A DNA stretch of 64,000 nt from Dipteris shenzhenensis. Taxonomy: Eukaryota. This document shows, piece by piece, positions 1 to 64,000 of the stretch; the stretch's first letter is position 1; each line of letters starts with the position of its first letter. The notes beneath the pieces are model-generated. The model made no database searches. It was not told the DNA's origin and was given only the letters and a program-made list of their open reading frames with translations. The stretch is from assembly GCA_047967505.1 (NCBI GenBank), contig CM106538.1; one strand, 5' to 3'. A program made the position numbers and the translations under genes.

Positions 1-2149
1 TCATTCAGCAAAAACTGGCGTTTGTACCGGAAGGATGCAAAAGAAAAGCGCAGATAAGAAAGGTCTTCACCGAAAAAACTTAGCGATGCAAAAAATCAAG
101 CAAAACGTACATTATACCACCGGAAAAACTGTGAAAAATGGATTGAACGGCGACGTTCGAAACATTGCCTCGATCAGAAATAAATTATTGAAATTTGAAA
201 CCACAGAAGCCAAATTTATATGGAGAAAGGTAAGCAACATGGAGTCGATCTCAGAATTGGAAACAGATCCTGTGTTCTAGTTTATCAAGCACTAAATAAA
301 TCGAAGGAGCGTTTTGCAGATCAGTCATATGTTGCTCCCGAAGACAGAATGGCACCTGATAAACGCCGATCGCCGATTGTCAAATCATTCCTCCAAGCAA
401 TGACTTATGAACGTGATTAGTTCGGCCTCGAAAATCGCGATCAGAATCGAAGATAAGGATGCCGCAATTTGCAAGGATCGGATGAACCGGTTGAGAAGCA
501 GCAAAATCAAAGAACTTGCAAGCGAAGAAATGCGAATCAATGGAAGGGACGATCGGAAGGAAATGCAGAGGGAATCCCTTGGAGCAGGGGAATGCCAAGG
601 AGCACAAACGAAAGCAATGAAAAGAGTTTGGGAATCCAATGGAGCCATGCACTCATATCCATCTCCATGACAAGTCTTCTCCACCATGTCATGCTCCTTC
701 AACAATGATCCTCAGGGTGGGTTCACACCCACCCGCCCTGACTCTACATTTTGCTCGTCCTACATGGTCCAATAGGCGACCCAGGAGAAATTAAGATGAC
801 CAGGCTAAGAGGGTTGCCCAAGATGCTGCGCAGGCACAGAGAGAGGGCACGAAACGTATTGATGGGGGTTGAATCCTTGGCATCTTCTGGACATGCAAAA
901 TCCTTGTAGATATTGAGCCAATCATTCTTTGATACGGTAGCCTTTACTTAAACCATTACCTCTAGGTGGTGTGAACTACCCCATCTTCCTTTCTGGCGTC
1001 GGGGTGGGTGGTCTAAACCTGGCCTAAGATCACCAACACCTTCAGAATCCATAGCTCTCTCTTTCGCTGGCCTCGTCGTCACTATGATGACATAGGCCAT
1101 CTTCCCTTAGTAATGCTCTCGATTGTCGCCACCACTCTTGAAAGGACCTGCCTCGTGGGTCAGGTTGAGACAAATTGGCAGGATTGGGACGTCCCCATCT
1201 CATTGTTGAAACAGACTAGCAAGGTCATTAGAAATACTGATTTATTGCTCCTTGAGCCCTCAACATACACTAGTACCGATCATTGAGGTAACAACTCAAT
1301 GATGTGTGTTACGAGTACAGATCACTAGAATTTTTATTTAGGATGTGTGTGGGCCTATGGTCATCGATTTCACATTAAGAGGGTTGATCAGTGACGAATT
1401 ACCACAATGGACACTGTCTTGCTGCATCATTTCAACAACAAAGTTGTGCAAGGGTGGGGAAAAAGAATGTAGTAGGCTATGAGATAAATTATTATTGGAG
1501 TATTAGCTGAAGTGAACTATAGGATTTTCAAGATAAATTATACTGGAGTATTGGAGATAAATTATATTAGACTATTGAATTAAAAAGCTGAAGTGAACTA
1601 TAGGCTTTTCAAGATTGTTCTACTTAAATCACGAGATGATTCCAAGTGACTACAGGGATTCTTCAAAAGTTCTTTGCTCATCTGATGAACCATTTGGGTT
1701 GCCTAAGCATTGGTAGTAAGAATTTTTCCACAAGAATGCAAGTGATGAGAAATGGCTACATCTGATGCATGTAAATCCTCAATGGAGACCTATTTTTTAA
1801 ACTACAGATGTGGATGCTCATCTGTAACAAAACAAGGGGGAGATCACAAAAGTGAGGATGAGGTAGACAAGAATGATTAAATAATGACAAAGAAAATAAT
1901 ATATAAGGTGATGATGATTTTGATATTGAGGGTGTGATAAAATTATTGATGAGAGTGAAAAAGTGATGGTGTCTCAAATTATAACTTTAAAGAATTGAAA
2001 ATCTTGAAATGTAACTCCATGAAGTTGAGGATGTTTGACTCAGATGTAATATATTAATTTGACATTTTATTACATTTTACTTATAATGTAGATGGGATAT
2101 ATTTTCATTTGTTGAAGGGTAAGAATTTGTGTCTTATACTGATCTTAAG

Positions 2150-2320
2150 GGATCATCCATTCTTTTGCCATGGTGGCTGCTACCATTTCGATTAGTGGAA
2201 TCAAATTGTCCACCACCATCTTCTTGATAGTAACAAATGATTGTGCATCCTTCTCTTCCCACTTGATCATCTCTTCATCCTGATCATAGTCTGCTTCAAG
2301 GATCTGCTTCTTTTGTATAT
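2150..2320 (-). pseudogene. Small copia gag N-terminal fragment
   Basis: ORF 2145..2390 contains KWEEKDAQSFVTIKKMVVDNLIPLIEMVAATMAKEW, resembling the W..KD..A...I...V.D......TAKE.W pattern of copia gag; compare EWDKKDKYAYHLIKQNVQD...TLKEAW in copia D of this window. Confidence 0.45.
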
Positions 2321-2899
2321 GGGAAGTACAGCTACAAGAACAAATAGCATGTTCTACTCTCAAGAAAAAACTTGCAGATTTTAAAATCAAGATTAAAAAT
2401 ATATTGATATAAAAGAAAGGTCACAAAAGGTAATTACAATACCGATTGATGACGATACAAAATTGTTGAAAGAGACTTGGTCCCTCTAACTAAGAAATTG
2501 GAGAAAACAAAAAGAACCCCCCTCGAGATTACAAGCATAGGATCAAGGCTATGCAACCAATGTAGAGCTTGGGATATGGTGGTGGAGCAAGGAAGCATAG
2601 GATGCAAGCTACACAATATGTAACTTCAAGCTATTTTGTAATATTGTGAGCATCTCATACAATCATCTAATTGTGTACTTTTCTAATCTCATCATCATCT
2701 CTTTTGTAGGAATTTTATGAAGAAGGTTGTTAGAAGATAAGCATTCGAAAAACTTTATGCAATATCGAGTGTAGTGGAAAAAAGAGAATGTATTTACATT
2801 CTTAGGGATCCTCATCGGCATGCATTGCAACATGTAATATTGCAAAAGGTTGCAGTTGATTTAGGGAGCGACTCAATAGAAGTTGTACATGCATGTGAT

Positions 2900-4575
2900 A
2901 TTGCTAGCATTAGTATAAAATGATATTGAGCTATATATAATGTTTTTTTAAATGCACTTCGAGGGTAAGAATAAAGAATCCATTGTTGGTGAGACCATTA
3001 TATGCTAGAAATGCAAGAAAGAAGACCAATTTGATTGTCAAAGATCTATTAGGCGGATTTTACATATATTGGGAACCATGATGTTGGAAGGCACAAACAC
3101 AATGAAGGGCCAAGACACGAAGTGGACAAGCTACCAAGGGGAATAAGAAAATACCAAGCATCTTTGAATACAAGTAGCATAACAATGTTTTTGTGAATGT
3201 ACGCAAGGTTCAAAATTTACAACATGAAGGCATGACTAAGTGACATTTCTCTTGTTTACTCCTTAAAGGTATTTTTTAGCAATGTAAATTTATAATTTTT
3301 TAGATTATGAAGAAAATCTTGTGTTTGTTATCAAGAAGGACAGTATGACGTTGTGAAAGATCATAACCTATAGAGGGTGAGTATCAACTAATGAAGAAAG
3401 CCCTTGAACAGGCCAAAAACAAGGAGTTTCAAGAAGAATTTAATGTGGCTTACTTCTTTTGAACTTCCTAAAGAGAGACACTCCAGCTTAAAGTGCAACA
3501 TTGATAGATCTCTAATTCCGCATGCCATTGATGCCCAAACCAATGAAGAGTTGCTTCAAGTTGAAGGATTTGAATCCTTTAAAGTTGAAGGGCAGACATC
3601 AAGGGACCTTAAAACATTCAAGTGCATGTTTGGAGTTGAAAGTAGTGCAAATGCAACATACCCATGACTTTTTGGTGTGCACTCACAACAAGTTTGAGCA
3701 AGTAAAAAAACCATTATAGGAGAACATAGACGGGAATGGAAAGGGAAGCAAATAAAAAAAGGAAAAAGCAATGGAAACGGTAAAGGATGTATGAGAAATT
3801 CAAATAATGATATGGTGCATGACGATGCCAACAAACATATATAGTATGAGTGGACGAATGGAGTGATAAGCTATGATCTAGAAGTTGTGCCAAAAAAATA
3901 TGAAATTGATGAAGAAAGGGATCCAAATTTTTACATCCCATTACACAAGTTTCAATTTTGTGTGTTGCTTGCATGTTGCTTGTTTAGATGTGGTTCATTG
4001 TTGATAAGTTGATTTATTTGCACATCTTGTATGTATGGACTATGAACCCGGAAGAGAGAGTTGTATCATGTGTTACAAGGGTCAAAGGTCTTCTCTCAAG
4101 CACGAGACTACATGGAGGATGTGTGAAGCTATGTAAAGACATGCGAAACCTTCTGAGTAAAGTGTCCATGGGAGTCTCAAAGTCACGAAGGCTTTTGTCC
4201 AATCATGGCAAAAATTGATTAAATTTGCGATGGAAATTATTGGAAAGTATTATGTGAGTGTGATATGAGAAAGCCTTCCATAAATGATGAGGATGCGCAA
4301 CTATATTATGCTGCTATGAAGGAGTTCACTGAAGCCATGGTGGATGGATGGATGAATCACACATTACTCATTACATGATATGTTTAGTCATCACAATTTT
4401 TAAATTTTAATTGCAATTTGTTTTTTGAGGGGGTTAACGTCATGTCCCTTTCTTATAGATGTAGCACATTATTATGCTCAGGATCCATGGTACATTCAAT
4501 AATATGGCTCTTTGACTATTTGGAGTGGCCAAGGGATGGCGAAGCTACATTACAAAGCTCGAGGTGCACACCATG
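2900..4575 (+). mobile_element. Highly decayed DDE transposase relic, RAG1/Transib/Chapaev-like
   Basis: Broken frames give LVFVIKKD (~3320), SRDLKTFKCMFGVESSANATYP*LF (3600-3675; D..L...G......YPC..C type), and ITHYM/HY.YAQDPWYIQ*YGSLTIWSGQGMAKLHYKAR (4363-4565), which parallels RAG1 [31 protein letters not shown]. Many stops and frameshifts; no termini found. Confidence 0.45.
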
Positions 4576-5994
4576 GATGTTTTTATCAAAGCTATGCTTA
4601 TATATTAATATAAAATCTTGGCGAAAGTTTATCGAGCCTGTTTTTTTAGTTTCACAAAATTGATGGAATGTAGTAAAATTTTATATATTTTCTTTTGATT
4701 TTGAAGTAAAAAATATAAATCCTAGTGAAACTTTAAGTTTTTTTGCATAAAAGTTTCAAATCTTGGCAAATGTTTGAAACATTTATTTTTATTAGGGCAT
4801 ACAAACTTTCAAGACCAATATAAAAGTTTAGCTTCTTAACAAAACTAACTTGAAAAAATCATCCATGGTGCATACTTCAAAAGTACGTGGCATGGAGGTG
4901 GGGTTACTCAAAGTAACGCTCCTCATGACATGTTTGAGTGGTTCTACTGTGGCATAATTGGATTCTTTGATCTTGCAAATAGAGTTAGACCAAGCAGTTC
5001 ATCAAACTCAAGCAAGTAAAGTGAGGCATGCATGGAAATCTTCAGAAGCTTCCTAGAAGCACAAAGGGTAGTTAGCAAACTAGAAATTGATCGGGATAGT
5101 GCTGGATTTAAAAAAAAAACAAAGTACATTGGCGTTGTTAATCGAAACCTCATTGGAAAATTCAATCTATTTTAAAGTATTTTTCTTAGGACACCTTTGA
5201 TAATATTTTTTTAAAAAAGCATTAAACACTTTACTTGTCAACCCAACATTTCAACATCATTCTCTTTTAGATCATGCACAGTCACAATAATGTTTGTTTT
5301 AAGCAACAGGGGGGCTATAATCATCAAATGACTATAGTAAAGCTTTAAATAGAAATGTAGCTTTAAAAACAGAAAAGAAATGTATCTATATAAAACTAAA
5401 CACCACCTTCATTATATTAGTATCATCAAAGTACCTTCTAAGTTCTCCTAGAAGTACCTTCAATCCAAATAACTTCTCCTCCTTCCACCCCTAGCATTAA
5501 ATCTCTCATCTCTCCCACCCCTAGCATTAGTTGAGGATGGGAAAATGCTCAACAAAGAAAAATATAATAAGCTACTTGAAGAGCAATGAAAGAGGCATCA
5601 AGGGAGGAGGAGGCAGAAAATCAAGACAGTGACACACAAATAGATTCTTACAGAAATCAACACACAAATAACAAAGAAGAAGAAGAAGAACAACAAGCAC
5701 AAGAACAAATACGATCAGAGACTAAAGGACAATTAGAGGAAAGAGGAGGACAAGAGCTCTCATAGTTTAAACAACACTTGGAGCAAGGAACCCCTAAGAT
5801 GGAGGTAAGGGCAAAGTAGCAAGAAGAAGCAAGATGACAAAGGATTCCTGCGGCTCAAGTGGCAAGGGTGTCCTCCATCGATAAACACTACAAGTGCCGT
5901 GGAACAATCCTAGAGAATTTCCACAAGCAAGGTCAAGTGGGGGAAATCTTTGCGCAACATGAGTGCAAAATTAAGACCTACTAGAGGTGATGCA

Positions 5995-6036
5995 GGTGGA
6001 GGTGGAGGTGGAGGTGGAGGTGGAGGTGGAGGTGGA
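5995..6036. repeat. (GGTGGA)7 microsatellite immediately upstream of the H3-like fold
   Basis: Directly visible. Confidence 0.95.
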
Positions 6037-6047
6037 GAGGACATGGT

Positions 6048-6326
6048 CGAAATCCTAGAGGGAGACACCACAAGAAGCCTAGCATGAAATCCTTCTTTGA
6101 GATCAAGAAGCACCAAAAGATTGTAGAGCCTCTAATTGTGACAACTCCATTTGCCCGATCTCCATTCGCTTTGATTGGTTAAAGAGAGAATGGAAAAATT
6201 CAAGGATGGCTTGCAAATACAATCCATCACTTTTTTAGCTATGCAAGAAACATGTGAAATGGCTCTAGTTTCCCTTCTTGAGAACATAAACTTATGTGCA
6301 ATCCATGCCAAAAGGTTACTATCATG
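6048..6326 (+). pseudogene. Divergent histone H3-like pseudogene (histone fold)
   Basis: Reads RHHKKPSMKSFFEIKKHQKIVEPLIVTTPFAR / LVKERMEKFKDGLQIQSITFLAMQETCEMALVSLLENINLCAIHAKR / (V)TIM, versus H3 [48 protein letters not shown]...LFEDTNLCAIHAKRVTIM. Frameshifts come from a short duplication at ~6160-6174 and a 1-bp deletion at ~6316. Confidence 0.85.
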
Positions 6327-8113
6327 GGCTAACCCATCTTTCAAGACAAAGTGGTTCATAAATTTTGGTGGTTGGAATAATTACGGACAATAACATGCTC
6401 CAGACTATACTTCACCGTAACCCCGACCACTGTTGCCCCATCTTAGCCATGTCATACTTCTCTTCAGATCTCCAAACCACTTCCCTATCTCTTCTCTGCC
6501 CCTCCGATCTCAAGACATTATCCGCTCATCCCATCCTCCTCAATTTTCAAGCCTAGTGCCACATCATCACTGAGTCCCTTAATTATCCAACGGATGATGA
6601 AGTGATGCAAGTCGCAAAGCCCGAGGAACTCATGCCATGGGTATGCACACTCAAAATTCTGCATGCAGACATCAATTGGATGTAGACCTATGGCTGAGCC
6701 TCTGCCATCCAATCTCAAGGGCACCTTGTAGCCTACTAGTCCACAACCTACCACCCCCTCGGCATAATAATCCTCTTCAATAGGGTGCTACAGGCTCTCC
6801 AAGACTCACTTGAGTCCTTGGTGAGTAATTTTGAAACAATTCACGTAGCCTACCCTGAGGAAGTCACCGAGGAAGAGGGCAACGAAGCAATCACCCTCTT
6901 TAATACTACTCCCCCCTATCGAAATTCCACTACCCCCTCCCCTAGATCTCACCGTACCCACCCAACAAGCTGCCCACCCTCCCCTCCCCTTGACAACACT
7001 GCTCGAGTACTCCTCCAATTCCTCTAACACCACCACCACACAGCACGGGACCTCCCAGTCCATCTCCTCTAATGCTCCAATCGACCTTCCTGACACATCT
7101 TTCAACACACTAATCAAAGCAGCCAATCCATTAAAATTTTTAGCCATGCAAGAGATAGGCATAGCGAAGCCGGAGCCCATGCCAATTGCAGATGATGACG
7201 CTCTGCCATCCCCGCCAGTTTCCCCCTTGAAGATGTCCACTGGCACTTGGACTTATAGTCCTTTCAAGATCTGCCAGATTGTGTGCTAATGCATCATTGG
7301 AAGCGCCAGCTCGAGGGCTCCCACCTTCACCTCTACGAAATCCTTGAGGTGCGCCCCCTCACACAGTTCATCACACAGTCCTTTGATGACTGGCGATGCG
7401 TGCATCCAAAGTGCACGAGAGGAGGATATAACCTCGCCCCCGATGCTCTAGTCGCCATGATTGATGCATATACCGGTCTGTAGACACAATGGTGGCTCCC
7501 CTTCTTGAAGCTGGAGAAATTTTGGCGCTACTACCGTAGTGCACCCATCGATCGTCGAGTCCACCCACTCTATATGCCCATGGAATGACGATGGACTTGG
7601 GCCACATTTAGAGACCTCCAGCAGAAGGACCTAAATGTGTTGTACAACTTTCCAAAGTACAACTTCCCCAAAGAGATGACTCAGGAGGGATTCTGCTTTC
7701 GCCTCTAGTCATTCAACAACACGTACAGCTCAGTTCCCAATCCTACCATCATCGCAATGGTACATTTCAACCGCCTCCTACTCTTACTCCTCCGCGATCT
7801 CCCCGCCCACAGTCGCCCCATTGATGACTTCCTCCACACTTTGAACAACCAGATTATTGTCTTCAACCCCGACATCGGTTTGACGCAATTCGAAGACCTC
7901 TGCCTCTACCTCTTCGTCCGCAATCTTCACGGACATCACATCCGCACACATGAGGATATGCATGCCACCCATTTTTGGAAGTACTGCTCGTACCTCCCTC
8001 ACCTCACTCCACGATAGCTGGACCACTATGCAGTCCTACAGATAGTCCTCACCACGAACCTCCTCCAACGTGGCTAACCCAAGGATGGTGGATCAACAAT
8101 AGGAAAGGGGGCA

Positions 8114-9226
8114 TGTTAACATCCACAGAGTACAGTCATCGAATGCAGGGTAATCAGTGATTAGAGGTGATCAGGCCGCATGATCTACTTCAACGGACAA
8201 GCTCAGGGAGTTTACCCCCAAATACCCCAAGGCCAGTGATTGCAAAAAATGTGCACATGGAAGGAGTATCGCTCAAACTTAGGGAGTTTGATCCCCAAAT
8301 ACCCAAAGTCCACGGATTCTAGGCACAGGTTGTATGTTCCAACTAATGCCAAGACCAAAGATTGCAAGCAACGTGCACATTTCAAGTCTACATCCATGGA
8401 AATAACCACGCCAACAAAAATAGCCATGAAAGGAGTACAGCTCAAACTCAGGGAGTTTGATCCCCAAATATCCCGAAGCAAACGATTCCAGGCAATGTGC
8501 AGGATTGCCCTGGAGTGTCTTGCAGAAGTTAACCCTCGCCACCCGAGGTTTTGAGCCTCACGCATGGGATTTGAACCACAAATGGTTTAAGGCGTGAGGG
8601 AGCTTAGGGAGTTTGAGCCCCAAATCACCTAAGCCTAGGAGGCGTGAGGCTAACACAAGCGCTATTTGGGAACCAGTTAGGACCACCTCCTAAATTCAGG
8701 TTTGTCCCAAGCGCTTTTATATGGTTAACACAAGTGCTATTTTCGCTAGTAGGGAGAGATGGGAAGAATAGCAATGGCACCCTATGGGTCCAAGAGCCTT
8801 TGGTTGTAAAAGAGAAGGAGAGTGCTAAAAAGGAAAAGGGTTGGCCCTCCCTTCAAAAGGTGACTTGTATAAAAGGCCAAAGTGTTGACTTGGTCTTCAT
8901 TGTTGTTTGCACAAGTTTGAATACAAGCTCCCTCTTCTCTTTCAAGAGAGTGTTTTGGGTGTTCCCTTGTTTTCCATTGTAGTGCCCTTGTGTCTGCCAC
9001 TCTATTCCCCTTCACGCTCCTCTTCCCTTCTCCTTCCTCTTCTCTTCTCTTCCCTCTTCTCCCTCTCCTTCCCTTCTCCCCTCTTCCCCTTTCCTATTTC
9101 TCGTGTGGAGACACATTTTGCAACAATCCGGAGGCCACTCGAGTGACACTTGTGGACGAATCGTGCTATGCATTGCTTCCACAAGGAGTAGCTTAGAGTG
9201 GAGGCTCCATTGGCATATCTTCAACA
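8114..9226 (+). mobile_element. Probable 3' LTR (~1.1 kb) of a gypsy-type retroelement
   Basis: Polypurine tract AGGAAAGGGGG at 8101-8111, then TGTTAA...TCAACA ends. Four copies of CAGGGAGTTTGAxCCCCAAAT in U3 (8203-8625), TATAAAA at ~8868, then a CT-rich R/U5-like tract. No partner LTR in the window. Confidence 0.6.
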
Positions 9227-9372
9227 TCTGCACGACACGTGAGTCACCGCCGAGACCCACCACAACAACCACCGTGATGGCAAACAAAAGAAGATCTATG
9301 ACAATCATCACGCTGGTTCTTAGAGTTATATATTAGTGCACCAAGGAAAATGTATGTCCTTGTTCAACCAAG

Positions 9373-9540
9373 GAAAATGCAATTGACAATATGGCCCTTT
9401 AGGGGTCCCCTTTAGCGGCAATGGCCATATCGACATGCCACATCTATCTAGTGGCATCCAGGATATTGTATAATGCATGTTGATATGGCCCTAGCCCCTA
9501 GAGGGGACCCCTCAAGGGCCATATCATCAATTGAATTTTC
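9373..9540. repeat. Hairpin / MITE-like inverted repeat with ~66-bp arms
   Basis: Left arm GAAAATGCAATTGACAATATGGCCCTTTAGGGGTCCCC... matches the reverse complement of the right arm (GAAAATTCAATTGATGATATGGCCCTTGAGGGGTCCCC...). Confidence 0.75.
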
Positions 9541-9789
9541 TAAAAGTTTAATTGTATTTTTCTAGATGTATCTCCATGCAATCACCACGATGGGTTGTTG
9601 GAGCTATTTTAGCACTATTTTGGTCCTAAACTAAGGAAAATGTAGTCCTACGTTATTGGTACTTTAGTCCTTGTTGCAATAAATCCTAAATGAGGGAAAA
9701 AGTATTCCGAGCCACTACGATGACTGGAGGCCTAGTGGTGCCATCCATATAATCAACTACAATTCATTGAGTGAAAAATGAGCAAAAGA

Positions 9790-10225
9790 GATTACATCTC
9801 CAATAATAGATTATATAAAAAATAGCAACAATTTGTACTTAGAGCAAAAAAAAAAAAGATATTACATATATAAAAACTTAGTAATTGCTGAGAGCCTTAG
9901 AAGGCAAACAATTACATCTAGTGACCATAACTACTTAGCCATTGCTGAGTGGTTTATATAAAAATTAACAATAGTTTATACTGAGAGCCTCAAATTGAAA
10001 AAAAGAGATTACATTTGTTAAAACTCAGCAATTGTTGAGAGCCTTAGAGACCAAAATATTACATCCAGCGAGCCAAAAGATCATTGAGAGCCTTAGAGGA
10101 AAAAATATTACATCCAGCCATTGTTGAGTGGTTATGAGCCTCATTGAGCAAGAGGATATTTGTACAACTCAGTATTGCCAATTGTTGCTAATAGCAAGAG
10201 GATATTTGTACAACTCAGTATTGTC
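9790..10225. repeat. Degenerate AT-rich tandem repeats
   Basis: Recurring GAGAGCCTTAGA...AATATTACATCCAG units and a duplicated GCAAGAGGATATTTGTACAACTCAGTATTG. Confidence 0.6.
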
Positions 10226-10479
10226 GCCATCCCAACTTGCTGCATTCAATTTTTTTGGAGAGACGATGGAGACGCCAAGTATCATGCAAATTGCCAGGAA
10301 TTAGATTACGGCCCCCCCAACAAGACGAGTATTGTGCTGTGAAAATCTTGAGTGATTCATCAATGTCTCAAGGGAATCCATATAGCATAGCAATATAGAG
10401 GCAGTGTGCATGCCATCCAAGCTGGTGACATGCAGATGGGGCGGGGGGGGAATCGACCGAGGGAATGAAGAGATTCCAA

Positions 10480-10589
10480 AATCACCTTATACGAGAAGGC
10501 AAACAACAATCACCTTATACGAGAAGGCAAACACAATCACCTTATACGAGAGTGCAACACAATCACCTTATACGAGAAGGCAAACAACA
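10480..10589. repeat. Minisatellite, 4 x 26-28 bp (AATCACCTTATACGAGAAGGCAAACAAC)
   Basis: Directly visible head-to-tail copies with no unique spacers. Confidence 0.9.
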
Positions 10590-11363
10590 TTAGGATCACG
10601 TTGCATCGAGGGGTGGTAGTAGTAATAGGCACGATGAAGATGAGTGGGTGAGCAGTGGAGTGGATGAGAAGGGGAGATGATGAGTGATGAGAGTTGGAGG
10701 AGGGATCGTGCACCAAAGTAGAGCAGAGGTGGAAGAGAGCTGGAGGAGGGTGCATGGAGCAAAGTAGCGGAGAAGGGACAGATGAGAGCAACATATAAAA
10801 ATGCCAAATGCCAAGCTTTGGTCCACACACATGGCCCCCTCATCACAAAAAGAGTAAAATGCATCATCTACTCACAAAAGAAACATGCACTATTGCACAT
10901 GGAATTCTTACAACATGGCACTATATTGGCACTCTCAGACAGGGACCTAATTTATGTGTGAAATGCTAGGTTGAAGACAACCCACTAAGATGGGGAAAAG
11001 GCCTACAATGCCATTGACACAGTGACACCAAGCCAAACGGCCCAAACCTCAGCCTTGATAGCCCTCCCCAAATCACCTACCTTAAGAAGGACAGGATCTA
11101 GGATCTTCGACCCAGAGGTGACCCAGAGGTGAACACCACAACGACCACGGTTGGTGGTTCTGGATAGTGACCACATAAATCCAACATGCCAAGGAGATAT
11201 TCCATAGAACCTGAGAGCCCTTGAGTCAAGAGAAGTAGAGGCAGATCCATTGCAGGATGTAGGTGCAAGAACAGCTTGATGCCCAAGCCAAACAAAGAGC
11301 TAACAATAGAGGGAACAATACATCTTATATGGCCACGAATCTCAACATTCTCCATGTTAGTTG

Positions 11364-14300
11364 TGAGAGTGCTCTCAACGGAAGCAAGAATGGAAGAGGG
11401 AGAGAGAGAAACAGAGAGCCACACAAGTTTTGGTGGGTGCAGAACCACCCTAATCTTCTTTTTTTCATTCATTTATATATGTGTTTGAGTATTGTACATA
11501 ACTAGGGTAAAGGCACAGTGACCTTTAACCCCCACAACCTCCCACTTAAAGGACAATGTGCCTTTAAGGGAGAACAACCAGTGAGCATACTATCCAATGC
11601 CCATCAATACACGACAATTCTCAAACTGCTGACTAGGTAGACTCTTCGTCAACATATCTGCAGGGTTATCATCTGTATGAACCTTGACAAGCTCTATGCG
11701 CTTGTCCTCAAGTACCTCCCTAATGAAATGGTACCTGACCTTAATGTGTTTGGTCTTTGCATGAAAGACCGGATTCCGTGCTAGCTGAATAGCACTCATG
11801 GAATCGCTATGCAATGTCGGTACACCTGTATGAATCCCCAAATCTCCCCTAGCCGATCAAGCCATATAGCCTCCTTGCAACCCTCTGTGGTTGCAACATA
11901 CTCAACCTCTGTGGTAGACAAAGCAATGCACTTCTATGCGCGAGACATCCACGACACTGCACCACCTGCAAAGGTGAACACATAACTAGAAGTGGATCTC
12001 CTACTATCCACATGCCTTGCATAGTCTGAATCTGTGTACCCAAGTACACGCATGTCTCCTCTACCAAAGCAGATGCACATCTCCTTGGTACCCTTCATGT
12101 ACCTCATGATGCACTTAACTGCCTCCCAATGCCTCTTTCCTAGATTAGCCATATACCGGCTAACAACTCCCACTGCAAATGCAATGTCTGGTCTAGTAGC
12201 TATCATAGCATACATAAGACTCCCAACTGTTGATGCATAAGGAACCTTGGCCATCATGGCCCTTTCCTCATCTAATTTGGGACTATCTATATGACTCAGC
12301 TTCACATATGGAGGCAATGGAGTACTCACTGCCTCCCCCCCTCCATATTGAAACGCTACAATACTTTTGTAACATACTCTTTTTGTGAAAGCCAAAGGAG
12401 TTTCCTACTTCGATCACGCATGATGCGCATACCAAGAATATGACCTGCAAGTACCAAATCCTTCATATCAAAGGCCTCATGCAACTTGGCCTTTGATGCA
12501 TCTAGCTCATTAGTATTCTTGCTAGCCAACAGCATATCATCCACATATAGTGCCAGAATTATCAGGCTATTATCCTTAGCCCTTTTAGTGTAGAGGCAGT
12601 GATCAATTTCACTCCCAAAACCCTGGGACCGAATGAAAGCATCAAACTTCTGATACCATTCTCTACGCACTTGCTTAAGACCATAGAGACTCTTCTTCAG
12701 CTTGCAAACTAAATGCTCTTTTCCCTTTTCTTCAAAGCCTTCTGGCTGTACCATGTAAATTTCCTCATGCAAATCCCCATGCAAGAAAGCTGTCTTGACA
12801 TCCATCTGCATAAGCTCCATATCCTCTGATGCCACTAGTCCAAGCATGCATCTAAGTGTGGTCATCTTCACAACCGGAGAGAATATCTCATCAAAGTCCA
12901 CACCCTTCTCTTGCTTGAACCCTTTAGCGACCAAACGGGCCTTGTATCTAGGCACATCATTACCTGGGACCTTCATCTTGTAGACCCATTTACATGCTTT
13001 CTTTCCATGTGGCAAAGAAACCAAGTCCCAAGTCTTATTCTTCATAAGTGAACTCACCTCTAATTGCATAGCATACTCCCACTTGTGTTGATCCTCGCAC
13101 ATCATAGCCTCTCTATAGCAAGAAGGCTCCACGCAATCAGTAAGCATCACATAGTCTACCCCTAGAACAAACCTATCAGGTGGTCTAGACACTCTAGATG
13201 ATCTTCTCAAGGGCATTTCAGCTTGCTATCCCACCTGCATATCAGCCACATTTGGCTCATCATTTCCACCAATAGATGATCCATCATCTACCCTTGATTG
13301 TATACCTGTGGGAGTACTTGGTGGTACCATTTCTTGCACATTTGGTGCATGGACAGCTTGCTGTCTATCAACATATGCAAGTGGATTCACATCCTGGAAA
13401 GTGATTCTCCTCATTTCCACATCCCTCAAGGGTGTCTTATGCATCTTCTTCTCATTGAAGACTACATCATGGCTGCGTATGATCTTCTCTGCTTTTGGAT
13501 CCCAGAGACGATAGCCCATCTCTCCACTTTCACCATAACCCAGAAAGATACATTTTTTAGACTTAGGATCTAGCTTCTTTCGAAGCTCTTTCGGCACATG
13601 TGCATATGCCTCACACCCAAATATACGCAAATGAGAGTAAGAGGGCTTCTTGCCACTCCATGCCTCTTTAGGAATACCACCATCCAAACTCTTACTAGGT
13701 GATCTATTGATCACATGCACTGCAGTCTTCATTGCCTCAGCCCAAAAACCACCAGAAAGACTTGCATTGGAAAGCATGCATTGCAACCTTTCTTGAATGG
13801 TACGGTTCATCTTTTCTACAACTAGATTTTGCTCTGGAGTACAAGGGGATGTGAGCTCCCTCTTAATCCCACGTGTATCACAGAAATACTGAAAGTCATG
13901 AGAGAGATACTCTCCACCATTGTCAGTCCGTAGGCATTTAAGCGTTCTACCTGACTGATTCTCAACCAAGGCCAGCCATTTTTGAAATACCTGGAACACA
14001 TCACTCTTCCGAGCTATAGCATAAGCCCACACTTTCCTAGTTGCATCATCAATGAATGTCACATAGTATTCAGCCCCGCCTAATGACCGTGTAGGCATGG
14101 GACCACATACGTCTGAATGCACCAAATCAAGCTTTTCAAACTCTTTCTTTCCCCTTCTTTTATGGGCTGATTTAGTCTGCTTCCCATAGAGGTAGTGCTC
14201 ACAAAATTCAAACTCAAATGCGGTACATAACCCAAATGGCATAAGAGTTTCATTCCATTCTGGCTCATGTGCCCCAACCTGCAATGCCACAAAGAAGTGC

Positions 14301-15261
14301 TTGGTTGCTCGGTTATTGCAACAACATGATCAAATACCCCTGATACATATAAGGGATACAAAGTCCCACACTTGGCACCCCTGGCCAAAAGCATAGAGCC
14401 CTTCTGAATTTTCCAACTCTGAAAGCCAAAAGTGGTGTGAAAACCAGCATCATCTAGCTGACCCACTGAAATAAGACTCTTGGTCAACTTAGGCACATGT
14501 CTCACATGTTTCAAAATAAATGCAGACCCATTTGCAAAAGAAAACTTTATGTCACCTACTCCCACTATGTCACATGCATAGTCATTTCCAAGATGCACAC
14601 AACTTGTCTTTCCACTGTCGTAAGTGGAGAACCATTCCCTATGGGGAGTAACATGGAATGAAGCACCAGAATCCAAAATCCAATCCCAGGAATATGCATC
14701 ATCTGAAGTGGTAAGCAACTCTGCAAATAAACTAGACATGAAGAGAACATCATTGTCACTATCATGTGTGACTGCATTGATCTCCTTGATCTTCACTTTT
14801 CCTTTGTCCTACCTTGGACTCTCTTCCTTTGGATTTGCACCCCAATTTGCATTCTTTTTCTTATCGTTTTGCTCTCTTTTCAGCTTCTTGTAGCAATCCT
14901 TTTTCATATGGCCCTTCTTGCCACAGTGATAACATTCAATGTTCCGTGTCCTAGATTTGCTACGAGACTTCCCTCTTTCTTGGGACTTCCCCCTGAACTA
15001 TGATCTGCCCCTTTGCACATTTAAGGCTGCATCCTGCTTGTTGCCATCCATAGACTTGCGTCTAATCTCCTCGGCCAACAAGCTACCCACAACATCATCA
15101 AATTTCAGTACTCCACCAGGTGCAGAGTTACTGACAGCTATACGGAAGGTATCCCATGAGGATGGCAATGAACGTAAGAGAAATATTGCCTTAGTCTCCG
15201 CATCAAATTTCATCTTCTGAGCATGAAGCTAGCTGAAAATAATATTGAATTCATTCAAGTG
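11364..15261 (-). mobile_element. Ty1/copia family C, copy C1 (5'-truncated; 3' LTR 11364-11536)
   Basis: Zinc knuckle, protease (WILDSGAS), integrase (HSDVCGP, LRTDNGGEY), RT (LYVDDML), RNase H (ADMLTK). LTR matches the LTRs at 58423 and 63581; PPT adjacent. Multiple stops and frameshifts. Confidence 0.95.
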
Positions 15262-15888
15262 TTCCGACGTTTAGAGAGAGGTTCCAGAGTTTAGGAGGTT
15301 CTAGAGTTTAGAAGAGGTTCCATGGTTTAGAGTAGAGTACATGGTGGAGAACTCATCTCCCTTATAGATCATGGAGATTAAGGGTTGAGGATCTAAGGGT
15401 TTAGGGGGAGCATAGGAGTAGGAGAGGAAGAAGGTGTAAGAGCATGGGGGAAAGAAGAGAGAGGAGGGAGGAGGAGGAGGAGGAGGAGGGAGAAGGAGGA
15501 GGAGGAGGAGGAGGGAGGAGGAGGAGGGAGGAGGAGAGGGAGAGGATGGGTTGCAAGGTTGGAGGAGAGGGGAGGAGAAATTGCAAGGTTAGGACATGCT
15601 TTTGGATGTGGAGTGCAAGGAAGCATGGACACTTGAGACAATTGCTTGGAATACCAAAGTAGAACTCAACACAATGCCCCAAAAAGTGTGGGCTTCATTC
15701 CATTATGGGGTATTTATACAAGTTGGAGAGCTTCTCTCTCTGCATGTAGGAATTGTAAGACATTCTCTCTTTACATGTAGAACTTGCATATAGAAGTTGC
15801 ATGTAGGAGTTGCATGTAGGAGTTGCATGTAGAGCTCCCATGTAGGAGTTGCATGTAGAAATTGCATGTAGGAGTTGCATGTAGGAGT
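15260..15888 (-). mobile_element. Orphan LTR fragment (family X, copy 1)
   Basis: Minus-strand TATAAATA (~15710-15718), long (CCT)n tract and a 13-bp array (GTTGCATGTAGGA)n at 15796-15888; homologous to 43600-44415. Confidence 0.6.
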
Positions 15889-16662
15889 TGTGAAGAGAGT
15901 GGGAGAGAAGGAAGGAGTCTCACTTGTAGCTTTCTCACATACACAATGGGGAATATACACAAAGGTGGAGGCTAAAAACAGTTTTCCTCTTCTTAGTTGT
16001 GAAAGACAAAAGAACTCTTAGTACAAAAGAATAGGTGAACCCTATATGTGGGTCTCAAACCAAACTCAACTAACTAAGGTGGCATACTAACTGAGCCACT
16101 AACTGGAGTACATAAAGATAGCTGTCATCCAGCTATTATTCATGGGCATTGTACCAACTGCATTTGCAGCTAACAAGTCCATGACATAAATGCACAACGG
16201 TCACCCTAGCATATCACGAGTGGAGCTAGATATCTCAACACTCCCCCTTGAGCTCAATCCCAGTTCCTGCACATCAAGTAGGTCTCTGAACTTGCGCAGC
16301 TTCTCTGCACCCAATGCCTTCATGAATATGTCAGCTACCTGATCCTCTGTGCTGATATAAATTAGATCAATATGACCTACTAGAACCTTCTCTCACACAG
16401 TGATAATGCACCTCAATGTGCTTTGTTCTAGCATGATACACTAGGTTATTTGCCAAGTGTATACTACTCATGTTGTCACAATAAATGACAACTGGCCCAT
16501 CTGTAGACTGATGCATATCATAAAGTAGCTTATGCAACCAAGATAGCCCACATGTAGCCATTGTTGCACCCCTGTACTCAGCCTCTGTGCTCGACAAGGC
16601 AACTGAAGGCTATTTCTTGCTGCTCCAAGTGACTGCAGCACTCCTAAAAGAGAACATATATC
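15889..16662 (-). mobile_element. Copia family A 3' fragment (LTR 15889-16240 plus RNase H end)
   Basis: Reverse complement of the family A LTR, PPT at 16241-16250, and SSTEAEY...HARTKHIEVHYH peptide. Confidence 0.9.
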
Positions 16663-19600
16663 TGTTGAGATATCGAGCTCCACTCGTGATATGCCAGGGT
16701 GACCGTTGTGCATTTATGTCACCGACTTGTTAGCTGCAGATGCGGTTGGTACACCGCCCATGAATAATAGCTGGATGAAAGCTATCCTTATGTACTCTAG
16801 TTCGTGGCTCAGTTAGTATGCCACCTTAGTTAGCTGAGTTTGGTTTGAGACCCACATATAGGGTTCTTGTATTTCTTTGTACAAGAGTCCTTTTGGCTTT
16901 CACAACTAAGAACAGGAAAACTACTCCACCTTTGTGTGTATTCCCCCATTGTGTATGTGAGAAAGCCGCAAGTGAGACTCCTTCCCTCTCTCCCACTATC
17001 TTCACATGGTATCAGAGCCTGGTTCATGGTAAGGAGCTCAAGAAAGCAAACCAATTTCGTGGTGTCCTGGTAAGAGGACCAGTGTTGCTTTCCTTTTTCA
17101 AGTTTGGGAGCAAATCTCTACAAGTAGCACAGCCGGAAAGTGCAAGAGTGCATTGTCTCAGATTGAGATGCCCTTCGCAGTGTGGCGAGAGGGCAGTATA
17201 TGCTATGGGAGTGAGCAAAGCCCTTGGTGACTTTATTTTTTTGATTCCAAGGCATTTCGAGGCCTGTTTTGGAGGCGGAAGTTCTCTACAAGCACTGAGA
17301 AAAAGGCCATGTTTTTGCTATGCGACCACTGCTCTGCAGGTCACTGAAAAGTTGCCATAGAAATTGCATCGTATGCCTGTGCGCAGGGATATTGGGAGTT
17401 GCAGAATCATCCTTATTTCCTGTTGATACAAAATCATCACTAGGAAGTGACTATGTGGTCAAATACCACTTTCGTCAGTTTTGCAGATTTGCCCTTGTGA
17501 GGTAGAAGCTCTGTTTTTTGCAGTGACAGAATATTTTACAGTGTTCTATAATGGCGTCTGATTCTCTTTCATAGATTGTCACTGAAAAGCTTTACAAGAA
17601 AAACTTCGAGGCATGGAAGTTTAAAATGACGAATTTCCTTATGGGAAAAGGCTATTGAGAGTTCATTATAGGAAATGAAGAAGAACCAGTTCTTCCTAAT
17701 GTTCCCAATCAACAGGAAATGCACGCATTTATAAAGGATGGCATGAGAGAGCCAAAAAAGTTATGTACTGGCTGTCTATCAGTATTTCAGATTCTATGAT
17801 TATGCATATTCAGAATGCAAGTACACCAAAGGAGGCATGGGATACTTTGGCAAAAATGTACAGCACAAATACGCAAGCCAAGGAAATGCAGCTCAAGCAG
17901 GAGTTGCATAATGTGCAGAGAGAAAATATGAGCATCAATGACTACCACATGAAGGTGAAGAAAATTGCAGATGCACTTGCTTCCATTGGGTCGCCAGTGG
18001 AAGATGATGATTTAGTTTCTGTGACCTTGAATGGTCTAGGAAAGGATTATGCACAGTTCCGGACATCCATTACCATCCGTGAAAAATTTCCTGACTTTGA
18101 GGAGTTGTTTGCTCTTCTAATTTCTGAAGAGCAGAGAAATGGTGGTGCATCTTCTTCAGGAGGAACTTCAAAAGAAACTATCTTCTACTCAAATGCTGGA
18201 AGAGGTAGAGGCAGAGGTAGAGCAGGCCGATCTGGAGGCCGTGGTAGAAATCAAAATATGTAGCAAACTCAAGACAACCAATCCTATGGAGGAGGACGTG
18301 GTAACTCTAGAGGTAGGGGGAGCCAAAGAGGTCGTGGTGGATGGCAGAGAGGCCAAAATGCAAACAGCAATGTTGAATGCTACTACTGTGGTAAAATGGG
18401 TCATATGGCTAAAGACTACTATAAAAAGTAGAATGACATCATGAATGGAAAATTGCAACAAGGGAATTATGCATCTTCTAGTAGATAGGGTGATGACAGA
18501 AATGAGCATCTGTTTATGGTGCAGCACATGACCAATTCTGTGACAAGTGCAGAAGAAATCAATGATGTGTGGTATGTTGACTCAGGTGCCTCAAACCACA
18601 TGACAGGTCATGCAGAATGGATGCAAGATGCAAGGAAAATGGAAAGACTGGGATTTGTGGAGACTGGTGATGATACTACACTCCTATTGTGCAGATTGGT
18701 AAAATTCCTTTGTCTATGTAGGATGGGAAAAAGAAATACCTGTCTGATGTCTTTCATGTCCCGAATATCACCAAGAACCTAGTTTCTATTGGTCAAATGG
18801 TTGAGTAGGGCTTGCAGGTCAAATTTGATCCTCATGGATGCTTTGTTGAGGATATGAAAAATAATGGTCGCTTGATAGCAAAAGGAAAGAAGAAGGGCAG
18901 GATGTTTACATTGGATGCGGACATGCCTGAATTGAGTGTAGCAATGTTTGCACATCGGATCAATGTAGTCACAGATATTGATATCTAGCATAAGCCCATT
19001 GATCATGTTAATGTACAGTGACTTAAATCAATGTAAGCCCAAAATATTGTTGCAGGATTGCCTAAATTCAAGGTTACAGAAATGCATAAGGTATCTGAAG
19101 CCTATCAATTTGGAAAATAGGCAAGGAAACCATTTCCTAGACATGTTCAAGAGAGTAATAAGACATTGGAATTAATCCACTCTATGTGTGGACTACTAAA
19201 GCTGCATCTATTGGAGGCCGTCATTATTTTGTCACTTTTATTGACGACTACAGTAGAAAAGTTTGGGTGTATTTTATGAAAAAGAAAAGTGAAGTGTTTG
19301 GGCATTTCAAAGCTTTTAAAGCTATGGTTGAAAAAGAAACAGGCCTACAAATAAAATGCCTAAGGTTAGATGGAGGGGGAGAGTACCTCTCAAATGAGTT
19401 TGCAAGGTTCCTACAGGAGCATGGCATAAAGCAGCAATATTCATGCAGTCATACCCCACAGCAAAATGGACTTGCAAAAAGAAAAAACAGGCATACTGGA
19501 GAGGTATCTCGGGCCATGCTAAATGAAAAAGACCTACCAGATTATTATTGGGTTGAAGTAGTTGCTACAGCAGTTTACATAATGAACAGGACTCCCACTG

Positions 19601-21986
19601 CAGCAATACATGGCATGACGCCAGAGGAGATGTATACTGGTAGGAAACCAGATATTTCTCATTTGAAAATTTTTTATTTCATTGCCTATGTTCATGTGCC
19701 AGATGAGTCGAGGTCCAAGTTGGATCCAAAAGCTGAGAAGTGCATCTTTATTGGTTATTCTCTGCAGCAGAAAGGGTATAGATGCTATAACCCTTCTACT
19801 TGTAAGTTTACAGTGAGCACGGATGTTGTTTTTGATGAGATGAGTAGCTGGTATAAACCAGTAAATGTGATTGATGATGTAGATGCACAAAATGGTAATG
19901 CTGCATAGAATTCACAGTAGCAATCACAAAATATTAGTGGACCTGCAGTGTCCTCTAGCAACGGTTCACATACTTCGCCATGGATAGGCAGATTGAGATA
20001 AGGAGAATCTCCTCAAAGCAATGCAGATAGTGGTATGCAGGTATCACGAAAAGGAAAAGAGAAGGTATATCAGCTCATGTTTGATGTGAATGCAGGTCAT
20101 TCTTATGTGGATGGTGAATCCAGTGGCTCAGAACAAAGCATTGATGATGAGTTGGGTATTCCTTCTGTTGTTACACCTAGAGTAAGGAAGACCAGGGATG
20201 CTTTGAGAGCACCTGGAAGTGAGCTTATTTTGCACAGGTCTACCAGAGGTAGGTATCATGTGGATAGGTTGAAATATGATGGATTTACAGCCATTCAATA
20301 TGCCTATATGGTCAAAGTGATACAAGAACCAGAACCCACTTCTTTTGAGCAAGCCATGGGAAAATAAAAATGGGAGAAAGCCATGGATGAAGAAATGGAT
20401 GCCTTGGAAGCAAATGCTACATGGGAATTGGTGCCTTTGCCTAAAGACAAGAATGCAATTGGCTGTAAGTGGGTTTATAAGGTGAAGCACAATGCAGATG
20501 GTTTTGTGAATAGATACAAGGCAAGATTAGTTGTCAAGGGGTATGCACAGACATATGGCATTGATTATGAAGAAACATTTAGTCTGGTTGCAAGGATGGC
20601 AACCATAAGAGCAGTCATTGCTATGGCTGCATCAAAGGGATGGTCTTTACATCAGATGAATGTAAAGAATGCCTTCTTGCATGGTGATGTGCAAGAAGAG
20701 GTCTTTATGGAGCAACCACCAGGTTATGTTCATGCTATTCATCCTGAGTTTGTTTGCAGGTTGAAGAAAGCCTTGTATGGCTTGAAGCAAGCACCTAGAG
20801 CATGGTCTGACAAGATAGGATAGTATCTTGTCACTATTGGCTTTCAGATTTCCAAGGCAGATTTCTCACTACAGAGAAAGGTATTATGCTGCTTGTCATT
20901 TATGTTGATGATTTGATCATCACAGGTGATAGTGATGAAGATATCCTTCATGTGAAAATGCTATTGAAGCAGAAGTTTGAGATGAAGGATTTGGGAGAGT
21001 TGCGATATTTCTTGGGCATTGAGGTGATTAGATCACCAAGTGGGATACGGCTCTTGCAAAGGCAGTATGGATTGGACATGCTGTCCAAATATGGGATGAC
21101 AGGCTGTAAGCCTATTTCAGTTCCTTTAGAGCAAAATGTGAAGCTGAGCACAAATGCAGGTGAGCTTCTGGAAGACCCTACTATGTACATGCGCATAGTA
21201 GGAAGTTTGATTTACATGACTATTACCAGGCCAGATTTGTGCTATGCTATTGGATTGGTAAGTCAGTTTATGCAGGCTCCAAGGAAACCGCATTTGGATG
21301 CGGCTGGATGCATACTCAGGTATGTGAAGTCCACATTGCAGTATGGACTATTTTATGAGGCTGGGGTTCATATACACTTGCATGGATACACTGCTGATTG
21401 GGCTGGTAGTATTTCTTATAGACGATCTACTAGTGGATATGTGTTCTCTTTTGGGAGTGTTGCAGTCACTTGGAGCGATAAGAAGTAGCCTACAGTTGCC
21501 TTGTCAAGCACAGAGGCTGAGTACAGGGGTGCAACAATGGCTGCATGTGAGGTAGCTTGGTTGTATAAGCTACTTTATGATATGCATCAGTCTATAGATG
21601 GGCCAGTTGTCATTTATTGTGACAACATGAGTAGTATACACTTGGCAAATAACCCAATCTATCATGCTAGAACAAAGCACATTGAGGTGCATTATCACTA
21701 TGTGCAGGAGAAGGTTTTACTAGGTCTTATTGATCTAGTTTATGTCAGCACAAAGGATCAGGTAGCTGACATATTCACGAAGGCATTGGGTGCAGAGAAG
21801 CTGCGCAAGTTCAGAGACCTGCTTGGTGTGCACGAATTGGGATTGAGCTCAAGGGGGAGTATTGAGATATCGAGCTCCACTCGTGATATGCCAGGGTGAC
21901 CATTGTGCATTTATGTCACCTACTTGTTAGCTGCAGATGCGGCTGGTACACCACCCATGAATAATAGTTGGATGATAGCTATCCTT
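16663..21986 (+). mobile_element. Ty1/copia family A, older copy A1
   Basis: 5' LTR 16663-17006, PBS TGGTATCAGAGC 17007-17018, decayed gag-pol 17551-21899 (WYVDSGAS, YVDDL, ADIFTK) with many stops. The 3' LTR starts ~21860 and is interrupted by A2 at 21987. Confidence 0.95.
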
Positions 21987-24900
21987 TGTTGAGATATCGA
22001 GCTCCACTCGCGATATGCCAGGGTGACCGTTGTGTATTTATGTCACCGACTTGTTAGCTGGAGATGCGGTTGGTACACCGCCCACGAATAATAGCTGGAT
22101 GACAGCTATCCTTATCTTCACTAGTTCGTGGCTCAGTTAGTATGCCACCTTAGTTATTTGAGTTTGGTTTGAGACCCACATATAGGGTTCTTCTATTTCT
22201 TTGTATTAGAGTTCTTTTGGCTTTCACAACTAAGAAGAGGAAAACTATTTTCAGCCTCCACCTTTGTGTGTATTCCCCCATTGTGATTGTGAGAAAGCTT
22301 CAAGTGAGACTCCTTCCCTCTCTCCCACTATCTTCACATGGTATCAGAGCCTTGTTCGTGGTAAGGAGCTCAAGAAAGCAAGCCAAGTTCGTGGTGTCCT
22401 GGTAAGAGGACCAGTGTTGCTTTCCTATTTTGAGTTTGGGAGCAAATCTCTGCAGGTAGCACAGCTAGAAGTGCAGGAGTGCACTGTTTCAGATTGAGAC
22501 GCCCTTCGCGGTGTGGCGAGAGCGCAGTATATGCTGCGGGTAAGGGCGAAGCCCTTAGTGACTTTATTTTTCTGATTTGAGGCCGTTTCGGGGCCCGTTT
22601 TGAAGGCGGAAGTTCTTCGCAGACACTCAGAAAAAGGCCCTGTTTTTTGCTGTGCGACCACTGCGCGGCTAGTCGGTGGAAAGGTGCACCAGAAATTGCA
22701 TCGTATGCCTGTGTGCAGAGATATTGGGAGTTGCAGATTCATGCTTGTTGCCTGTTGATGCAAAATCATCACTAGGAAGTGACTATGTGGTGAAATACCA
22801 CTTTCGTCAGTTTTGCAGTTCTGCCCGTGTGAGGCAAAAGCTATGTTTTTTGCAGTGACAGAATATTTTGTAGTGTTCTGTAATGGCATCTGATTCTCTT
22901 TCACAGATTGTCACTGAAAATCTTGACAAGAACAACTTCCAGGCATGGAAGTTTAGAATGACGAATTTCTTGATGGGAAAAGGCTATTGGGAGTTCATTA
23001 CAGGAAATGAAGAAGAACCTGTTCTTCCTAATGTTCCTAGTCAACAGGAAATGCAGGCATTCAAAGGATGGCATGAGAGAGCCAGGAAAGTTATGTACTG
23101 GCTGTCTATCAGTATTTCAGACTCCATGATTGTGCATATTCAGGATGCAAGTACGCCAAAGGTGGCATGGGATACTTTGGCTAAAATGTACAGCACAAAT
23201 ACGCAGGCCAAGAAAATGCAACTCAAACAAGAGTTGCATAATGTGCAGAGAGAAAACATGAGCATCAATGACTACCACATGAAGGTGAAGAAAATTGCGG
23301 ATGCACTTGCTTCCATTGGGTCGCCAGTGGATGATGATGATTTGGTTTCTGTGACCTTGAATGGTCTAGGAAAGGATTATGCACAGTTCCGGACATCCAT
23401 TGCCGTCCGTGAAAAATTTCCTGATTTTGAGGAGCTGATTGCTCTTCTAATTTCTGAAGAGCAGAGAAATGGTGGTGCATCTTCTTCAGTAGGAACTTCA
23501 AAAGAAACTATCTTCTACTCAAATGCTAGTAGAGGTAGAGGCAGAGGTAGAGGAGGCCGATCTGCAGGCCATGGTAGAAATCAGAATATGCAGCAAACGC
23601 AAGAAAACCAGTCCTATGCAGGAGGACGTGGTAACTCTAGAGGCAGGGGGAGCCAAAGAGGCCGTGGTGGATGGCAGAGAAGCCAAAATGCAAACAGCAA
23701 TGTTGAATGCTACTATTGTGGCAAAATGGGTCATATGGCTAAGGACTGCTATAAAAAGCAGAATGACATTATGAGTGGAAAATTGCAGCAAGGCAATTAT
23801 GCATCTTCTAGCAGGCAGGGTGATGACAGAAATGAGCATCTATTTATGGTGCATCATATGACCAATTCTGTGACAAGTGCAGAAGAACAAAATGATGTGT
23901 GGTATGTTGACTCAGGTGCGTCAAACCACATGACAGGTCATGCAGAATGGATGCAAGATGCAAGGAAGATGGAAAAGCCAGGATTTGTGGAGACTGGTGA
24001 TGATACTGCACATCCTATTGTGCAGATTGGCAAAATTCCTTTGTCTATGCAGGATGGGAAAAAGAAATACTTGTCTGATGTATTTCATGTCCCGAACATC
24101 ACCAAGAACCTAGTTTCTGTTGGTCAGATGGTTGAGCAGGGCTTGCAGGTCAGATTTAATCCTCATGGATGCTTTGTTGAGGATATGAAAAATAATGGTC
24201 GCTTGATAGCAAAAGGAAAGAAGAAGGGCAGGATGTTTACGTTGGATGCGGACATGCCTGAATTGAGTGCAGCAATGTTTGCACATGGGACCGGTGTAGT
24301 TGCAGATATTGATATCTGGCACAAACGCATTGGTCATGTTAATATACAGTGGCTTAAATCAATGCAAGCCCAAAATATTGTTGCAGGATTGCCTAAATTC
24401 AAGGTTGCAGAAATGCACAAGGTTTGTGAAGCCTGTCAATTTGGAAAACAGGCAAGGAAACCTTTTCCTAGGCATGTTCAAGAGAGTAAAAAGCCATTGG
24501 AATTAATCCACTCTGATGTGTGGACTACAAAAGCTGCATCTATTGGAGGCTGTCACTATTTTGTCACATTTATTGATGACTTCAGTAGAAAACTGTGGGT
24601 GTATTTTATGAAAAAGAAAAGTGAAGTGTTTGGGCACTTCAAAGTTTTCAAAGCTATGGTGGAAAAAGAAACAGGCCTGCAAATAAAATGCCTAAGGTCA
24701 GATGGAGGGGGAGAGTACCTCTCAAATGAGTTTGCAAGGATCTTGCAGGAGCATGGTATAAAGCAGCAATATTCATGCAGTCATACCCCACAGCAAATGG
24801 AATTGCAGAAAGGAAAAACAAGCATATTGGAGAGGTATCTCGGGCTATGCTAAATGAAAAAGATCTACCAGATTATTATTGGGCTGAAGCAGTTGCTACA

Positions 24901-27558
24901 GCAGTTTATATAATGAACAGGACTCCCACTGCAGCAATACATGGCATGACGCCAGAGGAGATGTATACTGGTAGGAAACCAGATATTTCTCATTTGAAGA
25001 TTTTTGGTTGCATTGCCTATGTCCATGTGCCAGATGAGTTGAGGTCCAAGTTGGATCCAAAAGCTGAGAAGTGCATCTTTATTGGTTATTCTCTGCAGCA
25101 GAAAGGGTATAGATGCTATAACCCTTCTGCACGCAAGTTCACAGTGAGTAGAGATGTTGTTTTTTATGAGATGAGCAGCTGGTATAAACCAGTAAATGTG
25201 ATGATTGATGTAGATGCACAAAATGGTAATGCTGCACAGAATGCACAGCAGCAATCACAGAATATCAGTGGACCTGGAGTGTCCTCTACCAGTGGTTCAC
25301 ATACTTCGCCATGGACAGGCAGATTGAGATCAGGAGAATCCCCTCAAAGCAATGCAGAGAGTGGTACGCAGGTATCACGAAAAGGAAAAGAGAAGGTAGA
25401 TCAGCCCATGTTTGATGTGAATGCAGGTCACTCTTATGTGGATGGTGAATCCAGTGGCTCAGAGCAGAGCATTGATGATGAGTTGGGTATTCCTTCTATT
25501 GTTACACCTGGAGTAAGGAAGACCAGGGATGTTTTGAGAGCACCTGGAAGTGAGCCTATTTTGCGCAGGTCTACCAGGGTTAGGTATCCTGTGGATAGGC
25601 TGAAATATGATGGATTTACAGCCATTCACTATGCCTATATGGTCAAAGTGATACAGGAACCAAAACCCACTTCTTTTGAGCAAGCCATGGGAAATGAAAA
25701 ATGGGAGAAAGCCATGGATGAAGAAATGGATGCCTTGGATGCTAATGCTACATGGGAATTGGTGCCTTTGCCTAAAGGCAAGAATGCAATTGGCTGTAAG
25801 TGGGTTTATAAGATCAAGCACAATGCAGATGGTTCTGTGAATAGATACAAGGCAAGATTAGTTGTCAAGGGGTATGCACAAACATATGGCATTGATTATA
25901 AAGAAACTTTCAGCCCGGTTGCAAGGATGGCAACCGTAAGAGCAGTCATTGCTATGGCTGCATCAAAGGGATGGTCTTTACATCAGATGGATGTAAAGAA
26001 TGCCTTCTTGCATGGTGATTTGCAAGAAGAGGTCTTTATGGAGCAGCCAGCAGGTTATGTTCATGCTATTCATCCTGAGTTTGTTTGCAGGTTGAAGAAA
26101 GCCTTGTATGGCTTGAAGCAAGCACCTAGAGCATGGTCTGACAAGATAGGACAGTATCTTGTCACTATTGGCTTTCAGATTTCCAAGGCAGATTTCTCAC
26201 TCTATGTGAGAAAAACAGAGAAAGGGATTATGCTGCTTGTCATTTATGTTGATGATTTGATCATCACAGGTGATAGTGATGAAGATATCCTTCATGTGAA
26301 AATGCTATTGAAGCAGAAGTTTGAGATGAAAGATTTGGGAGAGCTGCGTTATTTCTTGGGCATTGAGGTGATTAGATCACCAAGTGGGATACAGCTCTTG
26401 CAGAGGCAGTATGGATTGGACATGCTGTCCAAATATGGGATGACAGGCTGTAAGCCTATTTCAGTTCCTTTGGAGCAGAATGTGAAGCTGAGGGTAGATG
26501 CAGGTGAGCTTCTAGAAGACCCTACTATGTACAGACGCATAGTAGGAAGTTTGATTTACATGACTATTACCAGGCCAGATTTGAGCTATGCTGTTGGGTT
26601 GGTAAGTCAGTTTATGCAGGCTCCAAAGAAACCGCATTTGGATGTGGCTAGACACATACTTAGGTATGTGAAGTCCACATTGCAGTATGGACTATTTTAT
26701 GAGGCTGGGGTTCAGATACAGTTGCATGGATACACTGATGCTGATTGGGCTGGAAGTGTTTCTGATAGACGATCTACCAGTGGATATATGTTCTCTGTTG
26801 GGAGTGCTGCAGTCACTTGGAGCAGCAAGAAACAGCCTACAGTTGCCTTGTCGAGCACAAAGGCTGAGTACAGGGGTGCAGCAATGGCTGCATGTGAGGT
26901 AGCTTGGTTGCATAAGCTACTCTATGATATGCATCAGTCTACAGATGGGCCAGTTGTCATTTATTGTGACAACATGAGCAGTATACACTTGGCAAAGAAC
27001 CCAGTCTTTCATGCCAGAACAAAGCACATTGAGGTGCATTATCACTATGTGCGGGAGAAGGTTTTACTAGGTCTTATTGATCTAGTTTATGTCAGCACAG
27101 AGGATCAGGTAGCTGACATATTCACGAAAGCATTGGGCGCAGAGAAGCTGTGCAAGTTCAGAGACCTGCTTGGTGTGCAGGAATGGGGATTGAGCTCGAG
27201 GGGGAGTGTTGAGATATCGAGCTCCACTCGCGATATGCCAGGGTGACCGTTGTGTATTTATGTCACCGACTTGTTAGCTGGAGATGCGGTTGGTACACCG
27301 CCCACGAATAATAGCTGGATGACAGCTATCCTTATCTACACTAGTTCGTGGCTCAGTTAGTATGCCACCTTAGTTATTTGAGTTTGGTTTGAGACCCACA
27401 TATAGGGTTCTTCTATTTCTTTGTATTAGAGTTCTTTTGGCTTTCACAACTAAGAAGAGGAAAATTGTTTTCAGCCTCCACCTTTGTGTGTATTCCCCCA
27501 TTGTGATTGTGAGAAAGCTTCAAGTCAGACTCCTTCCCTCTCTCCCACTATCTTCACA
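21987..27558 (+). mobile_element. Ty1/copia family A, full-length copy A2
   Basis: 352-bp LTRs at 21987-22338 and 27207-27558 (TG..CA; I count 4 mismatches), PBS 22339-22350, PPT GAGGGGGAG, 5-bp TSD TCCTT at 21982-21986 and 27559-27563. Confidence 0.98.
22883..27246 (+). CDS. Copia A2 Gag-Pol polyprotein (gag, CCHC, protease, integrase, RT, RNase H) with one frameshift
   Basis: ORFs 22883..24853 and 24775..27246 join at a 1-bp deletion near 24795 (CAGCAAATGGA vs CAGCAAAATGGA in A1). All catalytic motifs present. Confidence 0.93.
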
Positions 27559-27563
27559 TCCTT

Positions 27564-27620
27564 GAGGATTACCAAAAAGCGAGCGAAGAAAAGCGAGCGA
27601 GGCCAAATAAGCGAGCATGG
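27564..27620. mobile_element. Terminus of a Mutator-like element
   Basis: GAGGATTACCAAAAAGCGAGCGA... is identical to the reverse-complemented right end (57181-57203) of the 9-bp-TSD element at 56151-57203; carries subterminal AAGCGAGCG repeats. Confidence 0.85.
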
Positions 27621-28215
27621 ACAAACAACAATGCAAGGTGTTATCTGTTTAATAACAACCACATCATATTCATCAGGACAGCCGATTACCACAATTTATG
27701 CTTCAAGAAAGCTTACCCACTCGCCTGCATCTTGGCTAGCATGTTTCCAGAAGTACATGTTCAAATCATGTTTCCTTTGCTGTGAAAAAGTAATGATAAA
27801 ATAAAACATTGAATGCTTTCAATAATGAGAATAGTAACATATTACATGAACTGCTCTTCATGTTGTTAGAAGACACCTTTTTTCTAAAAGTTATTAACTC
27901 CATAGCACAAAAAGAATATGTCATACAAAAAAAAATTAATATAAAAATTTGATGCTTCAAAATCTCTTCCAACCCTTGGAATGATTGTAGAAAATGTTTT
28001 TTCGTGCATTGCCAAAACATGGAAGCACACCTATGTATATCATCTGCTTCCAAAGGAAATATAAAAAAGGGACATCTAGGCTGCCTACTAAATGCTTGAT
28101 GGGTTTCTTCCACCTTCAAAAAATACAACTTAGTGCAGCTTCATGCAAGGAAGCACACCTACATATATTATCCGATTCTGAAGGAAATGCAAAAAAAGGG
28201 CATCCAAGCCATACA

Positions 28216-31200
28216 CTACATACTTGATGGGTTTCTTCTACCACCCATAGCTTGAAACAATTCAACTTTTGTCAATGCACCCTGATGCATAAACTGATGC
28301 ACCATTTCAGTTAAGCCCAAGACAACAATAAACACGAAGTATATGTGCTTGCAAGGCATGTAGGGACTTTTTCTTGCTTCCCTTTCTGTGAAATCAAGGC
28401 ATGTACAACGTGGAAACTCTGAAATCAAGACACTATATGTTAGCCCCTTGGACATTGATCCTGTTGTATGAACATGGAATACATGCACCTCATGTGGAAT
28501 AATGATGTTCTCTCTCACCACCTCCCCATTTTCTGTAACTGCCTTGTGTATCCTTTCCTTGAAATCTTTATTCAACTTACTTCTCCATGAAACAAGCTTT
28601 CCATCATGATGAGAAGGGCGCACATGGCTAGGTGTATGGATCTGTTGTGCGTAAGGAGGTCCCATCACACCAATAGAATCATCACTATTAAATATGAACC
28701 CTGCCTTACAAGGGCACCCCTCTCATCTACAGTCATTGATGTCCCACTTGCAACCTTCCATACACCTGGAGAGACCCCAGGAACACCTTGAATGGATTTA
28801 TCCACATTCCATGTATGGGTGACAGAAGTATTACAAAACCATACAAACTTCTCTATCACTCCATGAGAATGTTGCCTTCTTCCCTTAAAACAAGGGGCTG
28901 GCACACCATAACTTGCACTTCTACCAAGTGAACTGATTAGTGCCCCACATCGTCTCTGACTCTCTACCAAGTAGCCAAAGCATGTGACAATGCTATGTAC
29001 CAATTGGATTCATGAATATCTATCTCTTTACAAACCATGTCCTATGATGGGACTTTTAAAATCAATATGTCTTCTTTTTCCTATCACTCTCCTTGTTGTC
29101 ACTGTCATGTATTCTGGTCGATGACTATCATTTCCATGGACTGATGTTGAACATTTTGAACCCCTCTTTCTTCTTATGCTCACCGGTTCTGTTATTGGCC
29201 TATTCATCTCAAGAGATTGTATCCCAGCCTCTTCAATCATTGTGTGTGATAAATCCACAAGCCTATTTCTATCCCCTTTATCAGACCCACTACCATCAAG
29301 TATTCTTCGCCGGAGAGCATCCAAATTTGGTGCTGTACCCAAGTGTCTTCCATTCATAAAGGCATTGTAGTGGGCACTCTAAAGGACACTCATTGCAAGA
29401 TCTGATGCACAAGCATCATACAATGTTATGTGTTTTGCATATCCATGTGCTGCTCTCATGCTAGAATGTTTTGTCTCTAAAAGGTTCACTGTAGGAACAA
29501 ATCTAGAGTGCTCTTCTTGCCGCAAGAACATTTCCCCCCACTGGTTGACTCTAACATCCCACCAAGCAAGCCACGTATGCAATGTTGGTAGCTCACCCTC
29601 CTTCACATGAATCGGGGACCAATACAAATTCAATGTTTGTTTGCATTGGTCTGCAGAAGTTGAAGTTGTTGCCTCTCTCCACTTCCGACATAGAACTTTA
29701 TTCTCCTCCTGAAATTGTGGCTTAATGCATCGTCTGGTGTGCTCAACCATGCTCATCTCCCAATGGAAAACACAAGTTCTTTCTCTACCATCCATCACAT
29801 TTTCAGGTCCACCATTGTAAACAGTGCCGATAGCCAGCCAATTTGCTCCTGCTTCATCTGCCATGAATCCATGAAATTCAGGTTTTTTAAAACCATTCTT
29901 CTCCATTGTATTGTTCCCCAGAATCGAACTTGAGCATGGTTATCCTCCACCTTAAATTCACATATTGCTATAGTTAATAGTTCCCTTATGAATGGGTCAT
30001 ACACATGAGCACCCATTGTTGACCATCCCCTCACTCGATGCACATGGTCAAAATGAACCCATTGTGATCCCAAGCTTCCACCAGGCCGCATGCGATTCAC
30101 TAGATCAACTCCTGATCCTGGACCAATGGTCGACATTTTGAAGATATGTGGTTTTTGTTCATCTTGCAATTGTTCAAGAAATAGGATACTTTGTAGGTAT
30201 GGATATTTGCATCTCCTATTTAAATCAAGTATTGAATCCATTCCACCATCCCCTCCTCTAGCCTCACTTCTTGCGCTCTGCACCACTCTCTGAAGCCTCC
30301 TTCTCTGGGTCATTGGTGTAATGGTTTCAAGCACTTCTTTGAACTTTTGATCATCTAGCGGCTCCACAACAACCCCATCCTTTGCTAGCATCATCTCCAT
30401 CACAAGGTCTTGTTCCACAGACACCTCAATATTTTTGCAAGAGGAATTTCCATTCAACCTAGCACGCATTGAAATGAGATCCTCTATTGCATTTCCTTTG
30501 CTCGACTTCTACCTTTTTCAACTGGATGGTCATGGAAACCCACATGCACTGCGCATCTCGTTGCCTTCACTCGTTCATGGGGAAAGCAATAATATATAAT
30601 AGCACTGCATAGGTAAACACACTCTTGTATTGCATCACAATGCTTGCACACAAGTGACCCCAAGGCTGGATCAATGGGACCAAGTAGAGGAGGTCTCCTA
30701 AGCTTTCCTTCCCATTGTGTATCATTTAAAATTCCCATTCGTTCAAGGAAAGGACAATCCAAATTACAACATCTCAAATAACTTGAACATCTACTCATTC
30801 TCACAACACCATTGAAGCAGTTTTGCGAACATGTGGAATATTTTGTCCAAACATGACCATTAGCATTCTGTTCCATTCCAGACATTGGTGAACCCTTAGG
30901 CATAGGTGGAAGTTCGAAGACAATATATCCATCATAAGTTAGAGGAAGCTCAGTAACCTTCTCCACCCGAACTGCAGATTTGAGTGCAACATGAAGAGAA
31001 CTCTTAAAAGGAATCCTCTCTATAAGTGAAACCACACTATTCAGTTCATGATTCATAAATTCACCATGAGTACCTCTCTTATAGGACATGTGAACTCTTA
31101 AGGTTGATTGTTGGCCACCACTAATCTTGAACCCTTTCTGACCATCCTCTAAGTTCACCACTGGAAGTACAATGGCAAGCTCATCTATTCCAATTTCTTG

Positions 31201-31335
31201 ATGCAGTTCAATGTCCTCGTTCTCAATGTGAAAGTGTTCCTTAAGCTCCACCAATGAAACCTCTAGGAAAGGAGTGTCAAAACGAATGGTCAATGATTCG
31301 TGTTCTCCAAAGCGAATGAAAACTAAAAAAGGCAT
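28216..31335 (-). pseudogene. Mutator-type (MULE) transposase with Cys/His-rich N-terminus and C-terminal SWIM finger
   Basis: Six consecutive ORF pieces: Cys-rich region (RCCNLDCP...CKHC...C...H.G.HDHP), first D (WVHFDHVHRV), second D (GFMADEAGANW), CxxH (TCVFHW), E (VNLLETKH), SWIM (CTCLDF...PCKHIYFV). Confidence 0.85.
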
Positions 31336-32219
31336 GATTCAAATGCTAGAGCCAAGATGTAGCACTAGACAACACCAACCAAAGAACAAGTAAAAGCTAG
31401 CTACACAAAGGGTCAAAGCAGGGAGGCAAAAGAAGAAATGGCATAGATGTGTTGGAGACCGAAGAGAATGGAGCAAAGAGAAGTGTTGAAAGAGCCACTG
31501 CATTGGATTATGGGAGAGAAGCAAGTTCATCTCTATAAGTGTCAAATGCAAATGGATGTCACTATTAGCATCCAAGGTGGTCGTTTAACTACAGGTCTTT
31601 ATTGAACAATATGTGTTTATTTGTTTAGAATAATGGTAATCTTTGAACAAGATGCCTTCATGCATATAGTAACTTGAATGACGCCTCCATGCATTTCATT
31701 CAGTAAGGGTGTACATTTAATATAAATGAATAAAAAGAGAAGTAACTTTCAAATTTATATATTGGTATTGAAAGACTAAAATATCAAGAAAAAAATTAAA
31801 GATTTATAATTACTATATTTTACTAGCAATAGTAGAATGAGTAGTATCTTCAAATCCATATCTAAAATGAAAACTATCGAAATGTGTTAGTTTACTTCAC
31901 ATTTGCATGAACGAGCAATATTACTATTTCCATCATGAGTCATTACATGGTGTTCTCCTCACTATTACAAGGTGTTAGTTATGCGGTCTTCTCCTACCGT
32001 CTAATAATGACCAGGCCTACAAAATCCCTCAAAAATCGTTTCTCTAAAGGCTACGCCTGCAAAATCTGTCTAATATTGACCATCGCCTGCAAAATCATTA
32101 CTACAAAATCGCTTACAAAATCTAGAGATATTATGAGGAAGGGCGTGGTGGGCTGGGTCAGATTCTATCTCTCTTTCTCTCCAGCCTTGAAGCGATTTTA
32201 TCTCTCTTTCTCTCGAGCC

Positions 32220-33804
32220 TTGAAGCTTCCCCCAAGAGTGAGAGGACTTTGTGATGATGTATCTTCACTCAAAAGTACATTTCAAGTGGAGGGCTATCTC
32301 CGAGAGAAAGGGTCTTTCATTGTATCTGTCTGCAAGAGTGATGGAGAGGAGATAGTTGTGACAGATGATATGAGGAAGAGTTGGTCTCCCACCTAGAGAG
32401 AGGTGGATGGGGAGTTTGAGAAAGATGTGATGTCTAACACTGACTTTCATTTTATGTCGCAAAAGATCATAGGACCACTGCATGGATGAGTGTTATCAAG
32501 GAAATCTTTCCTACAAACAAGAAAAGACATGTACGAGTGGTATGCACAATAATTGACCCAAGGAAAATTAGTGAGATTGCTCTCTTGGTAGGGCTACAAC
32601 GAATGAATTTGTAAGTACATGGACTCTTTGAATCTTCTCCACATTTGTGTTTTATGCTACTTTGCATTTATTGATTGGGTTGTGTACTTTGCTGTTTGTT
32701 TTCTAGCATGAATGAACATGCCATTATCAAACCCAGTCTAAGGGACATACTCATAAATGCACACAACATTTGTGAGTGTGACTCTATGGTGTTTATGAAA
32801 ACATTGTCTTCGAGTGAGATCAAATCAATAGAGAATTGGAGGGCTCAAGAGAGTAAAGGGAAGAAGCCATGGTTTCCATTGACAAGAGGTTATCTGGCAA
32901 GGCTTGTCTTCCAGGTAGAATGTTGCATTTGTATTGATGCTTAGATCTTTATCACTCCTTTGCTTTCTCTAATTGGAACTTATGTATGTAGGTTGAGTAC
33001 AATACAAAGCTTAAAAAAGCAATGGACAAAATATCTACAAAGCTACCTTTAGATCAAAGGGGAGAGGCAGAAGGAAAGCAGTGTACCATAATTCAAAAGA
33101 GAATTGTTGATAGGATGGGAAAGGTGTGAATTGAATTTTCTATACTTTGTTGCATTTATTTTGAAGTTAAGTGACTGACATGTCACCTTTGGATAGGTGT
33201 TGAATTGTATAGATCCTGGTCTTGGAGAGGCTTGGTTGGAAAAGTTGTTTGCCTTGCGCTTTGATGGTATGGACTCTTGCGTGACATTGGAGAAGCTCCA
33301 ACTCATTGCAAAGTCTGATTTGAGATTAGAAAAAAAAAATACTTTCCTTTCTTTGTTAGAAGCCACTAAACCTATGCGAGACATGTACTTCATGCCTGTG
33401 GGCGACCTTGAGTACAGAGGGTGTGTTTCTTCTACCAATACAAATCATCTTTCATGGTGTTTGTTTCAAGTTTCTTGCTAATGGCATGACTCTTATTTTT
33501 TTATTATAAAATTGCATCAACTTTTACTGTTTAGGTGGATTAGTAGAGAGATATTTTTGGAGAAGGTGGAGAGACAGTCATTGAAAGTGCTTGAAGATTT
33601 GAGGGTGATCACAATAATGGGCATGCCTTTGGATACCCCTAAGGATTACACATTGCAGCAATACATGGAGGATATAAAACAGGAGGGGAGAAAATATATG
33701 TTTGTGGTGCTAAGATCAAAGGAAACAAAGATGGAGAGCAAGGGTGGAAAAAAAGGAGATGGACTATCTGAGTTGGACATGGCTACTCATAGGGTGGTTT
33801 ATAG
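32220..33804 (+). pseudogene. Multi-exon gene of unknown function, N-terminus ParB/Srx-like; truncated at both ends
   Basis: Phase-compatible GT-AG introns at 32611-32706, 32915-32991, 33124-33196 and 33421-33534, plus a donor at 33805. Exon 1 reads VRGLCDDVSSLKSTFQVEGYLREKGSFIVSV...SWSPT*REVDGEFE...FMSQK/HRTTAW, with a frameshift where a DGxHR motif would fall. Gene structure is well supported; the ParB call is tentative. Confidence 0.6.
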
Positions 33805-36800
33805 GTATGTTCCCTAATACTTCCCATTTTCTTTTCTCTTGAAATCACCCCCCCCCCTCCTCCCTTCTTCCCACTCCCTGTGTCGATCTCCTGGTCTCAT
33901 GATCTCCGACATAGTCACTATCACAGTATCCATGCAACCGTGGATGACTTCCTCTGTATTCTATCCCAAACTGTCTTGTACCTCTTATGTATCTCAAGAC
34001 TCTTTTGGCTGCATTCCAGTGAGATTGTTTTGGATTTGCCATAAACTGTGCTAGTGAGCTTACTGCATAACAAATATCTGGCCGTGTGATTGTCAGATAT
34101 ATAAGAGATTCAATGAGTTGCCTGTAGTATCTGTCATTGACTGTAGGCTTTTTTGAAGCTTTAGTAAGTTTCAAACTCTGTTCCATGGGAGTGGCTGCAA
34201 TCTTGCAATCTGCCATATGAAACTTCTTCAGGAGACTGTCAACATATTTGAGCTGACTCATGAATGTGCTATCTGAATCTCTCCAAAACTCAATTCCAAG
34301 ACAATAGTGCATAAGTCCAAGATCTTTCATGTCGAACTCTGCAGATAAGTCTTGTTTTAATTTTTTGATGAAGCTATCCTTGCTTCCTGTCACAATCAGA
34401 TCATCTACGTACAAAAGTGCAATAGTAATATCTTCCCCTTGAACTTTGTAGAAGAGAGTATGATCTGCATTGGACTTCATGTATCCCAGATCAGCAAAAT
34501 ATTGGTCAATTCTGCTGTACCAACTTCTGGGTGCTTGCTTTAAGCCATAGAGACTTTTCTTGAGATGGCAAACCTTGTTCTCCTTTCCTGGTTCAACATA
34601 ACTGGCTGGTTGTTGCATGTAGACTTCCTCATCTAGATAACCATTGAGAAATGCATTCTTGACATCGAGCTGATACACATTCCATTTACTAAGTGTCGCT
34701 AGTGATATCAAGAACCGTATGGAATCCATCTTTGCTACTGGAGCATAAGTCTCATCATAATCTTGGCCATATTGTTGTGCAAATCCTTTTGCAACTAATC
34801 TGGCTTTGTATCTCTGAATACTGCCATCTGGATTGTACTTCACTTTGTATACCCATTTGTTGGCTATGGCCTTCTTTCCTGGTGGAAGGTCACATAATTC
34901 CCAAGTGTTATTTTTATACAAAGCATCCATTTCTTCATTCATTGCAGTTTGCCATTCTGGCTTATCTACTGCGTCTTCGAAGTACACTGGCTCTTCTGTA
35001 GCCATGATGGTAGTCATAAGAGCATAGTTGGTGGTTTCCACCTGAATTGCTTTGCCTTTCTGAGCATATGTCAATCTGGCTGGTGGTCTGCTTTCCCTAG
35101 TAGACCGTCTGAGCTGCTGTGGCGCTGCTGGGGGTGTTGCTGGCAATTCTTGCTCTTCTTCATCAACCTGTTCTGTAGATGACTGTGAAGTCGATGCTTC
35201 TATCTCCTGTGTAGGTGAGGTTTTCCATTCTAATTCCTCATCAAAGATTACATCTCTGGAGATAATGACTTTGCGGTTGATGGGATCATACAATTTGTAT
35301 GCTTTGCTTTCTTCACTGTAGCCAACCATGATGCATTTGCGTGACTTCGCATCCAATTTCCTGCGATGATCATCATGTATGTGGGCATATGCTATGCAAC
35401 CAAATATGCGGAGATGCCCAATGCGTGGCTTGTGTCCAGTGAATGCTTCATAAGGAGTCATACCTTGTATCGGTTCGGTAGGAAGCCGATTAAGCAAGTA
35501 GTTAGTTGTAGCTATTGCTTCTGCCCAATACTGATTTGGAAGATGCTTTTCACTAAGCATTGCTCTAGCACTGTCTGCTAAAGTCCCATTCTTTCTTTCA
35601 GCTCTTGCATTTTGCTGAGGAGTATCTGCACATGTGAATTGTCTTCGAATGCCGTGATTTTTGCAAAAGTTCATGAATGCTGAAGACATGTATTCACCTC
35701 CTCTGTCTGATCTCATGACCTTGATCTTTCTGCCTGTTTGGTTTTCTACCATGGCTTTGAATTCTTGAAATCTGGCAAACACTTCAGATTTCTCTTTCAG
35801 AAAGTAGACCCAACAATATCTGCTGTAGTCGTCGATGAAGGTCAAGTAATAAAGTAATAAAGTGAACCATTGATGCTGCGGGTCTGGGCATAACCCCATA
35901 AATCTGTATGAATCAAATCAAGAATACCTCGTGCACGAGAGGTACTTTTGACAAAGTTGGTTCGCTTTTGTTTGCCGAAGCAGCATGCTTCACAAACCTT
36001 TCCAAGAAACTGTAGCTTCAGAATCCCAATTGCCATATTTTGATTCCTGAGATCTAACAAGTACTTGAAGTTGACATGACCATATCTCTTGTGCCATTTT
36101 GCAGATAGTGGCATCTGTTGCATTTGAGCTGACATGGCATGCTTATCTGGTAGTGTAGCTAGCATCCTGTATAAGCGTCCTTCCTTGACACCTTTTGCTA
36201 CTAGCTGACCTCTTTTGGATTTGTCTCTGATAGTGCATTCATCACCGTCGAAGATGACTTTGTAATTGTCTTCCGTCATTTGACCTACTGACAAAAGGTT
36301 CTTGCTGAGCTTCGGAACATAGAGCACATCTTTGACTAATCCTTTTGTACCAGTGAAATTATTCATAGGGATAAAACCTATCCCTTGAACCGGATTCGGT
36401 GTATTGTCTGCTGTGTAGATGACATTCTTTTGACCTTCTAATGGCTTCATTTCTGTGAACCATTCCTGATGATTTGTCATATGAGATGATGCACCGCTGT
36501 CGATGTACCAAGGATCCTATTCCACTTGGTCGACTTGATAGCTGAAATCCTCTTTGGGATTGAAATCAGTGTCTAGGTGCATTGTATCAGTCTGATGCAA
36601 TTCCTCACTTGCAAGAAACATATTTCCATGTTCATTTGCAAAATGACTGTGACTAGAATGTCCACCACGATGATTTCCTCTTGCTCGGGAATTCCCTCGA
36701 TTACTGCTGGATTGACCGCCTTGGTCATACTGCTTCTTGCGGCAATCTCTTTCATAGTGTCCAAACTTGTGACAATAGTTGCATTGAACGTTTGACACAT

Positions 36801-38499
36801 TGGTGGATGCATTCCCTCGTCCTTGAAATCTTCCTCGGTTGGAATGATTTCCTCTTTGCTGATTCTGATGTTGTTGAGGATGATGCTGATGCTGATGCTG
36901 ATTTTGACTTTGTTGATGATGACCACTTATCTGATATGATCTACCTCTGTTTCTGCCTTTGCCTCTGCTTCTGTCTGAAGCTGTGAATGCCTGATCATTA
37001 GAATGACCTTTACGTGCTTGAATGGCCTGAGTCCTGAGTTCTTCACCAAGTAGAACTCTGACTGAAGTTCTTCCAGTGTTGGAATTTGCCGTTGGATGGC
37101 AATACTCTGGACTAGATTCTCATATCCTTCTCCTAGTCCATTCAGGATTACTTGAACCATTTCTGCGGGATTCATAGTCTCTCCTGCTGCTGCAAGTTGA
37201 TTGTTGTAGTCTTTGATGCGGAGTACATAAGCATGACCGGTTTCATTGCTATTGCAGAAAATCTGGTTGATCTGGTTTCTCAGGGTGAGAATCCTGGATG
37301 TGTTCTTGGACTCGTAGAGAGCTACGAACATATCCCATGCTTCTTTTAATGTCTTGACTGTGTTGAGCTGTCCTAGCATGACATCTTGCACATTCTGCTT
37401 GATCAGGTGATAGGCATACTTGTCTTTCTTATCCCATTCTGCTTGAGCTCGGGCAATGGCAGGATCTGCTACTGGTGTGGAAACTGTTTGTGTAGATGTA
37501 GATCCCGATGTAGATCCCGTTGCTGGTGCTGTGACAACAAATGGAGTAGAGCTACTGGTGGCTGGATCGGCCAATGGTCTAGGTATGGATCCATCGACAT
37601 ACTCCCATTTGTCCTGAAGCACAAGAATGGTCTCCATTCGGTATTTCCATGTACCGTAATTGGAGTTGTCTAACTTAGCAGATGCCTCCAGATTGAGGTT
37701 GCTAGTCGACATGGTGCAAACAATGTACTCAAAAGTGTCCTGAAAAACTCTGTATGAATCAAATGCAAATACACTGAAGATGCCAAGTGAAATCTCTGTA
37801 CCGTCGGTGAAGATAGAACTGCAGTATAAAGATTTGATCTGTATTACAAGGCTTGTGGCAATGATGCCGGGAATAGCCAAGAGGCTTTACAAGGCTGAAA
37901 AATGATGTGCACGATGCCGTGAGATAGCCAAATAGGCTTTACAATGGTGGCATGTGTGTGTGAAATCAAGTGCTATCTGCCCACTGAATCAATCTGCAAT
38001 GCCTCTGAACTCTGAAGTTTGCTCACTGAACTGATGAACGTAAGGTTTCAGGTAATGTAATGATGTGAAATCAGATGTGAGCATATGGACTGGTACTAGT
38101 CGGGAATTTCGGGCATGGCTTAGATTGGCAACTTGGGGAATTCAAAGCGTCCCCTCTATGGCGATCTAGTCTACTCTGATCTAGATCTAAACCAACCGTC
38201 GATCGATGAAAGAGCAGCAAATAATTCCTTTTCTTTTGTTCTTTTTAAGTGCTGGGTCAGATGCGTCGATGTAGAGGCAAATGTGCGTGAAGGAAGTGGT
38301 TTTGTCGGCGAGGCTCAAATGTGAGTATAACTTGCGCCGAAATGTGCATGTGATGTAACGAGCGCGTAGAGCACAAAAAATCAAGCGACTTTCCTTTTTG
38401 GAGCACCCTCAAATTCTTCCTGGATCAAGAGATACGACTTGATCTAGGTGGAGGGGCAAAAGGAGTGCAAATGGTGCTCAATGATGATGTGTCACTGTG

Positions 38500-38890
38500 A
38501 GTCACATGCTGGGATGATGTGGCACTGTGCTTAACAAGAGGTGTGCTAGTGAAGCTCTGTGCTGAGGTGGCAGGAGTGTGCACATGCAGTGTGTGCACAG
38601 TGTGCTTGGCAAGGGACTGTGCCTGTAGAGGGTCAGTGCTGACTGGACTCTGCTAAGGTGGCAGTGCTGAGATGGCACAGATGATGTTAGCAGGGTGACG
38701 TGGCAATGCTGACATGGCATTGATGACGTGGCACAGGTGACATGGCACTGATGATGTGGCACAGGTGACATGGCACAGATGACATGGCACTGATGATGTG
38801 GCACAGGTGATGTGGCAGAGGATAAGACAGGTACACGTGGCACATCCGGGTGCCTGATGATGTGGCAATTGGAGATAAGGTTGCCACGTG
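38500..38890. repeat. Degenerate tandem array (GATGTGGCACAGGTGACATGGCACT-like) in the copia D leader
   Basis: More than 10 copies of the TGGCAC core are visible. Confidence 0.85.
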
Positions 38891-39032
38891 TTTGGTTTCT
38901 AGGATCGACGGAATCTTCTCAAGATGCCGATGGAATCTCAGGATTCCGTCCTTCGTCGTCTCTCTCGTTTAGTTGCAGAAGCTAAAGGCGAGCGGAAATA
39001 CTGAAAAGATCTTTCAAGTCAACACAGTTCTG

Positions 39033-39098
39033 ATGAAGACCTGGCCTGAGTTGGTAGGATTGTCAGGTGAGGAAGCCAAAGCGATGATCTTGGCAGAA
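39033..39098 (+). pseudogene. Captured fragment of a potato inhibitor I family serine protease inhibitor
   Basis: [22 protein letters not shown] matches the family's WPELVG...EEAK..I signature. Confidence 0.75.
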
Positions 39099-39163
39099 GC
39101 TTGGAGGTCCGTCGCTGTCCGTGGGAATCGGCCAATCGTTCGAGGAGATTCCTCTGCTCAGCT

Positions 39164-39512
39164 ATGGTGCACGTTAGCTTCTATCGCAATTATGGAAAAA
39201 ACATTTAAAAAACCGCGCAGGCCGTATGAGAAAGAGCGTCTGGACGCAGAGCTGAAGCTAGTCGGAGAGTACGGTCTCCGAAATAAGCGCGAACTGTGGA
39301 GAGTGCAATATGTGCTTAGTCGTATGCGTAACAATGCTCGCATGACCCTTACTCTTGATGAGAAGAGCCCACGGCGTATTTTTGAAGGCGAGGCCTTACT
39401 TCGATGGATGTTCAGGTACGGTCTCCTCGAGGAAAGTCAAAACAAGCTCGATTACGTCCTCGCTTTGACGGTCGAGAACTTCTTGGAGCGTCGTCTACAG
39501 ACCTTAGTATAT
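39164..39512 (+). pseudogene. RPS9: Captured 5' portion of 40S ribosomal protein S9 (uS4) coding sequence
   Basis: ATG 39164 [12 protein letters not shown], one extra A in an A-run, then [37 protein letters not shown]...[17 protein letters not shown]; no intron. Confidence 0.95.
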
Positions 39513-40344
39513 TCGTTGAGGCTTTTCTGTCGTCGAGGCGTTGTGTGGCCAGAGAGCTTAGGCTTCTCGTTGAATAGTGCAGTTCATTGGAGCATGCACG
39601 CTGCCTTGCTTTGGAGAAGCTTCACTGAGAGCGTGGCTCGGCGGGCCAAGCTCGTTGGCGCGTTAGCTATGAAGCTTGGGAGAAGGTCATTTGGAGAGCC
39701 TCATCCATGGCACAGCTTGGTGGCAGTCCGTAAAGGTCGCTGCAGCTGGTAGAGCACTTGGGGACCTTGGAGCGTGTTGGAGATGACAGAGTCGTGCTTG
39801 CTGAGCGTGAAGAAGAGATTCTCTCAAGAAAACCTTACAGAAACTTAGAGGCTCAGAAATGAACCTTTCTCTCTCACAAAACCTTACAAGATCTCTCAAA
39901 AGACTAAGATCTAGATCTCTCTTTCGAAATCTCTCAATCTCTCATGGACGGAATTCTCACATGAATAGAATGGAAGTGAAGGGAAGGATCTCACAATCAC
40001 TCAAGAGAACTCTCAATCTCACAATCTCTCTCGCACTCTCAAGAATCTCAATGTCTCAGCGGAAGACAAGGGAGCTCTGATACCATGACAAAATATGAAG
40101 AGGGGAGAGGAGAAGAGTGGAGATGAGGAGAGAGAGCACAGCTAGAGAGAACACCACAAATGACTAAATGTACACTAGAATTAGTTGAAAAAATAGAATA
40201 TATACAAACCCTTTTTTAGGGTTAGGGTTAGGGGATCTAACCCTTTCCTTTATAGCACTCTATAAGGTTAGTGCTATGCACATATGATCACGTGATGGTG
40301 CTATGCACACATGATCACATGATGTTGAGCATGAACTCTCAACA

Positions 40345-41465
40345 TGTTCCAATGGCATTTCAGTCCCTTGTGTACAATAGTCATACTGCTGATCTAGCAC
40401 TAGCTCTCCTTGGGGCTCATCGACTGGCATGGCATCGATGGGCGGTTCGAGTGCTGATGTGGTCTCAAGCTCTAGTGCTGATCGTTCCTCAGGTTCGGGT
40501 GCCAACCTTGTCTCGAGCTTGGGTTGGTGCTGTTGGTGGAGACTTAGTGGTTGCAGTTGTGCACCGAGCTGTAGCATTTCCTGGGACTATTCCGCAATCC
40601 TGCTTTCCAGAATAGGTACTTCTGTTAAGGCATCTGTACTTATCAATGTGATAGCTGGAGCAGTTGATGACGGCTCCCATACTGGTGAGAAGGGTATGTC
40701 CAACTCCTCAATTGGCTTTGGAGACTGGGGCAGAGTCATTTCTCTTTCTTGTAGTTCTTTTTTGATGATTATAGCCAATAAGTGCGGAATTTTACATTTC
40801 TGGCCTGAAGAACCATCGAGTTTTTTGGTAAAGAAAATGACGAAGTGTTGGACCCAGTCTTGTTTTAGCTTCCTACTCAGCAAAACAAATGTGCAGAGTG
40901 GAAGGGAGCATTCCTTGCCGTTCTTTATTCCCAGGATTGTGGATAGAAATTGTGCTGCTTCCTTGAGGCGAGGGTCAAGAATTGTGCGAAGCAATATGCC
41001 ATCTCTATGGATCAGGGTACCCTTGGTGAGGAGAGACTGTACTTCGATAAACTTTGCATCAGTAGACCATTTAGGGTATTGGCCACCTTGTTTTGGCAGT
41101 GAGAAAGCCCTTTGAATGACCGTATTGTCGAGGATAATGTTCAGTGGGCTCTGCTGTACAGTGATTGTACCGTACTTGCCATCCGTTGCATTGCTGGAAT
41201 AGTAAGAGTGGAGAAAGTCCTTGATGTAGGTGGTCATGATAGGACTGTCCTCCAAGGATTTGAGGCTCTCATGCAAATTGCCTAGACCCCGTTGCTCTAA
41301 GTAAGATGTTGCTTCCTGGGAAAGAGCATAAGTTGATGTGGGTGGCCAGACAAGTTCCAATGATTGGGCCTTGTTAACGGTTGTGTAGGCCGGCTGTGAC
41401 TGGGGTGGCATTTGTTCTGCTTGGTCATGCACTGAATCTTCTTCGGAGCTATCGCTTTGGACCAC
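40345..41465 (-). pseudogene. Extra ORF downstream of gypsy pol (unknown function), interrupted by copia D
   Basis: 292-aa ORF 40587..41465 plus 40345-40577, on the same strand as and 3' of the integrase. Confidence 0.55.
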
Positions 41466-41952
41466 GAATGCTTGTGGTCTCCGTGGTTGAGAGGATGTAG
41501 ATGGCTGCGAACTCTAGAGGGGGTCCCGTGGTTGAGGCGGTGGGCTCTTTTTGCACATCCTCTTTAGTGGCAGCATCTTTTCTGAACCTGCATCCATGTA
41601 CATGTAGTGTACCATTGATCATCAAATTGATTGGCATGCCTGTATGACCTTTCTGTGTGTGTGTGGGAGAGAGATCTTTTTTTTTTTTTTTTGGTTATAC
41701 ATCCTTTGAGAGTGTGGAATAAAAGTGTGTGGTACAATTATTCATGCAATCATCTATGTGTCTAAGTGAAAGCGTGTGAGTGCACGTGACCTAGTAGCTA
41801 AGTAGGGACTAACTATATGCTTTTTTTGCTAGGATTTTCATAGGGCAGCTAGAACTCATCATCACTTCTGAGCTCTAGGTAAAATCGATTGATGCTACCT
41901 ATATGTGCGAAGACGTACATATGCAAGTGAGTGCTCGTGATACAATCTAATC

Positions 41953-43455
41953 CTAACTAAGGAAGACTTGGTTTCCCAAATCTTCGTTTTTGTCGGGGAT
42001 GGCTCGCGTGTTGATGTAGTAGCGCTTCAGTCGGCTCCCCTTTATTGTTGTGTTGAATTGGACTCCATCTAGTGTTTCAAGTAGCACAGCTCCGATGGGA
42101 TTCATCTTTCGTACTCGGTAGGGTCCTTGACCTAGATACTTCAGTTTTCCCTTGTGTACTTTGGCATTGTATAATAGGACTAAGTCGCCTTCCTTGATGT
42201 CTTTAGCTTTCAGATTCCTGTCAAACCATGCCTTTCTTCGACGTTTTTCTGTTGTCATGGCATGATAAGCGACTAGTCTTGTCTCTGTATGCTTTTCCAA
42301 CTGACAGAGCCTTTCTTTCAAGGACTCATGATCACCCATGCGTTCCTGTACACTGCGATGCGTAGACTTGGTATTACAAATTCGAGTGGGACCACGGCTT
42401 CAAGGCCGTACACCAATTGAAAAGGTGTGTTCCCTGTACTAACCTTGAATGTGGTTCTGTATGCCCATAAGGCTGCATTCAGTTTCTCTGCCCAATCAGA
42501 ACACTGTGGTTCTACTACCTTGGTGAGGATATTGCATATGATTTTGTTTGTGGATTCTGCTAGTCCATTCCCTTGGGGGTAGTAGGGTGTGCTTTTTCTA
42601 TGGATGACCATGAAGCCAGACAAGAGTTCTTGGATTACCTCATTGACAAAATGTGTGCCTCTATCCGACACAATTTCAAGGGGGCATCCGAATCGGGTGA
42701 TCACATGTTCGTATAAGAATCTTGCTATGCTTTTGGCATCTGCCTTTCTGACTGCTTTAGCTTTAGCCCATTTTGTAAAGTAATCAGTGGCCACAATGAT
42801 GTAGCATGCCTGTGTTCCTTTTGCTGCTGGATGTATGGGACCCACATAGTAAATCCCCCATTTTTCAAATGCTTGTTGTGCAACAACTGTTGTTAGGGGA
42901 TTGAAGTCTTTGTGTTGTGGTTTAATAGTCCGTTGGCATACATCACAACCTTTTACATATTCATAGGCATCTGCCCACAGTGTTGGCCACCAATAGCCTG
43001 CGAGGAGAACTTTTCTTGCTGTGGCTTCCCCTTGGAAGTGTCCTCCTGCAATCCCTTCATGGACTTCACTCAAGATTGGTAGGATCACATGAGGCATTAC
43101 ACATCTTCTTAATATCTGGTCCTTGCCCATCTTGTACAGTTGTCCTGCAATGAGTTGATAGGGTGCAGCTTTTAGAATCAATTTTCTGGCATCTACTACT
43201 TTCATGTCAGGGGGTGGTCTTCCTGCCATCAAGTACCCAATGATATCTCCACACCATTCTAGAACAGCATCTATTTGAAATAGTGTGGCATCTGGTAAGT
43301 CGTCTTCTACTCCAGTGGCTTCTTCTCCTGTCTTGACTCGAGACATGTGATCGGCAATGTAGTGTTGGGCACCTTTGCGGACCACGATTTTGAAGTTGAA
43401 TTCTTGCAACAAGAGGAGCCATCTGGTTATTCTTCCTGTGGTACATGGACGGTTA
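41953..43455 (-). pseudogene. Ty3/gypsy RNase H end plus integrase
   Basis: GRITRWLLLLQEF, HHCC zinc finger (HEGIAGGH...CDVCQ), DDE region (WGIYYVGP with D>Y, SDRGTHF, NGLAESTN) and GPY motif; RNase H-integrase order indicates gypsy. Confidence 0.92.
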
Positions 43456-43457
43456 TA

Positions 43458-44415
43458 TGTGTAGCTTAGGACCTCGAGTCGTGTTCCGGTGCGAGACGTA
43501 GGCTTAAGTGTGGTAAGCAAACAAAGTGCAAGCATGTGTAAAAGGCACATAAACCATCTTTGTTGAGGTAATGAAGGCTTTCGCCTTCATTGGGAGTTGT
43601 AGGGTTTAGGAGGAGTTTAAGGGTTCAGAAGGAGGTTCCAGGGTTCAGAAGGAGGTTCCAGGTTTTAGAAAGAGTTCCAAGGTTTAGAAGGAGGTTCCAG
43701 GGTTTAGAAAGAGTTCCAGGGTTTAGAAGGAGGTTCCAAGGTTTAGAAGGAGTCCAGGGTTAGAAGGAGGATCCAAGGTTCAGAGTAGAGTACATGGTGG
43801 AGAACTCGTCTCCCTCGTAGATCATGGAGTTTAAGGGTTTAGGAAAGCATAGGAGTGGGAGAGGAAGAAGGTGTAAGAGCATGGGTGAAAGAAGTGAGAG
43901 GAGGAAGGAGGAGGAGGGAAGAGGAGGATGGAGGGGGAGGAGGGAGGAGGAGGAGAAGGAGGAAGGAGGAGGAGAGAGGAGGAGAGAGAGAGGGTGGGTT
44001 GCAGGGTTGGAGGAGAGGGGAGAAGGGTTGCAAGGTTAGGACATGCTTTTGGACGTGCAGTGCAAGGAAGCATGGACACTTGAGACAAATGCTTGGAATA
44101 CCAAAGTAGACTCAACACAATGCCCCAAAGAGTGTGGGCTTCATTCCATTATGGGGTATTTATACAAGTTGGAGAGCTTCTCTCTTTGCATGTAACACAA
44201 AGTCGTATCACAAAGTTGTAACACATTCTCTCTCTACATGTAGAAGTTGTAACACAAATTTGTAACACAAAGTTGTTACACAAAGTTGTTACACAAAGTT
44301 GTAACACAAAGTTGTGTCACAAAGTCGTAACACATTCTCTCTCTTCATGTAGAAGTTGTAACACAAACTTGTAACACAAAGTCGTAACACAAAGTTGTGT
44401 CTAGAAGTTGTAACA
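43458..44415 (-). mobile_element. Orphan LTR fragment (family X, copy 2)
   Basis: Homologous to 15260-15888. Contains ~20-bp GGGTTTAGAAGGAGGTTCCA repeats (43600-43785), a (CCT)n tract, a TATA box and a 13-bp array (GTTGTAACACAAA)n at 44190-44415. Confidence 0.6.
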
Positions 44416-46423
44416 TAGCCCACATGCAGCCATTGCTGCACCCCTGTACTCAGCCTCTGTGCTCGACAAGGCAACTGTAGGCTCTTTCTTGCTGCTCGAA
44501 GTGACTGCAGCACTCCCAAAGGAGAACATATATTTGTTGAGATATCGAGCTTCACTCGTGATATGCCAGGGTGACCGTTGTGCATTTATGTCACCGACTT
44601 GTTAGCTACAGATGCGGTTGGTACACCGCCCATAAATAATAGCTGGATGACAGCTATCCTTATGTACTCTAGTTTGTGGCTTAGTTAGTATGCCACCTTA
44701 GTTAGCTGAGTTTAATTTGAGACCCACATATAGGGTTCTTCTATTTCTTTGTACGAGAGTTCTTTTGGCTTTCACAACTAAGAAGAGGAAAACTGTTTTC
44801 AGCCTCCACCTTTGTGTGTATTCCCCCATTGTGTATGTGAGAAAGCCGCAAGTGAGACTCCTTCCCTCTCTCCCACTATCTTCACATGGTATCAAAGCCT
44901 GGTTCATTGGTAAGGAGCTCAAGAAAGCAAACCAAGTTCGTGGTGTCCTGGTAAGAGGACCAGTGTTGCTTTCCTTTTTCGAGTTTGGGAGCAAATCTCT
45001 ACAGGTAGCACAGCCGGAAAGTGCAAGAGTGCATTGTCTCAGATTGAGACGCCCTTCGCAGTGTGGCGAGAGGGCAGTATATGCTGTGGGAGTCTGCAAA
45101 GCCCTTGGTGACTTTATTTTTTTGATTCGAGGCCATTTCGGGGCCCGTTTTGGAGGCGGAAGTTCTCCGCAAGCACTGAGAAAAAGGCCATGTTTTTGCT
45201 GTGCGACCACTACTCTATAGGTCGTTGAAAAGTTGCCACAGAAATTGCATCGTATGCCTATGCGCAGAGATATTGGGAGTTGCAGAATCATCCTTATTGC
45301 CTGTTGATGCAAAATCATCACTAGGAAGTGACTGTGTGGTCAAATACCACTTTCGTCAGTTTTGCAAATTTGCCCTTGTGAGGCAGAAGCTGTGTTTTTT
45401 GCAGTGACAGAATATTTTACAGTGTTCTGTAATGGCATCTGATTCTCTTTCACATATTGTCACTGAAAAGCTTCACAAGAACAACTTCCAAGCATGGAAG
45501 TTTAGAATGACGAATTTCCTTATGGGAAAAGGCTATTGGGAGTTCATTACAGGAAATGAAGAAGAACCAGTTCTTCCTAATGTTCCCAATCAACAAGAAA
45601 TGCAAGCATTTAAAGGATGGCATGAGAGAGCCAAAAAAGTTATGTACTGGCTCTCTATCAATATTTCAGATTCTATGATTATGCATATTCAGGATGCAAG
45701 TATGCCAAAGGAGGCATGGGATACTTTGGCAAAAATGTACAACACAAATACACAAGCCAGGAAAATGCAGCTCAAGCAGGAGTTGCATAATGTGCAGAGA
45801 GAAAATATGAGCATCAATGACTACCACATGAAGGTGAAGAAAATTGCAGATGCACTTGCTTCCATTGGGTTGCCAGTGGAAGATGATGATTTAGTTTCTG
45901 TGACCTTGAATGGTCTAGGAAAGGATTATGCATAGTTCCGGACATCCATTGCCGTCCATGAAAAATTTCCTAATTTTGAGGAGTTGTTTGCTCTTCTAAT
46001 TTCTGAAGAGCAGAGAAATGGTGGTGCATCTTCTTCAGGAGGAATTTCAAAAGAAACTATCTTCTACTCAAATACTGCAAGAGGTAGAGGCAGAGGTAGA
46101 GCAGGCCGATCTGGACGCCATGGTAGAAATCAGAATATGCAGCAAACTCAAGAAAACCAATCCTATGTCCACTAATATTTTGTGATTGCTATTGTGAATT
46201 TTGTGTAGCATTACCATTTTGTGCATCTACATCATCAATCACATTTACTGGTCTATACGAGCTGCTCATCTCATAAAAAACAACATCTCTGCTCACTGTA
46301 AACTTACGAGTAGAAGGGTTATAGCATCTATACCCTTTCTGCTATAGAGAGTAACCAATAAAGATGCACTTATAAGCTTTTGGATCCAACTTGGACCTCA
46401 ACTCATCTGGCACATGAACGTAG
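44416..46423 (+). mobile_element. Copia A composite: minus RNase H piece (44416-44534), plus-strand copy A3 (LTR 44535-44886, gag 45432-46167), minus integrase piece (46168-46423)
   Basis: Direct homology to 16544-18285 and to the reverse complement of ~19690-19940. Confidence 0.9.
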
Positions 46424-49400
46424 TGTAAAGAATGAGGGAGAGAGATAGGAGACTCAAGTTCAGCTTTCTTCACAACACACAAAAGAGAGAGGACACAAGG
46501 TTGGAGGGTGAAGCCTTTCTTCACTTTTGCACACAACAACGATACAATAGAAGAGGGAAATACCCTACATGTCAAAACCTACAATACGTGGTTCATATGT
46601 GAACCCAAACCAAAAACATACGTGGTAGTCTAACTACACCACGAGTACAACTAACATAGGCGGTGACATAAATGATAGTCATCCAGGAGATATATCGGGG
46701 GTAGAGCTTGATATCTCAACACTCCCCCTCAAGCTCAAATCCATCTCACGTACACCAAGCAAGCTCCTAAATCTGCGAAGCTTCTCGGTACCCAATGCCT
46801 TCGTAAAAATATCAGCCACCTGCTCCTCAGTGCTGACATAGACAAGATCAATCTCACCAGCTAGAACCTTCTCTCTCACAAAGTGATAATGCACCTCAAT
46901 GTGCTTCGTTCTAGCATGATAAACTGGGTTATTAGCAAGCATGATGCTGCTAATGTTGTCACAATGAATGACAACTGCTGCATGAACTGACTGTCCCATA
47001 TCTCCAAGTAGCTTCCGTAACCAAGCTACCTCACATGCAGCCATTGCTGCACCCCTGTACTCAGCCTCTGTGCTCGACAAGGCAACTGTTGGCTGCTTCT
47101 TGCTGCTCCAACTGATGGCACCACTCCCAAGGGAAAACATAAAACCACTAGTAGATCTCCTGTCTGAGACACTACCAGCCCAGTCAGCATCTGTGTATCC
47201 ATGTACCTGTAATGCACACCCAGCTTCATAAAACAGTCCATAATGCAATGTGGACTTCACATACCGCAGTATGCGCCTAGCCGCATCCAAATGTGGCTTC
47301 CTCGGTGCCTGCATAAACTGACTCACCAGCCCCACAGCATAGCTCAAATCTGGTCTGGTTATAGTCATGTAAATCAAGCTACCTACTATGCGCCTGTACA
47401 TAGTAATATCTTCAAGAAGCTCACCTGACTCTGCATTGAGCTTCACATTCTGCTCCAATGGAACAGAGATAGGCTTACAGCCTGTCATCCCATATTTGGA
47501 CAGCATGTCCAAACCGTATTGCCTTTGCAACAGCCATATCAATTACTGCTCTCACGGTTGCCATCCTTGCAACTGGGCTGAAAGTTTCCTCATAGTCAAT
47601 TCCATATGTCTGTGCAAAACCTTTGGCAACCAATCTTGCCTTGTACCTGCTAACAGACCCATCAGCATTGTGCTTTACTTTGTACACCCACTTGCAGCCA
47701 ATAGCCTTCTTATCATGAGGCAAAGGCATCAAATCCCAAGTGTGGTTTGCATCCAAGGCAGCCATCTCTTCATCCATAGCTGCTTCCCAATTTTTATGCC
47801 CTGCTGCATCCTCAAAACATGTGGGCTCTGGCTCCTCTAGAACCTTGACCATATAAGCATAGTGATGTGCTGTATACCCATCATATCTCAGCCTGTCAAC
47901 TGGATACTTAATACGAGTGGACCTCCGTACAACTGGATCAGTTGCAGGCGTCTTTAAATCATGCCTGCTTTTCCTTGCACCAGGTGTAACAACAGAAGGA
48001 ATCCCAAGTTCCTCATCAAGGCTCATTTCAGAGCCGCTTGACTCTCCATCAACATGAGAACTACCAGCAGACACATCAAATACTGGAGCATGGTCCACTT
48101 TTTCTTTTCCCTTATGTGATACCTGCACAACACTATCAGGACTCCCATGTGACGATTCACTAGATCTCAATCTCCCTGTCCATGCATTAGATCCACTAGT
48201 AGAGGACTCTCTGGGTCCACTCAAGGCTTGAGATTGCTGCTCTGCATTTATTGCAGCATTCCCATTTCCTGCATCTGCATCTCCTACCATAACAGTTGGT
48301 GCATACCAGCTGCTCATTTCATCAAAAACAACATCTCTGCTCACTTGCATTTTGCGGGTGGAAGGGTTATAACAGCGATACCCTTTCTGGTGCTGAGCAT
48401 ATCCAATAAAGATGCATTTTTCTGCCTTTGGATCCAGCTTTGTTCTCTTCTCATCAGGAACATGAACATAAGCTATGCAACCAAATACCTTCAAGTGAGA
48501 AATATCTGGTTTTTGGCCTGTATACATTTCTTCAGGCGTCATGCCATGGACAGCTGCAGTGGGGGTTCTGTTCATAATATAAACAGCAGTTGCTACTGCT
48601 TCAGCCCAAAAATAATCAGGCATGTTTTTCTCATTTAGGATCGCCCGTCCTACTTCTGCAATATGCCTGTTCTTCCTTTCTGCAACCCCATTCTGCTGAG
48701 GGGTAGACCTGCATGAGTACTTCCTTTGAATTCCCTGTTCTTTCAGATATTCACAAAATTCTTCTGAAAAGTACTCTCCCCCTCCATTGTTGGAATACTG
48801 AAAGGAAAGAGTAGAGTGGACACAAAATCAGAATACTTTCATATAGAATGAAGAAGAAAGAGGTCCTTAAGTAGGCACCTCATACAAGGTCACTGACATC
48901 ACTGATGACCTCAAAGCTCCACAATCATCTCCTCAATCTACTCCTAGATTCACTCAATCATCCTATGTGGCTTTTCCACCACCTAACTGTGCTTGTGGGC
49001 ACCTAACTGTGCCTCTAGCACTCACACATAGAAACATAAGGTGTGCCTGAGGCATACACCTTGAGATATCCCAACAAACCCCCCCTCAAGGAGATGCCTC
49101 AGGCTATGTCAAGGATACATCTAGTCTCATAGTTTCTCATGCCATCTCATGGTGGTCAAGGATAAATCTATGGCTAGGTTCTCATGCTAGCAAGGGTTTC
49201 CTTGGGTGTAAGGTAAACAGAAAGGGATACAAACAGACCTTCCGATGGTTATCTCTCCTACATGTACATGCACACAATGTCTGTAGGAGGTACCATGGAA
49301 CAAACATACACATGGCCTACATCATAAGGTGACCAGAGGTGTTCACAAAACACAACACACAATAATTTATTTTCATTCATTTTGGAGGACTATCCAGGCT

Positions 49401-51143
49401 GAGTACCTTGACATAAAAAGAGTGATCTGGAGCATACATAGAGATAATTTAAAATGCATAATCTTCAAAGGATGCCTCATCTTGTGGAGGCTCATCAACT
49501 GAAAGTAGATTTGCATTTTCTGTCTTTGAAGTTGCTTCCTTTTTGGCAACCATTGTTTTGGCAATCTTCAACAAGGAAGTCAGATTGGCATTTTCATCCT
49601 TTGTAGCATAACAAGACATTGCTTTATGTTTTGGCTTTTCACATATTTTGCATAAGCAAGCCATGAGAGGGTCTAACCCAGATATTGGGCAATGTCTTCT
49701 CTCTTACAGGGCTTAGAATAACAATTGAAATGCTTCAAAATATAAGCATTTAATGTAGCAAAGTCTTGTGACCAAATTTCAAACAATGATGCTTCTTCTT
49801 ACATGCTTCATAGAAGTGGGTGAAATAAACACTTTCCAATCAAAACCAGGTCTAGCAAGTCAAAACAAAACTGAAGCAACACTTGTAGTGAAGTTATTGA
49901 AAACTTCAAAAGACCAGAAATGCTAGAGTAGCATTTTATGTAGCATCATCTTCAAAACTTGTCCAAAACTGTCAAAAATGAAAAGCTGAACTTGGAGGGC
50001 TTGTAGCTCACTCTTCAAAGCAAAGAAAAGAGGGCTTTCTGAAGCAAAAGAAAGCTCATATACCAGAGAAGGTCCAGCACAGAGGTTGGACGAAATGGTG
50101 CGCACTTTTGCCCGGGAGAGTTGCTACAGGCTGAAACTGAGTTTTGACGATTTCTCCCTTGTTACTGAACCAAATGACTTGAAAAATGGCTCAAAATCTT
50201 CGTCTTGAGGTCGCCCATCTACTCCTAAGAGGGCTCAGGCAATGGCGGAGCAGGCAGGGAGTATTGAGCAACAGAAGAAATTCACTATTTGGAGAATGGC
50301 AGCCACCACAGACGTTTTTTCTTCAATTGCTTGTAGGTGGAAGTTCGCCCATACTAGAGGAGTTTCCAGCTCAGAGGGTTTGGGCAATGGTCGTTTGTAG
50401 ATGGAGAACCAAGCTCTCAAAGATTTTGGGAAGAAAGAGGAAAATGGAGAAGAAGAAGATGAAGAAGAAGATGATGATGTGGCAGAAATGGGCTCAAGGG
50501 GGATCAAATGGCTCTGATACCATGTTGGAATACTGAAAGGAAAGAGTAGAGTGGACACAAAATCAGAATACTTTCATATAGAATGAAGAAGAAAGAGGTC
50601 CTTAAGTAGGCACCTCATACAAGGTCACTGACATCACTGATGACCTCAAAGCTCCACAATCATCTCCTCAATCTACTCCTAGATTCACTCAATCATCCTA
50701 TGTGGCTTTTCCACCACCTAACTGTGCTTGTGGGCACCTAACTGTGCCTCTAGCACTCACACATAGAAACATAAGGTGTGCCTGAGGCATACACCTTGAG
50801 ATATCCCAACATCCATCAGATCTTAGCACTTTAATATGCACACCTTTCTCTTTTTCAACCATGGCCTTAAAAGCCTTGAAATGGCTGAACACTTCACTTT
50901 TGTGCTTCATAAAATAAATCCACACCTTCCTTGTGTAGTCATCAATAAACGTCACATAATAATGGCATCCACCAATAGAAGCAGCTTTGGTTGTCCAAAC
51001 ATCTGAATGGATCACTTCCAAAGGTCTTCTGCTCACCTTAGCATTTTTAGGAAATGCATGTCTGGCCTGCTTACCCATTTGGCATGCTTCACATACCTTT
51101 TGCATTCCCTCAACTCTGAATTTAGGCAAACCTGCAACAATGT
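46424..51143 (-). mobile_element. Ty1/copia family B (related to A); 3' LTR 46424-46721; 5'-truncated; RT core deleted
   Basis: Integrase 50812-51143 and 48787-47550, RNase H 46679..47542. ATVRAVI joins directly to IWLLQRQYG at ~47540, so the YVDD region is missing. Confidence 0.92.
48788..50811 (-). mobile_element. Non-autonomous LTR retroelement (2024 bp) with decayed gag and no pol
   Basis: 289-bp LTRs at 48788-49076 and 50523-50811 appear identical; PBS 50511-50522; PPT 49077-49088; TSD TCCAT; zinc knuckle CKICEKPKHKAMSC at ~49615-49655. Confidence 0.95.
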
Positions 51144-51347
51144 TAGAGGGGACCTTGTTGCTGAGGTTAAGGACTCTGCCATCGAATCTTCTTGGGAAGA
51201 GATTTGACGGGGGGTCTCGTTGTTGAGGCTGGAATTTTTTGCTATCTTGCATACATGTTGGATGCGATTGCACCTGTATCATTGAGCTTGTAGATAAGTT
51301 TGTATGCAAGTCTGATATTTTTGCATAAAGACCGTATTAGATAATTT

Positions 51348-54138
51348 GGGAAAAACCCCATTCCCAGAATGGCAGTTTTGGAAGAAATTGTAGCTCCCCT
51401 CAATGAAAAAACAGGAGAAATATGTGAAAATAGACTAGATAGCCATTCATGAAGTGTGAAATATCAACTACATTCTCAAATAATAAATAGAATATAAGTG
51501 TCTAAACTATGTTATCATCAAAAAAATAATAAACTTTGAAACCCATTTGAGTTAGATTCATCTCGTGAGCCATAGTGATGTTCAAAAACTCCTTCATAAT
51601 TCTGGAATTTCCATTGATATTGAGACTCGCTTTTGTTGTGAGCATTCTCATTTGAAAATCTCCAAAACACCGTTTAAAAAATGTAGAGTGTAATTAATAA
51701 CCATGAGTATTGCAATGAAAACGCATAGGCTCTTTAACTTAGTAAGATATGTAGTTGATGGAAAATCAAGATATGTAGTTGAGGAGAATGAATGCAAGAT
51801 ATGTAGTTGATGGAAAATCAATGGGCAATGACAAGCATTTGATGTAATTTAGGTGGCAATGACAATCATTTATTATGCACTTTCAATTTTTGGACTGACT
51901 ATCATTATTGTAAAACGATAACTTTACATGTCATGTTGATTACTCATTGCAAAGTAAAAAAGTACACTTTAGGATGGAAACATAACAACTTGTTGATACA
52001 CCATTGAAATCCCTGAAATAAATCATGATTCCAAAGAAACTCTCAACCACTAGCGGAGAATGGCAGTAGGATAATGGCAAAAGTGCCAATGCACATGTGA
52101 GTTTAGGATTCCTTGTGCATGTTTTTAGGTCATGATATGAGATTGGCACCACTACCATTCTCCATAGAGATCGGCACAATTCCATATGATCTCTGCACAT
52201 GGGAGTTTAGGCTTCTCAATGACATTTCTTAGGGCCTAATAAGAGATTGGCACCACTGCCATTCTTCACTTGTACAAATGTTTACCCTACTATTCTAGGA
52301 GGGGTATTCCAGTGATCATAGGAGAGTGGTGTCCGATTCCAATCCACATGTGAGTTTGACGATCTCAGAGATTGACACAATTCCATATGATCTCTACACA
52401 ACGGAGATAGTGATCACTACATAAAAGAATGCACATGTGAGTTTAGGATTCCTTGTGCACCACTGCCATTCTCCACTGGTGGCATTCTATAATGGCAAAA
52501 CTGCCAATCCACATGAGTTTATGATTCCTTGTGCTTGTTTTCAGGTCATGGTATGAGATTGGCACCACTACCATTCTCCACTGTTGCCATTCTCCACAGA
52601 GATTAACACAATTCCATATGATCTCTACACAGCGGAGATAGTGACCACTACATAGAAGAATGCACATGTGAGTTTAGGCTTCTCAATGCCATTTCTTAGG
52701 GCCTAATAAGATATTGGCACCACTACCATTCTCTTGTATAAATGTTTACCCTACTATTCTAGGAGGGGTATTCCAATGATCATAGGCGAGTGGTGTTCGA
52801 TTCCAATCCACATGTGAGTCTAATGATCTCAGTATCATTATGTAGGTGCCACCATGAGTTTGGCATCACTGCCATTCTCCACTAGTGGTTGTCTAGACAA
52901 ACTAAACTTATAGATTGACATTCCAAGGCCTAATAAGAGATTGACACAATTCCATATGATCTCTACACAGCAGAGATAGTGATCACTACATAGAAGAATG
53001 AGCATGTGAGTTTAGGCTTGTCAATGCCATTTCTTAGGGCCTAATAAGAGATTGGCACCACTGCCATTCTCCACTTGTACAAATGTTCACCCTACTATTC
53101 TAGGAGGGGTATTCCAATGATCATAGGAGAGTGGTGTCCGATTCCAATCCACATGTGAGTTTGATGAACTCAGAGATTGACACAATTCCATATGATCTCT
53201 ACACAGCGGAGACAGTGATCTCTACATAGAAGAATGCACATGTGAGTTTAGGATTCCTTGTGCATGTTTGCAGGTCATGTTATGAGATTGGCACCACTAC
53301 CATTCTCCACTGGTGGCATTCTCCACAGAGATTGACACAATTCCATATGATCCCTACACAGCGGAGACAGTGATCGCTACATAGAAGAATGAGCATGTGA
53401 GTTTAGGCTTCTCAATGCCATTTCCAATTCCCTATTCGGGAAAAAACCCAATTCCCAGAATGGCACTTTTGGAAGAAATTGTAGCTCCCCTCAATGAAAA
53501 AACAGGAGAAATATGTGAAAATAGACTAGATAGCCATTCATAAAGTGTGAAATATCAACTACATTCTCAAATAATAAATAGAATATTAGTGTCTAAACTA
53601 CGTTATCATCAAAAAAATAATAAACTTTGAAACCCATTTGAGTTAGATTCATCTCGTGAGCCATAGTGATGTTCAAAAACACCTTCATAATAGCGAGTCT
53701 CTGGAATTTCCATTGATATTGAGACTCGCTTTTGTTGTGAGCATTCTCATTTGAAAATCTCCAAAATACCGTTTCAAAAATGTAGAGTGTAATTAATAAC
53801 CATGAGTATTGCAATGAAAATGCACAGGCTCTTTAACTTAGTAAGATATGCAGTTGATGGAAAATCAAGATATGTAGTTGAGGAGAATGAATGCAAGATA
53901 TGTAGTTGATGGAAAATCAATGGGCAATGACAAGCATTTGATGTAATTTAGGTAGCAATGACAATCATTTATTGTGCACTTTCAATGTTTGGACTGACTA
54001 GCATTAAAAACAATAACTTTACATGTCATGTTGATTACTCATTGCAAAGTAAAAAAGTACACTTTAGGATGAAAACATAACTTGTTGATACACCATTGAA
54101 ATCCCTGAAATAAATCATGATTGCAAAGAAACTCTCAA
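51348..54138. repeat. Two ~700-bp direct repeats (51348-52046, 53438-54138) enclosing a modular tandem array
   Basis: The repeats align throughout and lack TG..CA ends. The interior is shuffled modules (GAGATTGGCACCACTxCCATTCTC; CACAATTCCATATGATCTCTACAC; CACATGTGAGTTTAGG). Confidence 0.9.
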
Positions 54139-54330
54139 TTTCTAGCCCCAAAGAGAATGGCACCGGAAAGAATGGCACGAGAGACACTCCTTCTAAATAC
54201 ATTATGAATGTAGTTATGAACATGTTTGCATATTATTCACACACAACAATTACGCACCAATTTACATAGTTGGCAAGAAAGTAGTAATTCCCATAAGTAA
54301 TGATTGTATAAAGATATACAATGTTGTTAT

Positions 54331-54860
54331 TTAAAACTCATAGTCTGCAAATAGCTCCTCTCCTGCATGTATATCATCTATGGATTCAATACAAATGTGA
54401 CCATATTCTGCAATATCTATGTTCATCATGGGGTCATACCAAGGTGGAACATCAGGGGAAAATACATAACAAACATTTGGCTTTACATTGGTATTTCTAT
54501 TACTGTTAATAAATCCTGCCACATTGCCATATTGAACATCACCAACAATATGCACCATATCCTTCATAGGGACAGTAGGGTCCTCTTGGATCGAGTACTT
54601 CTTTAGCCTTGGATGAACTCTACATAATTCCTTCCAGTCACTGTAGGAGTACTTGTCACCTCCATAATGGAGAATAGTAGTCCCTCTCTTGATGGAGCCA
54701 TGCACAAACAAGCCAGCTCCTGTAATGGTTGACTCATGCACCTCGAAAGCCACATTTTTTATCCAGAACACTTCGTTGATAGGGACAGGTAACTTTGGTG
54801 GTCCAAATGGATCTCGTTCTGGTATGTACCTACTCAAGCTTGATTTGAACGTATATCTAT
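54331..54860 (-). CDS. SET-domain (protein lysine methyltransferase-like) exon
   Basis: STITGAGLF (motif I), GNVAGFINS (GN.ARFINH-like), DIHAGEELFADY (ELxxDY); no post-SET cysteines. Preceded by intron 54945-54861/54857 with a CTAAT branch site. Confidence 0.85.
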
Positions 54861-54947
54861 CTACATCACAAAAGACAAATTCAATTAGCTACAACAACAG
54901 TTATATATATTGAGATAAAATCAAAAAACACTTTGACATATGTACCT

Positions 54948-57268
54948 TCATGAAAAATACGCATTCTGTAGTCGGGTTATGTAGCCCTTAGCAATGTATT
55001 TCTTGATATAGCGACCTTTGTACCCTAGGTCTATAGCCAATTGAGAAACTTGCATAGCATTCATGCTAGAGAGTTGCGGAGCGTTCCTTAAAAGTCTTAT
55101 TTGGGATGCATTGAGTTTAGGCACCTGGCCATCACCACCATGGGTTGCCCTACCATCTATATCCCTCTCTCTTAGTTGATCTGCAAGAGGAAGATTTCTT
55201 GTTTTATATTCCATTCTTGACCATGCATGATTTTCCTCCCTCCATTCATCAATTACTTTCTGGACAAGGTTGAAATCCTTATGCCCCTCCATCACAGGTA
55301 ATTGTCCATACCGATTTGTCTCAATCATGCTGCGCACATCTTTAGTCTCATCGAGTTGTAGTAAGTACGGCATCAACTCTCTCAGTAGAATATTATCATC
55401 CTTGTCTTGTACATCAAACGTTGAAGGAAATATGCAATTTGATGGAGGGCTAATGCAAGCCTTGTATGGGGAGTCATCAACAAGGATTGTCCTTCTAGCA
55501 TCACATCCAAATGCCTTTGAGATTTTTGCTAAGGGTTTGAACATTGCCTCAACACCAACCTTGTCAGGCCTATTTATCCTTGTCTTACTGTAAGTGTAGC
55601 ATCCTTGCTGAGACCATATAACAAAGAAAGGGAGGCTCTCATTTGCATAATTTTGCAGCTTTCCTACCATATCAAGTACGTTATGCTCCATCGCAGTTGA
55701 CCAGATACCTACATTAAATCTTTGTAGCAAGATTTTAAGAAATTCTATGCACCCAGGACGAACAACCATATAACTATTTTTGCCATGCATAATAGACGGA
55801 TGTATTGGAGACTTGAATAGGCAGCGACTTAATAACAAGCCATTCAAGTCTAATATGATTGTTAATCGTGGCATATCCAAAGAAATTGTATGTGGATATA
55901 GATCCAAATTCTCCTTGAAGTTGCTGGCTTCTGACTCATCCAAATTGTCAGGTGCTATGATTTCATGCATGTTTGCAACAACAATAAGATTATCTAGTTT
56001 TGTCCCCAATGTTGAGATAGTACGTTCATCCATGTTCTCTTCTAAGAGTATAGGATTCGTGATATTCCTTGCAATTTTCTCCATTTTTGGGGTTATGTTT
56101 TCTTCTATACCTCCTGCATCCATCGCGTAATTGATAGTCCCCATAACTGGGAGGCAGTCAATAGAGCGAGCGATAAAAAGCGAGCGAGCCCAAAAAAGCG
56201 AGCGACAATTAGTTGAAGTGGTTGGAAAATCAAGCAAGCAAAGAAAGAATCTAAGTTTTTTATAAAATAATTGCTTGAAGTACAAAGTATTCAAAAAGGT
56301 GGTTGTGTCACAAAATTTATATTCTGATGCACACAAGTTTTTTAGATGGTGCAAAAAGGCATGATATTCATCTAAATCATGCCTTGTCATTTGATTTGAT
56401 ATGTAACATTATGCCATTTATATTTGATAATCAAAAGATGCAGGGATGTAAAAAACTCATCTTTTGGGCCAAAACAATCAAATGTTGACATCTTGCCAAA
56501 ATATAGGGATGTGAAAATGTCCTCTTTTGGGCCAAAACAGGGAGCGCGTTAACGCGCTCCCTGTTTTGGCCCAAAAGAGGACATTTTCACATCCCTGTAT
56601 CTTTTGATTTACAAGTCCAAACGGGGTCATGTTACATATCAAATCAAATGGCAAGGCGTACTTTAGACGATTATCATGTCTTTGTGCACCATCTAGTAAA
56701 ATTTAATGCACCAAAAAATGAATTTGTGGCCAATTTGCTGCATTGGTAAGATTAGTGGGAGGTAAGAATAAATCATTAGGGAAGGATATTTTTGCAATAA
56801 CAAAGAAACATGGGTTTTGTTCCAAGAGTGAACAGAGTTAAAAAACCTAAGCATTTACATATGCATGGAATCTAGACTAATCCATGCAAGGAGTCCTTGG
56901 AAAGATGATCTCAATTACTCTAGTGGAAAGAGAGAACTTGATTGCAGTAGGGTTTGTCTTTGATACAAACAATGACTTGGAAGTTAAACATACAAACTGT
57001 CTCATGGATGATGTGAAATTAGTGTTAATGGCTTTAAAGTTATATGCATGTTTAACCTTCTGGCATTGAGGGAACATATGCACTTTTGAATAAGTTATTA
57101 TTTTTTGCTACTAAAATGGGGGATTTATAAATCTTTTATTGTTTTTTATCGCTCGCTTTTTTTGGCTTGCTCGCTTTTTGTCGCTCGCTTTTTGGTAATC
57201 CTCCATAACTGGTGGTATGTTGTCCTCTACATTTGATGTCTCCACATCCTTCCATGCATCATTGGTCC
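54948..57268 (-). pseudogene. FCP1/SCP-like (NIF, HAD-fold) phosphatase-domain exon, interrupted by the 56151-57203 insertion
   Basis: IILDLNGLL, VRPGCIEFL, VGIWSTA, MFKPL, TILVDDSPYK. The frame continues across the insertion (TNDAWKDVETSNVEDNIPPVMGTINY) from a splice acceptor at 57269. Confidence 0.85.
56151..57203. mobile_element. Non-autonomous Mutator-like element (1053 bp)
   Basis: 9-bp TSD CATAACTGG at 56142-56150 and 57204-57212; GAGG...CCTC ends with inverted AAGCGAGCG subterminal repeats; internal fold-back. Confidence 0.92.
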
Positions 57269-57411
57269 CTGTGGAAGTTGAGGAATATAGAAATATTTTG
57301 ATTCTTTAGAGTGTATTCAACAATGTCGAAGCACAAAAGCATATGAAACTAATAAATAACAATAAAGTATGAACATTATCCATCGTCGTTCACTGATTCC
57401 ATTGTATTTTT

Positions 57412-57935
57412 GGGGAATGGCAAAAGTGCCAATCTCTCTAAAGGTCAATTGAGAATGCAAATAGTGCAACCTTTCTCTCTGAACTCATAGAGAGAATGGC
57501 AATAGTGCCATTCTTCTCTTGGGGTGGTGCTAGTGCCATTTTACATATAAGGTTATGGAGAATGCCACTAGTGCCTTTCTCTATACCCTCATTGGGAGGG
57601 GAGAATACTACTAGTGCCTCCCCCCATGTCCCAAAAGAAATTTACAATGCATGATCTGAAAGCATAGATACTGTATTACTTTGGTCCAATAGATTTGTAG
57701 AAAGCACCCAAATCAAAACTTTGGTAGCATAGTTAATATTATACAATTTTTAATCTCTGTAATGCTTTCAACTAACATAGATTCAAGAAAGGAACATAAC
57801 AGTATTACCATTTCTACATAACCACAAAGAGAGAATGGCACTAGTGCCATTCTCCATATGAGGTCGCATAAAATGTTAATAGTACCTCTTACGTATAACC
57901 CGACATAGGGAGAATGACACTAGTACCATTCCCCA
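57412..57935. promoter_or_regulatory. Cluster of palindromic GAGAATGGCACTAGTGCCATTCTC-like motifs upstream of the FCP1-SET gene
   Basis: Perfect 24-bp palindrome at 57831-57854, with variants near 57414, 57492, 57558, 57601 and 57910. Function is inferred only. Confidence 0.55.
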
Positions 57936-58066
57936 TGTCATTATGTCACACAATTTTATCATACCTAATGTTTAATATCTTTAATATGATGAGAGTATGT
58001 GCAATCGAGAAAATCCATAAAAGTCATATTATTTTGAAACTGAATACACAAGGCATAAATGAGTAG

Positions 58067-58422
58067 CTAAAGACCTTGCTCCAAATCTTCCAATGTAATC
58101 TTTGGGATAGCTTCAAGATCTGCTTCAGTTAAAGGTCGCAAGTCTTCAATGTGATGCTCACCCTCTTTAATTCCTTCATCGATAGGTGAATCAGCTCTAT
58201 GTGTCTCAAGAGGCCTCTCAATGCTAGACCAAATCTTAATATGGTGATTATTTGATGCATGTGCCACACACATAGCCTCGACCTCTGTCACTTGTTGGGA
58301 TGTCTTCACCAGCGAGATCACTTTTCTTTTGCTTGACAATGCTTGTAATGCCACACATCCATTAGTAAAGACGTCAACAACAACTTCATGTTTCCTACTA
58401 CAATAGCACCTGATGCACTCCT
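58067..58422 (-). pseudogene. C-terminal part of an ORF split by copia C2; DNA amino-methyltransferase-like SAM-binding region
   Basis: Joins in frame to 63762-64000 across the TSD: KHGIIKECIRCYCSRKHEVVVDVFTNGCVALQALSSKRKVISLV. Confidence 0.55.
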
Positions 58423-61400
58423 TGTGGGGGTTAAAGGTCACTGTGCCTTAACCCCAGTTATGTACAATACTCAAACACATATATAAATGAATGAAAAAGA
58501 AGATTAGGGTGGTTCTGCACCCACCAAAACTTGTGTGGCTCTCTGTCTCTCTCTCTCGCTCTCTCTCCCTCTTCCGTTCTTGCTTCCGTTGAGAGCACTC
58601 TCAACTGGTATCAGAGCCCGGGTGATCTAGCTGAGTGTGCGTGAATGCTTGAAGCTTAGCAGCTCTGTGGGAGGAAGGAGAAGCTCTGTGGGAAGCTTTG
58701 TGGGTGACTTTACTTGCATCCGAGTGTGCAGAGACCTTGGAGGAACCTTTGGAAAAGTCACTTTGGCTTTGCGAAGTGGTTTTGAGAGCCTGTTAAGAGC
58801 TTTCAAAGAAAAAGTCGTTTTTTGAGCTTTTCCCTGTTCCATTCGATGACAGAGACTCCGTATTGACTTGTAGAGGCAACTATTGCTTGCTTTTGGTGTC
58901 CACATCACTTCAAGAGCTTGGAAACACCTTCATTCTTGAATCTGGGATCATTTCATTGGATTTCTGACTCACTGTGTCAGTTCCTGCGTTTTTTGCCCGG
59001 GTGTTGGAACTCAAGTTTGGAGCAACCATTTGCAGATCTGTCAGTTCCGGTGGACTCAGGAGGTCCTAAAACTTCTATGTTCTCATCATTCGCACTCCGG
59101 TGGAGTTTACAGATAGCTCTGTTTCCAAAAACGTTTTTCAGTCTGTGTGTTGGACCCAGTGATTGAGGCCATGGTTTCCAAAACCGTCTGTCCCATTGCG
59201 TTCCGGATGCCCAAAAACCCCTACCTATCAGTTCTTGCGTGATTCGGTGGAGGATTTTCAGAGTTATAAATCTCTGTGTATTCCATTTCGTCTCTCTGTT
59301 ATGCATTTTTCATACTAAGGTTTTGAAACCTTAGATTTATGCCACATGGCAGTGGATAAGTGTTGACTCCCATTTCTCACTCATCGGTTGGGATTTTGGA
59401 GTTCTGGCAGAAGAGAGATATTTGCAGATTTTCTTGCTGAGTCCGATTATGCAATGGCGCCCATGTTTTGAAGCATCTCAGGTTCTATTTTCAGTAGCGC
59501 TCATTACCGTGGGACTATGATTTCTTGAGCATACCTTATGCAGATCACTCTGGTTGCAGTTTGAGCAGTGTGCGCTCATTCGTGGTATGCATTGGGTTGC
59601 AGTGGATGATTTATAGGCCATTTGGATGCATTGCGGTCCTTGTTGGATGCGCTGATAGGCCCAAATTGCCTTGTGGGATGCTATTTTTTATGGACGCTTT
59701 GCACATGGATGCTATTTTATGCTGAGGGACAGCTTTGCCACATTGTTGGTGATGCACTGATAGTGCTATGCTCTCTTGGATGAGATATAATTGATGCATA
59801 TGCCAGTGGACGGTGTTTATGCTTGAGTCATTTGGCACTTATTGGCATTTTCTTTTGGGCCAGATTTGCTCATATGGATGCATAGTATATGCACATGAGT
59901 CAGATGCATCTTTTGATGCTTTGAGCTTTGAATTTTGGTGATATTTCACTCTATTGTGGCATACACATTTGGGTGCACCTAGTATTTGGTGTGATTCTCT
60001 CTTGCAGGCACTAGCATTTGGGATTTTGTTTCATTTGCATCATGGCATCCTCTTCCACGTCTGAAAAGGAGTTTTTCAGCATTTAAAAGTTTGATGGGAC
60101 AAACTTTTCTTTGTGGAAAGAACAAATAAGGGATGTGCTTATTCAAAAGAAGCAGATTAAACCCTTGGCAGGGATTGAAGCTAAGCCTGCAAATATGTCT
60201 GAGGATGATTGGAATGAGTTGGATGCATTAGCAAAGTCTACTATTAGACTTCATCTTGCAGAGTCAGTTTATTTCACAGTAGTAAATGAGCAGACTACGG
60301 AAGATTTGTGGAAGAAACTGTGTGCCACTTATGAGAAGGAAACTGCCTCTAATAAAGTTTACCTCATGAAGAGGTTGTTTGAGCTGTAGATGAAGGAAGG
60401 GGTCTCCATTGCTTCTCACTTGAATGAATTCAATATTATTTTCAGCCAGCTTCAGGCTCAGAAAATGAATTTTGATGCGGAGACTAAGGCAATATTTCTC
60501 TTGTGTTCATTGCCATCCTCATGGGATACCTTCCGTACAGCTGTCAGTAACTCTACACCTAGTGGAGTACTGAAATTTGATGATGTTGTGGGTAGCTTGT
60601 TGGCCGAGGAGATTAGACGGAAGTCTATGGATGGCAACAAGCAGGATGCAGCCTTAAATGTGCAAAGGGGCAGATCACAGTTCAGGGGGAAGTCCCAAGA
60701 AAGAGGGAAGTCTCGTAGTAAATCCAGGGCACGGAACATTGAGTGTTACCATTGTGGCAAGAAGGGCCATATGAAAAAGGATTGCTACAAGCTGAAAAGA
60801 GAGCAAAAGGATAAGAAAAAGAATGCAAATTGGGGTGCAAATCAAAAGGAAGAGAGTCCAAGGGAGGACAAAGGAAAAGTGAAGATCGAGGAGATCAATG
60901 CAGTCACACATGATAGTGACAATGATGTTCTCTTCATGTCTACTTTATCTGCAGAGTTGCTTACCACTTCAGATGATGCATATTCCCAGGATTGGATTTT
61001 GGATTCTGGTGCTTCATTCCATGTTACTCCCCATAGGGAATGGTTCTCCACTTATGACAGTGGAAAGACAGGTTGTGTGCATCTTGGAAATGACTATGCA
61101 TGTGACATAGTGGGAGCAGGTGACATAAAGTTTTCTTTTGCAAATGGGTCTGCATTTGTTTTGAAACATGTGAGACATGTGCCTAAGCTGACCAAGAGTC
61201 TTATTTCAGTGGGTCAGCTAGATGATGCTGGTTTTCACACCACTTTTGGCTTTCAGAGTTGGAAAATTCAAAAGGGCTCTATGCTTTTGGCTAGGGGTGC
61301 CAAGTGTGGGACTTTGTATCCCTTACATGTATCAGGGGTATTTGATCATGTTGTTGCAATAACCGAGTAGCCAAGCACTTCTTTGTGGCATTGCAGGTTG

Positions 61401-63761
61401 GGGCACATGAGCCAAAATGGAATGAAACTCTTATGCCGTTTGGGTTATGTACCGCATTTGAGTTTCTCTGATTTTGAATTTTGTGAGCATTGTCTCTATG
61501 GGAAGCAGACTAAATCAGCCCATAAAAGAAGGGGAAAGAAAGAGTTTGAAATGCTTGATTTGGTGCATTCAGACGTATGTGGTCCCATGCCTACACGGTC
61601 ATTAGGCAGGGCCGAATACTATGTGACATTCATTGATGATGCAACTAGGAAAGTGTGGGCTTATGCTATAGCTCGGAAGAGTGATGTATTCTAGGTATTT
61701 CAGAAATGGCTGGCCTTGGTTGAGAATCAGTCAGGTAGAATGCTTAAATGCCTACGGACTGACAATGGTGGAGAGTATCTCTCTCATGACTTTCAGCATT
61801 TCTGTGATACACGTGGGATTAAGAGGGAGCTCACATCCCCTCATACTCCAGAGCAAAATCCAGTTGCAGAAAAGATGAATCGTACCATTCAAGAAAGGTT
61901 GCAATGCATGCTTTCCAATGCAAGTCTTTCTGGTGGTTTTTGGGCTGAGGCAATGAAGACTGCAGTGCATGTGATCAATAGATCACCTAGTAAGAGTTTG
62001 GATGGTGGTATTCCTGAAGAGGCATGGAGTGGCAAGAAGCCCTCTTACTCTCATTTGCGTATATTTGGGTGTGAGGCATATGCACGTGTGCCAAAAGAGC
62101 TTCGAAAGAAGCTAGATCCTAAGTCTAGGAAATGCATCTTTCTAGGTTATGGTGAAAGTGGAGAGATGGGCTATCGTCTCTGGGATCCAGAAGCAAAGAA
62201 GATCATACGCAGCCATGATGTGGTCTTCAATGAGAAGAAGATGCATAAGGCACCCATGAGGGATGTGGAAATGAGGAGAATCACTTTCCAGGATGTGAAT
62301 CCACCTGCATATGTTGATAGACAGCAAGCTGTCCATGCACCAAATGTGCAAGAAATGGTACCACCAAGTACTCCCACAGGTATACAATCAAGGGTAGATG
62401 ATGGATCATCTATTGGTGGAAATGATGAGCCAAATATGGCTAATATGCAAGTGGGACAGCAAGCTGAAATGCCATTGAGAAGATCATCTAGAGTGTCTAG
62501 ACCGCCTGATAGGTATGTTCCAGGGGTAAGACTATGTGATGCTTACTGATTGCGAGGAGCCTTCTTGCTACAAAGAGGCTATGATGCGTGAGGATCAACG
62601 CAAGTGGGAGTATGCTATGCAATCAAAGATGAGTTCACTTATGAAGAATAAGACTTGGGACTTGGTTTCTTTGCCACATGGAAAGAAACCATTGCCATGT
62701 AAATGGGTCTACAAAATGAAGGTCACAGGTGATGATGTGCCTAGGTACAAGGCCCGTTTGGTTTCAATATGGAGGGGGGGAAGGCAGTGAGTACTCCATT
62801 GCCTCCATATGTGAAACTGAGTCATACAGATAGTCCCAAATCAGATGAGGAGAGGGCCATGATGGCCAAGGTTCCTTATGCATCAGCAGTTGGGAGTCTT
62901 ATGTATGCTATGATAGCTACTAGACCAGACATTGCATTTGCAGTGGGAGTTGTTAGCCGGTATATGGCTAATCCAGGAAAGAGGCATTGGGAGGCAGTTA
63001 AGTGCATCATGAGGTACATGAAGGGTACCAAGGAGATGTGCATTTGCTTTGGTAAAGGAGACATGCGTGTACTTGGGTACACAGATTCAGACTATGCAGG
63101 GCATGTGGATAGTAGGAGATCCACTTCCGGTTATGTGTTCACCTTTGCAGGTGGTGCAGTGTTGTGGATGTCTCGTGCACAGAAGTGCATTGCTTTGTCT
63201 ACCACAGAGGCTGAGTATGTTGCAGCCACAGAGGGTTGCAAGGAGGCTATATGGCTTGATCGGCTAGTGGGAGATTTGGGGATTCATACAGGTGTACCGA
63301 CATTGCATAGTGATTCCATGAGTGCTATTCAGCTAGCACGGAATCCGATCTTTCATGCAAAGACCAAACACATTGAGGTCAGGTACCATTTCATCAGGGA
63401 GGTACTTGAGGACAAGCGCATAGAGCTTGTCAAGGTTCATACAGATGATAACCCTGCAGATATGCTGACGAAGAGTCTACCTAGTCAGCGGTTTGAGTAT
63501 TGTCGTGTATTGATGGGCATTGGATAGTATGCTCACTGGTTGTTCTCCCTTAAAGGCACATTGTCCTTTAAGTGGGAGGTTGTGGGGGTTAAAGGTCACT
63601 GTGCCTTAACCCCAGTTATGTACAATACTCAAACACATATATAAATGAATGAAAAAGAAGATTAGGGTGGTTCTGCACCCACCAAAACTTGTGTGGCTCT
63701 CTGTCTCTCTCTCTCGCTCTCTCTCCCTCTTCCGTTCTTGCTTCCGTTGAGAGCACTCTCA
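58423..63761 (+). mobile_element. Ty1/copia family C, copy C2: complete boundaries, defective pol
   Basis: 181-bp LTRs at 58423-58603 and 63581-63761 appear identical; PBS 58606-58617; TSD CTCCT. gag-pol 60042-63527 has stops at 60084, 60387, 61368 and 61692 and a ~577-bp RT deletion at ~62762 relative to C1. Confidence 0.97.
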
Positions 63762-64000
63762 CTCCTTGATGATGCCATGCTTCACAACCGCCTCTTTTCC
63801 ATACTCATCACCCTCATCAGAATAAAGAATATTGTCCTCAATTATTGTGTATGGCCTTGTGATTTCTAACATGTGCTCAAATCCATCAAACCCATCATGT
63901 GAGCTGACAAATGACAAAAAACAGAAGGTCTCAGACAAACCCTTTTGTGCTTTATCCGATTCATGGATAACACCCACAAACCTTCTATGCCAAAATCGAG
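63762..64000 (-). pseudogene. Upstream part of the methyltransferase-like ORF (open to the window edge)
   Basis: RFWHRRFVGVIHESDKAQKGLSETF...KEAVVKHGIIKE; no stop before the copia C2 junction. Confidence 0.6.

Follow-up and report, generated by a model that had tools for sequence, protein, structure and literature searches.

In a fern-like plant, the locus examined here is a conserved two-part unit: a phosphatase-like exon that ends in an old stop codon, followed by a separate SET exon. A single recent mutation breaking a fusion gene is not what made this locus. On the minus strand of the window (the whole 64,000-nt stretch of DNA that was analysed), a NIF/FCP1-type open reading frame is followed by a TGA stop, a GT donor, an 85-nt intron-like spacer and a minimal SET open reading frame. 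The striking feature is the lasting linkage of the two parts, together with a stop held at the splice donor across deep divergence; each domain by itself is ordinary. Linked NIF-SET exons with a stop at the splice donor are not described in the literature listings and the opening parts of abstracts that were consulted. Tentatively, and with slightly less than even confidence, we regard the NIF-SET pair as the 3' half of a larger minus-strand plant gene with several exons, which extends from an N-terminal domain to the SET exon. The features are as follows.

63767-63998, minus strand: 5' part of the N-terminal (upstream) coding exon, whose frame is still open where the window ends
58423-63761, plus strand: Ty1/copia LTR retrotransposon inside the N-terminal exon (self-BLAST, flanks, Pfam)
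58075-58422, minus strand: 3' piece of the N-terminal exon, ending at a phase-1 donor (similarity to Adiantum P0039)
57269-58074, minus strand: putative intron 1 (sequence, repeats; splicing inferred)
57203-57268, minus strand: start of the NIF exon after the phase-1 acceptor ccacag| (sequence)
56151-57202, no strand assigned: MITE-like non-autonomous inverted-repeat element within the NIF exon (inverted repeat I3)
54948-56150, minus strand: main part of the NIF exon, with acidic degenerate repeats, the NIF domain, a conserved C-terminal tail and the stop (Pfam, alignment)
54861-54945, minus strand: intron-like spacer of 85 nt, from GTACAT to a pyrimidine tract and TAG (sequence; donor kept in L002)
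54331-54860, minus strand: SET exon, from its phase-1 acceptor to the stop TAA at 54333-54331 (Pfam, AlphaFold, Foldseek, alignment A2)

The stop and splice junction in the window and its relatives

The NIF frame closes with TGA at 54950-54948, after which come AG (54947-54946) and, from 54945, the donor GTACAT. AG acceptors end at 54861 and 54857, and the SET frame covers 54888-54331. The initial annotation had read this junction as an ancestral fusion frame broken recently, either by a CGA>TGA change (with acceptor 54857) or by a 1-bp insertion in a T5 run (with acceptor 54861). Its splice arithmetic is correct for both acceptors when the letters are read again, but the recent mutation itself is contradicted by the relatives. 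One of these is the DNA locus L002, which shows 35-42% protein identity to the window and carries NIF at 3581-4606 (E 1e-54) and SET at 5106-5573 in the same order and on the same strand. L002 has a TGA at the same aligned codon as the window, followed by AAG|GTAGAT (TGA AG|GTACAT in the window). In alignment A1, which comprises the window NIF and 17 relatives, 14 relatives reach the C-terminus, including a eukaryotic gene model from Adiantum, and all 14 end between 0 and about 10 residues past the window's stop column. Because L002 has its TGA at the same codon and all 14 relatives end near that point, this sequence comparison establishes the stop at the end of NIF as ancestral and conserved.

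Neither the window nor L002 has a single frame that leads from NIF across the junction into SET; the stop precedes the donor in both. After splicing, the SET frame is offset from the NIF frame by +1 in the window and by +2 in L002; no single repair or recoding event fits both. A two-domain NIF and SET protein was found in none of the 45 NIF matches, none of the 8 longer SET matches and none of the 10 scanned.

The two acceptors differ in their outside support. A phase-1 acceptor stands at the place equivalent to 54861 in L001, L002 and the Adiantum models, and the contigs of sequencing runs X4 and X6 stop matching at 54861/54862. Acceptor 54857 found no such support in L001, L002, the Adiantum models or the run contigs. 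A conserved phase-1 acceptor opens the SET exon, which lacks a reliable start codon of its own; no ATG stands ahead of the domain in the exon.

Two other donors were considered and set aside. Splicing from GC|GTATTT (54961/54960) to acceptor 54857 is in frame, but it is unsupported by L002 or the contigs and would lose conserved residues. Within the NIF exon, the sole phase-1 NGT codon shared by the window (AAG|GTCGCT) and L002 (GTG|GTTGCT) is a weak donor in both, and its Gly is not conserved in relatives beyond these two.

The run reads were compared with 54250-57350 only; no run is on record as RNA, and X4 is guessed to be RNA. Stretches that a run leaves uncovered, such as the NIF exon in X4, carry no weight here. 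A contig of run X1 over 54910-55076 carries the stop and the T5 run and differs only at 54976. Since X1 may be the source sample, it gives no independent support for either. A contig of the DNA run X2 bridges 54731-55103 with a 1-nt insertion in the spacer, and shows no gap across the stop and T5 site among the differences displayed. The 1,086-nt contig of X4 follows 54339-54861 with 3 differences and continues with 556 letters that fit nothing in 54250-57350. The X6 contigs break at 54862, and their 30-letter loose-end consensus matches the window nowhere, even with up to 3 mismatches allowed.

The pairing of the two parts extends beyond L002. The NIF protein P0004 and the SET protein P0099 share one 8,811-nt ENA contig, while P0029 (NIF) and P0101/P0102 (SET) share another of 7,581 nt, so that the NIF-SET pair probably recurs on both. 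The pairwise identities of the two parts rank alike (NIF/SET 51/56% between the window and the 8,811-nt contig, 42/40% between the window and L002). Because the order recurs in the window, L002 and probably the two contigs, and the divergence of both parts is concordant, NIF and SET have been inherited together as one locus. The earlier view that the two domains belong together is thus upheld as conserved linkage and falls as a single fused protein. Among metagenome loci with at least 1.5 kb of upstream sequence, NIF was present in 1 of 13; the other 12 are more distant SETs. Relatives with a named source come from the fern Adiantum nelumboides; one SET relative belongs to the lycophyte Diphasiastrum complanatum.

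The phosphatase-like and SET domains

Both the HAD phosphatase (NIF) and SET domains named in the initial annotation were recovered by Pfam profile search above the curated cut-offs. The NIF profile PF03031 scores 72.7 bits (cut-off 21.8, E 3.5e-20) over residues 101-278 of the 405-aa translation; the match spans positions 1-160 of 160 and places the domain at about 55332-55865. The open reading frame reported as 480 aa is real, but it measures 486 codons from stop to stop, and its first ~86 codons are a read-through of the inserted 1,052-bp element and do not belong to the gene.

The DLNG variant of motif I is present as described and aligns with DLDET of human SCP1. It is a family trait: all 18 aligned members have D-L-N-G-L, except two Adiantum proteins with S-L-C-G, so that the second position of the motif is Asn or Cys in 18 of 18 and the DxDx(T/V) pattern is not found. 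The second Asp of DxDx(T/V) is the acid/base residue. Because Asn (or Cys) replaces this Asp family-wide, binding rather than hydrolysis is suspected; judged from its residues, the NIF domain keeps the nucleophile Asp and may bind its target rather than hydrolyse it.

In its nucleophile Asp and DDSP acidic motif, the window NIF aligns with the SCP/FCP1-type CTD phosphatases (SCP1, 1T9Z/1TA0), and SCP1 is its nearest solved relative in a single-sequence search (E 4e-4). It differs from them in motif I (D-L-N-G-L in the window, D-x-D-x-T/V in SCP/FCP1) and in being embedded in a much larger protein, with a ~500-aa N-terminal domain and acidic repeats. A PDB search with the NIF family profile gave no match at E up to 0.01. 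Ordinary angiosperm NIF proteins share only ~30% identity with the window NIF. A SAP-like motif considered in the NIF tail had no Pfam match at E up to 10.

The SET domain, at about 54340-54720, matches PF00856 with 39 bits (cut-off 22.4, E 1.2e-9). Its AlphaFold model has a pLDDT of 89.4, and Foldseek aligns the predicted fold with the MLL1 SET domain (E 2.7e-7, TM 0.53-0.58), giving a probability of 1.00 to MLL1, G9a and EZH2. The SET family profile also matches MLL1 (E 4.4e-7). The domain is minimal, as had been proposed: in alignment A2 the whole family ends 1-3 residues past the ELF.DY motif, with neither pre- nor post-SET. The architecture does lie outside the standard plant SET classes.

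With the cellular SETs (MLL1/KMT2A, G9a, EZH2, SETD8), the window family shares the GxG loop, the Asn of (N)HS and the Tyr of ELF.DY. G49, N118, S119 and the Tyr motif are retained, and His is replaced by Ser, giving INS(S/N) where cellular SETs have NHS. Unlike the cellular domains, the SET here has no flanking domains and forms a single terminal exon downstream of the NIF exon. The window copy further lacks 6 nt (two residues) in the GAG(LG)LF loop relative to 17 of 17 aligned relatives in A2; these 6 nt are present in runs X4 and X6.

The window SET resembles the viral minimal SETs (chlorovirus vSET, giant-virus SETs) in being small and without flanking domains, and its language-model neighbours include Nucleocytoviricota SET clusters (score 0.96). 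The particular resemblance to vSET that had been suggested did not hold, however. The cellular MLL1, G9a and EZH2 and the viral SETs match the model equally well, the best viral structure match (BFVD) having E 2.5e-7 and the best cellular one 2.7e-7. The scan of IMG/VR returned no relative of the window SET, and a vSET entry is absent among the best 50 PDB matches and the best 60 of 98 sequence matches. In contrast to viral SETs, the window SET has a spliceosomal acceptor and a plant genomic context, and by fold or profile it is no closer to them than to cellular SETs. SETMAR and similar genes are likewise reported to combine, by splicing within a single locus, a SET module and an unrelated module. 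In the present locus a phosphatase-like exon closing in a stop takes the partner's place, and there is no fused reading frame.

The upstream exon and expression of the SET part

When the copia element is cut out by script together with one of its two target-site duplication copies, the N-terminal exon reads in one frame from 63998 to a stop at 58069-58067. This exon is open to the window edge, and the gene start therefore lies outside the window. It is similar to residues 27-131 of the Adiantum NIF protein P0039 (32% identity over 111 aa, pairwise E 6e-14), and L002 has an upstream open reading frame of 519 codons with homology to the N-terminal part of Adiantum P0035 (E 5e-25). The N-terminal domain gave no Pfam match and no PDB sequence match better than E 0.13; its language-model neighbours are unnamed clusters, and alignment A3 is of poor quality. 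No protein joining the N-terminal domain to SET occurs among the 132 proteins examined.

Every splice site that could be read in the window and L002 counts as phase 1. In the window, these are the donor at 58075 and the acceptors at 57269/57268 and 54861/54860; L002 contributes two donors and three acceptors, and L001 the acceptor. The junction residue is D, N or H in 12 Adiantum models, consistent with a phase-1 acceptor. Each phase match has a chance of about 1 in 3. The donor of the N-terminal exon, CAAG|GTCTTT (G 58075 | GT 58074-58073), is a weak match to the donor consensus.

Because all readable sites are phase 1 and NIF-containing mRNAs stop before SET, we propose that a SET protein would most simply be made by skipping the NIF exon. 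With the NIF exon included, the mRNA would stop before SET. With it skipped, the N-terminal exons would be joined in frame and run straight to the SET exon, giving a SET protein. One gene would then yield two proteins with a common N-terminus, one with a CTD-phosphatase-like and the other with a lysine-methyltransferase-like C-terminal part, and a NIF-SET fusion protein would presumably not be made. Exon skipping, if true, would mean that two different activities from one locus reach the same targets, with one acting on phospho-sites of the RNA polymerase II CTD type and the other methylating lysines.

Some observations point away from skipping. A donor is conserved directly behind the NIF stop, which suggests splicing of the NIF exon to the SET exon; SET would then serve as 3' UTR. 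The GTCTTT donor is weak, and the Adiantum SET exon, multi-copy without NIF (as it possibly is in X6 too), could be mobile.

A broader reading, possible but doubtful, is that the locus belongs to a multi-copy family of seed-free plants, perhaps borne by a mobile element, in which one N-terminal targeting domain would be combined with either of two heads directed at chromatin or transcription, a CTD-phosphatase-like one or a minimal SET methyltransferase. The switch would be the inclusion or skipping of a stop-ended cassette exon whose stop lies 2-3 nt before its own donor, a layout fixed down to ~35-40% protein identity. The high copy number and patchy spread raise the question of whether the family is part of a mobile element that manipulates host chromatin.

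Two overlapping genes, with SET made from its own transcript and start (for example, the ATG at 54962-54960 or a non-AUG start in the exon), are an unlikely explanation. Splicing extends the window's SET frame upstream by 11 codons, with an ATG 6 codons before the junction; near the close of the NIF exon, the ATG at 54962-54960 occupies the +1 frame, and once spliced it leads into the SET frame. Database SET open reading frames of 167-207 aa also stand alone. L002, however, has no ATG in the matching 15-codon extension, and the conserved acceptor implies an upstream exon. The stand-alone starts are themselves unreliable, because at least one database 'M', that of P0095, is a TTG (in contig L001) read as a start.

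The repetition of the SET exon could be taken to mean that it is a mobile or retro-copied module and only a chance, functionless neighbour of the NIF gene. Adiantum has at least 12 near-identical SET exons without NIF; its gene models link them to exons of unrelated kinds upstream (Tf2 integrase SH3, reverse transcriptase, HLH, P450), never to the N-terminus of the NIF gene. Many copies, some with internal stops, occur among 35 metagenome SET loci. In X6 the depth is 100-300 over SET and ~2 over NIF, and in X4 and X6 similarity is lost exactly at the exon border. We nevertheless consider chance adjacency quite unlikely, given that order, strand, the stop-plus-donor and the acceptor phase are conserved between the window and L002, that NIF and SET diverge in concert, that the pair probably recurs on the two ENA contigs, and that L001 shows a normal intron end rather than a retrocopy joint. 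Gene models such as those of Adiantum, which tie the SET exon to any upstream neighbour, deserve distrust in annotation.

An ancestral NIF-SET fusion protein, broken recently by either of the two changes given above, is very unlikely. Removing one T would create a phase-1 donor fitting the conserved phase-1 acceptor, an ATG is missing from the SET exon itself, and the window copy is damaged elsewhere as well. Against this stand the shared TGA, codon and donor of L002, the 14 NIF relatives that stop there, the differing frame offsets, the lack of any two-domain protein among the matches searched, and an acceptor at 54857 without outside support; X1 also shares the stop and T5 run, and the displayed X2 differences include no gap there. 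A fusion protein made by recoding is scarcely credible: a ribosome shifting by +1 at UCA UGA A in the spliced mRNA, a context we liken to the antizyme shift site, would skip the U of UGA and land exactly in the window's SET frame, but L002 would need a +2 or -1 shift at the different context AAU UGA AAG, and no fused protein is known.

Insertions and damage in the window copy

The sequence of the window copy marks it as probably inactive. Its N-terminal exon is interrupted by a very young copia element and its NIF exon by the MITE, and two residues are missing from the cofactor loop of SET. For annotation, the window copy is best treated as a transposon-disrupted, probably dead family member.

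The insertion at 58423-63761 is a Ty1/copia LTR retrotransposon. Its 182-bp LTRs are 100% identical, it is flanked by the 5-bp target-site duplication CTCCT (58418-58422 and 63762-63766), and its open reading frames match Retrotran_gag_2, Pol_BBD, rve and SH3_retrovirus in Pfam; a reverse transcriptase domain was not called among those scanned. Directly after the 5' LTR lies the motif TGGTATCAGAGC, which resembles a primer-binding site.

The insertion at 56151-57202 is a Mutator-like MITE, its superfamily assigned from the duplication length alone. It is 1,052 bp long, with terminal inverted repeats of ~59 nt whose arms are 81% complementary, and has a 10-bp target-site duplication, CCATAACTGG, one copy of which lies at 57203-57212. 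Mutator-like elements have duplications of 9-11 bp. Excision restores the frame of the NIF exon. Further copies of the element with other flanks are present in runs X1, X4 and X6, seen as loose ends at 56151 and 57203/57204. Putative intron 1 also contains copies of a palindromic GAGAATGGCACTAGTGCCATTCTC-like motif.

A stop codon ahead of the splice donor

The NIF ORF, TGA, donor, spacer and SET ORF reported by the initial annotation are borne out by the window sequence, and its arithmetic for splicing to either candidate acceptor (54861 or 54857) is correct on the minus strand.

Features of the locus (a slash in a sequence marks the exon boundary)
57268, minus strand: start of the NIF exon, behind ccacag/
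56408 to TGA 54950-54948, minus strand: open NIF frame
54947-54946, minus strand: AG, then GTACAT starting at 54945, the donor directly behind the NIF stop
54861 and 54857, minus strand: candidate acceptors, a pyrimidine-rich stretch leading to TAG ending at 54861 and a further AG at 54857
54888 to TAA 54333-54331, minus strand: SET frame
56151-57202: MITE-like inverted-repeat element of 1,052 bp splitting the NIF exon, with a 10-bp target-site duplication
58423-63761: copia-type LTR retrotransposon with 182-bp LTRs (100% identical) and a CTCCT target-site duplication

Both domains were recovered by Pfam: the first ORF matches the entire NIF profile (PF03031, E 3.5e-20, 72.7 bits) and the second matches SET (PF00856, E 1.2e-9, 39 bits). 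The NIF ORF has 486 codons stop-to-stop, the initial ~86 being read-through of the inserted inverted-repeat element. An ATG at 54960-54962, in the +1 frame, overlaps the final NIF codons and reaches the SET frame after removal of the 85-nt spacer; it has no counterpart at the L002 locus, a distant metagenomic relative.

The TGA had been explained as damage to an ancestral NIF-SET fusion ORF, by one CGA>TGA change or a 1-bp insertion. This explanation does not hold. The first is L002 itself, a contig of 5,915 nt and one of 35 loci obtained by scanning the SET alignment against metagenome contigs. In it NIF (3581-4606, tblastn E 1e-54) precedes SET (5106-5573), both on one strand, and the NIF frame ends ...AAT TGA AAG/GTAGAT, against ...TCA TGA AG/GTACAT in the window; TGA and GGTA align base for base. 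Identity between L002 and the window is low, at 35% (tblastn) to 42% (local alignment) for NIF and 39-40% for SET, so the alignment places the stop 2-3 nt ahead of the donor before the divergence of the two loci, both ORFs having stayed open since. Second, of 17 NIF-ORF relatives aligned with the window (picked from 45 hits), 14 reach the C-terminus; every one of these stops 0-10 residues past the column of the window stop, among them P0023, a eukaryotic gene model of Adiantum nelumboides. Third, once the putative intron is removed, the offset of SET from the NIF frame is +1 in the window but +2 in L002, so that neither one repair nor a common way of frameshifting would yield a fusion in both. 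The NIF stop is therefore ancestral and not a recent lesion.

Proteins with both domains were absent among the 45 NIF hits, the 8 longer SET hits and 10 scanned long proteins that bear SET. The database proteins are mostly ORF calls from unspliced contigs, where a spliced fusion could not appear; those of Adiantum come from gene models with splicing, and a NIF-SET fusion is absent there too.

NIF-SET linkage and copies of the SET exon

The association of the two domains does hold, and the comparisons establish NIF and SET as parts of one conserved locus. L002 shares the NIF-then-SET order, and a contig of the DNA run X2 spans 54731-55103. In ENA, NIF P0004 and SET P0099 lie on a contig of 8,811 nt, and NIF P0029 and SETs P0101/P0102 on one of 7,581 nt; contig sharing was inferred for each pair from equal length and source, and the two contigs carry near-identical proteins and were counted as one further case. 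Pairwise identities to the window rank alike for the two parts (NIF 51% and SET 56% for the 8,811-nt contig; 42% and 40% for L002). The sources seen in part in our literature search contained nothing on a NIF-SET locus.

The phase-1 acceptor of the SET exon is conserved, reading ...tgtgatgtag/AT AGA in the window, ...cttttgcag/AT ACA in L001 (another metagenome locus) and ...cttttcag/GA CAA in L002. In 12 Adiantum models the junction residue varies (D, N or H) against an otherwise constant sequence, which fits a codon whose first base belongs to another exon. Contigs from runs X4 and X6 lose their match to the window at 54861/54862, which supports the acceptor ending at 54861 over that at 54857. 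L001, the contig of database protein P0095, has TTG (409-411) at the position of the protein's initial M; an initial M in such ORF calls therefore does not guarantee an ATG. The SET exon has no trustworthy start codon and needs an upstream exon. In L001, four to five tandem ~60-nt repeats (60-330) lie immediately upstream of the Adiantum-type acceptor.

Gene models attach retrotransposon, HLH or P450 exons to at least 12 near-identical Adiantum copies of the SET exon. In X6, which may be DNA or RNA, depth is 100-300 on SET versus ~2 on NIF. The metagenome loci include many SET copies, some with internal stops. Of 13 such loci with 1.5 kb or more of upstream sequence, only one has NIF; the SETs of the remaining 12 are more distant (at most 38% identity). 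A mobile element may carry the whole NIF-SET unit or the SET exon alone. Loci L003-L035 form a wider family of minimal SET ORFs, all ending directly behind an ELF.Y motif, in several multi-copy subfamilies (for example, about ten copies with one common long N-terminal extension); several carry internal stops.

Upstream exon and proposed expression of the locus

In silico removal of the copia element leaves one minus-strand frame open from 63998, at the window edge, as far as the stop at 58069-58067. Over 111 aa, the 3' part of this frame shares 32% identity with residues 27-131 of Adiantum P0039, a protein with its NIF domain at residues 280-464. Ahead of its NIF exon, L002 carries an ORF of 519 codons with homology to the N-terminal part of Adiantum P0035 (E 5e-25); at 1653-1850, L002 also weakly matches the P0039 segment. 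By homology, the gene is larger than the NIF and SET parts first noted. The conserved N-terminal domain (L002 321-1880; P0035 residues 67-365), roughly 300-500 aa, has no relative in Pfam or PDB. An in-frame TAG in L002 (1878-1880), between this domain and an acidic region, marks either an intron or decay of that copy too.

Every readable junction in the window and L002 is phase 1: in the window a weak donor at 58075 (CAAG/GTCTTT) and acceptors at 57268 and 54860, and in L002 two donors and three acceptors. Skipping of the NIF exon would therefore keep the N-terminal exons and SET in frame, and its inclusion would end translation at the TGA. We infer that the locus may make two proteins with a shared N-terminus, one carrying NIF and the other SET. 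A stop so near the last junction would escape the exon-junction rule of nonsense-mediated decay; such escape is a speculative rationale for the stop beside the donor, and in plants the length of the 3' UTR could still have an effect. Several observations argue against this model. The 132 fetched proteins include none that joins the N-terminus to SET. The SET exon occurs in many copies apart from NIF, and the X6 depth, the metagenome copies and the single NIF among 13 loci, all given above, count against the model too. Conservation of the donor behind the stop also points to splicing of the NIF exon onto the SET exon in at least a fraction of transcripts.

Condition of the window copy and known families

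The window copy is disrupted by transposons. The copia insertion is very recent, because its LTRs are identical; removal of the MITE-like element restores the frame of the NIF exon. The window SET lacks two residues of the GAG(LG)LF loop present in 17 of 17 aligned relatives, and the extra 6 nt are present in X4 and X6. Given the two insertions and the loop loss, this copy is probably dead or dying, and its otherwise open ORFs make it likely that the damage is recent.

By its profile the NIF part belongs to PF03031, but it lacks the canonical catalytic motif: SCP1 has D-L-D-E-T where the window reads D-L-N-G-L, which makes canonical catalysis doubtful. The domain may instead bind phospho-sites. 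Profile and fold both identify the SET part as a SET domain; its predicted model (pLDDT 89.4) matches MLL1, MLL3, G9a, EZH2, LegAS4 and SETD8. Viral SETs are minimal, as is this one, but they are no nearer to it than cellular SETs. The initial annotation likened this SET to vSET; a special affinity is not upheld: best matches are equivalent in BFVD (E 2.5e-7) and PDB (E 2.7e-7), and no relatives were found in IMG/VR. Language-model neighbours include haptophyte and giant-virus SET clusters, a lead only.

The MITE-like element contains a 164-nt inverted repeat (56313-56476/56562-56725) and a perfect-centre 53-nt palindrome (56498-56603), and copies with other flanks occur in X1, X4 and X6. At 11364-11537 there is a third LTR-like copy (92% identity). 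A segment of ~700 bp immediately behind the SET exon (53434-54138) is repeated at 51344-52046 (95% identity). The two copies flank an array of about 1.4 kb, whose repeats (75-260 bp) are organized around a GAGAATGGCA..TGCCA motif; palindromic forms of this motif also fill 57400-57930 (putative intron 1). Further retrotransposon debris lies at 42321-51336 on the minus strand and in other long ORFs, with copia integrase and RT at 47478-51336 and a gypsy-type integrase at 42321-43586, and the window is mostly transposon sequence.
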